Shown piece after piece: positions 1-64,000 of a DNA stretch of 64,000 nt. Source of the DNA: Pseudomonadota bacterium (GTDB lineage Bacteria > Pseudomonadota > Alphaproteobacteria > Rickettsiales > RGZB01); contig RGZB01000001.1 in assembly GCA_010031735.1 (NCBI GenBank), positions 6,168 to 70,167 on the forward strand, given 5' to 3'. Position 1 is the first letter of the stretch. Every line of letters begins with the position of its first letter. Position numbers and translations under genes: made by a program. Under the pieces are notes generated by a model. The model was given only the letters and a program-made list of their open reading frames with translations. It was not told the origin of the DNA and ran no database searches.

Positions 1-55
1 AGCAGGTGCCTGACACCAAACCCACATAACCTGTACCGACCATTGCTACACGCAT
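1..55 (-). CDS. ugd: UDP-glucose 6-dehydrogenase, N-terminal fragment (gene continues beyond the window)
   Basis: Reverse complement of 1-55 reads ATG.. = MRVAMVGTGYVGLVSGTC, the GxGxxG Rossmann start typical of UDP-glucose/GDP-mannose dehydrogenases. It lies directly upstream of galU on the same strand. Confidence 0.5.
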   Translation of the reverse strand, partial: MRVAMVGTGYVGLVSGTC

Positions 56-58
56 CGG

Positions 59-931
59 TTACTCCGCATATTTTTTCAAGATAGCTTTGATATCTTTTTT
101 GAGCTCATCTATTTCAAGGGCAAAGGCGATATTCGCTTCAAGATATCCACGGCGGCCACCACAATCGAACCGCCGCTCCTTGTATTGGATGGCATGGAAG
201 GGCTTATCTTTGAGCATCAGTGCCATTGCATCGGTAAGCTGGATCTCACCGCCCGCCCCTGTACCCGTTTTATCTAGATATTTGAAGATATCGGAATCAA
301 GAACATAACGGCCGATCATCGCAAAATTAGACGGCGCTTCGGATGGCTTCGGCTTCTCGACCATCCCTTTAAGCTTCATGACATGCTGAACTTTACCCTC
401 TGGCACGATGATACCGTAATCGCTGGTGGATTTATTCGGCACCTGCGTAACGCCAACAACGCTTGCACCCGTATCATTGTAAGATTCAATCATTTCTTTC
501 AGGAAGGATTTTTTCTCAAGCAGTAACTCATCGGCCAGTATCACGGCGAAAGGGTCATTCCCCACGAAGTGCCGCGCACACCAGATGGCGTGACCCAGGC
601 CTTTTGGTTCCTGCTGCCTGACGAAGGCTACCTGGCCAGCAGGCGGAAGCCATTCGCGCACCAGATGCAGCTGATGCTTCTTTTCTTTTTCATCAAGTTT
701 ACGTTGCAGCTCGTAGGCGTGGTCAAAGTGGTTATCGATCACGCTCTTGTTGCGCCCCGTGATGAAAATGAACTGCTCAATGCCGGCAGCCTTTGCCTCC
801 TCGAATGCATATTGGATAATGGGCTTATCCACGATCGGGAGCATTTCTTTCGGCATTACCTTTGTCGCTGGCAGGAAGCGTGTACCGAGTCCGCCAACAG
901 GAAATACCACTTTCTTAACGGTGCGTTTCAT
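59..931 (-). CDS. galU: UTP--glucose-1-phosphate uridylyltransferase
   Basis: 290-aa ORF with N-terminal nucleotidyltransferase loop VFPVGGLGTRFLPATKVMPKEMLP and a VEKP motif. Confidence 0.9.
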   Translation of the reverse strand: MKRTVKKVVFPVGGLGTRFLPATKVMPKEMLPIVDKPIIQYAFEEAKAAGIEQFIFITGRNKSVIDNHFDHAYELQRKLDEKEKKHQLHLVREWLPPAGQVAFVRQQEPKGLGHAIWCARHFVGNDPFAVILADELLLEKKSFLKEMIESYNDTGASVVGVTQVPNKSTSDYGIIVPEGKVQHVMKLKGMVEKPKPSEAPSNFAMIGRYVLDSDIFKYLDKTGTGAGGEIQLTDAMALMLKDKPFHAIQYKERRFDCGGRRGYLEANIAFALEIDELKKDIKAILKKYAE

Positions 932-958
932 ATGGAGTTTATACGGTGCTTACGAAAA

Positions 959-1669
959 CTATTCAAGCCTAAATCCTTGAGCAAGCACATACATTTCAGA
1001 AGAATCCGCGCGGCTTGCCTTCGGCTTCACGTGACGGATCTGCTTAAAATGCTTACGCATGGGATCAAGGATGCTCTTCTCCGCACCACCTTGGAATATC
1101 TTGGCCAAAAAAACACCATTCGGTTTCAGGTATTGGATAGCAAAATCGACAGCAAGTTCGCACAATGCCACGATGCGGATATGATCGGTCTGTCGATGGC
1201 CACTCGTATTTGGCGCCATATCGCTTAGAATCACATCGGCTTTGCGATCGCCTATCAATGCCTTTAATTCCTCGAAAGATTCATCTTCTGTAAAATCGCC
1301 TTGGATGAAATCTACCCCGGTGATGGGCTCGATCTCGAGCAGATCGATACCGATGATCTTTCCTTTGCTGCCGATACGGTCGAGTGCAACCTGTGTCCAG
1401 CTACCGGGGGCGGCACCAAGGTCGATCACCAACTGGCCGGGCTTCAATATCTTTTGTTTATCGTCTATCTCGATCAGCTTATACGCCGCGCGTGAACGCC
1501 AGCCGTCTTTTTTTGCCTGCGTGACATACGGGTCATTTAATTGACGTTGTAACCAGCGAACGGTAGACGCTTTACGTCCCTCTGATTTCACGCGAATGGT
1601 AAGGTCACGACGACCGCTGCCACCTGAAGGTGTCTTACCTGACTTTGTAGGTTTCTTTGATTTTGCCAT
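959..1669 (-). CDS. rlmE: 23S rRNA (uridine-2'-O)-methyltransferase RlmE/FtsJ
   Basis: SAM-binding motif VIDLGAAPGSWTQV, FtsJ-like length, and the basic N-terminal tail common in alphaproteobacterial RlmE. Confidence 0.85.
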   Translation of the reverse strand: MAKSKKPTKSGKTPSGGSGRRDLTIRVKSEGRKASTVRWLQRQLNDPYVTQAKKDGWRSRAAYKLIEIDDKQKILKPGQLVIDLGAAPGSWTQVALDRIGSKGKIIGIDLLEIEPITGVDFIQGDFTEDESFEELKALIGDRKADVILSDMAPNTSGHRQTDHIRIVALCELAVDFAIQYLKPNGVFLAKIFQGGAEKSILDPMRKHFKQIRHVKPKASRADSSEMYVLAQGFRLE

Positions 1670-1671
1670 AA

Positions 1672-2337
1672 TTAAAAATCCGGATCTTCGTAATATTCAG
1701 GAGGCTTAAAGCCCGTCACGCGGTCTTGGAGTAACGGACGGAAACTGGGGCGTGATTTTACGAGTGCATACCAATCTTTCACTGCCTGCGAATGCGACCA
1801 AGAGATATCGCCGAGATAATCGATGACGGATATATGCGCCGCCGCGGTGATATCAGCAAATGAAAAGGCATCTCCCGCAAGCCAACGGCGTTTTTTTACC
1901 AGATGGGCGATATAATCGAGATGGTATGTCATATTGTGTTTACCGGCGTGGATGAATTCCGTCTCCGGCTCACCTTGCTTGCGTAGGTATTTAAATACCT
2001 TCTCATCCAGTAAATATTTGGTGACTTCGTAATAGAATTTATTGTTGAACCAGCCAGCGATGCGTCGCACTTCCGCACGTTCTGCCGGGGTCTTTCCCAT
2101 CAGCGGCCGTGTAGTTACCGTTTCTTCCAGATATTCACAGATCGCAGTGCTATCGGATAGCGTTACGTCATCCTCCACCAGCACAGGAACCTGCGCGGCA
2201 GGATTCATGATGAGAAATTCGCGCCGGCGCTCCCAATAATTCTCTATCTCCAGGTCGAAGGCGAGATCCTTTTCTTTCAGGAACACCCGGACCTTACGGG
2301 AAAAAGGCGACAGGGGATAATGATAGAGCAATCGCAT
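1672..2337 (-). CDS. glutathione S-transferase family protein
   Basis: 221 aa with a thioredoxin-like GST N-terminus (LYHYPLSPFSRKVRVFL..VPVLV) and a helical C-terminal domain. Confidence 0.7.
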   Translation of the reverse strand: MRLLYHYPLSPFSRKVRVFLKEKDLAFDLEIENYWERRREFLIMNPAAQVPVLVEDDVTLSDSTAICEYLEETVTTRPLMGKTPAERAEVRRIAGWFNNKFYYEVTKYLLDEKVFKYLRKQGEPETEFIHAGKHNMTYHLDYIAHLVKKRRWLAGDAFSFADITAAAHISVIDYLGDISWSHSQAVKDWYALVKSRPSFRPLLQDRVTGFKPPEYYEDPDF

Positions 2338-2339
2338 CG

Positions 2340-4328
2340 CTAGTCCTTCGCCTGAAGTTCGATAGCGATACTGCCATCATTTTTCAGTTCGGTCTCAGAA
2401 GGGGTAAAACGCTGATCGTAGCTCTGCAAGCGGCAGATGGCGTTATCCTTCTTCTCACAGAAGTAAAATGTGCCATAAAGACGGTAATGCTTCCCCTTCT
2501 TCAGACTTGGCAGCAGTATCTCAAGGCCTTTAAGGATTCTATTATCCCATTGCTTGATATTAATGCCATCCTCAGAAAGCAGAAGATAGCTCGGGGCATT
2601 GGGATTCAGCTTCCAACCCTCTGGCATCTTAAGCTTCACGATGACTTCTTGCTGGGCATTGACCTGCGGCACAGGGGCTGATTTCAGATTGGGCAGAGGT
2701 GTCTCACCCTCCTCTTTTGCTGCGAGCGTATTTTTGGGCTTCAGCTGGATCGCCAAGGTTTCTGCTTTACCCGTTTTTTGATCGATGATACGGATTTGGT
2801 TAGCGTTCGTATCTGCCACATAGAACTTACCATTCTGATGTAGCACATCGTTCGGCTCATTGAAGCGAAGTATTTCGGTGCGGGGGTCAAATCGTTTGCC
2901 ATCGCCATACAAGGTGCTGAGCTTACCTGTTTTCAGGTCGTATTTACGGATGGAGTGATTGTAGGAGTCTGCGATATAGATACCTTCCTGGTCCGCATCG
3001 ATACCAATCGGATGTTGCAAGAGCGCTACGCCTTTCTCGCCATCCTTGAACCCAAAATCAAACAAGCCACTGCCGATCAGTGTGGTGACACCGTCGTCTG
3101 CAAAAACCCGCAGTGAGCTAGTTTCCGAATCGACGAAATATAATTTATCGCCAAGTGCCACAAGGCCGTTCGGCTGGGATAATGAGTTGAGAGGATAGCT
3201 GCCATCGTCGATCGATTCACTGCCGTTGCCAGCAAGCACACCGATCTTCTTACTGACCATGTCATAGATCCAAAGTTGATGGAGACCCGCCATCGCAATC
3301 ACCAAATGGTCATGATCCGGATAGAACGTAATATCCCAGGGAGAAGATAGATTCGCCTCACGCGCATCGACGTTCGAGACACGGCGATCAAAACCCTGCT
3401 TACCCGTACCTGCGATCGTCACCACCGAGCCAGAAGCCAGATTTATCATGCGCACGGCATGGTTGCCCGTATCTGCCACATACAGTGTATTATTATGATA
3501 AGCCATACCTTGTGGCCTGCTGAATAACGCTTTATCCGCAATACCGTCGCTGAAGCCTGCTTTAGCTCCGCCATAGATGCCGAGCACGTTGCCTGTTTTT
3601 TCCTCGACTGCAAGAATCCTGTTATTACTGCTATCGGAAATAAACAGCGCATCCTTACCTTTATAGGCCGCGATTTTCTTTCCGATCTCCAATTTGCCTG
3701 GATAACGCAGCACCGATTCCGGCGCTTTCGTGCGCTCAAGTTCGATAGGCAGCGGCGTGGTATTTAAACGTCCCTTATAATCCTCGATGAGTGACGCAAC
3801 ATCCCTTGCGATATCGTCCCGGTGTCCTTCGCCAGAATAAATCGATTCGATCTTACCAAGTGGGTTTATCAGGATGAGTGATGGCCAGGCCGTCACTCCA
3901 AAACTATTCCATATTCGGAAACTCGCATCATTTACGACAGGATGTTCGATACCGTAACGCAATACCGCTGAACGAATATTCTCTTTATCCTTCTCATTCA
4001 GGAATTTTGCAGAATGCACACCGATGACCGTTAGGTTGTTCCCGAAGGTATGTTCAAGATATTGCAGGTCTGGAATGATATGCATGCAGTTTATGCAGCA
4101 GAATGTCCAGAAATCGAGAAGGATGATGCGCCCCCTCAAATCTTCATTCAGAAGCGGACGGGAAACGTTCAGCCATTCCCCCTCCTGTGCGATCGCACGG
4201 TGCATATTGGTAATCGGAAGCTTGACATTGGCAGAGGCGCGAAGTGATTTCTTCCCATCATTGAACCACATGGCAACAGACCCCGCTATCACTACCAAAA
4301 GAACGATCCACCGGAAGCGCAGCCTCAT
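2340..4328 (-). CDS. membrane-anchored thioredoxin-like / NHL-repeat beta-propeller protein
   Basis: N-terminal TM helix, redox motif WTFCCINCMH, then repeated NHL-type blades (LYVADTGNHAVR, IYIADSYNHSIRKY, FYVADTNANQIRII). Confidence 0.75.
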   Translation of the reverse strand: MRLRFRWIVLLVVIAGSVAMWFNDGKKSLRASANVKLPITNMHRAIAQEGEWLNVSRPLLNEDLRGRIILLDFWTFCCINCMHIIPDLQYLEHTFGNNLTVIGVHSAKFLNEKDKENIRSAVLRYGIEHPVVNDASFRIWNSFGVTAWPSLILINPLGKIESIYSGEGHRDDIARDVASLIEDYKGRLNTTPLPIELERTKAPESVLRYPGKLEIGKKIAAYKGKDALFISDSSNNRILAVEEKTGNVLGIYGGAKAGFSDGIADKALFSRPQGMAYHNNTLYVADTGNHAVRMINLASGSVVTIAGTGKQGFDRRVSNVDAREANLSSPWDITFYPDHDHLVIAMAGLHQLWIYDMVSKKIGVLAGNGSESIDDGSYPLNSLSQPNGLVALGDKLYFVDSETSSLRVFADDGVTTLIGSGLFDFGFKDGEKGVALLQHPIGIDADQEGIYIADSYNHSIRKYDLKTGKLSTLYGDGKRFDPRTEILRFNEPNDVLHQNGKFYVADTNANQIRIIDQKTGKAETLAIQLKPKNTLAAKEEGETPLPNLKSAPVPQVNAQQEVIVKLKMPEGWKLNPNAPSYLLLSEDGINIKQWDNRILKGLEILLPSLKKGKHYRLYGTFYFCEKKDNAICRLQSYDQRFTPSETELKNDGSIAIELQAKD

Positions 4329-4903
4329 GTCTTTGGCTTCCTATGTTTAAAGACCACCACCGTTCCGGCGACTTTATCATGTAATGCCTGGCGCTGTTTG
4401 GTGAAGAGCACCGTCATAAGACCCATACCCAACGGTAGCATGGAAAGAAGGTATGCAAGATAACGCACGATGAACTGATGGCGCGTGGGCTTCCCTAGTG
4501 TTTCTTTATCCACGATCTCCATACGGAGAAGCATTTTTCCCGGAGTCGCAGATTTATAGAACCAGAAGGCAAGCACGATGATGCCTGCAGCGAGATACTG
4601 CACGACGAATTCCGTTAACATCTTCTGCATGCCACCACTGTTAAGGAAGTATTCGACAAACTCCGCAAATATCACTTTGGGATCCGCGGTGGGCGATGCG
4701 AGTTGCTGCTGCATCTTCAGCACTGCCGGATCAGGTGTACCGCGTGGAAGGATAGGAACCAAAATGACGGTCGCAGCAAATACATCGAGCATAGAAGCAA
4801 GCAAGCGCCAGTGGAGTTTAGGATACAGCTTCATCTCCGGAGGTTCAGGCTTATAGCGTATTCTCTCGTTCAGAGCGGCTACTTTATCTAATATGGCCTG
4901 CAT
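4325..4903 (-). CDS. RDD family membrane protein
   Basis: Multi-TM protein ending in the RDD-type motif LHDKVAGTVVV. The likely start is the internal MQAILDK (4903), just after the bioD stop. The longest ORF extends to 4954. Confidence 0.6.
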   Translation of the reverse strand: MQAILDKVAALNERIRYKPEPPEMKLYPKLHWRLLASMLDVFAATVILVPILPRGTPDPAVLKMQQQLASPTADPKVIFAEFVEYFLNSGGMQKMLTEFVVQYLAAGIIVLAFWFYKSATPGKMLLRMEIVDKETLGKPTRHQFIVRYLAYLLSMLPLGMGLMTVLFTKQRQALHDKVAGTVVVFKHRKPKT

Positions 4904-4904
4904 A

Positions 4905-5567
4905 TCACTCCACAATGCGCAGTATTTCAGGGACTTCGTTCTCGAGCCTAGCATTTTTTGCCAAGCGATGAATTAAAAAAATGGGCGCACGGACGAAATT
5001 CTTCATGGTCGTTGCCATTTCATCAATGCCAACCGCACTTATCTCCGATTCACTGATCACGATGGCTGCGATATCGACTGCCTCGGCACGCAAGACCTTA
5101 TAGGCCGTCAGTGCATGGCTGATGGCACCTAAATAACTTCCTACGACCAGGATCACAGAAGCAGACGAACGTTTGATGAGATCGAGCGTATGGTGCATAT
5201 CATTGAGCGGCACCATCACACCCCCCGCGCCTTCGATCAGATGGACATCGCTTTCTGGTGATGCGCGACAAAATGCGACCAGCTTCTCGAAATCGATCGT
5301 GGCATTCTCTCGCCTGGCTGCCATATCAGGGGATAATGGCGCATCGAAGCGGTAAAGCGTTACAGTCTTGAGCGTTTCGCTATTGCGTTTCAAACCGAGT
5401 GCGTCAATGATGGCATAGCTATCATTCTCCGACTCATTCCAGCCACTGATGACCGGCTTTTGCGCCGACACGCTTTTGCCTTTTGCCTGAAGGCCGCGGA
5501 TGAGCGCACAGGTAAGCAGTGTCTTGCCCACTTCCGTTCCTGAAGAAGTGATGAAATAGCGTTTCAT
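4905..5567 (-). CDS. bioD: dethiobiotin synthetase
   Basis: P-loop ITSSGTEVGKT, about 220 aa, last gene of the bioFHCD string. Confidence 0.85.
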   Translation of the reverse strand: MKRYFITSSGTEVGKTLLTCALIRGLQAKGKSVSAQKPVISGWNESENDSYAIIDALGLKRNSETLKTVTLYRFDAPLSPDMAARRENATIDFEKLVAFCRASPESDVHLIEGAGGVMVPLNDMHHTLDLIKRSSASVILVVGSYLGAISHALTAYKVLRAEAVDIAAIVISESEISAVGIDEMATTMKNFVRAPIFLIHRLAKNARLENEVPEILRIVE

Positions 5568-6323
5568 TTACGATTTCCTCGCAATGCCATAGACCACTTC
5601 CCATGTTGCATACACCCCTCCTTCAGAAGCGAACCGCTCTTTGTAGGTAGCCGCCTTGCGCTCAAAACGTGCCTTACCTAAAAGTCCACGTACACGGCCA
5701 TTTTTATGCGTTGCGCCCACATTCTTGATATCCTGAAGTAGCATTCTGAAGTCGGCGTATTCCCTGCGCTCTTTATGGACCTGTAGCTCTATATCTTTGA
5801 AACCGGCACGCTTCAGTGCATGCTCCATTTCCTCTACCTCCAGGAATGGGTGCATCTTTTCACTCCCCACCACCTCACGTAGCTCGGAGAGTGTAGGATT
5901 GGCAAGGGTCGCGAATATAAAATAGCCACCGGGTTGCAGTACACGAAACACGCCGCCACAGGTTTTATCGATCTCTAACGACCATTGTAACGCGAGCGAA
6001 GATGTCACCGTTCTGAATGTCGCGCTCTTGAGTGCAAGCGCTTCCATATCCATAGCGGCGACCGGTCCAAAGTGCGACGCTTGCCGGCACATTTCCGGCG
6101 CAATATCGATCTGTGTGACGCTATGCAATGGTTTTTGTTTTTCAGCAATGAATCCGGTACCACAGCCGATATCCAGCACGGGAGCGGCTATATAGGGATT
6201 GAAACGCTTCAGCAAATTCTCCGCCACTGACTTCTGCCAGCTGGCTTTCCTATGATAATGGTGCGCAGCACTAGAAAAATCGCGCTTCACGCGTTGCTTA
6301 AAGGCCTGCATTGGCAAGTCCAT
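5568..6323 (-). CDS. bioC: malonyl-ACP O-methyltransferase
   Basis: Class I SAM methyltransferase motif VLDIGCGTG, located between the BioH-like esterase and bioD. Confidence 0.75.
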   Translation of the reverse strand: MDLPMQAFKQRVKRDFSSAAHHYHRKASWQKSVAENLLKRFNPYIAAPVLDIGCGTGFIAEKQKPLHSVTQIDIAPEMCRQASHFGPVAAMDMEALALKSATFRTVTSSLALQWSLEIDKTCGGVFRVLQPGGYFIFATLANPTLSELREVVGSEKMHPFLEVEEMEHALKRAGFKDIELQVHKERREYADFRMLLQDIKNVGATHKNGRVRGLLGKARFERKAATYKERFASEGGVYATWEVVYGIARKS

Positions 6324-6999
6324 TCTCTATTTGGTTCAGGATCTGGCTCGGATCATGCAGATGCGGCGCGTGACCACAACTTTCTACGATATAAATCGCG
6401 CTCTGCTTTATCGCCGCATGAAGTAAATGTGCTTGCTCTACATGCGTTACTGCATCTTCTTTTCCATGCACGATCAATGTGCGCGGAAAATCATTGAGAT
6501 CCATTTTGGAAGCGGAGAATGTATTCAGCTGTTGCAACCAATACCCAAGATTTTTCAGGGCGGCAGCATCGGTGTGGGTACGAAGACCCTTTACGACTTG
6601 TTTTGCATTACTATCACCCTGAGCGATGAAATAACGGAAGCGCGAAAGCATCCCTGATGGATCATTTTCATACTCTGCGCAGAAATCTTTGAAGGATTGG
6701 GTGGTAACTCCCTGATGTGTAGGTTCATCACTTACATACTGATACGGCGCGGCGATCAGCACCAGGAAATGGGTTTTTATCAATCCTCTTCCGATAAGTT
6801 CCAGCGCGATCTGCCCACCGAGACTCCAACCGATCACAAATTCATACGATTCCACCTTCGAAAAGGAGGAAAAAAGACGCTCCTTTGATGGGTAGACTGC
6901 ATAGTCCAGTCCAACGCCATGAAAATCATCCCGAACTGCCGGATTCAGCACCTCAGGTTTTTGTCCCCAACCGGGTATGAGCAGTACATTTTTTCTCAT
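6298..6999 (-). CDS. alpha/beta hydrolase, BioH-type pimeloyl-ACP methyl ester esterase candidate
   Basis: Nucleophile elbow GWSLGG and C-terminal CGHAPHLH. It overlaps the bioF stop and the bioC start. Confidence 0.65.
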   Translation of the reverse strand: MRKNVLLIPGWGQKPEVLNPAVRDDFHGVGLDYAVYPSKERLFSSFSKVESYEFVIGWSLGGQIALELIGRGLIKTHFLVLIAAPYQYVSDEPTHQGVTTQSFKDFCAEYENDPSGMLSRFRYFIAQGDSNAKQVVKGLRTHTDAAALKNLGYWLQQLNTFSASKMDLNDFPRTLIVHGKEDAVTHVEQAHLLHAAIKQSAIYIVESCGHAPHLHDPSQILNQIENGLANAGL

Positions 7000-8111
7000 G
7001 CAAGAATATCCCTTAACGTCTTCGCTAGATTCTTCACTTGCGTATCAGAATGCAATGCGGAGAACGTAAAACGTAGGCGGGCTGTGCCTTCTGGAACAGT
7101 TGGCGGACGAATTGCAGAAACAAGAAACTTCTCATTTTGTAATTTTCTGGAAATCGCGAGCGCTATTTCAGCGTCTCCGATGATGAGTGGGACGATTGCA
7201 CTTTTGGCCTCCGGAAGGCCCATCGCTTTAGTGAAGATTTTGGCATTAAAAAGTGCCTTTTTTGCCCTATTCTTGTCTTCAGCCATCATTTTAAGTGCCG
7301 CGACCGAGGCACCGACCACGGAGGGAGGCAGCGCGGTCGAAAACATGAGCGTCCTTGCAGTGGTTTTTAGATAGTCAATCACCGCTTTACTTGCACAGAC
7401 ATACCCCCCGTACGATCCTGCTGCTTTCGAAAGTGTTCCCATCTGGATATCGGCTTTCACTTCATTCTCTATGATACCAAGACCGTGCGCATCATCCGTA
7501 ATCGTCGTCGCGTTATATTTTTCTGCGAGTGCTTGGATTTTTTTGAGTAGCGCGAGATCGCCATCCATGCTGAACACAGTTTCAGTGAGGATAAAACACT
7601 CCTTGTACTGCTTGCGATAGTCTTTCAGCAATCGCTCCAGATCCTTTAAATCATTGTGTTTGAAGCGTTGGAAGCGCGCGCCCGAGAGTTTTATACCGTC
7701 TATCATGCATGCATGAACCAAACGATCTGCAAGGATGAGGTCGTCCTTACCTGCAATCGCAGCAATCAATCCGATATTGGCAAGATATCCACTGCCGAAT
7801 ACACATGCCGCTTCCGTGCCCTTCATTTTAGCGAGTTGCTTTTCCAGGGTGGCGTAAAGCGGGTGACTACCGGTGACGAGGCGTGATGCCCCTGCCCCAG
7901 CACCGTATTCATGAAGCGCTGCTTCGGCTGCAGCGAGCACAGTTTTATCCTGCGACAAGCCCAGATAGTCATTGCCGGAGAAAGAAAGCAGCTTTTCACC
8001 CTCCCGCATGACCCACGCACCCGTCACTTCCGTTGGTTCGATGACGCGGAGCAGATGCTGTTCTTTCAAGGCAGAGAGCCTTTTTCGGGCGGTATGTTCA
8101 AATGCTGGCAT
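6996..8111 (-). CDS. bioF: 8-amino-7-oxononanoate synthase
   Basis: PLP alpha-oxoamine synthase with GSGYLANIG and the lysine motif GTLSKAAGSYGG. Confidence 0.9.
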   Translation of the reverse strand: MPAFEHTARKRLSALKEQHLLRVIEPTEVTGAWVMREGEKLLSFSGNDYLGLSQDKTVLAAAEAALHEYGAGAGASRLVTGSHPLYATLEKQLAKMKGTEAACVFGSGYLANIGLIAAIAGKDDLILADRLVHACMIDGIKLSGARFQRFKHNDLKDLERLLKDYRKQYKECFILTETVFSMDGDLALLKKIQALAEKYNATTITDDAHGLGIIENEVKADIQMGTLSKAAGSYGGYVCASKAVIDYLKTTARTLMFSTALPPSVVGASVAALKMMAEDKNRAKKALFNAKIFTKAMGLPEAKSAIVPLIIGDAEIALAISRKLQNEKFLVSAIRPPTVPEGTARLRFTFSALHSDTQVKNLAKTLRDILA

Positions 8112-8145
8112 TTTATAGTGTTTCTGTTATATGTAGCTGCGTAAT

Positions 8146-9177
8146 ATGGCAAGAAACAGGCAATTTGTGAACCATAAAACCACTATCCGGCACGATTGGA
8201 AGACTGAAGAAGTGATGGCGCTTTTCGCGCTCCCCTTCAGTGACCTGCTGTTCCGTGCACAGACCACTCACCGCGAATCCTTCCCGGAAGGCGAAGTGCA
8301 ACTCTCGACACTCCTCAGCATAAAGACCGGCGGTTGCGCGGAAAATTGCTCCTATTGCCCGCAGAGCGCGCATTTCGACACCGGTATCAACGCCAGCAAG
8401 CTGATGCCTACCGAGGAAATCCTGAAACATGCGCAGCAGGCAAAAGAGGCGGGTGCCTCGCGTTTCTGCATGGGTGCAGCATGGCGCAGCCCGAAAGACC
8501 GTGATATCCCTCAACTGGCGGAAATCATCACCGGTGTAAAGAATATGGGGCTTGAGACCTGCATGACGCTCGGCATGTTATCGGGCGATCAAGCCCATGC
8601 ACTCAAGGACGCAGGCCTTGATTACTATAACCACAATATCGATACCTCCGAAGAGTTCTATTCCGAGATCATCACCACGCGCAGTTTCAAAGATCGTATC
8701 GATACGCTCGAGAATGTACGCAATTCGGGCATGAAAGTCTGCTGCGGCGGCATCGTCGGCATGGGGGAATCGGTCGAAGACCGCGCAAAGATGCTCATTA
8801 CCCTGGCAAACTTGCCGAAGCACCCAGAGAGCGTGCCGATTAACCGATTGGTTAAGGTCGAAGGAACCCCCTTAGAACACACTAAGGAAGTCGATATTTT
8901 TGACTTTATCCGCACGATTGCAGTCGCTCGCATCGTGATGCCGTGTTCGTATGTCCGTCTATCTGCCGGCCGTGAGGATATGTCGGAAGAAGCGCAGGCA
9001 CTTTGCTTCATGGCAGGTGCGAATTCCATTTTCTACGGGGAAAAACTGCTCACCACCCCGAATCCTATACAAAATCGCGACATGGAGCTGTTTGCGAAAC
9101 TCGGGATCAAGCCGAGCCAATCTGAAAGCACCAGCCATCATATCGAGCAGACGGAACGTGAAGAAGCCCTCGCATAA
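8146..9177 (+). CDS. bioB: biotin synthase
   Basis: Radical-SAM cluster motif [13 protein letters not shown] and N-terminal [22 protein letters not shown]. Confidence 0.95.
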
Positions 9178-10438
9178 TATCCCTGCCTGGCAGGAAAAAG
9201 GCGCCCCACATATCTGGCATCCCTACACGCAGGCGGAGATAGCCCCTACTCCTATCGCTGCTGCTGCGACCCAAGGTTCCGAGATCCACTTAGAAGATGG
9301 CACGGTACTGATCGACGGTATCGCTTCGTGGTGGAGCGCATGCCATGGCTATAACCACCCCGCGATTCTATCTGCCATGGATACACAGCTGAAAACCATG
9401 CCACATGTGATGTTCGCCGGCATCGCACACGCCCCGGCCTATACGCTTGCCGAAAAACTCTCATCCATTGCGCCTAAAGGCTTAAGCCGCGCGTTCTTCT
9501 CAGACTCCGGATCGGTTGCGATCGAAGTCGCCATGAAGATGGCCGTGCAGTATTGGAAGAATCAGGGTAATTCGCAGAAAAACCGCTTCGTTAGTTTCCG
9601 CCACGGCTATCATGGTGATACCATGGGCGCCATGTCTGTCGGTGACCAGGATGGCATGCACAAGATATTCACCCACTACATGCCGATGCAATACACGATC
9701 GACCTGCCGAGCGATGAATACAGTTTCGCGGAGTTCGATGTGCTCTTGGGCGACCTCAAGAAGTCTATCGCGGGCGTCATCATCGAGCCGCTCGTGCAGG
9801 GCGCTGGCGGTCTGAAATTCCATACACCCGATGTTTTGGCCGAGATATACCGTATCGCGAAGAAACATGGCCTCCTCTTCATTGCGGATGAGATAATGAC
9901 CGGGTTCGGACGCACCGGCATGATGTTTGCCTGCAATGAGTCCGGCATTACACCCGATATCCTATGCCTCGGCAAAGCACTTACCGGCGGCGCTATTTCC
10001 CTTGGTGCTACACTTGCAACCGAAGAGATATATGGCAAATTCCTCTCCGATAAACTCGAGAACGCGCTGATGCATGGGCCGACCTATATGGCGAATCCAC
10101 TCGCATGTTCGGCTGCACTCGCATCCCTCACCCTCTTCGAGAAAGAACCACGCCTGAAGCAAGTGGAAGCCATCGAAGCGCAATTAACGGAAGAACTGTT
10201 ACCACTGCAGAAGGCGGATAAGGTTGTGGATGTACGCATCAAAGGGGCTATCGGTGCCGTACAGCTCGAAGGACTCGATTACACCAAGGTACTGGCGCTC
10301 CGCAAACAGTGTTTAGAGAAAGGTGTGTGGCTGCGCCCCTTCGGCGATGTGATCTATACCACGCCGGCCTTCACCATAAACCCCAAAGAGTTGTCGCAGA
10401 TCACGAAAGTCATCCGCGAAGTGGTACATGGGCTTTAG
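9158..10438 (+). CDS. bioA: adenosylmethionine-8-amino-7-oxononanoate aminotransferase
   Basis: Class-III aminotransferase ([20 protein letters not shown]). The tracked ORF start (8951) lies deep inside bioB. An in-frame GTG at 9158 gives a typical 426-aa BioA with a 20-nt overlap. Confidence 0.85.
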
Positions 10439-11493
10439 AGGCACATACGTTCAATAACACCATCAACATCTTCGACGACATCCATATGACCTGCAAGGCC
10501 GTGCTGTTCGGCGAGCGAGATCATCGGGTTCCAGAAGCCTTTTGTCGTACGGCCATTCTTGATATACGACGCATTTACCAGCACGATCGGCTTCTTCTTA
10601 AGGAGCGGATCGTTCTTCTTCTTGAGTTGTAGGAGCACCAATAATTCCTGCACCGTACCCATACCGCCGGGCAGGATCACGAAAGCATTCGATTTCTGGA
10701 TCATGACCTCCATACGCGTGTAGATATCATCGCGCGGCCAGAATTGGTTGAGGCCATCGGGCAGCCCTTCCATCTCGATGATGTGCGGCACGTTCGAACC
10801 ACCGGTCCAGCCACCCGCTTCATAACCACCACGCACCACTTCACCCATGATGCCGGTACGGCCAGCACCCGTGACACAGCCGAAGCCATTCCGCGCGATA
10901 TCCTGACCAATTTTATACCCCATCTTCAGATACTGTTCTTCCTTCGTGCTTGCCGAACAGAAGACGCACACCTTTTTCGAAGGTTCTTTCATGCTTGGAT
11001 CACCCGGTTTGGAGTCCGGTTTCGCACGTTTCTGGTGCGTGCGTACTTTTTCGACTTTCACCGCACCTTCTTTCAATGCCTTCACCACATCCTGCGGCTT
11101 GTTCACGACGGTCAGTATCTCCTGCCAATGCTGGCTTACCGTACCGCGTTCATGCAGATGGCCGAGGAGGTTCAGCCATGAGGTCCAGGACTTATCGGAA
11201 TTCATCATGATGGTGGGTTTGCCGTTCAGGGCCATATCGCCCGTCTGGTAGCCCACGAAAATCGAGGTGCTGTTCAGTACGTCATCGATCGTAGCACCCG
11301 GCAGGAATACGAAGCCGTGCGATTCATCGATCTTACGCTGGATGTTCCACAGGTGAATGGCTTGGTCGCCATTTCCGTTATAGATATTCCAACCTTCAAG
11401 GAAAAGATGATAAAGAATTTCAGCGCGGACTTTGCGGAGTTCTGGGCTATCACTATCCGTAATGGTGCCCGAGAGTCGAATATTTTTAGGCAT
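10435..11493 (-). CDS. LOG / TIGR00730-family protein with a duplicated, degenerate N-terminal LOG-like half
   Basis: The C-terminal half has the canonical LOG motifs (GAGRTGIMG, LPGGMGTVQELL). The N-terminal ~150 aa repeats the fold signature but with FLPGATIDDVL in place of PGGxGTxxE. Confidence 0.7.
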   Translation of the reverse strand: MPKNIRLSGTITDSDSPELRKVRAEILYHLFLEGWNIYNGNGDQAIHLWNIQRKIDESHGFVFLPGATIDDVLNSTSIFVGYQTGDMALNGKPTIMMNSDKSWTSWLNLLGHLHERGTVSQHWQEILTVVNKPQDVVKALKEGAVKVEKVRTHQKRAKPDSKPGDPSMKEPSKKVCVFCSASTKEEQYLKMGYKIGQDIARNGFGCVTGAGRTGIMGEVVRGGYEAGGWTGGSNVPHIIEMEGLPDGLNQFWPRDDIYTRMEVMIQKSNAFVILPGGMGTVQELLVLLQLKKKNDPLLKKKPIVLVNASYIKNGRTTKGFWNPMISLAEQHGLAGHMDVVEDVDGVIERMCL

Positions 11494-11504
11494 AAACCTC
11501 TTGA

Positions 11505-11897
11505 CTATTTATGCTTCGATTGTACGTGTTTGCGCAGCGTAAATCCACCTAAAACCAGCAAAATCAACGGAAAAAACCATAATATTGCCGTTGACAATTG
11601 CAGGGGTGGTGAAAGCAATATCTCATCGCCGTAACGTTGCTGCATGAAGTCCCTGACCTCTTGGTCGCTCTTGCCTTGTTCGATCTCCTTACGGATGACG
11701 ATACGCATCTCGCGTGCAAGCTCGGCGTTCGAATCATGGATCGATTGTCCACTGCACACCATGCATTTAATCTCATTGAAGAGGGCAACTGCGCGCGATT
11801 CCTGATCGGCATCCGCAAGTTTATCATCAAGCGTGAAAGCAACCACCAGCTGAGGCAGCAAGGCAATTACGAGTATTATAAGCCTAAGGCTTCTCAC
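11505..11897 (-). CDS. ccmH: cytochrome c-type biogenesis protein CcmH
   Basis: CXXC motif KCMVCSGQSI and a C-terminal TM helix. A GTG at 11897 preceded by GGAGAA yields the signal peptide (M)RSLRLIILVIALL. The longest ORF reaches 11966. Confidence 0.75.
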   Translation of the reverse strand: MRSLRLIILVIALLPQLVVAFTLDDKLADADQESRAVALFNEIKCMVCSGQSIHDSNAELAREMRIVIRKEIEQGKSDQEVRDFMQQRYGDEILLSPPLQLSTAILWFFPLILLVLGGFTLRKHVQSKHK

Positions 11898-12435
11898 TCG
11901 TTTTCTCCATGATCTTCTCCATCGACGCATCGGTGATGGCGCCACGCTTGTGGTAGATGATGACACCTTTCTTGTTTATCAGATAACTCTCCGGCATGCC
12001 GACCAAGCCCATCTGAACCATGAACATATTATCCTTATCGAGCAGCACTTCTTTATAAGGATTGCCGTATTTATCCAGCCAGTTGATGGCATCCGCCTGC
12101 TTATCGGACCAATTGATCGCATAGAGCGTGATGTTATGCGACTTGAATTTTTCCTGCGTTTTCGGATCCATCAAATACGCATGCTCTGCAAGACATGTCA
12201 CGCACCAGGAAGCAAACACATTGATAAATACATATTCCCCTTTGAGGTCTTCATTGCGGAAAGATTTGTTGTTCTTAAGTGTATAGAGGGTAAATTGAGG
12301 GATCGTGGTACCTACGAGCGGTGAATTCTCTTCATCCGCGGTCTCTGCCGCGTTCCGATGGTACAAGTGAACCGTGAAGCCAACTGCCAGAAAAAGAAAC
12401 AGAATGAACGGAATAAATTCGATATGTCTCTTCAT
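11884..12435 (-). CDS. ccmG: thiol:disulfide interchange protein CcmG/DsbE
   Basis: TM anchor plus thioredoxin motif ASWCVTC. The start MKRHIEF overlaps the ccmF stop as TAATG. The longest ORF extends to 12519. Confidence 0.85.
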   Translation of the reverse strand: MKRHIEFIPFILFLFLAVGFTVHLYHRNAAETADEENSPLVGTTIPQFTLYTLKNNKSFRNEDLKGEYVFINVFASWCVTCLAEHAYLMDPKTQEKFKSHNITLYAINWSDKQADAINWLDKYGNPYKEVLLDKDNMFMVQMGLVGMPESYLINKKGVIIYHKRGAITDASMEKIMEKTSEKP

Positions 12436-14369
12436 TATTTCTTCTTTAGTGTTTTTACTGTGGCATGACCATAGAGTGAGCATAAAAGCCCGAGAGCTAT
12501 CAAACAACAAGAAAGCCATATCCAGCTTACCATCGGACGATAAAAGAGTTTTACTGCGTGCTTTCCATCACGCATCGGTTCACCGATCACCGCATACACA
12601 TCAGCAAACACGCCATAGTGAAGTGCGGATTCAGTGGTTGTATCTTTCTCGACCGGATAGACCCGCCTTTCAGGATAGAGCGAAGCATAGTGTGAACCTT
12701 CGCTCGATACAGCGAATTCACCGCGTTCGTAAAGGTAGTTCTTCGCCATGCCTTCCGTGACATTCTTCAAGGTAACGGTATAACCCGCAAGCTCCAGATG
12801 CTCCCCTAAGGCTAATTGCCCTTCTGCATCCTTCTCATAGATCGAACAGATCGCAATCGATAGCACCAGGAGTGCCAAACCTGCATGCGCCAACAGCATC
12901 CCAAGGATACGAGGAGGGAAAAACCGTGCGAGCGGTTTGTTGCTCGATGCACGGTATTTCTGCAGGTGCATGTTCGCCATACGGATGAGTGAGCATAACA
13001 ACCAAACGCTCGATGCCACGGCAAAGGATGCAAGCACATGTTTTGCATGTGTCAGGGTGGTCATGAAGGAAAATGCCAGCACCGCCACGATGATGCTTTT
13101 TTGCTCGCGTGCGATCACTTGAGAGAATGCTTCCTGCTTCCACATGACCGAAGGTGCAGCAGCGGCCAGCACGAGCAACGCACAGGCAATCGGATTCACC
13201 AACGTGTTGAAATAGGGAGCACCGACCGACACATGCTGGCCCGTGAAGGTTTCAAGCAGGATGGGATAAATCACGCCCATGAACACCGTCGCGCATAACA
13301 CTACGAGCACGAGGTTATTGATCATGATGGCCCCTTCCCTCGAAACCAATCGGTATGATGCCTTGGACAGGAAATGTCGGCTACGCAGTGAGAAGAGGAA
13401 GAGCGCAAACCCTACGACGATCACCATGATGAGAAGGATGAAGAGACCACGTAGCGGATCGGAGGCAAAACTATGCACCGAACTGAGCACGCCCGAGCGC
13501 ACCAAAAAGAAGCCCGTGAGCGAAAGAGAGAATGTGAGTATGCCGAGGAAGAGTGTCCAGCATTTGAGTGTGCCACGTTTCTCCACCACGAGTAATGCAT
13601 GCACAAAGGCAATCGCAGAGAGCCACGGAAACAACGATGAATTCTCCACCGGATCCCAAAACCAGAAGCCGCCCCAACCGAGTTCACGATACGCCCACCA
13701 ACTCCCCATGCCGATACCGCAGGTGAGAAATGCAAGCCCAAGGAGCGCCCATTTTTTGGTGAAGCTCACCCATTCTGGTGGCATTTTTTGGAGCCATAAC
13801 GCCGCCAGAGACGAAGAAAACACGACCGACATACAGACGTAGCCGGTGTATAAAATCGGCGGGTGTAACGCGAGCCCAATGTCCTGTAGCAAGGGGTTCA
13901 GACCTGCCCCATTGGGAGGCACAGGCCAAATCATTTCGAAAGGATTGGAAGTAAATCTGCTGTATATGACAACAAGAAGCAATATAATATTATTAAATAA
14001 CAATGTATAATATAAAATATCTGACTTAATAAATAATTTATTTACTGTAATCCTATAATTTATATAGGCCAGCATAAAAATAAACATTAAAAATGAACCC
14101 TCATGATTACCCCATGTTCCGGTGATTTTATAGAGGGTTGGCTTTAGGGTGTGCGAGTTATTATAGACTAATAACAATGAAAAATCAGATAGATAAAACG
14201 AATATATCAACCAAAGGAAGGCCACGCTCAGCAGCACGGCAGAAGCTTGTGTACCGATTTTAAGTAACTTTAAGTTATTAATATTCCTATTGTTCAATAC
14301 AATAATAGAGATAACTAAACTTAAAGTCATCAGTGCTGAGTTAAGAAATATAAGCCCTATGTTGATCAT
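12435..14369 (-). CDS. ccmF: cytochrome c heme lyase subunit CcmF
   Basis: 644-aa polytopic protein with WGNHEGS and the WWD motif WWAYRELGWGGFWFWDPVEN. Confidence 0.95.
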   Translation of the reverse strand: MINIGLIFLNSALMTLSLVISIIVLNNRNINNLKLLKIGTQASAVLLSVAFLWLIYSFYLSDFSLLLVYNNSHTLKPTLYKITGTWGNHEGSFLMFIFMLAYINYRITVNKLFIKSDILYYTLLFNNIILLLVVIYSRFTSNPFEMIWPVPPNGAGLNPLLQDIGLALHPPILYTGYVCMSVVFSSSLAALWLQKMPPEWVSFTKKWALLGLAFLTCGIGMGSWWAYRELGWGGFWFWDPVENSSLFPWLSAIAFVHALLVVEKRGTLKCWTLFLGILTFSLSLTGFFLVRSGVLSSVHSFASDPLRGLFILLIMVIVVGFALFLFSLRSRHFLSKASYRLVSREGAIMINNLVLVVLCATVFMGVIYPILLETFTGQHVSVGAPYFNTLVNPIACALLVLAAAAPSVMWKQEAFSQVIAREQKSIIVAVLAFSFMTTLTHAKHVLASFAVASSVWLLCSLIRMANMHLQKYRASSNKPLARFFPPRILGMLLAHAGLALLVLSIAICSIYEKDAEGQLALGEHLELAGYTVTLKNVTEGMAKNYLYERGEFAVSSEGSHYASLYPERRVYPVEKDTTTESALHYGVFADVYAVIGEPMRDGKHAVKLFYRPMVSWIWLSCCLIALGLLCSLYGHATVKTLKKK

Positions 14370-14388
14370 CTGCGATATATAACCTAAC

Positions 14389-14856
14389 CTATTGTTTATA
14401 ATTAGATTTCCAGTGACCTGACTTCTTTATGGCGTCGGATACTTCCGGAGGCATATACTTCTCATCGTGCTTCGCCATGATCGTTTTTGCGATGAAAATT
14501 TTACCATCATACGATCCTTCAGCCACCACACCCTGACCTTCACGAAATAAATTCGGGATGAGGCCCGTATAAGTGACTGGAATGGAATTCGCACCGTCCG
14601 TCACAATGAAATGATAACTGCCGGATTTTTCTTGCAGGGAGCCCTTTTCGACGAGGCCACCGACACGCACTCTTGTAGTCGGTGAAGGCATTTTTGCCAG
14701 TAGTTCACTCGGGCTGAAAAAGAAAACAAGATTATCACGGAATACCACCGAGAACCCTGCAAAACCCGCAGAAATGCTAGCTATAGCAAGCACTATGATA
14801 AACGCACGCTTCCATTTATAGCGCCTGGGATGCATGTTTGCCCACCTTGGGTTCAC
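14389..14856 (-). CDS. ccmE: cytochrome c maturation heme chaperone CcmE
   Basis: N-terminal anchor, OB-fold region, and the heme-binding motif MAKHDEKYMPPEV. An alternative start MHPRRYK lies at 14835. Confidence 0.9.
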   Translation of the reverse strand: MNPRWANMHPRRYKWKRAFIIVLAIASISAGFAGFSVVFRDNLVFFFSPSELLAKMPSPTTRVRVGGLVEKGSLQEKSGSYHFIVTDGANSIPVTYTGLIPNLFREGQGVVAEGSYDGKIFIAKTIMAKHDEKYMPPEVSDAIKKSGHWKSNYKQ

Positions 14857-14974
14857 TGCGCTTCGTAATAGAACGGTAGGAAACGACCGTGTGCGTCAGC
14901 AGCCCAGCCATCAAAACCAGTGCAACGGCATAGGCCGATGCGATAAAATGCCAATATTCTCCTGCTGCGACCAT
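14816..14974 (-). CDS. ccmD: heme exporter protein CcmD (small membrane protein)
   Basis: Internal Met of the 112-aa ORF gives a 52-aa MVAAGEYWHFIASAYAVALVLMAG.. single-TM peptide of CcmD type, immediately upstream of ccmE. The upstream half of the ORF (to 15154) is unexplained. Confidence 0.5.
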   Translation of the reverse strand: MVAAGEYWHFIASAYAVALVLMAGLLTHTVVSYRSITKRSEPKVGKHASQAL

Positions 14975-15220
14975 ACCATCCTCTGTTCCAGCATCGTTTC
15001 TATAGAAAAACACCAAAAACGCAAGAATTATTGCCAGATGAGAGAGTCGACTACCATATATAGTAAAAAGTCGTAAAAACCCTGTTTTAAAGACGTTATA
15101 GCCTACCCATACGGTTACATATACCCTAAAACCAGAGGTAAGTGGCCGCTGCACTTAACAAATCCTTAACATTTCCTTGGTATGATGGCTTCCATAGCGA
15201 CAGGAATAGGGGAGTAATTT

Positions 15221-16315
15221 ATGCCAAATGTGCCAAATCCAGAGTTCGATTTTAATGGCAATAGTGAGCCGCAGAGGCCATTGCCACCTGGCGTAAATCC
15301 ATTTGATTTCGATGCGTATGATAAAGATCCAGACTCACCTGTGGTGAATCCAGCGGTGTCATCTCCGATTCCGAAACCGATAACTGTCCAACCACCCAAA
15401 ACCGATGCGGATGCAGAAAAACCTATTGTTGCTGCGCCGAAGGCTGAAAAGAAACCTATGTCTACGGCTTCATGGTATGCCGTAACCGGTACCGCACTGA
15501 GTGCAACACTCGGTGGCGCTGTAGGCGCCGGTGTTGGTTTCTTGATCGCAGGTCCTGCAGGCCTTATTCCAGGTTATACGTATGGCACCATCGCGTCTGA
15601 AGCAGTGATCGTGGCTGTGCCAGAAGTACTAATTGCAGTAGAAAGCCTCTCTCGTGCCCTTGAGAAAAATGGCAGCGACATTGGTGCCGTAGAGTGGCTG
15701 GAAGCACGCCGCCAGGAAGTAAATGGTATAGGTAGCGGTATCGTCACGACCATAGGCGAATTAAGAGATATGATCGGTAATGGCCTTCAATTCGTTCGCG
15801 ATGGTGTAGGTACTATCGTTCAAGGCCGTATCGATGGTTTCAAAGAAAACGGAACCGCAGCCGGTGTAGGTATCGGTGTTGTTGCGGGCGTAGGTGGCCT
15901 TCTTACCGGTGGCACCGCAGTTCTTCCCATCGTAGTCGGTGGTGTCGCATTGAAAGCAGCGGATGCACTGCTGCCAGAAGGTTATCAACCGCTGAACTAT
16001 CTATTACGTACGGGTCGCGATCTTGTGGAAGCCGTCGATAACGGCGGTCAGATGATGCTGGAGAAAGAAAAGGACGGTGAAGAGCCGAAGTTACTGCCAA
16101 AACGTTATGAAGAACTTTCAAAAGCAGTAGAGCTCGAGCTAAAAGGCCGTAAAATCAGTGTCGATAAAGATCAATTAAAAGCGCTCGTGGATCCTATCGC
16201 GGCTGAGATCGCAAAAACCTTTCCACAAGTGAAATTCGTGGTCATTCAGGGTGGTGTCATTGCGCCCAACCTCAGCAAATCAAAACGCAAAACGAGCGAC
16301 ATGAGCGTGAAATAA
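15221..16315 (+). CDS. hypothetical membrane protein with a Pro-rich N-terminus and two glycine-zipper hydrophobic blocks
   Basis: 364-aa ORF with no signal peptide. Hydrophobic blocks are GTALSATLGGAVGAGVGFLIAGPAGLIPG and AAGVGIGVVAGVGGLLTGGTAVLPIVVGGV. The C-terminus is basic (SKSKRKTSDMSVK). Confidence 0.6.
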   Translation: MPNVPNPEFDFNGNSEPQRPLPPGVNPFDFDAYDKDPDSPVVNPAVSSPIPKPITVQPPKTDADAEKPIVAAPKAEKKPMSTASWYAVTGTALSATLGGAVGAGVGFLIAGPAGLIPGYTYGTIASEAVIVAVPEVLIAVESLSRALEKNGSDIGAVEWLEARRQEVNGIGSGIVTTIGELRDMIGNGLQFVRDGVGTIVQGRIDGFKENGTAAGVGIGVVAGVGGLLTGGTAVLPIVVGGVALKAADALLPEGYQPLNYLLRTGRDLVEAVDNGGQMMLEKEKDGEEPKLLPKRYEELSKAVELELKGRKISVDKDQLKALVDPIAAEIAKTFPQVKFVVIQGGVIAPNLSKSKRKTSDMSVK

Positions 16316-16335
16316 AAGAAGCCCGTGCAGCTCAA

Positions 16336-17079
16336 TTGGAAAGGGTCGGTCTTGGTGAAGGTCTCAAAACCGCTATCATGCACCAGCTGGACAAAGGCGG
16401 CATCCCGGGCGCCGATCTAGAAAAGAACGCGGATTCGATCATCCGCTCTCTGGAACAGAATATGATTACTTCCGGCAGGCCACCCGTAGCGGTGATTCAA
16501 GAGTACATGACCTCACTTCAAAAATGGGTAGACCAACAAACCGGTAGAACTACCACCTCTAGCGAAGTAGATGTCGAGCTCGTCGATCCGGCTTCACTCA
16601 ACAGAACCGAAGTAATGGATGCGCCGGGTTCCGGTGTGAAGAAAGCCGGCGCAAAAATGGAAGTCATGACCGGTAAAAGCCTGTCGAATGATGCGTGGGT
16701 TGCACTGCTTTCCGCCGTAACGGAAGGCACGAAAGATAAAAAATTTGATGCCAGTAATAAAAACGTTCCTTATGCGATTGCACAAGCACTCGTACCGGTC
16801 ATCGAACAAAGTCCTAAACTTCAGAATCCGGACTCTTTCGAGAAGCTGATGAAGGCACTGAAGAACGTTTCTATCTATATGACTAAAAGTGCAGAAGACG
16901 AGCGCAACCTCCCACAAAAACTGGCAGGCAAAGTCAGAGAACAGGCAAGTGGTGTTGGTAGAGCAGCAGACACCGAACGCAAGAGGGATGGTGGTTCTGG
17001 CATGAGCCGTGGCGGTGACGCTAGGAAGCAACCGGATGTCAGGAAAAAACCTGACGCGGATGCTACGCAAGCTGACTGA
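16336..17079 (+). CDS. hypothetical protein with a charged, basic C-terminal tail; possibly the C-terminal part of the preceding gene
   Basis: 247-aa ORF called from a TTG with no obvious SD. Its frame is open from 16207 and overlaps the 3' end of the upstream ORF. Confidence 0.45.
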   Translation: MERVGLGEGLKTAIMHQLDKGGIPGADLEKNADSIIRSLEQNMITSGRPPVAVIQEYMTSLQKWVDQQTGRTTTSSEVDVELVDPASLNRTEVMDAPGSGVKKAGAKMEVMTGKSLSNDAWVALLSAVTEGTKDKKFDASNKNVPYAIAQALVPVIEQSPKLQNPDSFEKLMKALKNVSIYMTKSAEDERNLPQKLAGKVREQASGVGRAADTERKRDGGSGMSRGGDARKQPDVRKKPDADATQAD

Positions 17080-17080
17080 T

Positions 17081-19729
17081 CTACGATTTCAATTGCTTCA
17101 GGCGATAGAGAATCTCTAAAGCTTCTTTCGGTGAGAGATCGTCCGGATGGATGCAGGCTAATTCTTTTTCAAGTAATGACTCTTCAGCTGGTGTAGGCTT
17201 CGCATTAAAGAGCGGCAAGGCCTTTGCAAGCGATTCCAGCTTGGCTTTCGAATCACCCTGCTCCAACTCTGCAAGCACCGCTTTTGCCCTGTCCAGCACC
17301 ACCGGGGGAAGCCCTGCGAGCTTCGCCACATGGATGCCATACGAACGGTCGGCATTACCCTTTGTAACCTCATGCAGGAACACCACATCACCCTGCCACT
17401 CCTTCACCTTCATGCTATGGCAGCTAAGCCCTTTCAGCGAATCCGTCAGGCTGGTGAGCTCATGGTAATGTGTAGCGAACAGCGTACGGCAACGCAGGAT
17501 GTTATGGATATATTCGATCACCGCCCAGGCAATCGATAAACCATCGAACGTCGCGGTACCGCGTCCGATCTCATCCAATATCACGAAGGAGCGTTCGGTC
17601 GCTTGGTTCAGGATCGTTGCGGTCTCGATCATCTCTACCATGAAGGTCGAGCGGCCACGCGCCAGATCATCGGCAGCACCGACGCGGCTGAACAGGCGGT
17701 CGACAATGCCGATCTCTGCATCGGCTGCCGGAACAAATGCACCCACCTGTGCTATCAGAACGATCAATGCATTCTGACGAAGGAACGTGGATTTACCTGC
17801 CATGTTAGGGCCTGTGAGCAACCACAGCTTTTGATGATCGACCAGCGCACAATCATTTCCGATGAACGATTCTTTAAGCAACTGTTCCACGACCGGATGG
17901 CGGCCTTTGCTGATAGTGAATGCCGAGACATCGGTCACTTTCGGGCATATATAGTTCTGCTCTATAGCCAGCATGGCGAAAGCAGCAAACACATCGATCT
18001 GCGCAAGCGCCTGTGCGGTCAGGGCTATATCATCCGCATTACTCATCACCGCGTTTATCAATTGCGCGAATATCTCAAGTTCAAGAGTAAGCGCGTTCTC
18101 TTTGGCATGCAGCACACGGTTCTCGAGTTCGCGGAGTTCCGATGTAGAATAACGGACGGCATTGGCCATCGTCTGGCGGTGGATGAATTCGACCGGCATC
18201 CTGGCCGACTGCTGCGCCGTCACCTCGATGAACATGCCGAGCACATTGTTCTCGAGCACTTTGAGTTTATCGATACCGGTCTCGGTACGGTATTTATCCC
18301 TGAGCGCTAGTTTTGCTATTTCGCTCTCCTCACGTGCGTTACGCGCCATGTCGAGCCGCGCATCGAATCCTTCGCGCACGAAATTTCCTTCACGCGCAAG
18401 GAATGGCACTTGGTCTTTGAGAGCTTCGGATAGCAGGCCGATGAGACGCGCATGATTGCCGAGTTGGTGGGTTAGCGAGATAAGGGCTGGCGGCACCCCT
18501 TCCCCATTTAACTGTTCCAACACCTCTGCCACATGCAGCGATCCATTCAACCCCTCCCGCAGGGAAAGCAGGTCGCGCGGGCTGCCACGTCCAACCGCGA
18601 TGCGGGAAAGTGCACGCTCTATATCCGGTATCCGTGATAAATGCAGGCGCAGGGCGGAAGCCACATCGGCACGCGCATGAAAGAACGCCACGATCTCTTG
18701 CCGGCTTTTGATCGCTTGCACGGAGAGCAGTGGGTGATTCAGTATGAATGCCAGCTGCCGGAAACCCGCAGAGGTCACCGTGCGGTCGAGCGCGTGGAGT
18801 AAGCTACCACGATATTCACCCGCAAGGGTCGCATTGATTTCCAGATTACGGCGAGTCGCAGGGTCGATCATCATATAATCGTGAACGATGAAGGGCTTCG
18901 GCAACTCGATACGCGGCTTCTGGCCTTTCTGCGTCAACTCTACATATTCTATAAGAGCACCGATGGCTGCAATGGGTGCAAGTGATTTAAAACCCATCAC
19001 CTCTGTGCTCGAAAGCCCGAAGAATTTCTTGATTTTGTTCTCGCCTCGTGTGGCATCGAAAAAACTATTCACATGCGAGGTGATAGCACCTTTCCAATCG
19101 GCAATCTGGGTTGCGACCTCACGTTGCTCAAGGAATTTTTCTGGCAGCAATATCTCTTTGGGTTGCAGGCGGGCAAGTTCGGTATTCACCGCCGCGCGGT
19201 CAATCACCCCAGCCTTGCATTCACCGGTCGAGATATCGACCCAGGCAAGCGCCACCTCACCCCTTACTTCCGTGAGCGCTGCCAGATAATTCGACTCCCG
19301 TGCCTGGAGAAGGTTATCTTCTGTTAAGGTGCCGGGAGTGATGATGCGCACCACCTCTCGCTTCACGACCGACTTGGCGCCACGCTTCTTGGCCTCTTCC
19401 GGTGGCTCCATCTGCTCGCAGATAGCCACTTTGTGGCCGGATTTGATCAATTTCTGCAGGTAAGGCTCATAACTATGGAACGGAACCCCGCACATGGGGA
19501 TATCGTTGCCGTCATGCTTGCCACGGCGGGTAAGCGCGATATCCAGCACTTCGGCCGCAATGATCGCATCATCGAAGAACAGCTCATAGAAATCACCCAT
19601 ACGGTAGAACAGCAGGTAATCCCGGTGCTGTTCTTTAATGGAGAGGAACTGTCGCATCATCGGTGTCGCCGTACTGATATCGGCGGGGCTCGGTGGCTCA
19701 GACTCTAGGTTTAGGGCGATATTTTTCAT
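17081..19729 (-). CDS. mutS: DNA mismatch repair protein MutS
   Basis: 882 aa with Walker A GPNMAGKSTFLRQ and the N-terminal mismatch-binding region TPMMRQF..GDFYELF. Confidence 0.97.
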   Translation of the reverse strand: MKNIALNLESEPPSPADISTATPMMRQFLSIKEQHRDYLLFYRMGDFYELFFDDAIIAAEVLDIALTRRGKHDGNDIPMCGVPFHSYEPYLQKLIKSGHKVAICEQMEPPEEAKKRGAKSVVKREVVRIITPGTLTEDNLLQARESNYLAALTEVRGEVALAWVDISTGECKAGVIDRAAVNTELARLQPKEILLPEKFLEQREVATQIADWKGAITSHVNSFFDATRGENKIKKFFGLSSTEVMGFKSLAPIAAIGALIEYVELTQKGQKPRIELPKPFIVHDYMMIDPATRRNLEINATLAGEYRGSLLHALDRTVTSAGFRQLAFILNHPLLSVQAIKSRQEIVAFFHARADVASALRLHLSRIPDIERALSRIAVGRGSPRDLLSLREGLNGSLHVAEVLEQLNGEGVPPALISLTHQLGNHARLIGLLSEALKDQVPFLAREGNFVREGFDARLDMARNAREESEIAKLALRDKYRTETGIDKLKVLENNVLGMFIEVTAQQSARMPVEFIHRQTMANAVRYSTSELRELENRVLHAKENALTLELEIFAQLINAVMSNADDIALTAQALAQIDVFAAFAMLAIEQNYICPKVTDVSAFTISKGRHPVVEQLLKESFIGNDCALVDHQKLWLLTGPNMAGKSTFLRQNALIVLIAQVGAFVPAADAEIGIVDRLFSRVGAADDLARGRSTFMVEMIETATILNQATERSFVILDEIGRGTATFDGLSIAWAVIEYIHNILRCRTLFATHYHELTSLTDSLKGLSCHSMKVKEWQGDVVFLHEVTKGNADRSYGIHVAKLAGLPPVVLDRAKAVLAELEQGDSKAKLESLAKALPLFNAKPTPAEESLLEKELACIHPDDLSPKEALEILYRLKQLKS

Positions 19730-19778
19730 AGACTATGGGCAAAGTAGAAAAAAGTGGAAGCCACTGCAAGCAAAGACT

Positions 19779-19807
19779 TTGACTAACCGGCCAACACTTG
19801 CTAGATT
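19779..19807 (+). promoter_or_regulatory. candidate sigma70-type promoter for maeB
   Basis: TTGACT (19779-19784), 17-nt spacer, TAGATT (19802-19807), about 60 nt upstream of the maeB ATG. Confidence 0.35.
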
Positions 19808-19866
19808 GCAACGCTTTTTTGAACCCCGACCTCCTTAAAAACAATTAATTACAGTGATATAAGCCC

Positions 19867-22179
19867 ATGACCAAAGTGAAGAAGAAAACTGCTAAACCGG
19901 CGAAGAAGGTTTCCGTAACCAAAGAGGATGCACTTCTGTTCCATAAAGAAGGCCGCCCGGGTAAAATCAGTATCACTCCGTCTAAATCACTGATCACACA
20001 GCGTGACCTCTCCCTTGCATACTCTCCGGGTGTTGCTTACCCCTGCATCGAAATCAATGAAAAACCAGAAACGGCATACGACTACACTTCTAAAGGCAAC
20101 CTTGTTGCAGTCATTTCAAACGGTACGGCCGTCCTCGGCCTCGGCAACCTCGGTGCGCTGGCATCAAAACCGGTGATGGAAGGTAAATCCGTTCTCTTCA
20201 AACGCTTTGCGGATATCGACTCCATCGACATCGAAGTGGATGTGGAAGATCCGGATAAATTCATTGAGTGCGTTCGCTACCTCTCTCCGACCTTCGGTGG
20301 TGTGAACCTCGAAGACATCAAGGCACCGGACTGTTTCATCATCGAGCAAAAACTCCGCGAGCTCATGAACGTTCCGGTATTCCACGACGACCAGCACGGC
20401 ACCGCGATCATCACCGCTGCCGGCATGATTAACGCAGCCGACATCACCGGCCGCCGCCTGGAAGATATCAAACTCGTCGTACTCGGTGCCGGCTCTGCCG
20501 GTATCGCATGCTTGGAACTCATCAAAGCCATGGGCCTCAAGAATGCCATCCTGGTTGATCGCTCCGGCGTCATCTATAAGGGCCGCAAGGACAGTATGAA
20601 CCAATGGAAGACCGCACATGCCGCTGATACGGATGCGCGTACGCTTGCCGAGGCACTGAAAGGTGCTGATGCATTTTATGGCCTCGCTGAAAAAGGTGCC
20701 GTCACGAAAGAGATGGTGGCTGGAATGGCGAAAAATCCGATCATCTTCGCCATGGCGAACCCGGATCCGGAAATCACGCCGGAAGAAATCCGCGAAGTAC
20801 GCGACGACGCGATCATCGCGACCGGCCGTTCGGATTACAACAACCAGATCAACAACGTGCTCGGCTTCCCATACATCTTCCGCGGCGCACTCGATGTACA
20901 TGCGAGCACGATCAACGAAGAAATGAAGATCGCTGCAGCAAAAGCAATCGCGATGCTCGCGCGTGAACAAGTACACGATGAAGTGGCTGCCGCTTACTCC
21001 GGTCGCAAAATGGAATACGGTCCGGAATACATCATCCCGACACCATTCGATCCACGCCTCATCTCCACCGTGCCGGTCGCCGTTGCGCAAGCAGCGATGG
21101 ATACGGGCGTTGCAAGGAAGCCGATCAAGAACATGTATAAATACAGACAGGAACTCGCTGCACGTCTGAACCCGAGTGCGAACAGCATGAACCTGATCTT
21201 CGAAGCGGTGAAGGTGAATCCGAAAACCGTTGTGTTCGCTGAAGGCGAAGAAGAAAAAACCATCCGCGCGGCATTCCAATGGCGTGATAACCAATACGGC
21301 TCCGCAAAACTTGTCGGTCGTATGGATAAAGTCGAAGAGACCATCAAACGTCTTGGCTACCGTGATATGGATGGTATAGAGATCATCAACGCAGCGAACG
21401 CCGAACATGTCGATAAATATGTCGACCTGCTCTACAAAAAACTACAGCGTAAGGGCTTCCTGCGTCGTGACTGCATCCGTATGGTGAAAAATGACCGTAA
21501 CATCTTCGCGTCATGCATGCTTGCGTGCGGGGATGGCGATACGATGGTCACGGGTCTTACCCGCGGTTACTATGATACGCTGGAAGACGTGAAGAAAGTC
21601 ATCCCGACGGAGAAAGACCGTATTTTATATGGCCTGTCCCTGATCGTGGCAAAAGACAGAAACGTATTTATTGCGGATACGGCCGTCAATGCCCTGCCGA
21701 ACGCTGAAGAACTCGGGAAGATCGCAGTCGAATGCGCACAAAAAGCCCGCCAGTTCGGTCACGAGCCGAGGGTTGCCCTCCTCTCCTTCTCGAACTTCGG
21801 TCGCCCGATCCATGAACGTACGGAGCGCGTCCGCCAGGCTGTCGAGATCATGGATTCCATGAAACTCGACTTCGAATACGACGGCGATATGTCCCCGGAT
21901 GTGGCATTAAATCCTGAATTATTAAAGCTTTACCCGTTCTGCCGCCTCTCCAAACCGGCGAACGTATTGGTCATGCCGAACCTCCATGCCGCGAATATCT
22001 CCTCTAAACTGCTGGATGAGCTCGAGAGCGGTATGCTGATCGGCCCGGTGCTGTCAGGATTCGAAAAACCGGTCCAAATCGCGACCATGGGGTCCACGGT
22101 TGCTGAAATCCTGAATCTGGCCGCCTTCGGTGCCTTAGAAGCAATCGAACAAGCCTCAAAACGCAAAGGAAAGGCTTGA
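19867..22179 (+). CDS. maeB: NADP-dependent malic enzyme (malic enzyme + phosphotransacetylase-like domain)
   Basis: 770 aa. The N-terminal malic enzyme domain has [10 protein letters not shown] and [11 protein letters not shown]. The C-terminal half is PTA-like. Confidence 0.92.
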
Positions 22180-22252
22180 CTTAGGCCTGCACTTTAGTTA
22201 AAAAGGCGCTCCCTTAAGACATTATAACACTTTAGAGACAGATAAAAACCCT

Positions 22253-22627
22253 ATGGCAAATCATAGCGCGACTATTAAAACCATCCGCCAAGACGCGAAA
22301 CGCACGGCTCGTAACCGCCAGCGTAAGACCCACATCCGTGAAGCGGTGAAACAAGTGGAAAAAGCGATCCAGCAAGGCGACAAGCAAGCTGCTGGTAAAG
22401 CACTTATCGAAGCGCAAAGCCAGCTGCTCCGCGCAGTAAACAAAGGCATCCTGAAAATCGGTGCCGCTTCCCGCAAAATCGGTCGTCTGAACCGCCGCGT
22501 GAAGAATATCGGTACGGCACAAGCCGCTCCGGTTGCAGCCCCGAAAGCGGAAAAAGCTGCCGCTAAACCGGCTAAAGCTGCTGCTCCGAAGGCTGAAAAA
22601 GCAAAAAAAGCCGCTAAAGACGCGTAA
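22253..22627 (+). CDS. rpsT: 30S ribosomal protein S20 with an Ala/Lys/Pro-rich C-terminal extension
   Basis: N-terminal MANHSATIKTIRQDAKRTARNR.. is classic S20. The last ~40 aa are AAPKAEKAAAKPAKAAAPKAEKAKKAAKDA. Confidence 0.9.
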   Translation: MANHSATIKTIRQDAKRTARNRQRKTHIREAVKQVEKAIQQGDKQAAGKALIEAQSQLLRAVNKGILKIGAASRKIGRLNRRVKNIGTAQAAPVAAPKAEKAAAKPAKAAAPKAEKAKKAAKDA

Positions 22628-22660
22628 TTTAGCTTAAAAAACGTTAAAAAACAGACTATA

Positions 22661-23461
22661 ATGATGCCCATGAATCGTTCATTGGCGTTATTTCTGGCTG
22701 TTTTCTGCCTTCCACTGGCCGCCCACGCGCAGTTTAAACTGCCTACCGGGTACGATTTCAGCAAACTTCCACCCATGGGTAGTGGTAAGCCCGACCCTAA
22801 CGCTTTCCGTGGGGATATCCCACTCCGTGTGTTCGAAGTGCCACCGGATGTGCGTGCGTTTGTCGGTAAAGAGGAAACCTGTGCGAATTACATCCTGAAC
22901 CGCCGCAATTTTAAAGATAACCCTGCCGTTATGAAAGACCTGGATGGCAGTTTCACTACCATACAGTGCGACCAACTGCCCTGCGAGCGGAACCTCATTC
23001 TCGACAAACATAGAAGCGAACCGGATATACTGAAATTCATCTATACCTATACCGATGGTTCCGTACCTAATTGGACGCCAGGTGGCACGGGTCAGTACTA
23101 TGCTGACAACCTGTGCAAAGTACCGCTCGATCCGAACCAGCCGATGCCGATCAACCCCTACAGCACGGATTACGTGAAACGTACCACGCCGAAGGATGGT
23201 GAGAAGATCGATGATGAACTCGATATCACTGCTGCACAATTAAATGAAGTGCTGAACCGTATCGAGAAATTACCGCCAGAATCGGTAACCGACGATATCG
23301 TGAATAAGATCGTGCAGGATGTCAAAGCCGGCCGTGATTCCAAACTGCCGACTGCGCCAGTAGAAGAGCCAGCGCAACCCGGAGTACCGAAGAATGACGG
23401 CGGTGCGAATGGTCCGGCAGCGCCTGCTCCAGCTCCAGCGCCTGCGGCACCCACAAACTAA
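22661..23461 (+). CDS. secreted hypothetical protein with a Pro/Ala-rich tail
   Basis: Signal peptide MNRSLALFLAVFCLPLAAHA, 4 mature cysteines, and the C-terminal tail GPAAPAPAPAPAAPTN. I recognise no family. Confidence 0.6.
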   Translation: MMPMNRSLALFLAVFCLPLAAHAQFKLPTGYDFSKLPPMGSGKPDPNAFRGDIPLRVFEVPPDVRAFVGKEETCANYILNRRNFKDNPAVMKDLDGSFTTIQCDQLPCERNLILDKHRSEPDILKFIYTYTDGSVPNWTPGGTGQYYADNLCKVPLDPNQPMPINPYSTDYVKRTTPKDGEKIDDELDITAAQLNEVLNRIEKLPPESVTDDIVNKIVQDVKAGRDSKLPTAPVEEPAQPGVPKNDGGANGPAAPAPAPAPAAPTN

Positions 23462-23469
23462 TCAGCGTG

Positions 23470-24663
23470 TTATTTGGATAGACGGCGGAAGCCTTCGTCG
23501 AGATCGGCGATCAGATCTTCTGGCGCTTCCAGACCAATATGCAAGCGAATGGCGCTACCTTCTGCCTTCCATTTCGTTGCCGTGCGGATGCTCGTCGGAT
23601 CGAAGTACACCACGAGACTTTCATATCCACCCCACGAAGCACCAATACCGAAATGCTTATAGTGATCGATCATATTCGCGATCTGCTCTTCATTGTAATG
23701 CTTCTTCAGGATGAAGGTGAAAAGACCGCATGCACCGCTGAAATCACGCTTCCAGATTTTATGCCCAGCGTCACCCGGGAGTGCAGGATAAATCACGCGG
23801 GAAACTTCCTTGCGACCTTGTAGCCATTTTGCAACCTGCATTGCGGATACATAATGTTTATCAAGACGTGCAGAGAGTGTACGCAGCCCACGAAGTGCTG
23901 AGGCACATTCCGCTGGATTCACGCCAACGCCAAAATGGCGGATGCGTTGCTGCAGTGCTTTCACATGCTCTTTATTGCATGCGACCGAACCTAAAATCAC
24001 ATCCGCATGGCCACCGATATATTTCGTAATCGCTTGAATGGAAAGATCCACACCGTGTTTGATCGGCTGGTAATAAAGCGGTGTTGCCCATGAATTATCC
24101 ATCGCCGTGATCACGCCTTTTTTCTTCGCTACTTTCACGATGGCGGGAATGTCCTGCATCTCGAATGTCAGTGAACCCGGGCTTTCGAGCAGGATGAATT
24201 TCGTATTCTTCTTGATGAGCTTATCGATGCCTGCACCGATGAGCGGATCGTAATAGGTTGTCTCGATGCCCAAGCGCTTCAGTTCCTTGTTACAGAAGCG
24301 CCGCGTCGGGCCATACGCTGAATCGGATATCAGGCAGTGGTCGCCCGGTTCCAAGAAACTGAGGAGCGTAAAGGTGATCGCGGCCAGACCTGACGGATAG
24401 ATCAGGCAATGATCCGCCCCTTCCAGTTTACGGAGTGCATCCTGCAATGCGAAAGTCGAAGGCGTGCCGCCAAGACCGTAACTGAAATCGCTACCAGAAC
24501 TCAGTTCCTGTTCCTTATAGAATGGCTTGCCTGATTCCGCCTGCCGGTACGCTTTGAGCGACGGAAATACGATCGTGGAGGTCTGGTATACCGGTGGATT
24601 CACCGTGCCGGCATGCGCTCTTGGATTACGGCCAAGAGTCGTGAGTTCTGTGTCTTTTTTCAT
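23470..24663 (-). CDS. metC: cystathionine beta-lyase (PLP-dependent Cys/Met metabolism enzyme)
   Basis: PLP-lysine motif SIQAITKYIGGHADV. The start MKKDTELT overlaps the upstream ORF stop as ATGA. Confidence 0.8.
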   Translation of the reverse strand: MKKDTELTTLGRNPRAHAGTVNPPVYQTSTIVFPSLKAYRQAESGKPFYKEQELSSGSDFSYGLGGTPSTFALQDALRKLEGADHCLIYPSGLAAITFTLLSFLEPGDHCLISDSAYGPTRRFCNKELKRLGIETTYYDPLIGAGIDKLIKKNTKFILLESPGSLTFEMQDIPAIVKVAKKKGVITAMDNSWATPLYYQPIKHGVDLSIQAITKYIGGHADVILGSVACNKEHVKALQQRIRHFGVGVNPAECASALRGLRTLSARLDKHYVSAMQVAKWLQGRKEVSRVIYPALPGDAGHKIWKRDFSGACGLFTFILKKHYNEEQIANMIDHYKHFGIGASWGGYESLVVYFDPTSIRTATKWKAEGSAIRLHIGLEAPEDLIADLDEGFRRLSK

Positions 24664-25115
24664 TCGCTGAAGACCTTCCACGAAAGCCCGATCACAGCAT
24701 GTGTAATTCGGATACCATCACCGAAGGGCAGGATGCAGCTGCGGTATTTGATGAGCTGGTCCTCATCGTTCACAAAGTTACCTTGCTCCAGAATGGGGGC
24801 CGTTACATTCGGCAGTTTCTCATCGAGCTTATAGAGTACATTCGCACCCGGGATGGTCCGGATATCCATAGTGACTTGTCTTCCGACCAGGTTGTTTCCG
24901 TAAGCCTTGATCACATCCTCACCCATATATTCATAGGTGTAGGAATGCTTATTCATCGCCTTACGGACCATGATCCTGAGGCAGCTCGACCATAAATCGC
25001 TGATTTGGGAGATATCAAACGCCTCCACCTTGGGGATGGCGCCTTTTCCAGCCGCATGCCACGTTTCGACCATCCGTGCGGTCAACCTGCGTTCGCTGCC
25101 TTGCTTCTCAATCAT
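24660..25115 (-). CDS. small PAS_5-like (DUF1457-type) protein, paralog A
   Basis: 151 aa. It is alignable by eye to the 50990-51427 ORF (W..G..P...FD, YTY.GE..IK.FG, FVN....IK.R..LLP.G...IG..WK.F). Confidence 0.55.
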   Translation of the reverse strand: MIEKQGSERRLTARMVETWHAAGKGAIPKVEAFDISQISDLWSSCLRIMVRKAMNKHSYTYEYMGEDVIKAYGNNLVGRQVTMDIRTIPGANVLYKLDEKLPNVTAPILEQGNFVNDEDQLIKYRSCILPFGDGIRITHAVIGLSWKVFSE

Positions 25116-25181
25116 ACAAATCCTTCATCAAACCGTTGCAAGAATAGCCTTTTTCGGACATGATGCCAAAGAAATAATTAA

Positions 25182-26522
<1,341 letters not shown>

Positions 26523-26525
26523 TTA

Positions 26526-28937
26526 ATGGAACATCTGTTACTCACAAGCGACCTGGCGAAGATGTTGGTGGTTTTTGCCGCCCTTTCGCTAGTCGCGAGT
26601 ATCATGTGCCTGGTTCTCGGTCTTAAATACCGCAAGCTCGAGAAATCCATTAAATCCCCTCAGATCGGTAAAGAATCCCAAGCGGGTATCCTCAATGAAA
26701 CCGCTTTCTTCTATAAGAATGCAATCAATGGCCGTGAGATTTCCTCACAAGCGCTGGTGCGTTTATTGAAACTTCCGGATAGCACGACCTCCATCGACAA
26801 ACTCCCAACCTATTTCAATGAAGACGACGCGGCGAAATTCAAAAAGGGACTTTCCACGTTATCGGAAGGCAAGCGTATTTTCAGTGTGATGCTCGACGGC
26901 TCCAAAGGACAATATCCGCCCATGCTATGTGTCGGTAAGCGCTTCGACGAAGAGCCCGGCGAACTGAAAGCCATCATGATTTATTTCTACGATATCCCAG
27001 AACTGGTCAGCCAGATGGATGTCATCCGTAATGAAGGCGAAGAAGCAAGCGAACGCTACAAAGCGCTGCGTGTGATCTTTGACTCCTGCCCCTCACCCGC
27101 ATGGCAGCGCAATAGCAAGCTCGAGATCGTCGATTACAACGAAAGCTACGCCAAGGTGATCGGTAAAGAGAATATCAAGCCGAAAGAGCCGGTACCAGAA
27201 CTCCATAGCAATATCAAAAAACTGGCGGAACAGGCCGTCAAAAACAAAACGCCCGAGAAAACACGCCAGCATATCGTTTCAGAAGGTGAACGTAAATTCT
27301 ATGAGTGTACGGAAGTGCCGACCGCAGATGGCGGCACCTGTGGTTACAGCCGGGATGTTTCGGAGCTCGAAGTATTGCAGAATGAGTTGCAGAACTATAT
27401 CGAGGCGCAGGATCACCTCATGGAAAGCTCTGCAAGCGCCACGGTGATTTATGGCACCGATATGCGTATCAACTTCTTCAACAACGCCTTTATGAACCTA
27501 TGGCAGCTCGAGGATAGCTGGCTTACCTCCAAACCCACATATGGCGAGATTCTCGGCAAGCTCCGGGAACAACGCATGCTGCCGGAGCAGGCGGATTTCC
27601 AGGCTTACAAGAAGAAGCAGCTGGAGCTCTTTACCAGCGTGATCGATTCTTACGAAGAGTTCATGTACCTGCCGGACGGCAAAGTGCTCCGCGTGATCGT
27701 GATCCCGTATGCGCTGGGTGGCCTCCTCTTTTCATACGAGGATATGACGGAGAAGGTGACACTCGAGCGCAAGTACAACACCGAGATCGCGGTGAAAAAA
27801 GCGACCATCGACAACCTGAATGAAGGTGTCGCAGTGATTGCCGAGGATGGCCGCGTAAAACTCTTCAACCCCGTATTTGCCAATATGTGGCAACTCGATC
27901 CGGCGATGTTAGAAAAGATGCCGCACATCTCTGAAGTGCTCGACCAAACCAAGTTCTATTACGACTATGGTGAAGATTGGAACACTTTCCGCCAGCAAAC
28001 CATCGCGGGTTATTTCAAGCGCCATACCCAAGTGCGCCGTATCGAACGTACGGATGGTTCCGTGATCGAATGGGGCGGGGTACCGCTGCCCGACGGCGCA
28101 ACGCTTATGACCTATCAGGATATCACCGACTCCACCCTTGTAGAGCGTTCTCTCCGCGCAGAACGTGAAGCGCTGAAAGAAGCCGATAGCCTGAAGAGTA
28201 ACTTCTTATCCAACGTATCGTATGAACTTCGCTCCCCGCTCACCTCTATCAAAGGCTTTTCCGAAGTACTCTCTAAAGGCTATTTCGGCGCGCTGAACGA
28301 GAAGCAAAAGGATTATGTGGAAGGCATCTTTAATTCCTCGCTGATGCTCAATGCGCTCATCAACGACATCCTTGATATCGCCTCGATCGACGCAGGTTAT
28401 ATGACGCTCGATGTCAAGGAATTCGACCTCAAGAAGGCGCTCGAAGAAGTCACTCCGATGCTGAAAGAAAAAATGGATCACGAAAAAGTGAAGTTCTATT
28501 TCGAGAGCTCGAAAGATATCGGTAAAATACTGGGTGACGAGAAGCGTATCGGCCAAATCACCGTCAATCTCGTGAATAATGCACTCCGCTTCACCAAAGA
28601 AGGCGATAGCGTATCGCTTAAAATCGGCACGTTGGAACAAGACCGCGTATTCATCAGCGTGAAGAATACCGGCAAAGGTATTCCGGCCTCTGAGCTGCCG
28701 CACATATTCGAAAAATTCTATAAGACACAACGCACGGAGAATGACAGCAAGCATATCGGCACCGCGCTTGCACTGCCGGTGGTGAAAAGCTTCATCGATC
28801 TGCACGGCGGACGGATCGATATCGTATCGGACAGCGATAAAGGTATGGAGATCACCTGTACCCTGCACCGCTTCAATAAAGAATTACTGAAAAGCAAATC
28901 CTCCGGCGCTAAAAAGAAGAAAGCCGCAGCAAGCTAG
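26526..28937 (+). CDS. membrane-anchored multi-PAS sensor histidine kinase
   Basis: N-terminal TM helix and PAS-like repeats (FFNNAFMNLWQL / LFNPVFANMWQL). H-box is NVSYELRSPLTSIKG. N/G boxes are NLVNNALRFT, NTGKGIP and GTALALPVV. Confidence 0.9.
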   Translation: MEHLLLTSDLAKMLVVFAALSLVASIMCLVLGLKYRKLEKSIKSPQIGKESQAGILNETAFFYKNAINGREISSQALVRLLKLPDSTTSIDKLPTYFNEDDAAKFKKGLSTLSEGKRIFSVMLDGSKGQYPPMLCVGKRFDEEPGELKAIMIYFYDIPELVSQMDVIRNEGEEASERYKALRVIFDSCPSPAWQRNSKLEIVDYNESYAKVIGKENIKPKEPVPELHSNIKKLAEQAVKNKTPEKTRQHIVSEGERKFYECTEVPTADGGTCGYSRDVSELEVLQNELQNYIEAQDHLMESSASATVIYGTDMRINFFNNAFMNLWQLEDSWLTSKPTYGEILGKLREQRMLPEQADFQAYKKKQLELFTSVIDSYEEFMYLPDGKVLRVIVIPYALGGLLFSYEDMTEKVTLERKYNTEIAVKKATIDNLNEGVAVIAEDGRVKLFNPVFANMWQLDPAMLEKMPHISEVLDQTKFYYDYGEDWNTFRQQTIAGYFKRHTQVRRIERTDGSVIEWGGVPLPDGATLMTYQDITDSTLVERSLRAEREALKEADSLKSNFLSNVSYELRSPLTSIKGFSEVLSKGYFGALNEKQKDYVEGIFNSSLMLNALINDILDIASIDAGYMTLDVKEFDLKKALEEVTPMLKEKMDHEKVKFYFESSKDIGKILGDEKRIGQITVNLVNNALRFTKEGDSVSLKIGTLEQDRVFISVKNTGKGIPASELPHIFEKFYKTQRTENDSKHIGTALALPVVKSFIDLHGGRIDIVSDSDKGMEITCTLHRFNKELLKSKSSGAKKKKAAAS

Positions 28938-28938
28938 T

Positions 28939-29406
28939 ATGGAAGAATTCGTTACAGACAGCCTCTCCCTTCCCGCTTTTGAGACGATAGCGAGGAATAT
29001 TGCAAAAACGGTCCGGCGTCAGGATGTAGTGGCTCTTTCCGGTGATCTGGGTGCCGGCAAAACCACCTTCTCCCGCGCGTTCATCCGTACATTCCTGCCG
29101 ACCGAAGGGGAAATCACGAGCCCGACGTTCAATCTTGTACAGCTATACAGCACGCCGGATTTCGATATCTGGCATTTCGATCTATACCGCTTGAAGTACG
29201 CAGAAGAGCTAACGGAGCTCGGCCTTGAGGATGCGCTGGAAAGTGGCGTGTCCCTCATCGAATGGCCTGAAATTGCCAAGCAAGTGTTGCCGAATGAGCG
29301 CTTGGAGATTTTTATCGAAAATGGTAAAAATAATGATGAACGCAGGCTACGTTTGCATTACTCGAATCACTGGAAAGACCGAATTCATGCCCTCTTCAAA
29401 CTCTGA
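28939..29406 (+). CDS. tsaE: tRNA t6A37 biosynthesis ATPase TsaE
   Basis: P-loop LSGDLGAGKTTF and the motif WHFDLYRL, 155 aa. Confidence 0.85.
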   Translation: MEEFVTDSLSLPAFETIARNIAKTVRRQDVVALSGDLGAGKTTFSRAFIRTFLPTEGEITSPTFNLVQLYSTPDFDIWHFDLYRLKYAEELTELGLEDALESGVSLIEWPEIAKQVLPNERLEIFIENGKNNDERRLRLHYSNHWKDRIHALFKL

Positions 29407-30418
29407 TACCACCACCATTACGACGCGTGAGGCATTGATTAAGGGTTTCCTGGAGCGCAGCGGATTTAGCGCCGCTGAACGCCACAAACTGCCAGGCGAT
29501 GCCTCTTTCCGCCGCTACGAACGCCTTATCCATAACGGCAAAAGCTACATGCTGATGGATGCACCACCCCCGAAAGAGAACGTACGCTCTTTCATGAATG
29601 TCGACCGCTACCTGATCAAGCAGCAGATGAGTGCTCCTGTCATCCTCGCCGATGACCCGGAAAATGGCTTCCTGCTCCTTGAGGATCTGGGTGTCGATAG
29701 CTATTCGCTCGTACTCAAAGCCGATATCAATAAAGAAGAGTCGCTCTACCTCCATGCGATGGAGGCGCTGATCCATGTACAGAATGCGCCGCTTCCCTCT
29801 GATATCCCGGATTATACGCGTGAGAAACTGCTGCAGGAAACCTTGCTCCTTACCGAATGGTATATGCCGCTGATCGGGCGTAGTGCTGCTGCCATTCAGA
29901 AATCCGAGGCAACCTATAAAAGCATCATGGAAAAATTGATTGCCACCATTCCACCCAGCCCGCGTGTGGTAGTGCTCCGTGATTACCATGCCGATAACCT
30001 GATGTGGCTGCCTGACCGCGAAACCTATAAGCGCGCAGGCCTCCTCGATTTCCAGGATGCCGTCATCGGCCATCCGGCGTATGACGTCGTATCGCTACTT
30101 GAAGATGCCCGCCGCGATGTGAGAAAAGAAACCGTAATCGCTTGCCTGGATTACTATCTCGCCAAACAGAAGGCATATGATAAAACCTCCTTCATGATGA
30201 CCTATGCCTTACTCGGCGCACAACGTAACTGTAAGATCATCGGCATCTTCTCCCGCCTTGCAAAACGCGACGGTAAAAAGCATTACCTCGATATGATTCC
30301 GCGCGTATGGAACCATTTGACCCACGATGTCGCGCACCCTGCCCTTAAAGAATTAAAAGAGTGGCTGGATAGTGAATTCCCATCTGAACTCCGCAAACAA
30401 AAACCGGAACTCGTGTGA
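29387..30418 (+). CDS. aminoglycoside-phosphotransferase-fold kinase (AmgK-like anomeric sugar kinase candidate)
   Basis: Catalytic loop LRDYHADNLMWL and LLDFQDA. The likely start is ATG 29387, with a 20-nt overlap with tsaE. The tracked ORF starts inside tsaE. Confidence 0.75.
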   Translation: MPSSNSDTTTITTREALIKGFLERSGFSAAERHKLPGDASFRRYERLIHNGKSYMLMDAPPPKENVRSFMNVDRYLIKQQMSAPVILADDPENGFLLLEDLGVDSYSLVLKADINKEESLYLHAMEALIHVQNAPLPSDIPDYTREKLLQETLLLTEWYMPLIGRSAAAIQKSEATYKSIMEKLIATIPPSPRVVVLRDYHADNLMWLPDRETYKRAGLLDFQDAVIGHPAYDVVSLLEDARRDVRKETVIACLDYYLAKQKAYDKTSFMMTYALLGAQRNCKIIGIFSRLAKRDGKKHYLDMIPRVWNHLTHDVAHPALKELKEWLDSEFPSELRKQKPELV

Positions 30419-31170
30419 AAAGCTTCTTCCCTAAAACTGCGATGGTGTTTGCTGCCGGTAAGGGCGAGCGCATGCGTCCGCTCACTGAGCATACGCCGAA
30501 GCCACTCATCAAGGTCAATGGCAAACCGCTTATCGAATATTCTCTTGATAAGCTCGCCTATCTGGGTGTTACCCATGCGGTAGTGAACACGCATTATAAA
30601 GCCGAGCAGCTGCACGATTATCTGCGCCATTATACGAAGATGAAAATCACGGTTTCGCACGAACCCGAACTGCTGGAGACCGGTGGTGGGCTGATGAAGG
30701 CTCGCCCTCATTTGGGTAATGATCCGATCTTCGTTATCAATAGTGATATTATTTTCGTCGATAATCCAAAAGGCACACCGACACTCCAGCGTCTCGCAAA
30801 CCACTGGCAACCGTTTATGGATATGCTGTTGCTGCTTCAGCCTAAGGACAAAGCCATCGGATACGATGGCAAAGGGGATTTTGATATCGGGGCACGCCAG
30901 CAGGTACTGAAATCGACCGATCCGGTACAGCCCTTCGTATTCGCGGGTGTACAGATATTCCATCCCCGTCTCCTCGACGGTATGGAGATCAAATCTTTCT
31001 CTCTCAATTATTTCTTTTTCCGCGCCATCCAAAAGGACTCCAGCCTGAAGGGCGTTTATGGCCTTCCGCACGACGGCAACTGGCTGCATATCGGCACACC
31101 CGACGGGGTGCAGAAAGCTACCGACTTCCTTAAAAGTCATCCTGAAGGCACACCACCCAAAGAGTGGTAG
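30415..31170 (+). CDS. sugar-phosphate nucleotidyltransferase (MurU-like)
   Basis: G-loop FAAGKGERMRPLTEHTPKPL. It overlaps the kinase stop by 4 nt. Confidence 0.75.
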   Translation: MKSFFPKTAMVFAAGKGERMRPLTEHTPKPLIKVNGKPLIEYSLDKLAYLGVTHAVVNTHYKAEQLHDYLRHYTKMKITVSHEPELLETGGGLMKARPHLGNDPIFVINSDIIFVDNPKGTPTLQRLANHWQPFMDMLLLLQPKDKAIGYDGKGDFDIGARQQVLKSTDPVQPFVFAGVQIFHPRLLDGMEIKSFSLNYFFFRAIQKDSSLKGVYGLPHDGNWLHIGTPDGVQKATDFLKSHPEGTPPKEW

Positions 31171-31206
31171 AGCCATTCCGCCTTTCTCACGTATTTATCT
31201 GATGAA

Positions 31207-34200
31207 TTAAGTCGCGCCGCTGTTCGCGCCTGAACCGGAACCCGAGCCTGAAGAACTACCCGAGCCGGAGCTAGAACCAGAACCACTACCAGAGCCAGAC
31301 GCGCTACCGGAACCCGAGCCTGAAGCACTACCCGATCCGCTACCGGAGGAGCTGCCAGAACCGCTGCCCGAGCCTGAAGAACTACCCGAGCCGCTGCCGG
31401 AACCCGAGCTAGAACCAGAACCACTGCCGGAGCCAGACGAGCTACCGGAACCTGATCCCGAGCCGCTACCGGAACCTGAGCCCGAACCGCTGCCGGAGCC
31501 GGAGCCTGAGCCACTACCGGAACCCGAACCAGAACCGCTACCGGAGCCCGAGCCACTACCGGAACCAGAACCAGAACCGCTGCCGGAGCCTGAACCACTG
31601 CCAGAACCTGAAGCGCTACCTGAGCCGCTGCCAGAGCTACTACCAGATCCACCCGACGAGCCCGAAGAACCACTACCACCCGAGCCACCGCCTGAACCAC
31701 CGCCGGAGCCGCCACCAGAACTACCACCGCTGCCACCCGATGAACCAGATGCACCACTACCACCCGAACCACCACCGGAACTGCCACTGCTGCCTGGACC
31801 ACCGCCACCCGCACCCCAGCCGCCGCTCCAATCTATCGGCGTGCCTTGCCATTGAGGGTTGATGTTAAGATCATAACCTGGGAATGTCTCAACGCTCGAG
31901 GTACCATTCATATCTTCCTCTTCCGCCGATTTACCAAGGCTACCGATCACACTTGTAGAAGGAATATTGTTGCCCCTGAGTTTCGGCATTGGGTCACATG
32001 CCCCTGCTGCCTTCTCAATGAAGCCAAAGACATCTTCTTCACGATAATAGGTACCTTGGTAAGGCTCTTCAAAACTCTGTACCGGCTTCGTCGGATCCTG
32101 GCCGATACGCGCTGGCGCACTGCAATAGAATGTCGTGGCATTACCCGTTGGGAGTGTACCCGTAAAGGTTTCCATATCGATCGGGTCGTTTACAGAACCC
32201 GGGCCACTATCCGGCATATCCCAGTTCGGACGATACACTTTAATACGTTTCCAGTTACGCTCATAGCACACTGCGATATCCGGGTTGTCGCACTTCCTGC
32301 CACGTGTGACAGCGGCATTCTCAAGCCAGATATAACGTTCGGTGGTCACATCCCAACGATCGGTGTTACCACACGTATCTTGGTATTTACCCCAGTTCTT
32401 CTCGGACACCTTTACCCACGGCTGGCTGCCTTCTTTCCATTCACATGGCTTTTCTGGGTTATAGCCTGACGGATTACTATCCGGCGCCGGCGGATTGGAA
32501 TCGAAGTCATAACCTTGTGCCGACCAACCTTCCGGCAGGATCTTATCAAGCAAGCCCGGACCGGTTTGATCCACGTCGGTGGTCTCGAAACGACCCATAT
32601 GATCCGGATCGCCTTCATAATAATGCTTGAAGCCGGTTTCCTCGACATAAGCGATATGGTTGATATACCCTGCGTCTTTCGGTGTGCCATCCGCATTACA
32701 TTTATCCGGCGGATTACCAAGTTCCTGGCACGACTGACCACCCTTCTCGGCTGGATCGTCATCCGCTTCCTTGATCTCACTATCGTACATGATGAAGTCA
32801 CCCGCACGGGCACATTTCAGGCCCTGATAGCCTTTCGATTTATAGCGCACACCCGTCGTCACGCCGCGCATCGTGAATTGGTTATTATATTTCCAGTTGA
32901 CCCACAATTTAGAGTTCGGGTTTGCATTCGGGGCAAAGTTCGGGCCCGGATAACCACGCCATACCAGCGGCCAGACGATGGTATTCGTATAGGTGGTGTC
33001 ATCTGAGGCATTGATTGGATCCTCGTTACCCACCATGAAGAAGCGGAAGCCGCCGCGACGCAGTACGTAATCAATTGCAGAACCAGACTTGAACGTTTTT
33101 TCGTAGTCGCACATGCAGTTCAGGTTGAACCAACGGCCACAACGCGCCTGATATAGCATCATTTCATACCAGCCGCCGATACCACAACCACGCGGCCCTT
33201 CGATCGCTTCCGCGACACGTTCATCTGGACCTTTTTTGAAGGAATCTTTCGCAATATTATAGGATGCCTCGTAACGTTGTTGCGAAATACCATTGTCGTC
33301 TTCGTAATCCGTCTGTTTCATATTGAGCGGAGGTGTCGGGAACGCGATCGTCGGCGCCATGAAAGGTGCCTTATCGAACGGGAATGCAAGCTGGTTGTTC
33401 GGGATGGATTTCACCGTCATCGCCAGATAACTTTGCGGCTCTTCGAACATCCAGCGGAGATTATATTTCTTATTGTCGGAACGATCGAGCAATGCCAGCT
33501 CTGACGGCACCGGCGTCGGCGACATATCACGCAGCAGAATCGGACATGCGATGTTACGTGCTTCGTAGAATGCACGTTTCCAGCGCTGCAGATTCGGTGT
33601 GATCATCGTGTCTTTGCAGATCTGCCATTCGTTCCACGGTGTGCTCGGATTATCTCTCGGGCAATGGCAGGAGAAGTCAGGTGCAGCGGTGAAAAATGCA
33701 TCTGTGAAGCGCACATCGAAACGCAATACGCGGTAGTTCTGCATATCGATATCTTCATGCCTGTTGCCGAATTGATCGATGAACTTGCTGCAGCGTTTTG
33801 GATAATTGAAGAAATTCGCCAGGTCTTTACCACCCGCCGGGAGTGAAGAACCATCGCGGAAATAAATCTTCGCCGGATCTTCCGTATCGTTCGGGAAGGA
33901 GACGGCTTCACGCGGGCTATAAGGGTTACAGATCTCGTTGATACCTTCCGGCATCACGACTTCTCTGTTCGGTTTATTGGTCTGTAGTTCGCCATATACC
34001 AATTTGAAGTTCTTGATCGGCGCTTGGAAATCCGTAAAACGCACTTTGTTCTTTGCATATTCCGGACCATACATCTGTTCTGCAGTCGGGCGTTTTTTAT
34101 CCACCGTCTCGATGATAGCACCGGTATCCGCCATGATGATCGGCGGTTTATCAAAGCTACCCGGGATTACGGTAATGCCGGTATCCTGGCCTTGGTCACC

Positions 34201-35394
34201 GATATAAAGTACGTCGTGGCCATTAAATTGAGGCTGCTCGTTTAATTTAAGCGCAGGGTCGCAACCGATTTCGTGTTCATACCCATATACGGTATGCATC
34301 GGATAATAGATCGTCGGCGGGAAGAAGGGCGTGTAGTTCCCTTTTGCATATTTACGGTCGAATTTCTCATAATAATCTTGTGGGAATTGGCCACTATAGG
34401 TTGCACAACCACGGATGCCAAAATACAGCTCACCCGAGGTGCTGGAACCTGAGCCATTGATCTTCTGGAATTTGAGATTCGGCGGAGAACCCGGCGGCGG
34501 ACTATATTCGTTCACCTTTAAACGGCACACATCTTCTTCTGGTTTTAATTTGCCACGGAAGAAGAAGTTAAGAGAGTCATATAATTCGTTACGGATCAGC
34601 GGAACCTCTACAAGATAGCAGTCGTTCAATGTAATATATTCTGGACGCACGCGCGGCGGCTCCGGTTTCATGACGACACGGCCACACATCCTGTGGCGGT
34701 GCGTACGCTCCGCGAGATAGAGTTCCACGCATTGCTGGATCTTACGCATGTGGCCTGGGTTATAATAGACATCACGATCCGTGGGTTCCGGATCGGTAAG
34801 GTACCAGTTTTTATTGATGTTATTTTCGTCGCCGAGTGAATTACTTTTGAGCGGTGTGTAGTGTTCACGCGGGCCTGGCATACTGATATATTTCTTACCA
34901 CCCGTGATCGCACCGATCACAGTCCCTACCGTACCTGAGCCTGGGGGCGGCGAATCATCGTTGTTCCTGTAGTTAATGAAGTAGCTGCAAAAACGGTTCA
35001 GATCGTCGATATTATCATCGCGCGCACACGTATAGACTTTCTCACGCTCAGACCAGTTGCTGAGGTAGTTGAACACCGGACGGTAACAGAACGGATCGAG
35101 AACTAAACGTTCATCATCCGGCAACATAGAGCTGTTCGGATCGGACGGGTCTTTGGGTTTGGTGATACGTTTGCGCGGGTCATAGACACCGGTGATGTCT
35201 TCGTAGACCGGGTCGGCACCATAATAGACTTTACTGACACCCGGAACGGTGCGGTCGCCTTTCAGTGCGGGATCGGTGGCTTCAGGACCTGCGGCGATAG
35301 CATTATAAGGCTGAGACACAGACAGACCGGAAGCCAGCCCCATCATAATAAGGAGCACCAGCGTCAGACCGTTTTTACGTACAAATCTAAACAT
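31207..35394 (-). CDS. giant secreted cysteine-rich protein with a C-terminal Gly/Ser low-complexity tail (unknown family)
   Basis: Uninterrupted 1395-aa ORF with signal peptide [29 protein letters not shown] counted 28 Cys in residues 1-1190. It is rich in P/Y/N/D. Residues ~1191-1395 are almost pure G/S. Confidence 0.85.
31210..31824 (-). repeat. Gly/Ser-coding low-complexity region (6-nt periodicity with ~120-nt internal duplications)
   Basis: The translation is GSGSGS.. with [10 protein letters not shown] units. For example, ggaacccgagcctgaagaactacccgagccg recurs near 31243 and 31365. Codons are mixed rather than a perfect microsatellite. Confidence 0.9.
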
Positions 35395-35476
35395 CCATAC
35401 CGTGTTGTAGTATTGTCCCAGCTAAGCAATTATTCTTTAATAAATACTGTGTTAATTTGTAAAATTAAAGACAAGT

Positions 35477-35504
35477 TTGCACAGTATGCTATGTAAGCTA
35501 TAAT
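35477..35504 (+). promoter_or_regulatory. candidate sigma70-type promoter for the VirB8/VirB9-like pair
   Basis: TTGCAC (35477-35482), 16-nt spacer, TATAAT (35499-35504) in the AT-rich divergent intergenic region. Confidence 0.4.
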
Positions 35505-35516
35505 ACCACATGCGAG

Positions 35517-35531
35517 TTAACAATAAGTTAA
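35517..35531. promoter_or_regulatory. CtrA-box-like motif TTAA-N7-TTAA (TTAA-N7-TTAAC on the minus strand)
   Basis: The sequence is TTAACAATAAGTTAA. The reverse complement of 35516-35531 is TTAACTTATTGTTAAC. It lies 26 nt upstream of the virB8-like start and ~120 nt upstream of the giant gene. Confidence 0.4.
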
Positions 35532-35556
35532 TAAACGGACAATTTTAGATAAATTT

Positions 35557-36303
35557 GTGACGAAATTGCACCTCACCAGCACCCCTGAAGTCAGTCAGGA
35601 AATCACGCGGAATATCCAGTCGAAACAATACTTTTCGGATGCCGTGGACTGGTATATGGACAAGTATGTTTACCCCGTTACGCAGCGTACCTTCCTCGCC
35701 ATCGTCACCGTCGTATCCTTCATCACCGCCGTTGTAGCCATCATCATACTGGTGAGTCTACTGCCTTTGAGCGAACGCGTGCCCCTTGCCGTCTCTGTCG
35801 GCTCCCGCGTGGATGAATATACCGGGGTCAAATATATCGGTAAGCAGGAGGAGGATTCCAACGACTCCGTGGTGAAATACCTCACCGGCCGTTATATCAA
35901 GATGCGCGAAAGCTACGATTTCGAGAACTTAAAGAACATCATCGAATATGTGCGTTACTATACGGAGCCGGCTGACTTCCAGAACTATAACACCTTCATG
36001 AGCACCGAAACGAATCCGAACAGCCCGATTCTGGTGTATAGAAACCACACCAAACGCTCAATCGAAATAATTGACGTCGTCAAGATCAGTCGTGAGGAAG
36101 CAGGTATCACAACACCAGGTGTACAGCGGATTGTAGCGAGTTTTAAGGTAACTGAAAAAGGCCTGGGACAAGAAAAAACCAGTTTATGGAAAGCACGCGT
36201 TGATGTACATTTCTCTGATGTGGTCTATTATAAAGACACGAAGAAATTTGCTCCTTTGGATTTCAAAGTGATACATTACGAAGCAAAGCAGGTTGAAGGA
36301 TGA
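35557..36303 (+). CDS. VirB8/TrbF-like type IV secretion inner-membrane protein
   Basis: Bitopic layout of ~45 aa cytoplasmic, one TM (FLAIVTVVSFITAVVAIIILVSLL), then a ~180-aa periplasmic domain with VKYLTGRYIKMRESYD, resembling the VirB8 NTF2-like domain. The start is GTG and is uncertain. Confidence 0.6.
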   Translation: MTKLHLTSTPEVSQEITRNIQSKQYFSDAVDWYMDKYVYPVTQRTFLAIVTVVSFITAVVAIIILVSLLPLSERVPLAVSVGSRVDEYTGVKYIGKQEEDSNDSVVKYLTGRYIKMRESYDFENLKNIIEYVRYYTEPADFQNYNTFMSTETNPNSPILVYRNHTKRSIEIIDVVKISREEAGITTPGVQRIVASFKVTEKGLGQEKTSLWKARVDVHFSDVVYYKDTKKFAPLDFKVIHYEAKQVEG

Positions 36304-37091
36304 AACGACACTTTCTAGCTCTCACTACCGCATCTGTGCTCGCACTGACCCTTCCCTATGCAGCACATGCCCTGCAAGAAGCAACACCGCTCGCGATCGA
36401 CAAACGTCTGCGTACACTCGTCTATGATCCCAACGAAGTCTATAAATTCGTCGGCCATTATAAATATCAATCCAGTATCGAACTTTCTGCTGAGGAAGAA
36501 GTCGTCACCATCTCCATGGGCGATTCGCTCGCATGGCAAGTAACGCCAAGTGGTAACCGCATCTTCTTAAAACCGATCGAGCCGGATGCGACCACGAACA
36601 TGACGGTCATCACCAATAAACGTATTTACCACTTTGAACTGTATGGACAAGAAGCACAAGGGATCCGCGATGAAGACATGGTCTTCCAGGCCCGCTTCCA
36701 GTACGCCGACGACCCTTCAAGCAGGGAAATCCAACGGTTCTCGACCGATGATTTCCCGGATATCGAAAACGAGCCAGGGAAGTTCAACTTCAATTACACC
36801 ATCTCCGGGTCTGAATATATCTCACCGCTCAAAATCTTCGATGACGGCGAATTCACCTACTTCCAATTCAAGAACAAGAATGCGGAACTCCCGGCTTTCT
36901 TCGTAGTCGACTCCGAAGGCAAAGAAGCCGCGATCAACTACCGTATGCAAGGCGACTATCTGGTGGTCGAACGAGTGTCGAGTCAATTCACGCTCAGGAA
37001 TGGCTCTGACATCGCCTGCGTGTTCAACGAAGTACTGCCACTTCGCTCTGCACCGCCGAAACCGAAGCGTAAGTTCCTCGGCCTCTTCTAG
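36300..37091 (+). CDS. VirB9/TrbG/CagX-like type IV secretion outer-membrane-complex protein
   Basis: Signal peptide. N-domain: RLRTLVYDPNEVYKFVGHYKYQSSIELSAEEEVVTISMGDSLAWQV..NRIFLKP..TTNMTVITNKRIYHFEL. C-domain: NYTISG..PLKIFDDGEFTYFQF..PAFFVVDSEGKEAAINYRMQGDYLVVERVSSQFTLRNG. ATGA overlap with the upstream gene. Confidence 0.8.
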   Translation: MKRHFLALTTASVLALTLPYAAHALQEATPLAIDKRLRTLVYDPNEVYKFVGHYKYQSSIELSAEEEVVTISMGDSLAWQVTPSGNRIFLKPIEPDATTNMTVITNKRIYHFELYGQEAQGIRDEDMVFQARFQYADDPSSREIQRFSTDDFPDIENEPGKFNFNYTISGSEYISPLKIFDDGEFTYFQFKNKNAELPAFFVVDSEGKEAAINYRMQGDYLVVERVSSQFTLRNGSDIACVFNEVLPLRSAPPKPKRKFLGLF

Positions 37092-37113
37092 AAAATCATT
37101 ATTTAACAGCTAG

Positions 37114-37139
37114 TTGAGGATTCAGAGACGGATCCTCAA
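37114..37139 (+). terminator. hairpin after the virB9-like gene (possible terminator / ilvB leader element)
   Basis: TTGAGGAT, a 10-nt loop, then ATCCTCAA. There is no clean T-run afterwards, so intrinsic terminator function is uncertain. Confidence 0.3.
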
Positions 37140-37234
37140 GGTGGCCTCTCTGTTTCCTCAAAAATAGAGAATATCTATCGACAACATCTTGAAAATCGGT
37201 TAGAAACTTGGCTCCTTAAAATTCTTGAGGATAT

Positions 37235-38986
37235 ATGGAACTGAACGGCGCAGCGATAATCATTAAGGCACTCATCGACCAGGGCGTGGATACCGTGTTT
37301 GGCTATCCCGGTGGTGCGGTACTGCCGATCTACGATGAAATCTTCAAGCAGAACAAGCTTCGCCATATTCTCGTCCGCCATGAGCAGGCAGCCGCGCATG
37401 CCGCAGAAGCCTATGCGCGTTCGACCGGCAAGACCGGCGTGATCCTGGTCACCTCCGGCCCGGGTGCGACGAACACCATCACGGGGCTGACCGACGCATT
37501 ACTCGATAGTATCCCGGTGGTTTGCTTAACCGGTCAGGTCGCAACGCATCTCATCGGCTCGGATGCCTTCCAGGAAGCCGACACCGTCGGCATCACGCGC
37601 GCCTGCACGAAACACAATTATCTCGTCAAAGACGTGAACGATATCGAACCGACGATCGCGGAAGCATTCTATATCGCAAGCTCCGGCCGTCCGGGCCCTG
37701 TCGTCGTCGATATCCCGAAGAACCTGCAACTCCAGCCGGTGAAATATAACGGCAAGATCAAAGTATCGCGTCCGTCGTATCGCCCGGCATTCAAAGGCGA
37801 CAAGAAAGCGATCGCGCAAGCGGTCGAACTGATGGCGAACGCGAAAAAGCCTGTGTTCTACACCGGTGGTGGCGTGGTGAACGCGGGTGATAAAGCCGCG
37901 AAGCTCCTCACCGAATTCGTGCATATAACAGGCTTCCCGATCACGAATACGCTGATGGGGCTTGGCACTTTCCCGGCTTCGGATAAGCAATTCCTCGGTA
38001 TGCTCGGCATGCATGGCACATATGAAGCGAACAACGCGATGCATGATTGCGACGTGATGATCAACATCGGCGCGCGTTTCGACGACCGTATCACCGGCCG
38101 CCTTGATGCATTCTCGCCGAACTCCAAGAAAATCCACGTCGATATCGATTCATCGTCGATCAATAAGAACGTATTCGTCGATATCGCGATCGTGGGCGAT
38201 GCCGGCTCCGTGCTCGAAGACATGATCGCGATCTGGAAACAGAAGAAATATAAAGCCGATGCAGCAGCGCTTAAAACCTGGTGGGCGCAGATCGAGAAAT
38301 GGCGTGAGCGTAAATCGCTCTCTTACAAACAATCCGGCAAGGTTACCAAGCCGCAATACGCACTCGACCGTTTGAACGCGCTCGTCAAAGGCAAAGATGC
38401 GTATGTGACGACCGATGTCGGCCAGCACCAGATGTGGGCCGCGCAATATCTCGGCTTCGAGAAACCACGCCGGTGGCTTACTTCCGGCGGTCTCGGCACA
38501 ATGGGCTACGGTTTACCTGCCGCGCTCGGTGTACAGATCGGCAATCCGGATAAACTCGTGTTCTGCGTGAGCGGTGAAGCCTCGATCCTGATGAACATCC
38601 AGGAGCTCTCCACCATCGTGCAGTATCGCTTACCCGTCAAACTCATCATCCTGAACAACCGCTATATGGGTATGGTCCGTCAGTGGCAGGAACTGTTCCA
38701 TGGCAATCGCCATTCCGAATCGTATATGGACGCGCTGCCGGATTTCGTCGCACTCGCGGAAGCGTTCGGTGTACGTGGCCTGCGCTGCGAAGACCCGAAC
38801 AAAGTCGACGATACGATCAAGGAAGCGATCAAGCACAAAGGCCCGGTCATCATCGACATGCTCGTCGACCAGAACGAGAACGTCTACCCGATGATCCCGG
38901 CGGGTGCAGCACATAATGAAATGAAACTCTCCCCGTACGATAAAGACGTGAAAGTGGATGAAGAAGAAGCAAGGATGCAGGTCTGA
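37235..38986 (+). CDS. ilvB: acetolactate synthase (AHAS) large subunit
   Basis: ThDP enzyme with [12 protein letters not shown] and the ThDP-binding motif [15 protein letters not shown]...[12 protein letters not shown]. Confidence 0.95.
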
Positions 38987-38987
38987 T

Positions 38988-40600
<1,613 letters not shown>

Positions 40601-40621
40601 GCTTTTTTAGTGTCAGAAAGC

Positions 40622-40656
40622 AAAAAAGGCCACCCATCCTTGGGTGGCCTTTTTTC
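40622..40656. terminator. rho-independent terminator after ilvC (A-run/T-run flanked, potentially bidirectional)
   Basis: AAAAAAGGCCACCCA-TCCT-TGGGTGGCCTTTTTT: a 10-bp GC-rich stem, 4-nt loop and T5 run. Confidence 0.8.
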
Positions 40657-40795
40657 GTTGATGTGAGGTACTTCCGTGTACCCTTCAGAGATGACATTCG
40701 ACATGAAATCTGAAGTGCAGACTTGAAGTGAACGACAGGAAAAACGCTTCAGACTCTATAAACCCCCAGAGTCTTTGCGCCCTTCCCTCATTCCA

Positions 40796-40984
40796 TCAAT
40801 TCACCCCCTCGCGGCCTTGCCGCTTTGCCTCGTGAACCTCGGCGCGGTCCACAGGGATCTCCTTCGAAGCGACTGTCCCGATCTTGACCCGGTCGCCGTC
40901 GATTTCCACGACTTTGACACGAACCAACTGACCGCCGATGTTCAGGACAATCTCTTCGTCCTTCTTCCGTGACAAGACCAGCAT
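40796..40984 (-). CDS. csrA: carbon storage regulator CsrA/RsmA-family RNA-binding protein
   Basis: MLVLSRKKDEEIVL..GDRVKIGTVASKEIPVDRAEV matches the CsrA fold signature. AAGGAGG lies 9 nt upstream of this internal ATG. The tracked ORF starts 42 nt earlier. Confidence 0.8.
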   Translation of the reverse strand: MLVLSRKKDEEIVLNIGGQLVRVKVVEIDGDRVKIGTVASKEIPVDRAEVHEAKRQGREGVN

Positions 40985-41121
40985 AATGCTAGGCCTCCTT
41001 GTCCCACGGTCCAAGGTGGGGGACACACCATACAGAGGTCACATCGATGCTCCCAGTTTCCTACTGAGTATTCACACCGATGCTATTGCGACCTCTATAT
41101 TTTCAAACAATACCGCCAGCG

Positions 41122-41150
41122 TAGCAAACCCTTAAAGTTATGGCTATAAT
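41122..41150 (+). promoter_or_regulatory. candidate sigma70-type promoter for the GS-like gene
   Basis: TAGCAA (41122-41127), 17-nt spacer, TATAAT (41145-41150), ~45 nt upstream of the ATG at 41194. Confidence 0.35.
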
Positions 41151-41193
41151 GCGTTGCCCGCAAAGTGAAGATTTAACCTGATTGTAACAATCG

Positions 41194-42066
41194 ATGAACG
41201 ATAGCATCCTCAAAAAACTCACCGAACGCTTTGCCGAACAGGGCTTTACCCTAGCCCTTGCACCTGAGATCGAATTCTATATCGAAGGTGGCGCAATCAC
41301 CGATGCTTTGAAGGATGAATGCTACGAACAATTCGGAAAGGCAGGCATCTTGAGCTTTGAAATCGTGCCCGAAGAAGCAGAACACCACCACGAAATCGCA
41401 TTGGTGCCGATAAACGATCCTAGCGTCGCCGCAGAGAATTTGCTGAAAGTGAAAGACATCATCCGCAAGACCGCGAAGAAACACAAACTCACTGCGCGCT
41501 TCGATGCAAAACCTTATCCTGAGAAACCAGGCAGTGGCCTGCATATCCATGTAAGCATTCTATGCAACGGCAAGAACCTCTTCGAGAAGAAGGGGGACGA
41601 GCCAGAGACGGAAGATATGCTCCACGCTATCGGTGGACTTTGTGCCACCATGCCGGAAGCGATGATCTATTTCGCGCCTACCGAAGAATCGTACGCGCGA
41701 TTCACCTCCTCGATCAACACCACGCAGGAAGGTATCTCCCGCCATAATAATGCACCCGTCACCGTCAGCTGGGGTGGCAATAACCGGACGACCGCGATCC
41801 GTATCCCTGCCTCTACCATCGACCCTAGCTTGCGCCACATTGAACACCGTGTCGCAGGGGCGGATGCCGACCCCGTGCAGGTGATCGGTGCGGTGCTGGC
41901 CGGTATATACCATGGCATTACCCAGAAAGTTACACCGCCCGAGCGCACGTACGGCAATGCGTACGATGCACAATATAACCTTCCACTGCTGCCAAAGGAT
42001 ATCGATGAGGCCAAGCATTATTTTGAAAAAGGAACGATCCTAAGGACGTATCTTACGGCGGGTTAA
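41194..42066 (+). CDS. glutamine synthetase catalytic-domain family protein, short form lacking the N-terminal beta-grasp domain
   Basis: 290 aa. The GS catalytic motifs present are [38 protein letters not shown] and [12 protein letters not shown]. The protein begins at the start of the catalytic domain. Confidence 0.65.
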
Positions 42067-42851
42067 GCGCGAACGGCCTTCGCGATTTTGCTGATGAGTG
42101 CCAGACCCTGCTTCGGGCTTTTCTGCGCGGCCTCTACGAATGCGGAGCCTACCACCACCGCATCCGCAAAGCCGGAAACTTTCTTTGCATGCTCTGGTGT
42201 CTTGATACCGAAACCGACCGCGATCGGCAGCTTGGTTTGCTTCTTCAGACGTTTCACGGATTTCTCGACTTCTGCATAATTCGCGGTCTTCGTACCGGTG
42301 ACACCTGCGATCGAAACGTAATACACGAAGCCGGAGGCATTACGGAGCACCACCTTCGCACGCTGGTCGTCTGTCGTGGGCGTAGTCAGTTTCACAAGCG
42401 AAAGTCCTGCCGGACGTGCAATATCGGTGAATTCAGATTCTTCTTCTGGCGGCAGATCGACGATGATGACACCATCCACACCCGCATCCAGTGCATCGTG
42501 TACGAAATCTTTTACACCGTAGCAATAAATCGGATTGTAGTAGCCCATGAGAATGAGCGGTGTTTCATTATCCCCTTTACGGAACTCTTTCACCATACCG
42601 AGTATTTTCTTCAAGGTCGCACCGGCTTTGAAGGCACGCACCGCTGCGCGCTGGATGGTCGGGCCATCTGCCATCGGGTCGGTAAACGGAACGCCAAGTT
42701 CAATCAGATCCGCGCCGGCTTTCGGAAGCGCCTTCAATAAAGAGAGAGAGGTCTTGAGCGATGGGTCACAACCCATCATGTACGTGACAAGCGCTGCCCT
42801 ACCCTCAGCCTTCAATTCTGCAAACCGCTTCTCGATGCGTTTATTGCTCAT
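42063..42851 (-). CDS. trpA: tryptophan synthase alpha chain
   Basis: [17 protein letters not shown] motif, and a 4-nt overlap with trpB. Confidence 0.93.
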
Positions 42852-44050
42852 AAGCCGCCCAGATGCTCTGCTACAGTGAAGATATCTTTATCACCACGGC
42901 CACAGATGTTCACGATGAGGAGTGTATCCCTGCTCATCTTCCCTGCTTCGCGGATGACATAAGAGAGTGCATGGCTCGGCTCAAGCGCCGGAATGATACC
43001 TTCAAGTGTCGCACACAGTTGTAATGCCGCGAGCGCTTCTTTATCAGTCGCCGATTCGTATTTCACACGGCCGATTTCATGCAGGTACGCATGCTCAGGG
43101 CCAATGCCCGGATAATCAAGACCAGCGGAAATGGAATGCGTCGGTGCGATCTGGCCGTCATCGTCCTGAAGGATGTAGGTGCGGTTGCCATGCAATACAC
43201 CTACTTTGCCTTTCGCGATCGAGGCAGCCGTCTGTTTCGTATTTACACCTTTGCCGGCAGCTTCCACCGCAACCATCTTCACAGATGCATCATCCAGGAA
43301 CGGGTGGAATAATCCAATCGCATTGGAGCCGCCACCGATACATGCCACCAGCACATCCGGCAGACGGCCTTCGGCCTTCTTGATCTGTTCTTTTGCCTCG
43401 ATGCCCATGACGGATTGGAAATCACGCACCATCATCGGATACGGATGCGGACCCGCAGCAGTACCGATGAGGTAATAGGTATCATGCACATTCGCGACCC
43501 AGTCACGCAATGCTTCGTTCATCGCGTCCTTAAGCGTCGCGCTACCCGAATCCACCGGGCGCACTTCTGCACCGAGCAATTTCATACGGAACACGTTCGG
43601 CTTCTGGCGCTCCATGTCTTTGGCGCCCATATAAATCACACATTGGAGATTGAAGAGCGCGCAGACGGTCGCGGTCGCAACCCCGTGCTGCCCTGCCCCG
43701 GTCTCCGCGATGATGCGCTTCTTGCCCATGCGCTTTGCAAGGAGGATCTGCCCCATGCAATGGTTGATCTTGTGTGCACCCGTATGGTTCAACTCATCGC
43801 GCTTGAAGTAGATTTTAGCGCCGCCCAGATGTTGCGTCAGCCGTGCCGCATGATAGAGCGGACTCGGACGGCCGGCAAAATGCTCAAGATAGTAATCGAG
43901 TTCTTTCTGGAAAGCCGGGTCATGCTTCGCTTTTTCATAGGCACGTTCGACCTCCAGGAGCAATGGCATCAAGGTCTCAGCAACAAAACGCCCGCCGAAG
44001 AGACCAAAATGGCCATCGCTATCCGGAAGATGATTCAGTTTCTTACTCAT
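42848..44050 (-). CDS. trpB: tryptophan synthase beta chain
   Basis: PLP-lysine motif [11 protein letters not shown] and GGGSNAIG. Confidence 0.96.
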
Positions 44051-44533
44051 TTATGCCTTCTTCACCGCCTCGATGAATTCTTTGATAAGTGCAGGGTCTT
44101 TCACCCCCGGAGAAGATTCAATGCTGGAAGACACATCTACCATCTTTGCGCCACTCACCCGTATCGCCTCGGCTACGTTTGTAGCGTTGAGTCCGCCCGA
44201 AAGCAACCATGGCGATGTGATCCTGCGGTTTTTTATCAGGTTCCAATCGAATGCAAGGCCGTTACCGCCCGGGAGTGCTGATTCCGGTGCGCGTGCATCG
44301 AACAGCATCATGTCGGCGACCTTACTGTATTTACCCCATTCGGAGACATCGTCTGCCGAGCGTACCTTGAATGCTTTGATAATCGGGATACTGAACGATG
44401 CACGGATATCGCGCACACGTTCCGGCGTTTCACTGCCATGCAACTGGATATAATCCGGGCGGAACACAGCGAGGATATCCCTGATCTGTGCATCCGTAGG
44501 ATCCACCATCACCGCTACTTTCTTGATACCCAC
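44051..44533 (-). CDS. trpF: phosphoribosylanthranilate isomerase, N-terminally truncated (possible pseudogene)
   Basis: 160 aa matching TrpF from about beta-3 onward (QLHGSETPE.., GGNGLAFDW, LSGGLNATNV, VDVSSSIESSPGVKD). The KICG(I/L)T / GFVF N-terminal ~40 aa is absent, and an in-frame stop lies 14 codons upstream of the GTG start. Confidence 0.7.
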   Translation of the reverse strand: MGIKKVAVMVDPTDAQIRDILAVFRPDYIQLHGSETPERVRDIRASFSIPIIKAFKVRSADDVSEWGKYSKVADMMLFDARAPESALPGGNGLAFDWNLIKNRRITSPWLLSGGLNATNVAEAIRVSGAKMVDVSSSIESSPGVKDPALIKEFIEAVKKA

Positions 44534-44561
44534 AGGAATATCCGAGGCAAGGGCTTTGGCA

Positions 44562-44900
44562 TCAGGATGCTTTTTTCAGGTATTCATTACGCACGGTAAC
44601 CGCCGTGCTGCCGGAAAGGTTTCGCTCGATACGCATGGCCGCAAGTTCATTCTCCAGCGCCTCGATCTTTTTCTTGTAGGCACGATCATGTTTGATGCGC
44701 TTCACTTTCGTCCAGAGTGAACCAAAAAGCGAGATCACGACACCCAGGATAATCGAAAGAAAGAATAATACGAAAACCGGAAGGGTTGCCACCACGCCAA
44801 ACGGAAACAAACTGATATCCACCGGTTGGCGATTGCCGACCGCAAATACGACAATGACGAAGGCAGCGAGGCCAACGACTATCCATTTTAGGAGTTTCAC
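44562..44900 (-). CDS. LapA-domain (DUF1049-type) inner membrane protein
   Basis: Two TM helices followed by a coiled C-terminus. It occupies the conserved position between ihfB and trpF. Confidence 0.7.
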   Translation of the reverse strand: MKLLKWIVVGLAAFVIVVFAVGNRQPVDISLFPFGVVATLPVFVLFFLSIILGVVISLFGSLWTKVKRIKHDRAYKKKIEALENELAAMRIERNLSGSTAVTVRNEYLKKAS

Positions 44901-44916
44901 GGGGAGACTCTAAACC

Positions 44917-45204
44917 TTATTGCTGAGGCTTATTGATGCGCTCACGCAGTTCTTTACCCGCACGGAAGTACGGAGAGAAACGCTCATCCAGCGTAACGAC
45001 TTCGTTGGTTTTCGGATTGCGTGCCGTACGTGCTTTACGTTGGCGCACAGAGAAGGAGCCAAAGCCACGGAGTTCCACACGGTCACCACGCGCAAGTGCT
45101 GCAGTGATTTCGTCAAACACGGTTTCTACCAGTTTCGTAACGTCCTTTAAAAACAGATTACGATGCTTCTCAGTCAGTATACGGATGATCTCGGATTTCG
45201 TCAT
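44917..45204 (-). CDS. ihfB: integration host factor subunit beta
   Basis: MTKSEIIRIL.. and the DNA-binding arm RNPKTNEVVTLDERFSPYFRAGKELR, 95 aa. Confidence 0.92.
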   Translation of the reverse strand: MTKSEIIRILTEKHRNLFLKDVTKLVETVFDEITAALARGDRVELRGFGSFSVRQRKARTARNPKTNEVVTLDERFSPYFRAGKELRERINKPQQ

Positions 45205-45249
45205 GGTATGCCCGTGTCGTTAAGATGTAAATTCAATTTATCACTATAT

Positions 45250-46173
45250 TCAGTGGGTTACTATACCATCTTGATAAACAGACAACAACCCCTGAAGTGA
45301 CACTTTCTCAAAAATTCTTTTAAAGGGCATAAATCCGCCTAAAAACGCCCCAAAACCCTCATCCGGCTTCTTTTCGGTCTTATAATCATGCACTTCGATG
45401 GAATCAGACAGGCCTTTTTCCTTCTTGAGCCAGGCTACCGCCTGCTGTTCATTGCCGATTTCGTCGATTAATTTGAGGGAAAGTGCCTGTCTACCGGTAA
45501 AAATACGGCCATCGGCGAATTCGAGTACCTTTTCACGCGGCATTTTGCGGCTTTCGACGATCATATCGACGAATACGTTATAGAAGTCCTTGATGAGTGA
45601 TTCGATCGAGGCGCGGCCTTCCGGTGTCAGTTTTTCGGTCGGGCTTGGGATCGCCTTCAAAGGAGAGGATTTGATAGTGACGAAATCCACGCCGAGTTTT
45701 TTAGCAAGATCCACCACTTCGGCACTTTGCAGTAGCACACCGATCGAACCGGTGATCGTCCCATCGCGTGCGAAGATGCGTTCTGCTGGCAGCGATGCCA
45801 TATAGGCAGCCGACGTTGCCATCGTCCCCATGACCGTCACGGTCGGTTTCGCTTTCGCCACCTCTTTCAGTTCGCGGTAAAGGTCTTCACCACCCACCAC
45901 TGTTCCACCCGGGCTGTTGATCGCAACGATCACGGCCCTGACGTGGTCATCTTTCGTGAGTGCTTCCAAGCGTTCGTTGCGGTGTTGGTCTTCCTCGATG
46001 ATGCCGTCAATCGTGATACGCGCGATGTAGCTACCGCCTGGCGCTATACCCAGCATTTCAGAGAACGAAAGGAAACCCAGGATGATACCGAGCATGATGG
46101 CGATACCCTGCCAACGCTTGATCTGCGATTTCAGACGGACGCGGTCGAGTAACGTATCGGCAGAGAGGGGCAT
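45250..46173 (-). CDS. sppA: signal peptide peptidase SppA, 36K type (S49 family)
   Basis: N-terminal TM helix, with the motifs INSPGGTVVGGE and MATSAAYMA. Confidence 0.85.
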   Translation of the reverse strand: MPLSADTLLDRVRLKSQIKRWQGIAIMLGIILGFLSFSEMLGIAPGGSYIARITIDGIIEEDQHRNERLEALTKDDHVRAVIVAINSPGGTVVGGEDLYRELKEVAKAKPTVTVMGTMATSAAYMASLPAERIFARDGTITGSIGVLLQSAEVVDLAKKLGVDFVTIKSSPLKAIPSPTEKLTPEGRASIESLIKDFYNVFVDMIVESRKMPREKVLEFADGRIFTGRQALSLKLIDEIGNEQQAVAWLKKEKGLSDSIEVHDYKTEKKPDEGFGAFLGGFMPFKRIFEKVSLQGLLSVYQDGIVTH

Positions 46174-46208
46174 AAGGACCTATAAGTAAATGACGGACGT
46201 ACGTTAAT

Positions 46209-46249
46209 AAAAAAAAGGTGGCGTTTCAAGTGAAACACCACCTTTTTTG
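46209..46249. terminator. rho-independent terminator downstream of rpsA (bidirectional architecture)
   Basis: A8-AGGTGGCGTTTC-AAGT-GAAACACCACCT-T6: a 12-bp stem with one G:U pair. On the minus strand it directly follows the rpsA stop. Confidence 0.8.
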
Positions 46250-46269
46250 TTACTTAAACGAAAGCGAGG

Positions 46270-48063
46270 TTATTTTTTCTTTTTCGCTTTGGTTTCGCCT
46301 TCAGCATCAGTATCGTCTTTCTTTGCTTTAGACTTTTTCTCTTTCGATTTGTCGAGAGCTTTACCCAGGATATCGCCGAGGCTCGCGCCAGAATCGGTCG
46401 AACCGTATTCTGCCACTGCACGTTTTTGCTCTTCGAGTTCGAGTGCCTTGATAGACAGAACGACTTTACGAGCCGCTTTGTTCACCGAGATCACTTTCGC
46501 ATCGACACGGTCGCCTACTGCGAAGCGTTCCGGACGTTGCTCGACACGGTCGCTCGAGAGATCAGCGCGTTTGATGAACGCACTGATGCCATCAGCCACC
46601 GTCACTTCGATACCGTCGTCTTTCACTGCGCTCACCGTGAAGGTAGAGACACCGTTACGGGTGAGGCCGCCGAGAACATCGGAAGAACCACCCGCATTAG
46701 CAGAACCTTGTGCCGGACCACCTTCGGTCAGTTGTTTCAGACCAAGGCTTACGCGCTCTTTATCCGGTTCGACACCGAGAACTACCACTTCGACCTGTTG
46801 GCCTTTGGTGTAGTTTTTGATTTCAGCGTCTGGGTTGTTCCACGCTACGTCAGAGACGTGTACGAGACCATCAACACCTTCCGGCAGACCGACGAAGATA
46901 CCGAAGTCAGCGACGTTTTTCACTTCACCCGTGATTTTCGTGCCTTCCGGATATTTCGTACCGAAGTTCGCCCACGGATTGTCTTCGCACTGTTTCATGC
47001 CGAGGGAGATGCGGTGTTTGTTCATATCGATATCGAGAACAACCACTTCGACTTCTTGGCTCGTAGAAACGATTTTGCTCGGATGGACGTTTTTCTTCGT
47101 CCAGCTCATTTCAGAAACGTGCACCAGGCCTTCGATGCCCGGAGCGAGTTCCACGAATGCACCGTAGTCCGCGATGTTGGTGACACGGCCTTTATGGCGG
47201 CTACCGACCGGGAACTGGGTCTCGACACCCTGCCACGGAGAATCTTCGAGCTGTTTCATGCCGAGGGAAATACGCTTCGTATTTTCATCGAACTTGATCA
47301 CTTTTACGTCGATCTGTTGGCCGAGAGAGAGCACTTCAGACGGATGATTGATACGTTTCCAAGAGATATCGGTCACGTGGAGCAGGCCATCGACAGAACC
47401 GAGGTCGATGAACGCACCGTAGTCGGTGATGTTCTTCACGGTACCTTTCAGCACCTGACCTTGCGAGATCTTCGAGAGCACTTCATCGCGCTCAGCAGAA
47501 CGCGACTCTTCGAGGATCGCACGGCGAGAAACCACGATGTTGCCACGTTTGCGGTCCATTTTCAGGATCTGGAACGGCTGGCGGATACCCATCAGCGGGC
47601 TCACGTCTTTCACCGGACGAACGTCTACTTGCGAACCCGGGAGGAACGCTACCGCGCCACCGAGATCCACCGTGAAGCCGCCTTTAACGCGGCTGAAGAT
47701 CACACCTTCAACGCTTTCGCCTTTGGTGTGTGCTTGTTCGTATTTCACCCATGATTCTTCACGGAGTGCTTTTTCGCGGGAGAGAACTGCTTCACCCTGG
47801 CGGTTTTCCAAACGCTCGATGAATACGTCGATCTCGTCGCCGACTTTGATTTCTTCCGGTTCGCCGAGGCGGACGAATTCACGGTATTGGATACGGCCTT
47901 CGGTTTTGCCACCGATGTCCACGATCACGAAATCTTTATCGATATTGATGATGTTACCTTTTACGACCGTGCCTTCTTTATTGACATTGGTCTGCTCCAG
48001 AAGCTCGGCGAAATTTTCACCGGTGGAGAATACAAAATTTTCAGCTGCGCTGCTTTTAGCCAT
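46270..48063 (-). CDS. rpsA: 30S ribosomal protein S1
   Basis: 597 aa with six S1 OB-fold repeats (G.V..I..FGAFV.L..G..GL.H.S) and a Lys-rich C-terminal tail. Confidence 0.97.
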   Translation of the reverse strand: MAKSSAAENFVFSTGENFAELLEQTNVNKEGTVVKGNIINIDKDFVIVDIGGKTEGRIQYREFVRLGEPEEIKVGDEIDVFIERLENRQGEAVLSREKALREESWVKYEQAHTKGESVEGVIFSRVKGGFTVDLGGAVAFLPGSQVDVRPVKDVSPLMGIRQPFQILKMDRKRGNIVVSRRAILEESRSAERDEVLSKISQGQVLKGTVKNITDYGAFIDLGSVDGLLHVTDISWKRINHPSEVLSLGQQIDVKVIKFDENTKRISLGMKQLEDSPWQGVETQFPVGSRHKGRVTNIADYGAFVELAPGIEGLVHVSEMSWTKKNVHPSKIVSTSQEVEVVVLDIDMNKHRISLGMKQCEDNPWANFGTKYPEGTKITGEVKNVADFGIFVGLPEGVDGLVHVSDVAWNNPDAEIKNYTKGQQVEVVVLGVEPDKERVSLGLKQLTEGGPAQGSANAGGSSDVLGGLTRNGVSTFTVSAVKDDGIEVTVADGISAFIKRADLSSDRVEQRPERFAVGDRVDAKVISVNKAARKVVLSIKALELEEQKRAVAEYGSTDSGASLGDILGKALDKSKEKKSKAKKDDTDAEGETKAKKKK

Positions 48064-48167
48064 TGGGGTAGTACTTTCTTTGAGCCATGCTAGGGTTGAT
48101 GAATGACAGCGAAAGCAACGGCTCGTATGCTTCAGGCTGTCTTTTACAGATGCTGGGAACAGAGGCG

Positions 48168-48833
48168 CTATGCGCGCTTGGAGAGGACGACCGAGAGCAC
48201 TTTTTCGAAAACCTCGTCCATATTCATATGGGTGGTATCCAGTTTAAAGGCATCTTTGGCGGCCATCATCGGGGCCAGCTTGCGGCTGGCATCCCGTGCA
48301 TCGCGATCTTTAAGTTCCCGCAAAATGTCGCCGTATATAACCTGTTTCCCGAGTGCTTGCAACTGTTTAAATCGGCGTTCTGCGCGGGATTCCACGCTTG
48401 CGGTGATGAAAAACTTGGCTTCTGCATCCGGGCACACCACCGTGCCAATATCACGGCCATCCAAGACAGCCCCTTTGGGGTCGGATGCCACATTGCGTTG
48501 GAACTCGAGCAAACCGGCTCTCACCGCTGGAATCGCCGATACCATCGAAGCCGCCTTTGAGACCGCCTCACCGCTTAAATCCAGTCGTACGATCTCTTCC
48601 AGGGAAATCGGCTTACTGGCAACCTGGCCGGCAAACTTTGCTTCCGGTGAATTATGATTCATGACAGATTCAATATTAATGACTTCTCTCAATACCTTAC
48701 AACCAACATAGCGGTATAGAAGGCCGGTATCGAGGTGCACCATACCCAGATGTGAAGCCAAGCGTTTGCCAAGCGTGCCCTTGCCAGAGGCCGCGGTGCC
48801 ATCAATGGCGATAACGAACGGTTTTTGGGTCAT
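48168..48833 (-). CDS. cmk: cytidylate kinase
   Basis: P-loop IAIDGTAASGKGT, in the conserved aroA-cmk-rpsA order. Confidence 0.9.
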   Translation of the reverse strand: MTQKPFVIAIDGTAASGKGTLGKRLASHLGMVHLDTGLLYRYVGCKVLREVINIESVMNHNSPEAKFAGQVASKPISLEEIVRLDLSGEAVSKAASMVSAIPAVRAGLLEFQRNVASDPKGAVLDGRDIGTVVCPDAEAKFFITASVESRAERRFKQLQALGKQVIYGDILRELKDRDARDASRKLAPMMAAKDAFKLDTTHMNMDEVFEKVLSVVLSKRA

Positions 48834-49051
48834 ATATCAGGCAATTAACAGCACTTTGGCTATTTTGCAAGGGTTTACTGCATTTCATAATACTGTAATG
48901 CTTCAGGAACATAATACGTACTGATTATTTGTGCCAGTCGGTACTTTACTCCACGCGGGATGACAAAGGGGTCATCTGATACAGGGCGCGTGGCATCGAA
49001 TATCCTAATCTTCGCTCCACGAAGTAAAACCAGAGAGGAAGAGGTCAAGCG

Positions 49052-49225
49052 ATGAAAATACTCCAATCGCTTGTCTTGTTGTCGTGGGGGGCAGCCTTGT
49101 GCGTACGTAACAAGGAAATCGCACCCATACCCGAACTCCGGCAGCTCATTTTCTACACTGGATTCGTACTACTCTGCTTCGGGATATGGCTCTTAACAAG
49201 CGAGCCCAATCCTGAAGATAAATAA
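49052..49225 (+). CDS. small hypothetical membrane protein (57 aa, below the ORF-track cutoff)
   Basis: ATG preceded by GAGGAAGAGG. It encodes MKILQSLVLLSWGAALC..FYTGFVLLCFGIWLL.. (two hydrophobic segments). The stop at 49223-49225 runs straight into a terminator hairpin. Confidence 0.35.
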   Translation: MKILQSLVLLSWGAALCVRNKEIAPIPELRQLIFYTGFVLLCFGIWLLTSEPNPEDK

Positions 49226-49256
49226 AGCCGCCACCTACCCTGGGCGGCTTTTTTAT
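49226..49256. terminator. bidirectional rho-independent terminator shared by aroA and the small + strand ORF
   Basis: AGCCGCC-ACCTACCCTG-GGCGGCT followed by T6 on the plus strand, and T-rich (TTATTTAT) on the minus strand immediately after the aroA stop. Confidence 0.7.
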
Positions 49257-50590
49257 TTGCTGGATTTTATCTTCGCGCCGAGCTTGTTCATCAGCTTAGC
49301 GAAATCCGGGAAGCTCGTGTTGATCATGCTGCCGTCATCCACTGTCACCGGCTTCTCGCTCACCATACCCATCACCAGGAACGACATCGCGATGCGGTGA
49401 TCCATATGCGTTTTGATGTTTCCGCCACCCTTCACCTTATCCGCACCAAACACGATAAGACTATCTTTGCCTTCTTTTATTTTGACACCGCAGGATTCAA
49501 GCCCACGTGCGATGGCAGATAAACGGTCGCTCTCCTTCACGCGCAGTTCTTCTAAGCCCAGCATTTCGGTTTTCCCTTTTGCGAAGGATGCCGCAATGCT
49601 CAAGATCGGGTATTCATCGATCATGGAAGCCGCACGTTTTGCTGGAACCTTCACACCTTTCAGTTTGCTGGTCTTGGCGACGATATCCGCCACCTCCTCA
49701 CCTGCAACGGTACGCTTATTCTTGAATGCGATGTTCGCACCCATTTCCTTGAGTGTAGTGAAAAGGCCTGTACGATGGATGTTCATACATACATTCGTTA
49801 CGGTCACTTCGGACTTCGGTGTAATCAGTGCGGCAACAATTAAAAAAGCTGCCGAAGAAGGATCTGCCGGCACCACGATATTCTGTGCTTTCAATTCCGG
49901 CTGGCCTCGCAGTTTGATCACGACCCTGCCCTTCTCTTTTTTCACTTTGATATCCGCACCCATACCTTTCAGCATGCGTTCGGTGTGATCACGTGTCGGC
50001 GTTTTTTCGATCACCGTCGTAACACCCTGCGTATTGAGCGCTGCCATCAACACCGCGGATTTCACCTGTGCAGATGCGACCGGGACTTCGTATGTAATCG
50101 GGAGTGTTTCCGAGGTACCGCGGATCGTGATCGGCATCAACCCACCTTCACGCGAGATAATCTCCACACCCATTTTTTCGAGCGGAAGCGTCGCACGCTT
50201 CATCGGACGCTTACGAAGCGAGGCATCGCCATCGAACGTGCTTGCGAAATCATACGGGGATACGAGCCCCATCATGAGTCGCGCCGCCGTGCCGGAATTG
50301 CCCATATCGAGCACACCTTCCGGCTCCTGTAGCCCGCCCGTGCCCAAACCATTCACTTTCCAGACATTACCTTTGCGCGCGATCCCAACACCCATCATCT
50401 GGAGCGCCTTCGCCGTATGGATCACATCTTCACTCTCGAGCAAACCTTTTACGGTCGAGACCCCGATCGCCTGCGAAGACAACATCAGCGCGCGGTGTGA
50501 GATCGATTTATCGCCCGGAACGGTCACCTTGCCCTTCAGCGCGGAAACAGAAGTAGAGATAAGTGGAGAGGGTTTATATGCTTTGCTCAT
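49253..50590 (-). CDS. aroA: 3-phosphoshikimate 1-carboxyvinyltransferase (EPSP synthase)
   Basis: N-terminal LKGKVTVPGDKSISHRALML, and LGLEELRVKESDRL, 445 aa. Confidence 0.95.
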   Translation of the reverse strand: MSKAYKPSPLISTSVSALKGKVTVPGDKSISHRALMLSSQAIGVSTVKGLLESEDVIHTAKALQMMGVGIARKGNVWKVNGLGTGGLQEPEGVLDMGNSGTAARLMMGLVSPYDFASTFDGDASLRKRPMKRATLPLEKMGVEIISREGGLMPITIRGTSETLPITYEVPVASAQVKSAVLMAALNTQGVTTVIEKTPTRDHTERMLKGMGADIKVKKEKGRVVIKLRGQPELKAQNIVVPADPSSAAFLIVAALITPKSEVTVTNVCMNIHRTGLFTTLKEMGANIAFKNKRTVAGEEVADIVAKTSKLKGVKVPAKRAASMIDEYPILSIAASFAKGKTEMLGLEELRVKESDRLSAIARGLESCGVKIKEGKDSLIVFGADKVKGGGNIKTHMDHRIAMSFLVMGMVSEKPVTVDDGSMINTSFPDFAKLMNKLGAKIKSSK

Positions 50591-50984
50591 TCGCTGCTCT
50601 TATCATAATGCTCGCGATCACGCCATAGCCTTCGATCCATGCCTGTCTTATAGACGGTGTGAAATCATCTTTTTGGAAAAAGGCTAGGGTTTCGATCAGT
50701 GCTGCACCGATGGTCATATAATCATCCATGCGTATACCCATGCGTTTGAAGCGCACGCCCATCTGCTGCGCAATACCGTTGATGGAATCCATCTTAGAGA
50801 GTCCTTTTACGAAAGTCGTGAAGGTTGCCATCAAGCGTTTTCCTTTCGGATCATCTGCAAATAACGGCTTCAGTTTGGGATCGATCGCAAAAAGCATCGT
50901 CAGGAATTTCTTTGCTACTTTCTCGGTGATGGGAACAGTCTTATTGAAAGACTGTTGAACCAATTTGATCTGTTCGGGAGTCAT
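50574..50984 (-). CDS. globin-fold-like protein lacking any histidine (non-heme globin candidate)
   Basis: 136 aa. The pattern EQIKLVQQSF..V...FLTMLFAIDPKLKPLF....MGVRFKRMGI..DDY..IGAALIETL....FT..IRQAWIEGYGVIASIM parallels single-domain/sensor globins. The sequence contains no His. Confidence 0.55.
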   Translation of the reverse strand: MTPEQIKLVQQSFNKTVPITEKVAKKFLTMLFAIDPKLKPLFADDPKGKRLMATFTTFVKGLSKMDSINGIAQQMGVRFKRMGIRMDDYMTIGAALIETLAFFQKDDFTPSIRQAWIEGYGVIASIMIRAANEQSI

Positions 50985-50989
50985 TTTCC

Positions 50990-51427
50990 CTAGAATGCCT
51001 TCCAGCGGATACCACCGATGACAAAACCCACCTTACCGGAAACAGCACCAAGAGGCAGCAACACCGTGCGGAATTTTATATGCACTTTATGGGAATTCAC
51101 GAAACTGGAATCCACTTCGAGCGGTTTGCCGGTCTTTACGACCTGTGCAAGATGTTCCGATACTTTAGGATCAGATGTCGAGACGAGATGTCTTGCCTCC
51201 TCTTCACTGACATGATCGCCAAAGGATTTGATCAGGTTCTCGCCGAGATATGTATATTTGAAATGGCCAATACCACTCGCATTATCGAGTTGCACAAGGA
51301 AGCAGTTGGGCCAGATGTCTTTCACTTGATCAGGATCGAACTCACCTTCCAGTGGAAAATCACGGGCGCCCCGAAGGTTATCCCAATAAGTGCTTAAGGT
51401 ATCGATGAGACGGTATTGTGCTGCCAT
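50990..51427 (-). CDS. small PAS_5-like (DUF1457-type) protein, paralog B
   Basis: 145 aa with YWDNLRGARDFPLEGEFDP.. and a clear resemblance to the 24660-25115 ORF. Confidence 0.55.
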   Translation of the reverse strand: MAAQYRLIDTLSTYWDNLRGARDFPLEGEFDPDQVKDIWPNCFLVQLDNASGIGHFKYTYLGENLIKSFGDHVSEEEARHLVSTSDPKVSEHLAQVVKTGKPLEVDSSFVNSHKVHIKFRTVLLPLGAVSGKVGFVIGGIRWKAF

Positions 51428-51439
51428 ATGCCTGGCATA

Positions 51440-52720
51440 TTATCTGTTGTTAGGCTTCTCTGCAAGTACTGTCCCAGCCAAATACAGGGAACCACAGATC
51501 ACCACACGCTTCTTGCCCGGATAGGACTTTTCTGCGAAGCCGACCGCTTGCTTTACACTATCAGCCGATTCCGTCTCGGGGATATATTGCGAAGCGATAC
51601 TTTCCAACCTTCGTGGAAATGCCGATAAGGCTTCCTTTGGGATAGACACGGCGATCAATCGCTCCACTTTGCCTTCGAACGACTTGATAAAGCCATCGAT
51701 ATCTTTATTGGCAAGCATACCCATCACCAGCACGGTCGGCATGGGCTGTTTTGCATTTTCGGCAACGATAAAATCAGCGAGCACCTTTCCACCATCTTGA
51801 TTATGCCCCCCATCGAGCCATAATTCACTCCCGGCAGAAAGCGGCGTACCATACCAATCAAGCGGCAATGCTTGCAGGCGCGCGGGCCATTCGGCGTTCT
51901 GCAAACCTTGGATGATATGCGCATCCGTTACTTTGAAATCCGTTAATTGCTCGATTGCCGCGACAGCCGTCGCTGCATTGATCTTCTGATGTGCACCTTT
52001 TAGACCTAGACTATGAAGTCCAGTCTTTTTGGTGGCAGAAATATAGGCATCATCTTGGATTGTCCATGCATCGTCACACGCAAAAAGCGTAACACCCATA
52101 TCACGCGCATGGTTTTGAATGACCTCGCGTGCTTCCGGTTGCTGCTTCGAGACAACGCAGGGCGTTCCCTTTTTCATGATGGAAGCTTTTTCGAATGCAA
52201 TCTTTGCAAGTGTATCGCCAAGGAATTCCATGTGGTCGAATGAGATGGGTGTGATGATATTGAGCAGCGGATGCTCGATCACGTTCGTTGCATCGAGCCT
52301 GCCGCCAAGCCCGGTCTCGAGCAGAACGATATCCGCCGGCACACGTGACATCGCCAGTATCGCTGCCGCGGTCGTACCTTCAAAAAAACTGAGCGGCACA
52401 CCCTGCGCCACTTTCTCACATTCCTTGAGTGTGGCGGTCAGCGTTTCATCATCGATTTGTTTTCCTGCAAGCACAATGCGCTCGTTAAAACATACGAGAT
52501 GCGGCGAGGTATAGACATGCACTTTATATCCCGCCGTCTCCAGCATCGACCGCAGGAACGCAAGCGTCGATCCTTTACCGTTCGTGCCCGCGATATGAAC
52601 CACCGGTGGGAGTTTCTTTTCGGGATGACCCAGGAATTTCAGGAAGCCTACCATCCGCTCCAAGCCCAGATCGATGATCTTCGAGCCGAGCGGTTCCGGC
52701 CAGTGCGGGGTGATGATCAT
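51440..52720 (-). CDS. folC: bifunctional folylpolyglutamate synthase / dihydrofolate synthase
   Basis: Mur-ligase P-loop HIAGTNGKGST, 426 aa. Its start overlaps the fliJ stop. Confidence 0.9.
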   Translation of the reverse strand: MIITPHWPEPLGSKIIDLGLERMVGFLKFLGHPEKKLPPVVHIAGTNGKGSTLAFLRSMLETAGYKVHVYTSPHLVCFNERIVLAGKQIDDETLTATLKECEKVAQGVPLSFFEGTTAAAILAMSRVPADIVLLETGLGGRLDATNVIEHPLLNIITPISFDHMEFLGDTLAKIAFEKASIMKKGTPCVVSKQQPEAREVIQNHARDMGVTLFACDDAWTIQDDAYISATKKTGLHSLGLKGAHQKINAATAVAAIEQLTDFKVTDAHIIQGLQNAEWPARLQALPLDWYGTPLSAGSELWLDGGHNQDGGKVLADFIVAENAKQPMPTVLVMGMLANKDIDGFIKSFEGKVERLIAVSIPKEALSAFPRRLESIASQYIPETESADSVKQAVGFAEKSYPGKKRVVICGSLYLAGTVLAEKPNNR

Positions 52721-53151
52721 GGTTTATCCTGCACCTGCATCTTGCGCTGGTGTTTCACCGCCGCCATCTCATCGAGCGCGATCGTTTGCTTGCGTTCGCG
52801 CTCCTTCAGTTCCTCTTCTTCTTTCTTACGTTTGAGGATCTCGTATTTCTTCTGCTCCGCGAATTCCTGTGCCATCTTATCGCGCATGATGGCGATCAGG
52901 CCTTCCATCTCTTTTTTACTATCCTGTAACTTCTTGCGCTTTTTGATCGCAGCTTTGGCATACTGTCCATACATATAAGAAGCCTCGAGCGAACTGGCTG
53001 CGAGTTTCTGTTCTTCCTTGATATCCACTTCGTGCTGGATGATAGCGCTTTCCACTTTGGTTAAACCGTCCTGCAGCGCGGCAAGCTCACGGCGCATCTG
53101 GTCAAGTGTTTGCTTATGTAGTTTGATCAGGGTGGCGAGTTGCTTGAGCAT
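52717..53151 (-). CDS. fliJ: flagellar export chaperone/stalk protein FliJ
   Basis: 144-aa all-coiled-coil protein directly downstream of fliI, with a charged C-terminus (KKYEILKRKKEEEELKERERKQTIALDEMA). Confidence 0.7.
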   Translation of the reverse strand: MLKQLATLIKLHKQTLDQMRRELAALQDGLTKVESAIIQHEVDIKEEQKLAASSLEASYMYGQYAKAAIKKRKKLQDSKKEMEGLIAIMRDKMAQEFAEQKKYEILKRKKEEEELKERERKQTIALDEMAAVKHQRKMQVQDKP

Positions 53152-53157
53152 AATCGG

Positions 53158-54495
53158 TTACGCGGGTTTCACACTAAGTATTTGCTTCAACTGCTCATAA
53201 CATTGCTCTAGCGTTGCCTTCTCGCCTGGTTGTTGGCGCAGGAAGTTCTCGAGCTTATCGTTATAGAATATCGCCTGATCGACTTCCTGGTTCGTACCTC
53301 TGCGGTAAGCGCCCAGACGAATCATCTCTGCCATGTCTTCATAAACGGCAAGCAATTTGCGCGCACGGTTCACGAGGTCGTTCTCTTCTTTGGAGTTACA
53401 GCCCGGCATGGTACGCGAAACGCTCCTCAGGATGTTGATCGCGGGATAGCGCCCACGTTCCGCAATCACGCGGTCGAGCACGATGTGACCATCCAGGATA
53501 CCACGCACCGCATCCGAGATGGGTTCGTTATGATCGTCACCTTCGACGAGTACACTGAATAAACCCGTGATGTTGCCTTTGTCCGTGCCGGGACCTGCGC
53601 GCTCCAGCAGTTTCGGCAATTCTACGAACACGGTCGGCGTATAGCCTTTCGTGGCAGGCGGCTCACCTGCCGACAAGCCGATCTCGCGCTGTGCCATCGC
53701 GAATCGTGTGATGGAATCGACCAAGCACAATACTTCTTTCCCTTGGTCGCGGAAATATTCGGCCACCGCCATCGTCATGTACGCTGCTTGCTTACGCATC
53801 AGCGCGGATTCGTTCGAGGTCGCGACTACAATCACCGCTTGTTTCATTCCCTCCGGGCCCAGATAGCCATGGATGAATTCATGCACTTCACGGCTGCGCT
53901 CACCGATAAGGCCAATCACTTTCACCTGCGCTTCGGAATTGCGCGTGAGCATCGACACCAGCATGGATTTCCCCACACCCGAACCGGCGAAGATACCCAT
54001 GCGCTGGCCACGGCAGCAGGTGAGGAAAGCATTAACCGCACGAACCCCCAGATCGATCTTACCCTCCACCGGATGGCGTTGGTGCGCCGGCGGTGGATTT
54101 CCTTTCACCGGAAACGCCTGATCACCCTGAATCAACGCACCTTTATCATCGATCGGCTGCGCGAAGGCGTTGATGACACGCCCCATCCAACTTTCATGCG
54201 GGAAAATATTCGCTTCCGACTTGTCGATGATCACTTTACAGCCGACACCAACACCTTCCAAGTCAGTGAATGGCATCAACATCACTTTATTCTCGCGCAT
54301 CCCTACGACTTCGGCGACGATCTCTTTACCGCTCCTTGCAATGATGCGGCAACGCGTGCCGATACTCACGATATGCTCGATACCCGCACATTCCGCGAGC
54401 AGACCGAGCACAGAACTGATCGTTCCGAACGCCTTGATATCGGGAACTTCATCGACTTTTTTGAGAAGGTTATGGATGTGTGACTCGGGAAACAC
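53158..54495 (-). CDS. fliI: flagellum-specific ATPase FliI
   Basis: F1/T3SS-ATPase fold with Walker A GSGVGKSML and Walker B VLCLVDSITRFA. Confidence 0.93.
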   Translation of the reverse strand: MFPESHIHNLLKKVDEVPDIKAFGTISSVLGLLAECAGIEHIVSIGTRCRIIARSGKEIVAEVVGMRENKVMLMPFTDLEGVGVGCKVIIDKSEANIFPHESWMGRVINAFAQPIDDKGALIQGDQAFPVKGNPPPAHQRHPVEGKIDLGVRAVNAFLTCCRGQRMGIFAGSGVGKSMLVSMLTRNSEAQVKVIGLIGERSREVHEFIHGYLGPEGMKQAVIVVATSNESALMRKQAAYMTMAVAEYFRDQGKEVLCLVDSITRFAMAQREIGLSAGEPPATKGYTPTVFVELPKLLERAGPGTDKGNITGLFSVLVEGDDHNEPISDAVRGILDGHIVLDRVIAERGRYPAINILRSVSRTMPGCNSKEENDLVNRARKLLAVYEDMAEMIRLGAYRRGTNQEVDQAIFYNDKLENFLRQQPGEKATLEQCYEQLKQILSVKPA

Positions 54496-54622
54496 AGCTA
54501 AAATTACCCTTTAATATACTGTAATATATAGATTTATATTAATGCATTTGATGATGCACCGCACAAAAACCCATTTTTACTGCGTTAAATTATGCCTCTA
54601 TTACAAAAGCGTAGAAGCCCAA

Positions 54623-54637
54623 TTAATAAAGTGTTAA
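54623..54637. promoter_or_regulatory. CtrA-box-like motif TTAA-N7-TTAA in the fliI/ctrA divergent region
   Basis: TTAATAAAGTGTTAA, ~75 nt upstream of the ctrA ATG (54711). Confidence 0.45.
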
Positions 54638-54710
54638 TATTTAGAACGTACACCAGGTAGGTATAGTACAGTTAATCCGCAGGTACAACGTGTAAGTGGG
54701 GAGTAAGGGG

Positions 54711-55460
54711 ATGAGGGTATTATTGGTTGAGGACGATCCGTCCACCGCGCGCTCGATTGAGTTAGCGCTTGCTGCTGAAGGTATCGTTTGCGATACCGCA
54801 AACTTAGGCGAAGAAGGCCTTGAGATCGGCCAATTATACGACTACGACATCATTATCTTAGACATGATGCTCCCGGATATGGATGGATTTGAAGTTCTCC
54901 GTCGTTTCCGTGCAAAGAAAATCAAAACGCCGATCCTGATTCTCTCAGGGCTTGGCACTTCCGACAATAAAATCAAAGGCCTCGGCATCGGTGCAGATGA
55001 CTATGTAACCAAACCGTTTAATAAAGGTGAACTGGTTGCACGTATCCAAGCGATCGTCCGCCGTTCCAAAGGCCACTCTGAATCAATTATTAAAACCGGC
55101 AAATTGACGGTGAACCTGGATGAACGCTCGGTCTTCATCACCGAAGACCAAATCCATCTTACCAGCAAAGAATACAGTATCTTAGAGCTGCTTTCGCTCA
55201 GGAAAGGTACGCCGATCACGAAAGAGATGTTCCTTAACCATTTATATGGCGGTATCGATGAACCGGAACTGAAAATCATCGACGTTTTCGTATGCAAGCT
55301 CCGTAAAAAGCTGATGGACGCTTCGGGTGGTGAAAACTACATCGAGACTCTCTGGGGCCGTGGCTATATCATGCGCGACCTTGAGCCGAAGGAGGAGCCA
55401 AAAGCTAAGAAGCCTGCAAAAAAGCCGGCAGCAAATAACGCTTCCTTCGCGGAAGCGTAA
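54711..55460 (+). CDS. ctrA: cell-cycle response regulator CtrA (OmpR family)
   Basis: MRVLLVEDD.., receiver Asp in [13 protein letters not shown], and a winged-helix C-terminus ([31 protein letters not shown]). The start is set at the ATG preceded by GTAAGGGG. Confidence 0.9.
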
Positions 55461-55520
55461 AGCAGCGAAACCTCGCAGAAACTCTTGACTTCTGATAGCG
55501 CGCTTCTTAAGGTGCCGCGC

Positions 55521-56033
55521 ATGAAAACACTCTATGTGCTGCGCCACGCAAAGGCGCAACCCACAAGCAAAGCGATATCCGACGATCATGAGCGCCCTCT
55601 GGCTGATAAGGGCGTGGCCATGTGCCCGCTCATTGCTGAATATATGAAAGCACAAAAGGCAATCGCTACAAAAGCTATATGCTCCACCTCCGTACGCACC
55701 ATGCAGACGCTGGAACTCACGCTCGAAGCACTGGGTAAGACTATCCTGACTGACTTTCTTCCCAAACTTTATCTCGCTTCACCTGATGATATACTCACTG
55801 AAGTCGGCGACGTAGATAACAAAGACTCCTCACTGCTTATCGTCGGCCATAATCCAGGGCTACACCAACTCTGTACGATGCTCGCGAAAGAAGGCGATAA
55901 GAAAAAATTGAAAAGCTTGAACGACCATTTCCCGCCGGGCACCCTTGCCGTGCTCGAGAGTAAGGCAAGCAGCTGGGATAATATCGGCCGCCAGCCAGCC
56001 ACTCTCGTCGATATCTTCTATCCTGAAGTGTAA
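55521..56033 (+). CDS. sixA: SixA-type phosphohistidine phosphatase (histidine phosphatase superfamily)
   Basis: Catalytic RHA motif in MKTLYVLRHAKA, plus LIVGHNPG, ~170 aa. Confidence 0.7.
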   Translation: MKTLYVLRHAKAQPTSKAISDDHERPLADKGVAMCPLIAEYMKAQKAIATKAICSTSVRTMQTLELTLEALGKTILTDFLPKLYLASPDDILTEVGDVDNKDSSLLIVGHNPGLHQLCTMLAKEGDKKKLKSLNDHFPPGTLAVLESKASSWDNIGRQPATLVDIFYPEV

Positions 56034-56879
56034 TTACCGGTACTGTTTGAAGAAACGGTCGATGTCGTCTGCCACGGGCGCGGTGACGGTCGATAACTTC
56101 GCCATCGATGCAATAATGTCGATATGACCCATGTCATCGTATAACTTCACTTGCGCTTCGCCGCCCTTCTGTTTAATGGCTGCCTCGAGCTTCTCCATAT
56201 TCTCATAACCGACGTCTTTGTCCGCTTTACCCCACAACAAGAGCATGGGTGGTTGCTTGCCGCTGATGCGCGTATCCACCATCATGAGTGGATAGCGTTC
56301 TGGTGGGCCAAACATATCGATGAAATCCGGCTCATACGGTTCGAAGGAATACGGCCCTGCCATGCCTGCGAACGCCCTGATCCATGAAGTCTCGCCCTTC
56401 TCCGCTTTCAGGTAGCTTGGATCCGCCGCCAGCAGCGCCCCGATATGCGCACCCGCCGAATGCCCCACGATATACACTTGCATCGGATTGCCACCATACG
56501 CTTTGATATGCTCATGCGCCCAGGCGAACGACTTGGCGGCGTCCTTCTGCCAATCCTGGAATTTCACTTTTGGATATTTCGGATAATCCGGGATCACGAC
56601 GACATAGCCGCGCGAGGTAAATGCATCGGCTACAAAGCGGTAATCTTCTTTGCTGCCGGTTTTCCACGCACCACCGTAATAGAAAACGATAACGGGATGA
56701 GGAGCGTGCATGTCTGCGGGTTGGTAGATATCGAGTCTTGAACCGTAGTCGCTGCCAAAATCGACATCACGCGTGATGCGCTGATCGGAGAGTAAGGCCG
56801 GAACATTGGCTGCCGTTACCGCCACATGTGCACATGCAGCGGTCGCCAAGATTACAATCAGCAGCAGGTATTTATTCAT
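56034..56879 (-). CDS. alpha/beta hydrolase (esterase/lipase-like), probable lipoprotein
   Basis: Signal/lipobox-like MNKYLLLIVILATAAC, oxyanion region FYYGGAW, and nucleophile elbow GHSAGAH. Confidence 0.7.
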   Translation of the reverse strand: MNKYLLLIVILATAACAHVAVTAANVPALLSDQRITRDVDFGSDYGSRLDIYQPADMHAPHPVIVFYYGGAWKTGSKEDYRFVADAFTSRGYVVVIPDYPKYPKVKFQDWQKDAAKSFAWAHEHIKAYGGNPMQVYIVGHSAGAHIGALLAADPSYLKAEKGETSWIRAFAGMAGPYSFEPYEPDFIDMFGPPERYPLMMVDTRISGKQPPMLLLWGKADKDVGYENMEKLEAAIKQKGGEAQVKLYDDMGHIDIIASMAKLSTVTAPVADDIDRFFKQYR

Positions 56880-56887
56880 GACACCGC

Positions 56888-57466
56888 TTAGTGCTTCATG
56901 CCTTTGTCAGGAATAAAGAGACCTTTGACGCGGCCACCCTGGCCACCGGAAGAACCACCGAAGAGTTGGCTTTTACCGGTTTTCATTTCATATACGAGCT
57001 TGTTACCCTTAAGCACGTTCTTCTCCTTGGTGAGCACCACGTTCTGCTCAAGCGTCACGAGTGCCTTCTCTACATCGTAGAGTCCTTTTTCTGATTGCGC
57101 GGTTTCACCTGCCGTCTTCAGAAATACGTTTCCTTCGACCAGGATCTTAGATACAGAATTCGAACCACCCGGGCTCATCCCTGAGGCTGGTGCCGCTGCT
57201 TTCTTCTTCGCATCCTTTGCACCTTTGGGTGCCGTTGAATCGCCACCACGATAATAGACCGTCATACGGTTAGACTTCAGGTTGATGTTGCCCTGAATGG
57301 CTTCCACGTTGCCTTCGAATACCGCGACCTTATCCGCCTGCACTACTTTGAGACTATCTGCCGTGATCTCGACCGGCTTATCCGAATCTTGCGGCGAAAG
57401 CGCAATCTGGGCTACTGCTAGCACCGGAAAAAGTACAAGGATGAGGGAAAGGAAAAAACGTTTCAT
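56888..57466 (-). CDS. lptA: LPS transport periplasmic protein LptA (OstA-like)
   Basis: Signal peptide and an OstA beta-jellyroll pattern (ITADSLKVVQADKVAVFEGNVEAIQGN..L.SNRMTVYY). Confidence 0.75.
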   Translation of the reverse strand: MKRFFLSLILVLFPVLAVAQIALSPQDSDKPVEITADSLKVVQADKVAVFEGNVEAIQGNINLKSNRMTVYYRGGDSTAPKGAKDAKKKAAAPASGMSPGGSNSVSKILVEGNVFLKTAGETAQSEKGLYDVEKALVTLEQNVVLTKEKNVLKGNKLVYEMKTGKSQLFGGSSGGQGGRVKGLFIPDKGMKH

Positions 57467-57467
57467 A

Positions 57468-58172
57468 TCATTTACTCATATAGATGGTTACTTTTACAGG
57501 CCCCGTGAAATAAATCACATTGCCGCGTTCTTCTGCACGGAAACCGGTGGCATCAAGCGTACCCGCATCACCCTGGATCTTCACCGTGCTTTGACTGAGA
57601 GCCTCGCCGGATTCCATATCGGCAGCCACCGCGTCCGTATGCATTTCATAGCCGTTATTGAGAAATACATTCACCCCTCCTGCGAGGAGCACCTTCTTCT
57701 CCTTCATCTTATAGGTGGCAGATTTGGAGTTAAGCGAAATCCAACTGCCGTCTTTCATCATCACATCACCCGATGGGGTATCCAGCAACAGATTTTCTGG
57801 ATCCAGTTGCGTTGCTGATTCTGCAATAATCGTGAAAGGCTGGTCGTTCTTATCAACCCCATGGAAGCGCGGCCGCATCATTTTCGGCTTTTCGTTTTCT
57901 TCGCCTTTATCCTTGGCATCAGAGATCGCCATCTGGATGCGGCGTTCTTCCGGTGCCGTGAAGGGCCAGATGATCAGCACCGCTACCAGCATAAGTGCCG
58001 TGATGCCGATCAGGTATTTGAATTTATTCACGATACCGGAACGGCGCCATAAGTAGCGACCGCGGCTTTGCTCCGCGTTACTCATCCACGCATCGAAATG
58101 GGATTCTTTTTTAACGGACTCAGATGATTCCGCCGCCGCCTCGGATACATGCTCAGTCGTATCTTGGATCAC
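57468..58172 (-). CDS. lptC: LPS export protein LptC
   Basis: One N-terminal TM helix followed by a beta-rich periplasmic domain. It sits between kdsD and lptA, as in other proteobacteria. Confidence 0.65.
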   Translation of the reverse strand: MIQDTTEHVSEAAAESSESVKKESHFDAWMSNAEQSRGRYLWRRSGIVNKFKYLIGITALMLVAVLIIWPFTAPEERRIQMAISDAKDKGEENEKPKMMRPRFHGVDKNDQPFTIIAESATQLDPENLLLDTPSGDVMMKDGSWISLNSKSATYKMKEKKVLLAGGVNVFLNNGYEMHTDAVAADMESGEALSQSTVKIQGDAGTLDATGFRAEERGNVIYFTGPVKVTIYMSK

Positions 58173-59137
58173 TGTATGCCTGCGCGGAGTAAATCATGGA
58201 TATGGAGGATGCCTAGAAGTTTAGTGCCTTCCGCCACCAAGAGTGTTGTAATTTTCTTCTCACTCATGATAGCCATTGCTTCCATGGCAAGCATATCAGG
58301 CGAAATAGTCATTGGCTTTTTCGTCATCACTGCCGATGATTTCATTTTCATAAGGTCCAAATTCTTAACATGGCGTCGTAAATCCCCATCGGTGATTATT
58401 CCAGTGAGTTGGCCTTTGTTATTTTCCACTGCAGTACAGCCAAAACCTTTCGAAGTCATTTCAACTAACGCTATGGACATGAGTTCGGACTCGTTAACGC
58501 ATGGAATATCATTTCCTTTATGCATCAGCGCCGATACTTTGAGGAACTGACTACCGAGTTTGCCGCCCGGATGGTAACGGCCGAAATCCTGTTTGCTGAA
58601 GCCACGGCGCTCAAGGAGCGCCATCGCAAGCGCGTCACCCCATACCATCATCATGGTAGTAGAAGTGGTCGGTGCACCGATCGGCGAGGCTTCAGGAATC
58701 TCTGGAAGTACGAAGGCGATATCGGCGGCTTCCACAAGGGTCGAGGTCTTTCGGCGCACCATCCCGATCAGCGGGATGCGGTAGCGCTTCGCATAGTTGA
58801 TCATGTCCATGAGCTCCGCCGTCTCACCGGAGTTGGAAAGCAGGATGAGTGCATCGTCTTCTGTGATCATGCCAAGGTCACCGTGGCTTGCTTCCCCCGG
58901 GTGGACGAAATGGCTTGGTGTTCCCGTGGAAGCCAGGGTTGCAGCGATCTTCCGTGCCACGTGGCCGCTTTTACCCATGCCGCTGATGATGACACGGCCC
59001 TTGATGCCGTAAATCAAATCGACCGCCGCGATGAACTTCTTATCGAGCGCTTTCTCGAGCGCCTTTATACCTTCCATCGCTGTGTCGAACACGCGGGAAG
59101 CAGCAGCGGTATCGCTATGTTTCTTAGGCTGAGGCAT
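58169..59137 (-). CDS. kdsD: arabinose-5-phosphate isomerase (KpsF/KdsD; SIS + tandem CBS)
   Basis: SIS motif ISGMGKSGHVARKIAATLASTG and a C-terminal CBS pair. Confidence 0.88.
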   Translation of the reverse strand: MPQPKKHSDTAAASRVFDTAMEGIKALEKALDKKFIAAVDLIYGIKGRVIISGMGKSGHVARKIAATLASTGTPSHFVHPGEASHGDLGMITEDDALILLSNSGETAELMDMINYAKRYRIPLIGMVRRKTSTLVEAADIAFVLPEIPEASPIGAPTTSTTMMMVWGDALAMALLERRGFSKQDFGRYHPGGKLGSQFLKVSALMHKGNDIPCVNESELMSIALVEMTSKGFGCTAVENNKGQLTGIITDGDLRRHVKNLDLMKMKSSAVMTKKPMTISPDMLAMEAMAIMSEKKITTLLVAEGTKLLGILHIHDLLRAGIQ

Positions 59138-59744
59138 GGCTGAAAATATCGTGTTCTTCCCAACCGAGCAGATCCAATTCTACGCGGGTATTCAAGAATC
59201 TAAAGCATTCCTCTGCAATTTTGGTGCGCCCCATATCCTTCAGCATTTGGTCGAGCTTGGTGCGGAGCTGGTGGAGATGCAGCACGTCAGACGCAGCATA
59301 TGCCAGTTGTTCCTCGCTTAAGTCTGTAGCACCCCAGTTGGACGTCTGCTGCTGTTTTGAGATCTCGACACCCAGCAATTCGCGACATACATCTTTCAGG
59401 CCGTGCTTGTCTGTGTAGGTACGTACGAGCTTCGATGCGATTTTGGTGCAGTAAACCGGCGAAGTCAGTTCCAACTCCAGATAATGGCGGATCACCGCGA
59501 TATCGAAGCGGGCGTAATGGAATATTTTCGTCGTTTTGGGATTAGAAAGGAGTTTCTTCAGGTTCGGGGCGCTATAACCACCGGCTTCGAACTGCACGAG
59601 ATGTGCATTGCCATCACCATTAGAGAGCTGTATGAGGCATAAACGGTCACGCTGAATACTAAGACCCATCGTCTCGGAATCGATCGCAAGATCGCCAGCA
59701 AGATTAAGATTTGCAGGCAGGTCGCCCTTATGTAACGTATGCAA
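59124..59744 (-). CDS. rnd: short RNase D-like 3'-5' exonuclease (DEDD family)
   Basis: ExoI motif LAIDSETMGL, followed by YAASDVLHLH, 206 aa. Confidence 0.75.
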   Translation of the reverse strand: MHTLHKGDLPANLNLAGDLAIDSETMGLSIQRDRLCLIQLSNGDGNAHLVQFEAGGYSAPNLKKLLSNPKTTKIFHYARFDIAVIRHYLELELTSPVYCTKIASKLVRTYTDKHGLKDVCRELLGVEISKQQQTSNWGATDLSEEQLAYAASDVLHLHQLRTKLDQMLKDMGRTKIAEECFRFLNTRVELDLLGWEEHDIFSHASA

Positions 59745-59844
59745 AGGTCAGCTCCTTCAAAAAATACGTCGTTAAATTATACTATATTATTGCTTTTGAA
59801 TAGTATTTTCATCTAGTATCCGGCATCCAAACAGGTAGGTAATC

Positions 59845-60771
59845 ATGGCACGTATCGTAACCCTTATCGGTGGCTCCGGTTTTCTCGGGGAATATATTGC
59901 AAAAGAACTCCTTAAAAAGGGCTATCTTGTCCGTATCGCCAGCCGTAATCCTGATAACGCGATCGTAGTGAAAACCGCTGGCCTGGGGGTAGGACAAGTC
60001 GGTGTCATGCAATGCAATGTGCGATTCCCGGAAACGGTCGAGAGAGCAGTCAAGGATTCCTGGGCCGTAATCAACCTTGTTGGCATTCTCTGCGAGAAGG
60101 GTAAGCAGAATTTCGCGGATGTCCAGGCGCTCGGTGCAGAAACCGTTGCCAAAGCCTGTGCGAATGCGGGGGTGGAACGCCTCATCCATATTTCTGCCCT
60201 GGGGGTGGACACTGCCACCAAATCCCACTATGCCCGCACCAAGCTGAATGGTGAGAAAGCCGTATTCGCGAGCTTCCCGGATGCAACCATTATCCGACCG
60301 AGTGTTATTTTCGGTGCCGAGGATCATTTTGTTAATATGTTCGCCGGTGCTCTTCGTTGGTTGCCTATGTTCCCGCTTTTCGGGGGCGGTAAAACCAAAT
60401 TCCAGCCGGTGTATGTGAACGATATCGCAAAAGCCATCCCCCTTATTCTTGAGAACCCTAAATACAAACAGAAGATATTCGAGCTCGCCGGCCGTGATGT
60501 TTTGAGTCTCAAACAGATCATCGAGTTCATCCGCAACTATACGCGCAAATTCTGCTTACTGATCCCCGTGCCGTTCGCACTGGGTAAACTGCTCGCACTG
60601 CCGATGAAGCTGCTGCCGAAGCCGCCGATAACGGTCGATCAATTAGTGCTCCTGCAATATGACAATGTGGTGGAATCCCCTTCTAATCTCACCTTCTCTA
60701 CGCTCGGTATCACCCCGCAGAAGTTCGAGACGATCGTTCCGAAATATCTCGAGCGCTTAAAGCAGGCGTAA
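59845..60771 (+). CDS. NAD(P)-binding SDR-family protein, complex I NDUFA9-like
   Basis: Rossmann motif LIGGSGFLGEYI, 308 aa, overall NDUFA9/NmrA-like pattern. Confidence 0.65.
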   Translation: MARIVTLIGGSGFLGEYIAKELLKKGYLVRIASRNPDNAIVVKTAGLGVGQVGVMQCNVRFPETVERAVKDSWAVINLVGILCEKGKQNFADVQALGAETVAKACANAGVERLIHISALGVDTATKSHYARTKLNGEKAVFASFPDATIIRPSVIFGAEDHFVNMFAGALRWLPMFPLFGGGKTKFQPVYVNDIAKAIPLILENPKYKQKIFELAGRDVLSLKQIIEFIRNYTRKFCLLIPVPFALGKLLALPMKLLPKPPITVDQLVLLQYDNVVESPSNLTFSTLGITPQKFETIVPKYLERLKQA

Positions 60772-63700
60772 GTGACCGCCGCCGCGAAAGAAGCCAGCCG
60801 CAAGCAGTTACAGGCAGCAAACCCTGCCACGTCGGTGTGGGTAAGCGCTTCTGCCGGCACCGGCAAAACCAAAGTGCTTACCGATCGCGTGCTGAACTTG
60901 CTGCTTACCGGCACGCCTGCGCACCGAATCCTCTGCCTTACCTATACGAAAACCGCTGCAGCCGAGATGCAGGCACGTATCTACACGAGGCTTAGTGACT
61001 GGATCACGATCGACGACGCAAAACTCCGCGCAGCGCTTTTAGACCTCGGCCATATGCATCCGGATACAAAGACATTGGCGAGGGCACGGAGTTTATTCGC
61101 AGAGATCGTCGCACGCCCTGAGGACATGCGCATCCTCACCATCCATTCGTTTTGCCAGTCTTTACTCAAACGCTTCCCACTTGAAGCTGGCATTCCACCC
61201 CACTTCAACATCGTTGAAGGAGAAGAATCGAAGGCACTGATGCATGAAGCAAGAGAGAGACTGCTTTCTGGGGGGCATACAAATCCTTCTAAAAAAGAGG
61301 TAGTCGAGCATTCCATTGCCATCCTTGCAAACAACCTGCATGAATCACGCTTCGACGAGTTACTGAAAGATATCTCCGGCAAACGTAGCTTCTTCCGCGA
61401 GCATTTCGTAAGCCCGCATGCCGTTGAGCAATGGATCGGTACCTTATACCGCACGCTCGGCATTCAGAAAGGTATGCGTGAATCCGATATTCTTTCATCT
61501 ACTTGTGCCGATAGTGCTTTCAACCATACCGCCCTCAAGGATGCGGCAACCAAACTCCTTGCCAGCGGAAAGAAAGACAGCGAGAAAGGCGCGAAGATCG
61601 CGCGCTTCCTCGCCTTCAGCCTGCAAGAACGTATCACGGGGTTTTATGATTACAGCCGCGCGTTCTTTACCACAGAGGATGCACCTTTTAGTCCTCTTTG
61701 CACCCAATCCCTATCCGATAAATTCCCTGATCTCTTGGACGTGCTGGAACAGGAATGTGAGCGACTTTACACGATCAAAGAACAATTAAAGGCCCTTCGT
61801 ACCGCTACCCTTACCGAAGCACTGATCCATGTGGCTGAAGCGTGGTTCGTCATCTATGACGATCTTAAAAAGCGCCAAGCATACCTTGATTATGACGACC
61901 TGATCCTGAAATCACTGGCGCTGCTCGAAAAGAGTGAGGCCGCACCCTGGATCATGTACAAACTCGATGGTGGCATCGACCATATCCTGGTAGATGAAGC
62001 ACAGGATACGAGTGAGGTGCAGTGGAAGATCGTGCAGGCACTCTGCACTGAATTCTTTACCGGTGAAAGTGCTCAAGGAAGCGAACGAACCCTTTTCGTC
62101 GTCGGCGATGAGAAGCAATCCATTTTCAGTTTTCAGGGTGCAAACCCGGCAAAGTTCCGCGAAATGGAATCGTATTTCGCCACTCTGGCATCCGGTGCAA
62201 CCAAGGCATGGCAGCCGATTGACCTCGACACCTCTTTCCGCTCGAGCGAGCCCATTCTCCTATTAGTGGATACGTTATTCAATCAGGCGGATATCCAAAA
62301 ATATGTCGCTTCTGCTGCGACTTCGATTTTCCACCGCCTGCACCGTCAAGACTATGCGGGAAGCATCACACTTTGGCCGCAAGTAGAGAGCCCGGAAAAA
62401 CAAGTAATCGATCCATGGCCCATCCCGGGAGGAAGCTATATCGGCACAACGGCGGAAGATGTCATAGCAGAAAGAATAGCTGCGTATATCGCCAAGCATA
62501 TCCATAATAAAACCTATCTTACCTCACGCCAACGTGCCGCTCAGCCCTCCGATTTCCTGATCTTGGTCCAAAAACGTAATGCCCTTCCTGCTTCGATCAT
62601 CCGCGCCCTGAAGAAAAAATATATACCGGTATCAGGCAGCGACCGTATGGTCATCACCGATCATATCGCCGTGATGGATATGATCGCGCTTGGCCGTTTT
62701 TTGCTGCTACCGGAAGATGACTTCAATCTTGCCTGCTTACTCAAATCGCCTCTATTCAATATGTGCGAAGAGGCATTGTTCGCGCTTGCATACGGACGCG
62801 AAAAAACGCCGCTCTGGAATCGTCTGCAACAGGATAAGGCACACCACGCAACCACACAATACCTGCGCGATTTACGTGAGCGGACAGACTATACTCCTCC
62901 GTTCGAACTCTACAGCCATGTGCTCGAAACCTTGGGCGGAAAACAGCAATTCGTTGCACGTCTTGGACATGAATGCATCGAGCCGTTGCAGGAGTTCCTT
63001 TCTCTTGCACTAGAGTATGAAGCGTTGCATACGCCCTCCCTCGAAGGCTTTCTGCATTGGCTGTCCATGAGCGATATCGAGATCAAGCGTAGTCAGGAAT
63101 CGACACGCGATGAAGTGCGCATCATGACCGTCCATGCCGCAAAAGGCCTGCAAGCGCCTATCGTGATTCTGCCCGACACGCACTTGACGCCTAGCGCTGT
63201 CAGAATCTCCCTCCTCAGCGATGCCAAAGGCACACTCTTCTGGCCGGGTAAAAAAGAGAATATGAATGCCTACACACTGAATCTGCTCGAAGCACAAAAA
63301 CAGAAACATTACGCAGAATATATCCGCCTGATGTATGTGGCACTCACACGCGCAGAAGAACATTTGGTAATCGGCGCTGCAAAGCCTGAACGGAATCCAT
63401 CGCTTCCTTCATGGTATACGCATATCAAAAGCGCGATGCAGTCGTTACCACAGGTAAAACAGATCGAGGACAATCCGGATGCTCTTATTTTTGAAAAATC
63501 CGTTGAGCAAAATAACAAGACTGGCGAGTCCAGTAAAAAACCAGGCAGTAAAAACACTCCCTCCCTGGTCTTCACGAAAAAACCGGTAGTGACGGATACA
63601 CGCATCATCACGCCCTCGAGTGATAAATCGTTTGCAGTCTCCTCTGTGTTAGCCGATGGACAGGCTTTTAATGGCACACTTCGTGGCACTATCGTCCACC

Positions 63701-64000
63701 GCTTATTGGAACTCCTCCCACAAGTGCCCTACCCTCACGCCGTGGATTTCGCGGAACGTTTTTTAATGCGCAATCATTTCCCTGAAAGTGAGACCAAAGG
63801 ATTCGCCAACGCCTTACTCTCTCTTATCCGCCATCCTTCCTACAGCATCTATTTCGGCGACCATTCGTGTGCTGAAACCAGTATCGTAGGCGTGGTAGAA
63901 GGCCAAACGCTATCAGGTCGTATCGACCGCATCGCCATTACGCCGGAGACCGTCTATATCCTCGATTATAAAACCGATAGCATAGTACCTCAAAAAGTAG
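60772..64000 (+). CDS. addA: double-strand break repair helicase AddA (UvrD-like helicase + PD-(D/E)XK nuclease), 3'-truncated by the window end
   Basis: Not in the ORF track because it has a GTG start and an open end. Reading from 60772 gives VTAAAKEA..VWVSASAGTGKTKVLTDR (Walker A), VDEAQDTS, GDEKQSIFSFQGA and VRIMTVHAAKGLQAP. The frame stays open to 64000. Confidence 0.9.
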   Translation, partial: MTAAAKEASRKQLQAANPATSVWVSASAGTGKTKVLTDRVLNLLLTGTPAHRILCLTYTKTAAAEMQARIYTRLSDWITIDDAKLRAALLDLGHMHPDTKTLARARSLFAEIVARPEDMRILTIHSFCQSLLKRFPLEAGIPPHFNIVEGEESKALMHEARERLLSGGHTNPSKKEVVEHSIAILANNLHESRFDELLKDISGKRSFFREHFVSPHAVEQWIGTLYRTLGIQKGMRESDILSSTCADSAFNHTALKDAATKLLASGKKDSEKGAKIARFLAFSLQERITGFYDYSRAFFTTEDAPFSPLCTQSLSDKFPDLLDVLEQECERLYTIKEQLKALRTATLTEALIHVAEAWFVIYDDLKKRQAYLDYDDLILKSLALLEKSEAAPWIMYKLDGGIDHILVDEAQDTSEVQWKIVQALCTEFFTGESAQGSERTLFVVGDEKQSIFSFQGANPAKFREMESYFATLASGATKAWQPIDLDTSFRSSEPILLLVDTLFNQADIQKYVASAATSIFHRLHRQDYAGSITLWPQVESPEKQVIDPWPIPGGSYIGTTAEDVIAERIAAYIAKHIHNKTYLTSRQRAAQPSDFLILVQKRNALPASIIRALKKKYIPVSGSDRMVITDHIAVMDMIALGRFLLLPEDDFNLACLLKSPLFNMCEEALFALAYGREKTPLWNRLQQDKAHHATTQYLRDLRERTDYTPPFELYSHVLETLGGKQQFVARLGHECIEPLQEFLSLALEYEALHTPSLEGFLHWLSMSDIEIKRSQESTRDEVRIMTVHAAKGLQAPIVILPDTHLTPSAVRISLLSDAKGTLFWPGKKENMNAYTLNLLEAQKQKHYAEYIRLMYVALTRAEEHLVIGAAKPERNPSLPSWYTHIKSAMQSLPQVKQIEDNPDALIFEKSVEQNNKTGESSKKPGSKNTPSLVFTKKPVVTDTRIITPSSDKSFAVSSVLADGQAFNGTLRGTIVHRLLELLPQVPYPHAVDFAERFLMRNHFPESETKGFANALLSLIRHPSYSIYFGDHSCAETSIVGVVEGQTLSGRIDRIAITPETVYILDYKTDSIVPQKV

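Follow-up and report, generated by a model that had tools for sequence, protein, structure and literature searches.

The gene of a giant exported protein in the window (the whole 64-kb stretch of DNA analysed) lies divergent from a virB8-virB9 pair, and this adjacency is conserved, not coincidental. The best explanation, which we hold with moderate confidence, is that the pair belongs to a scattered rvh type IV secretion system (T4SS) and that the giant is a new machine-associated protein, a VirB1-like wall hydrolase or envelope partner. The features described by the sequence-only reading were all recovered, in place, when the sequence was read again.

Conservation was assessed from the giant's side, using family members found independently of the virB genes. 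In 12 of the 13 informative contexts the giant gene was divergent from a virB8-virB9 pair, so that giant homologs in related genomes do co-occur with virB8/virB9 and the coincidence considered in the sequence-only reading was rejected. The trio was found in loci with a GC content of 39-58% and with VirB9 identity down to 43%, always divergent and with a short AT-rich spacer, and it was kept at loci in which both outer flanks had changed (L005, L011, L030, L035, L039, L041, L042, L044, L045 and L047). The frequency of the pairing, the GC range and the differing outer neighbours together indicate that the adjacency is conserved. Trio-bearing MAGs include JBIKVZ01, JANQQO01 and CAYXPR01. That the giant has the pair almost always beside it offers a lead on why Rickettsia-like bacteria keep duplicate parts of a secretion machine. 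From the pair's side, 18 of 22 genome loci had no giant within 10 kb, and hence the pair has no need of an adjacent giant.

The identity of the two small genes was confirmed by profile-HMM searches. The virB8 homolog (35557..36303, + strand; 248 aa, RvhB8-II-like) scored 71.6 bits with Pfam VirB8 (cutoff 23.2) and has a single transmembrane segment at about residues 45-67, in agreement with the bitopic layout proposed before. Its closest PDB match is RvhB8-II of R. typhi (4O3V, 3.8e-7), and its NPXG motif reads NPNS; the Gly is missing in 31 of 31 related VirB8 proteins, in which Asn-Pro is mostly kept (NPxS). The virB9 homolog (36300..37091, + strand; 263 aa, with signal peptide, RvhB9-I-like) scored 215 bits with Pfam CagX and 235.2 bits with TIGR02781 VirB9 (cutoff 217.7), which bears out the two-domain pattern noticed earlier, and its residues 14-249 align to TrwF of R388. 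The reported ATGA start/stop overlap, which couples both genes translationally, was seen. Identity across loci was only 21-46% for VirB8 versus 43-69% for VirB9. After a 143-bp gap come ilvB, ilvH and ilvC, as had been stated; L002 genes carrying TPP-enzyme, ACT/ALS_ss_C and KARI Pfam domains match them at 74-83% identity. An 8-bp inverted repeat read from the sequence past virB9, TTGAGGAT-N10-ATCCTCAA (37114..37139, + strand), may mark the end of the operon before ilvB; it has no T-run and was not called in the terminator scan.

No other T4SS gene was found among the roughly 45 ORFs of at least 150 aa in the window, and the claim that the 64 kb hold no further VirB or VirD4 stands for these ORFs; positions 56888-59744 and smaller ORFs lay outside the scan, which small genes such as virB2, virB3 and virB7 could therefore escape. 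The pair was also alone among housekeeping genes at 22 of 22 genome loci, at L004 and L029 and in the genome of the Stachyamoeba endosymbiont, no other T4SS gene adjoined it at any locus examined, and its nearest relatives are in MAGs labelled Rickettsiales. A separate operon of rvhB8-II and rvhB9-I has been described, in which RvhB9-I is a conserved full-length VirB9, considered the working one in the complete rvh system, and RvhB8-II is fast-evolving with a degenerate NPXG motif (PMC4676284). Because of this published unit and the 22 isolated loci, an isolated virB8-virB9 pair is, as judged by gene order, ordinary in Rickettsiales-like bacteria, an outcome that the sequence-only reading had itself named as speaking against its inference; of its options, the scattered Rickettsiales-style T4SS is the one supported.

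Hence, the small genes would form a bicistronic unit of the rvhB8-II/rvhB9-I type within a scattered Rickettsiales-type T4SS, the other rvh genes of which probably lie elsewhere in the genome. The pair shares with the known unit (Gillespie et al. 2009, 2015; PMC2653234, PMC4676284) the joint encoding of a full-length VirB9 with a VirB8 paralog, apart from rvhB10/B11/D4, and the contrast between a well-conserved VirB9 and a fast-evolving VirB8 with a degenerate NPXG; the best solved-structure match of VirB8 is RvhB8-II itself. The window differs from the classical unit in its B8 to B9 order with ATGA coupling, in the Asn-Pro mostly retained by related VirB8 proteins, in its GC-rich (51%), flagellated and biosynthetically competent host, and in the conserved divergent giant gene, none having been described for classical Rickettsiales in the cited rvh papers. 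The ccm, bio, trp, ilv, fliI and ctrA genes of the window and its GC content of about 51% agree with what is described for basal Rickettsiales of the free-living type possessing rvh (PMC9352585); the host would be a flagellated Rickettsiales-like alphaproteobacterium that is little reduced and looks prototrophic.

The giant gene (31207..35394, - strand) encodes 1395 aa and is, as claimed, by far the largest ORF in the window, followed by MutS (882 aa). The signal peptide noted before is a Sec-type segment at residues 1-34 (35293..35394, - strand) with predicted cleavage after AIA; it is the sole hydrophobic window, no further TM-like window being revealed by the hydrophobicity reading of the whole protein. 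A recount gave the same even number of cysteines, 28, confined to residues 103-1133. An N-terminal Cys-rich region (residues 35-714; 33253..35292, - strand) showed 28-37% identity and 14 invariant Cys in an alignment of 7 giants; its conservation is limited to the closer giants, and it had no match in Pfam or in a PDB profile search. It is followed by a conserved core with two long inserts, delimited by the coverage profile across relatives (residues 715-1065; 32200..33252, - strand), by a post-core module recognised by motif comparison, C...G-x-C-D-P-[PM]-x3-R (residues ~1088-1145, motif at 1133; 31960..32133, - strand), and by a Gly/Ser tail (residues 1190-1395; 31210..31827, - strand). In the final 206 residues Gly and Ser make up 94.7%, matching the nearly pure stretch of ~205 aa reported, and the DNA encoding the tail consists of imperfect, codon-diverse repeats (63-80% matches). 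Other giants contain 10-35% G+S and have Cys-rich C-termini; by composition, the tail is specific to the window's lineage.

An exhaustive HMMER search retrieved about 108 cluster representatives of 1000-3600 aa (E<=1e-3), all publicly named 'hypothetical protein', whose common stretch is the core (residues ~725-1060 of the window giant). By profile similarity, the giants are an unannotated protein family, and the window giant has kin and is no orphan. The lack of a family signature stated earlier thus holds for Pfam and NCBIfam, but not for HMMER, which revealed many relatives and a recognisable core. The giants at the same position in L002 and L005 are 36% and 30% identical to that of the window over ~1200 aa. 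A comparable N-terminal signal-like segment was present in at least 10 of the 14 homologous giants examined, Cys content ranges from 28 to 128, C-termini vary, and the core is central in many members. Giants that extend beyond the core contain the post-core motif themselves; in lineages whose giant stops at the end of the core, the motif is found instead in a small protein with its own signal peptide, the gene of which comes next downstream, a distribution that shows, at the level of gene structure, fission/fusion of this module across lineages. The giant would be a Sec-exported, disulfide-rich envelope protein of many modules.

The core resembles a cell-wall hydrolase of the CHAP or papain type. 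Pfam CHAP matches were obtained for 9 of 23 core segments, all under the gathering score and restricted to the C-terminal half of the profile (best E 1.4e-5, 25.9 bits versus a cutoff of 26); the window giant had no Pfam match, core segment included. Foldseek matches of the model of a compact homolog were weak (E 0.09-0.7) and dominated by CHAP amidases, the best 15 including 11 CHAP-type amidases and Tae2, a papain-fold T6SS amidase effector; the first structure model had no Foldseek match in PDB or BFVD. A candidate triad, C760, H913 and E998/N1000, is present in the window giant. Among 89 sequences, C760 was conserved in 87, H913 in 55, N1000 in 77 and G1002 in all, the candidate catalytic His being missing from 38% of family members. 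Some relatives carry a Peptidase_M23 or a Peptidase_C39_2 (C39-like) domain; SLT was found in one family member, and a faint NlpC/P60 match in an adjoining ORF. The giants probably cut the cell wall, and we infer a peptidoglycan hydrolase activity. Family membership, the hydrolase-like core and the lineage-specific nature of the tail were absent from the sequence-only reading.

The giant would then be an evolutionarily conserved partner of the virB8-virB9 pair, with a divergent CHAP/papain-like peptidoglycan hydrolase domain as its core, most likely remodelling or spacing the cell wall for the machine: a VirB1-like job done by another enzyme family on a giant scaffold. It may dock in the periplasm via the divergent VirB8 paralog and/or VirB9, and a physical interaction of the giant with VirB8/VirB9 is thus presumed. 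SLT and CHAP domains occur together in hydrolases of Gram-positive conjugation systems, TraG (pIP501) and PrgK (pCF10). The VirB1-like role gains support because VirB1 is known to contact VirB8-VirB11 (PMC2653234; also reference 55 in PMC4676284). Like VirB1-type hydrolases, the giant is exported, wall-hydrolase-like and genetically tied to VirB8/VirB9, which VirB1 binds; one family member has SLT beside the CHAP-like core, and VirB1* has a low-complexity C-terminal part, as has the window giant. Unlike VirB1, the window giant lacks SLT and has sub-threshold CHAP similarity, is 5-15 times larger, and is very Cys-rich with a large conserved N-terminal region of no recognised fold. The size of the giants (1400-3500 aa) is far over the needs of a VirB1-like enzyme and counts against that role.

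A CHAP-like core, with M23 or SLT added in some giants, would also suit a secreted antibacterial effector, that is, a peptidoglycan toxin passing by Sec to the periplasm and then outward through the rvh T4SS (in two steps, pertussis-toxin style), killing neighbouring bacteria, its gene staying beside virB8/virB9 so that they are expressed together. It has been proposed that basal Rickettsiales use rvh to kill bacteria by means of effectors that target peptidoglycan (PMC9352585, PMC11077975). Wall-hydrolase-type domains are likewise tied to a secretion system in Xanthomonas X-T4SS effectors (cited in PMC9352585) and in T6SS amidases; one of the latter, Tae2, is itself among the Foldseek matches. 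The giants' variable C-termini resemble polymorphic toxins. However, no conserved immunity-like gene was found beside the giant: in the window murU is convergent, 36 bp past the giant stop codon, and the small downstream ORFs elsewhere are split-off giant modules that are fused in other lineages. The conserved domain, central in many giants, is no C-terminal warhead, and it is with structural T4SS genes, rather than with an immunity protein, that the giant is conserved. Nor is a Sec signal peptide, such as the giant has, typical of VirD4-dependent T4SS effectors. We consider this explanation unlikely.

Quite improbable, in our judgement, is a self-contained envelope module in which the giant joins VirB8-II and VirB9-I, working independently of the remaining T4SS and, for example, anchoring or exporting the giant as a surface fibre or adhesin. 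The trio does travel together with other T4SS genes never adjacent, and the giant is large and Cys-rich with a low-complexity tail. The function of rvh-II paralogs is stated as unknown (PMC4676284), and rvh has no VirB5 adhesin (PMC2653234). Yet the VirB9 found here is of the conserved full-length type credited with building the core complex together with VirB10 and VirB7, and RvhB9-I is considered to serve the full rvh machine (PMC4676284), which disfavours the reduced VirB8/9 module of the sequence-only reading. Most pair-bearing lineages have no adjacent giant, and VirB9 is not known to make an outer-membrane channel by itself. Very improbable is an adjacency without functional meaning, with an unrelated wall or surface protein in an ancestral order kept vertically: the order murU/amgK, giant, virB8-virB9, ilvBHC is shared by the window, L002, L007, L009 and L032, and partly by L034, L036 and L037, so that part of the adjacency does reflect vertical inheritance, but the trio survives changed flanks, sequence divergence and wide GC differences in constant orientation and in nearly all informative contexts.

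In the favoured explanation, the giant and the pair would share one divergent promoter with a CtrA box. The intergenic region (35395..35556) has the length of 162 bp given before and is indeed AT-rich (29% GC versus about 51% in the window). It contains a sigma-70-like site, TTTGCA-17-TATAAT (35476-35504, + strand), by consensus match, and a match to the CtrA box as defined in PMC6847485, TTAACAATAAGTTAA (TTAA-N7-TTAA; 35517..35531, + strand), 26-40 nt upstream of the virB8 start. This is one of 3 exact CtrA boxes in the 64 kb (0.67 expected). The 12 giant/virB8 intergenic regions held 5 exact boxes versus 0.70 expected, and at 7 loci a box with one mismatch or none lies 40-61 nt upstream of virB8. 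These motif counts suggest control of the giant/virB8 region by CtrA, the gene of which is present within the window.

The architecture described in the sequence-only reading was recovered in full by ORF listing and read-out of the sequence. The largest ORF of the window (31207-35394, minus strand) encodes the 1395-aa giant, and a 162-bp spacer with a GC content of 29% separates it from the divergently transcribed virB8 gene (35557-36303, plus strand; 248 aa), which is followed, with an ATGA overlap, by virB9 (36300-37091, plus strand; 263 aa). The ilvB, ilvH and ilvC genes lie 3' of virB9 and show 74–83% identity to the genes of L002, a related locus with a giant at the same position, with the expected Pfam domains. 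The GC content of the window is ~51%, and neither the tRNA scan nor the Rfam scan of it gave a match. The scan of the window covered about 45 other ORFs of at least 150 aa, on either side of positions 56888-59744; all of them were housekeeping and none was a further T4SS gene, as the sequence alone had indicated. This set includes genes for biotin and for the maturation of cytochrome c, mutS, malic enzyme, ahcY, a PAS histidine kinase, tsaE, amgK-like and murU-like genes, trpFBA, rpsA, cmk, aroA, fliI and ctrA. The closest VirB9 proteins (53–71% identity) were found in environmental contigs and in MAGs labelled as Rickettsiales, and the order HK-tsaE-amgK-murU-giant-virB8-virB9-ilvBHC is common to the three closest genomes. 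Published descriptions of basal Rickettsiales of the free-living type report flagella, amino-acid biosynthesis and genomes that are larger and richer in GC, together with the rvh (Rickettsiales vir homolog) T4SS and its duplications (PMC9352585, PMC11077975); the gene content of the window matches them. One minor observation concerns trpF. The ORF at 44051-44533 (minus strand; 160 aa as listed) matches positions 51-192 only of the PRAI profile, the syntenic trpF of relatives encodes 210–213 aa and stop codons are present in the frames upstream of the window ORF; the gene may be truncated or frameshifted, or the assembly may be in error.

The identity of both members of the pair, proposed from their layout, was confirmed by profile searches. 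VirB8 gave 71.6 bits with PF04335 (gathering cutoff, 23.2), over residues 29-243 and profile positions 2-210 of 213, and its layout is bitopic, with one hydrophobic TM stretch at residues ~45-67. VirB8 structures in the PDB matched it at 3.8e-7 to 8e-3, the best solved structure being RvhB8-II of R. typhi (4O3V). The NPXG dimer-interface motif of the canonical (RvhB8-I-like) VirB8 was not found, since the window protein reads NPNS and the Gly was present in 0 of 31 related VirB8 proteins, and the score with the NCBIfam VirB8 equivalog NF010439 (37.9 bits) was below the cutoff of 188. This motif and this low score fit the divergent RvhB8-II type (PMC4676284). VirB9 gave 235.2 bits with TIGR02781 (cutoff, 217.7) and 215.4 bits with CagX PF03524 (cutoff, 34.2). 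Its residues 14-249 align to TrwF, the VirB9 homolog of R388, indicating that both VirB9 domains are present; residues 158-220 align to the C-terminal domains of CagX and TraO, and the N-terminus carries a signal peptide ending in AHA/LQE. Identity across loci was 43–69% for VirB9 versus 21–46% for VirB8. Two details of VirB8 were also recorded. For an identical VirB8 on the ENA contig L001, the public call gives 215 aa and a start 33 codons later (35656 instead of 35557); relatives conserve residues 11-33 of the longer ORF at the protein level, which favours the GTG start at 35557. In the related locus L027 (6476-7990) the VirB8 partner of VirB9 has 504 aa, and the Pfam VirB8 match covers residues 253-449 only, after an N-terminal extension of ~250 residues.

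In the window the pair has the giant gene on one side and ilvB on the other. Likewise, virB8 and virB9 were found alone among housekeeping genes in 22 of the 22 genome loci retrieved with VirB9 (one locus was returned per genome), and the pair was also isolated in a further metagenomic contig (L004) and in the complete genome of a Stachyamoeba endosymbiont (L029). Its neighbours across the genome loci include ilvBHC, gpsA-nadA, leuS-hemH and aroB/aroK. A location of virB10, virB11 or virD4 3' of virB9 in relatives was considered and rejected, because what lies downstream there is housekeeping: gpsA/nadA, leuS/hemH, an ABC transporter and the like. For Rickettsia and Neorickettsia, Gillespie et al. 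(2015) described a separate operon of rvhB8-II and rvhB9-I, with rvhB8-I and rvhB9-II located together with rvhB10, rvhB11 and rvhD4; RvhB9-I is a conserved full-length VirB9, RvhB8-II is fast-evolving with a degenerate NPXG motif, and the role of RvhB8-II and the reason for the duplication of rvh components were stated to be unknown (PMC4676284). A full rvh system would be recognised by duplicated rvhB4/B8/B9, several copies of rvhB6, and rvhB10/B11/D4, all within one genome that lacks virB5; its presence in basal Rickettsiales is taken from PMC9352585 and PMC11077975. Judged by its sequence, the window pair fits the rvhB8-II/rvhB9-I unit described away from rvhB10/B11/D4: VirB9 is conserved, VirB8 diverges fast, the motif Gly is missing and 4O3V is the best match. 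Both this published arrangement and the isolation of the pair in every genome locus support the scattered, Rickettsiales-style T4SS that had been one of the options raised from the sequence, and an isolated VirB8/VirB9 pair is textbook for Rickettsiales and already known biology. As a side observation, the leucyl-tRNA synthetase encoded directly 3' of virB9 in several Rickettsiales MAGs (L024, 10980-14156; also cluster c2 in L016-L027) is unusually long (840–1100 aa), and in L024 a transglutaminase-core Pfam match (2.6e-8) is inserted at residues 400-503.

Relatives of the giant were reached only via synteny and an exhaustive HMMER search, which yielded 108 cluster representatives, mostly of 1000–3600 aa. 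With a word-indexed search, the full-length giant gave a single spurious Streptomyces match, apparently driven by the Gly/Ser tail, and the giant without its tail gave none. This search missed the whole family, although its members are in the collection searched, and its 'no homologs' result is therefore not equivalent to orphan status. Nor is the giant itself an orphan: the same-position giants of L002 and L005 are homologous to it (36% and 30% identity over ~1200 residues). The only match of the window giant in Pfam and NCBIfam was to ClfB, by the composition of its tail, and public records name the giants 'hypothetical protein' only. The part shared by the family corresponds to residues ~725-870 and ~990-1060 of the window giant, with a variable insert in between. 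Near-invariant columns among 89 sequences were W742, E744, Y748, Q749, C760, G1002, D1006, C1008, C1035 and C1043. Within the candidate triad, C760 is present in 87/89 sequences and H913 in 55/89, and E998/N1000 is largely conserved.

The giant side of the association was surveyed by a metagenome scan with the core peptide pattern only, which returned 12 loci. In eight of them the giant start adjoins a divergent virB8(-virB9), three were uninformative (the gene runs off the contig or the contig is too short), and in one (L031) the available 3.4 kb upstream of the giant lacked a pair. Context look-ups of four more distant members of the family showed the pair adjoining the giant in all four, and two further look-ups, on contigs of <2 kb, were uninformative. 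Co-occurrence of giant homologs with virB8/virB9, which the sequence-only reading had left to be established, was thus observed in 12 of 13 informative contexts. The 12 paired loci range from 39 to 58% in GC, VirB9 identity among them falls to 43%, and many have different outer neighbours. The trio has been kept through rearrangements, which argues against a coincidental adjacency. Seen from the pair, a giant was located within 10 kb in only 4 of the 22 genome loci. Comparison of the two sides indicates that the dependence is asymmetric: the giant is almost always with the pair, whereas the pair is often without an adjacent giant. The rvh papers PMC4676284, PMC11077975, PMC9352585 and PMC2653234 mention neither the family of giants, nor the CHAP-like character of its core, nor its almost obligatory association with this T4SS sub-unit.

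The conserved core (residues ~715-1065) shows the CHAP-like motif order Cys, GD strand, H-x-A-Y-V and E-x-N-x-G, and C760, H913, E998 and N1000 are all present in the window giant. With the CHAP profile (PF05257), neither the window giant nor its core segment gave a match. Nine of 23 core segments from relatives match Pfam CHAP, the best with 25.9 bits versus the cutoff of 26, covering profile positions ~27-81 of 81 only (the C-terminal half), and one segment matches a cysteine-proteinase-fold family. Neither a profile of the core nor one of the first 685 residues retrieved anything from the PDB sequences. For the window core, modelled by AlphaFold together with its inserts (pLDDT 70.6), Foldseek gave no match in the PDB or BFVD. 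Weak matches (E 0.09–0.7) were obtained with the better model of a compact homolog (pLDDT 79.6); 11 of the top 15 were CHAP-type amidases (the endolysins Ly7917 and PlyGRCS, and the Gsp and trypanothione amidase domains), and a twelfth match was the papain-fold amidase Tae2. Recognised wall-hydrolase or papain-clan domains occur in some relatives as well: Peptidase_M23, Peptidase_C39_2 and, in one distant family member, SLT, with a faint NlpC/P60 match in the ORF next to it. The motif order, the sub-threshold CHAP matches, the weak Foldseek matches and the wall-hydrolase domains of relatives point to a CHAP/papain-like core, short of demonstrated membership of the CHAP family. A VirB1-type SLT/lysozyme-like domain was also sought, and Pfam gave no SLT match in the window giant. 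This places the giant outside the VirB1 family, though it may work like VirB1.

The 28 cysteines of the window giant all fall between residues 103 and 1133; the protein also has one N-terminal hydrophobic segment resembling a signal peptide, and a C-terminal tail of 206 residues with 94.7% Gly+Ser. Most giants examined have an N-terminal signal-like peptide, and they contain 28–128 cysteines, which suggests an oxidising environment outside the cytoplasm. Among them, only the window giant has the Gly/Ser tail, the other giants having Cys-rich C-termini. Its coding region (31210-31827) contains many overlapping imperfect repeats (periods 18–84, 63–80% matches) with mixed codons and no clean microsatellite, a pattern suggestive of selection on composition and not of recent slippage. 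In three related loci (L034, 12178-13014; L035, 13571-14920; L045, 18347-19186), small signal-peptide proteins with many 'CC' motifs are encoded 3' of the largest giants (2575–3520 aa). They form a separate family with 26–36% mutual identity, and the style of the motif recalls the Cys-rich C-terminal repeats of the L031 giant, sequence homology to which was not detected. In another contig (L033) a family member (60-5564) is followed in the same orientation by two large ORFs (5568-11453, 1961 aa; 11579-14080, >834 aa), neither of which contains the conserved core.

The core is followed by a module of the form C...G-x-C-D-P-[PM]-x3-R, located at residue 1133 in the window giant. In four related loci (L036, L037, L039 and L044) the giant stops right after the core, and a separate small protein with its own signal peptide, encoded directly 3' of the giant, carries this CDPP module. 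Such fission and fusion indicates that the parts act together outside the cytoplasm, and it speaks against an immunity function of the downstream ORFs. This bears on the proposal that the giant is an antibacterial effector exported in two steps, which we consider unlikely. In the window no immunity gene lies by the giant, only 36 bp separating its stop codon and the convergent murU; across lineages no downstream ORF is conserved, and the small signal-peptide ORFs correspond to fissioned modules of the giant, so the immunity-gene hypothesis was rejected.

The best-supported reading, to which we give about an even chance of being right in both its parts, takes the pair for an ordinary rvhB8-II/rvhB9-I unit within a scattered rvh T4SS and the giant for its conserved partner. 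The giant, an exported hydrolase-like protein, would then most likely work at the machine, remodelling the wall or serving as an envelope factor, in a role analogous to that of VirB1, which contacts VirB8-VirB11 (PMC2653234). A bolder proposal, which we hold to be improbable as a whole, is that the rvh 'second set' exists for the giant. RvhB8-II, together with RvhB9-I, would be the dedicated dock of a multi-module wall-hydrolase/envelope protein, and the trio a discrete sub-assembly (a module that breaches the wall or forms a surface structure, or else an envelope machine complete in itself), ancestral in free-living Rickettsiales and lost or relocated on host restriction, leaving an orphaned rvhB8-II with its puzzling function. 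A self-contained module of VirB8, VirB9 and the giant is more doubtful still, as VirB9 is here conserved and full-length. That the adjacency is a meaningless inherited synteny is very improbable, given the retention of the trio through rearrangements. The conserved, unannotated family of exported hydrolase-like giants, which lies head-to-head with this very pair in environmental relatives, offers a concrete, testable partner for the unexplained rvh-II paralogs. If the giant is the wall-remodelling factor of the machine or an associated surface structure, it would represent a new class of component for the rvh system. It would also bear on the debate over whether the ancestral rvh T4SS of free-living Rickettsiales served to kill bacteria or to interact with hosts (PMC9352585, PMC11077975), and would define a new divergent CHAP/papain-like domain family of ~100 sequence clusters.

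The window and the giant/virB8 spacers were also searched for CtrA boxes, defined as TTAA-N7-TTAA (PMC6847485). Three exact boxes were found in the 64 kb versus 0.67 expected, all just upstream of genes. One of them (15155-15169) lies 52 nt upstream of an unannotated ORF (15221-16315, plus strand; 364 aa), which is in tandem with a second one (16336-17079, plus strand; 247 aa), neither with a match in NCBIfam or Pfam. Two further ORFs may be recorded here, 22661-23461 (plus strand; 266 aa), with no NCBIfam or Pfam match, and 60981-61463 (minus strand; 160 aa), with no NCBIfam match. Another box (54623-54637) is located 59 nt upstream of the start of ctrA itself (54696-55460), which encodes a response regulator scoring 394 bits with the CtrA equivalog (cutoff, 350), and its position is consistent with autoregulation. 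The remaining box (35517-35531) is in the divergent spacer, 26–40 nt upstream of virB8. Among 12 giant/virB8 spacers, five exact boxes were present versus 0.70 expected, and in seven loci a box with no more than one mismatch lies 40–61 nt upstream of virB8. This enrichment and position suggest, rather than prove, that the unit is controlled by CtrA, and such putative control would place the trio under cell-cycle or developmental regulation.
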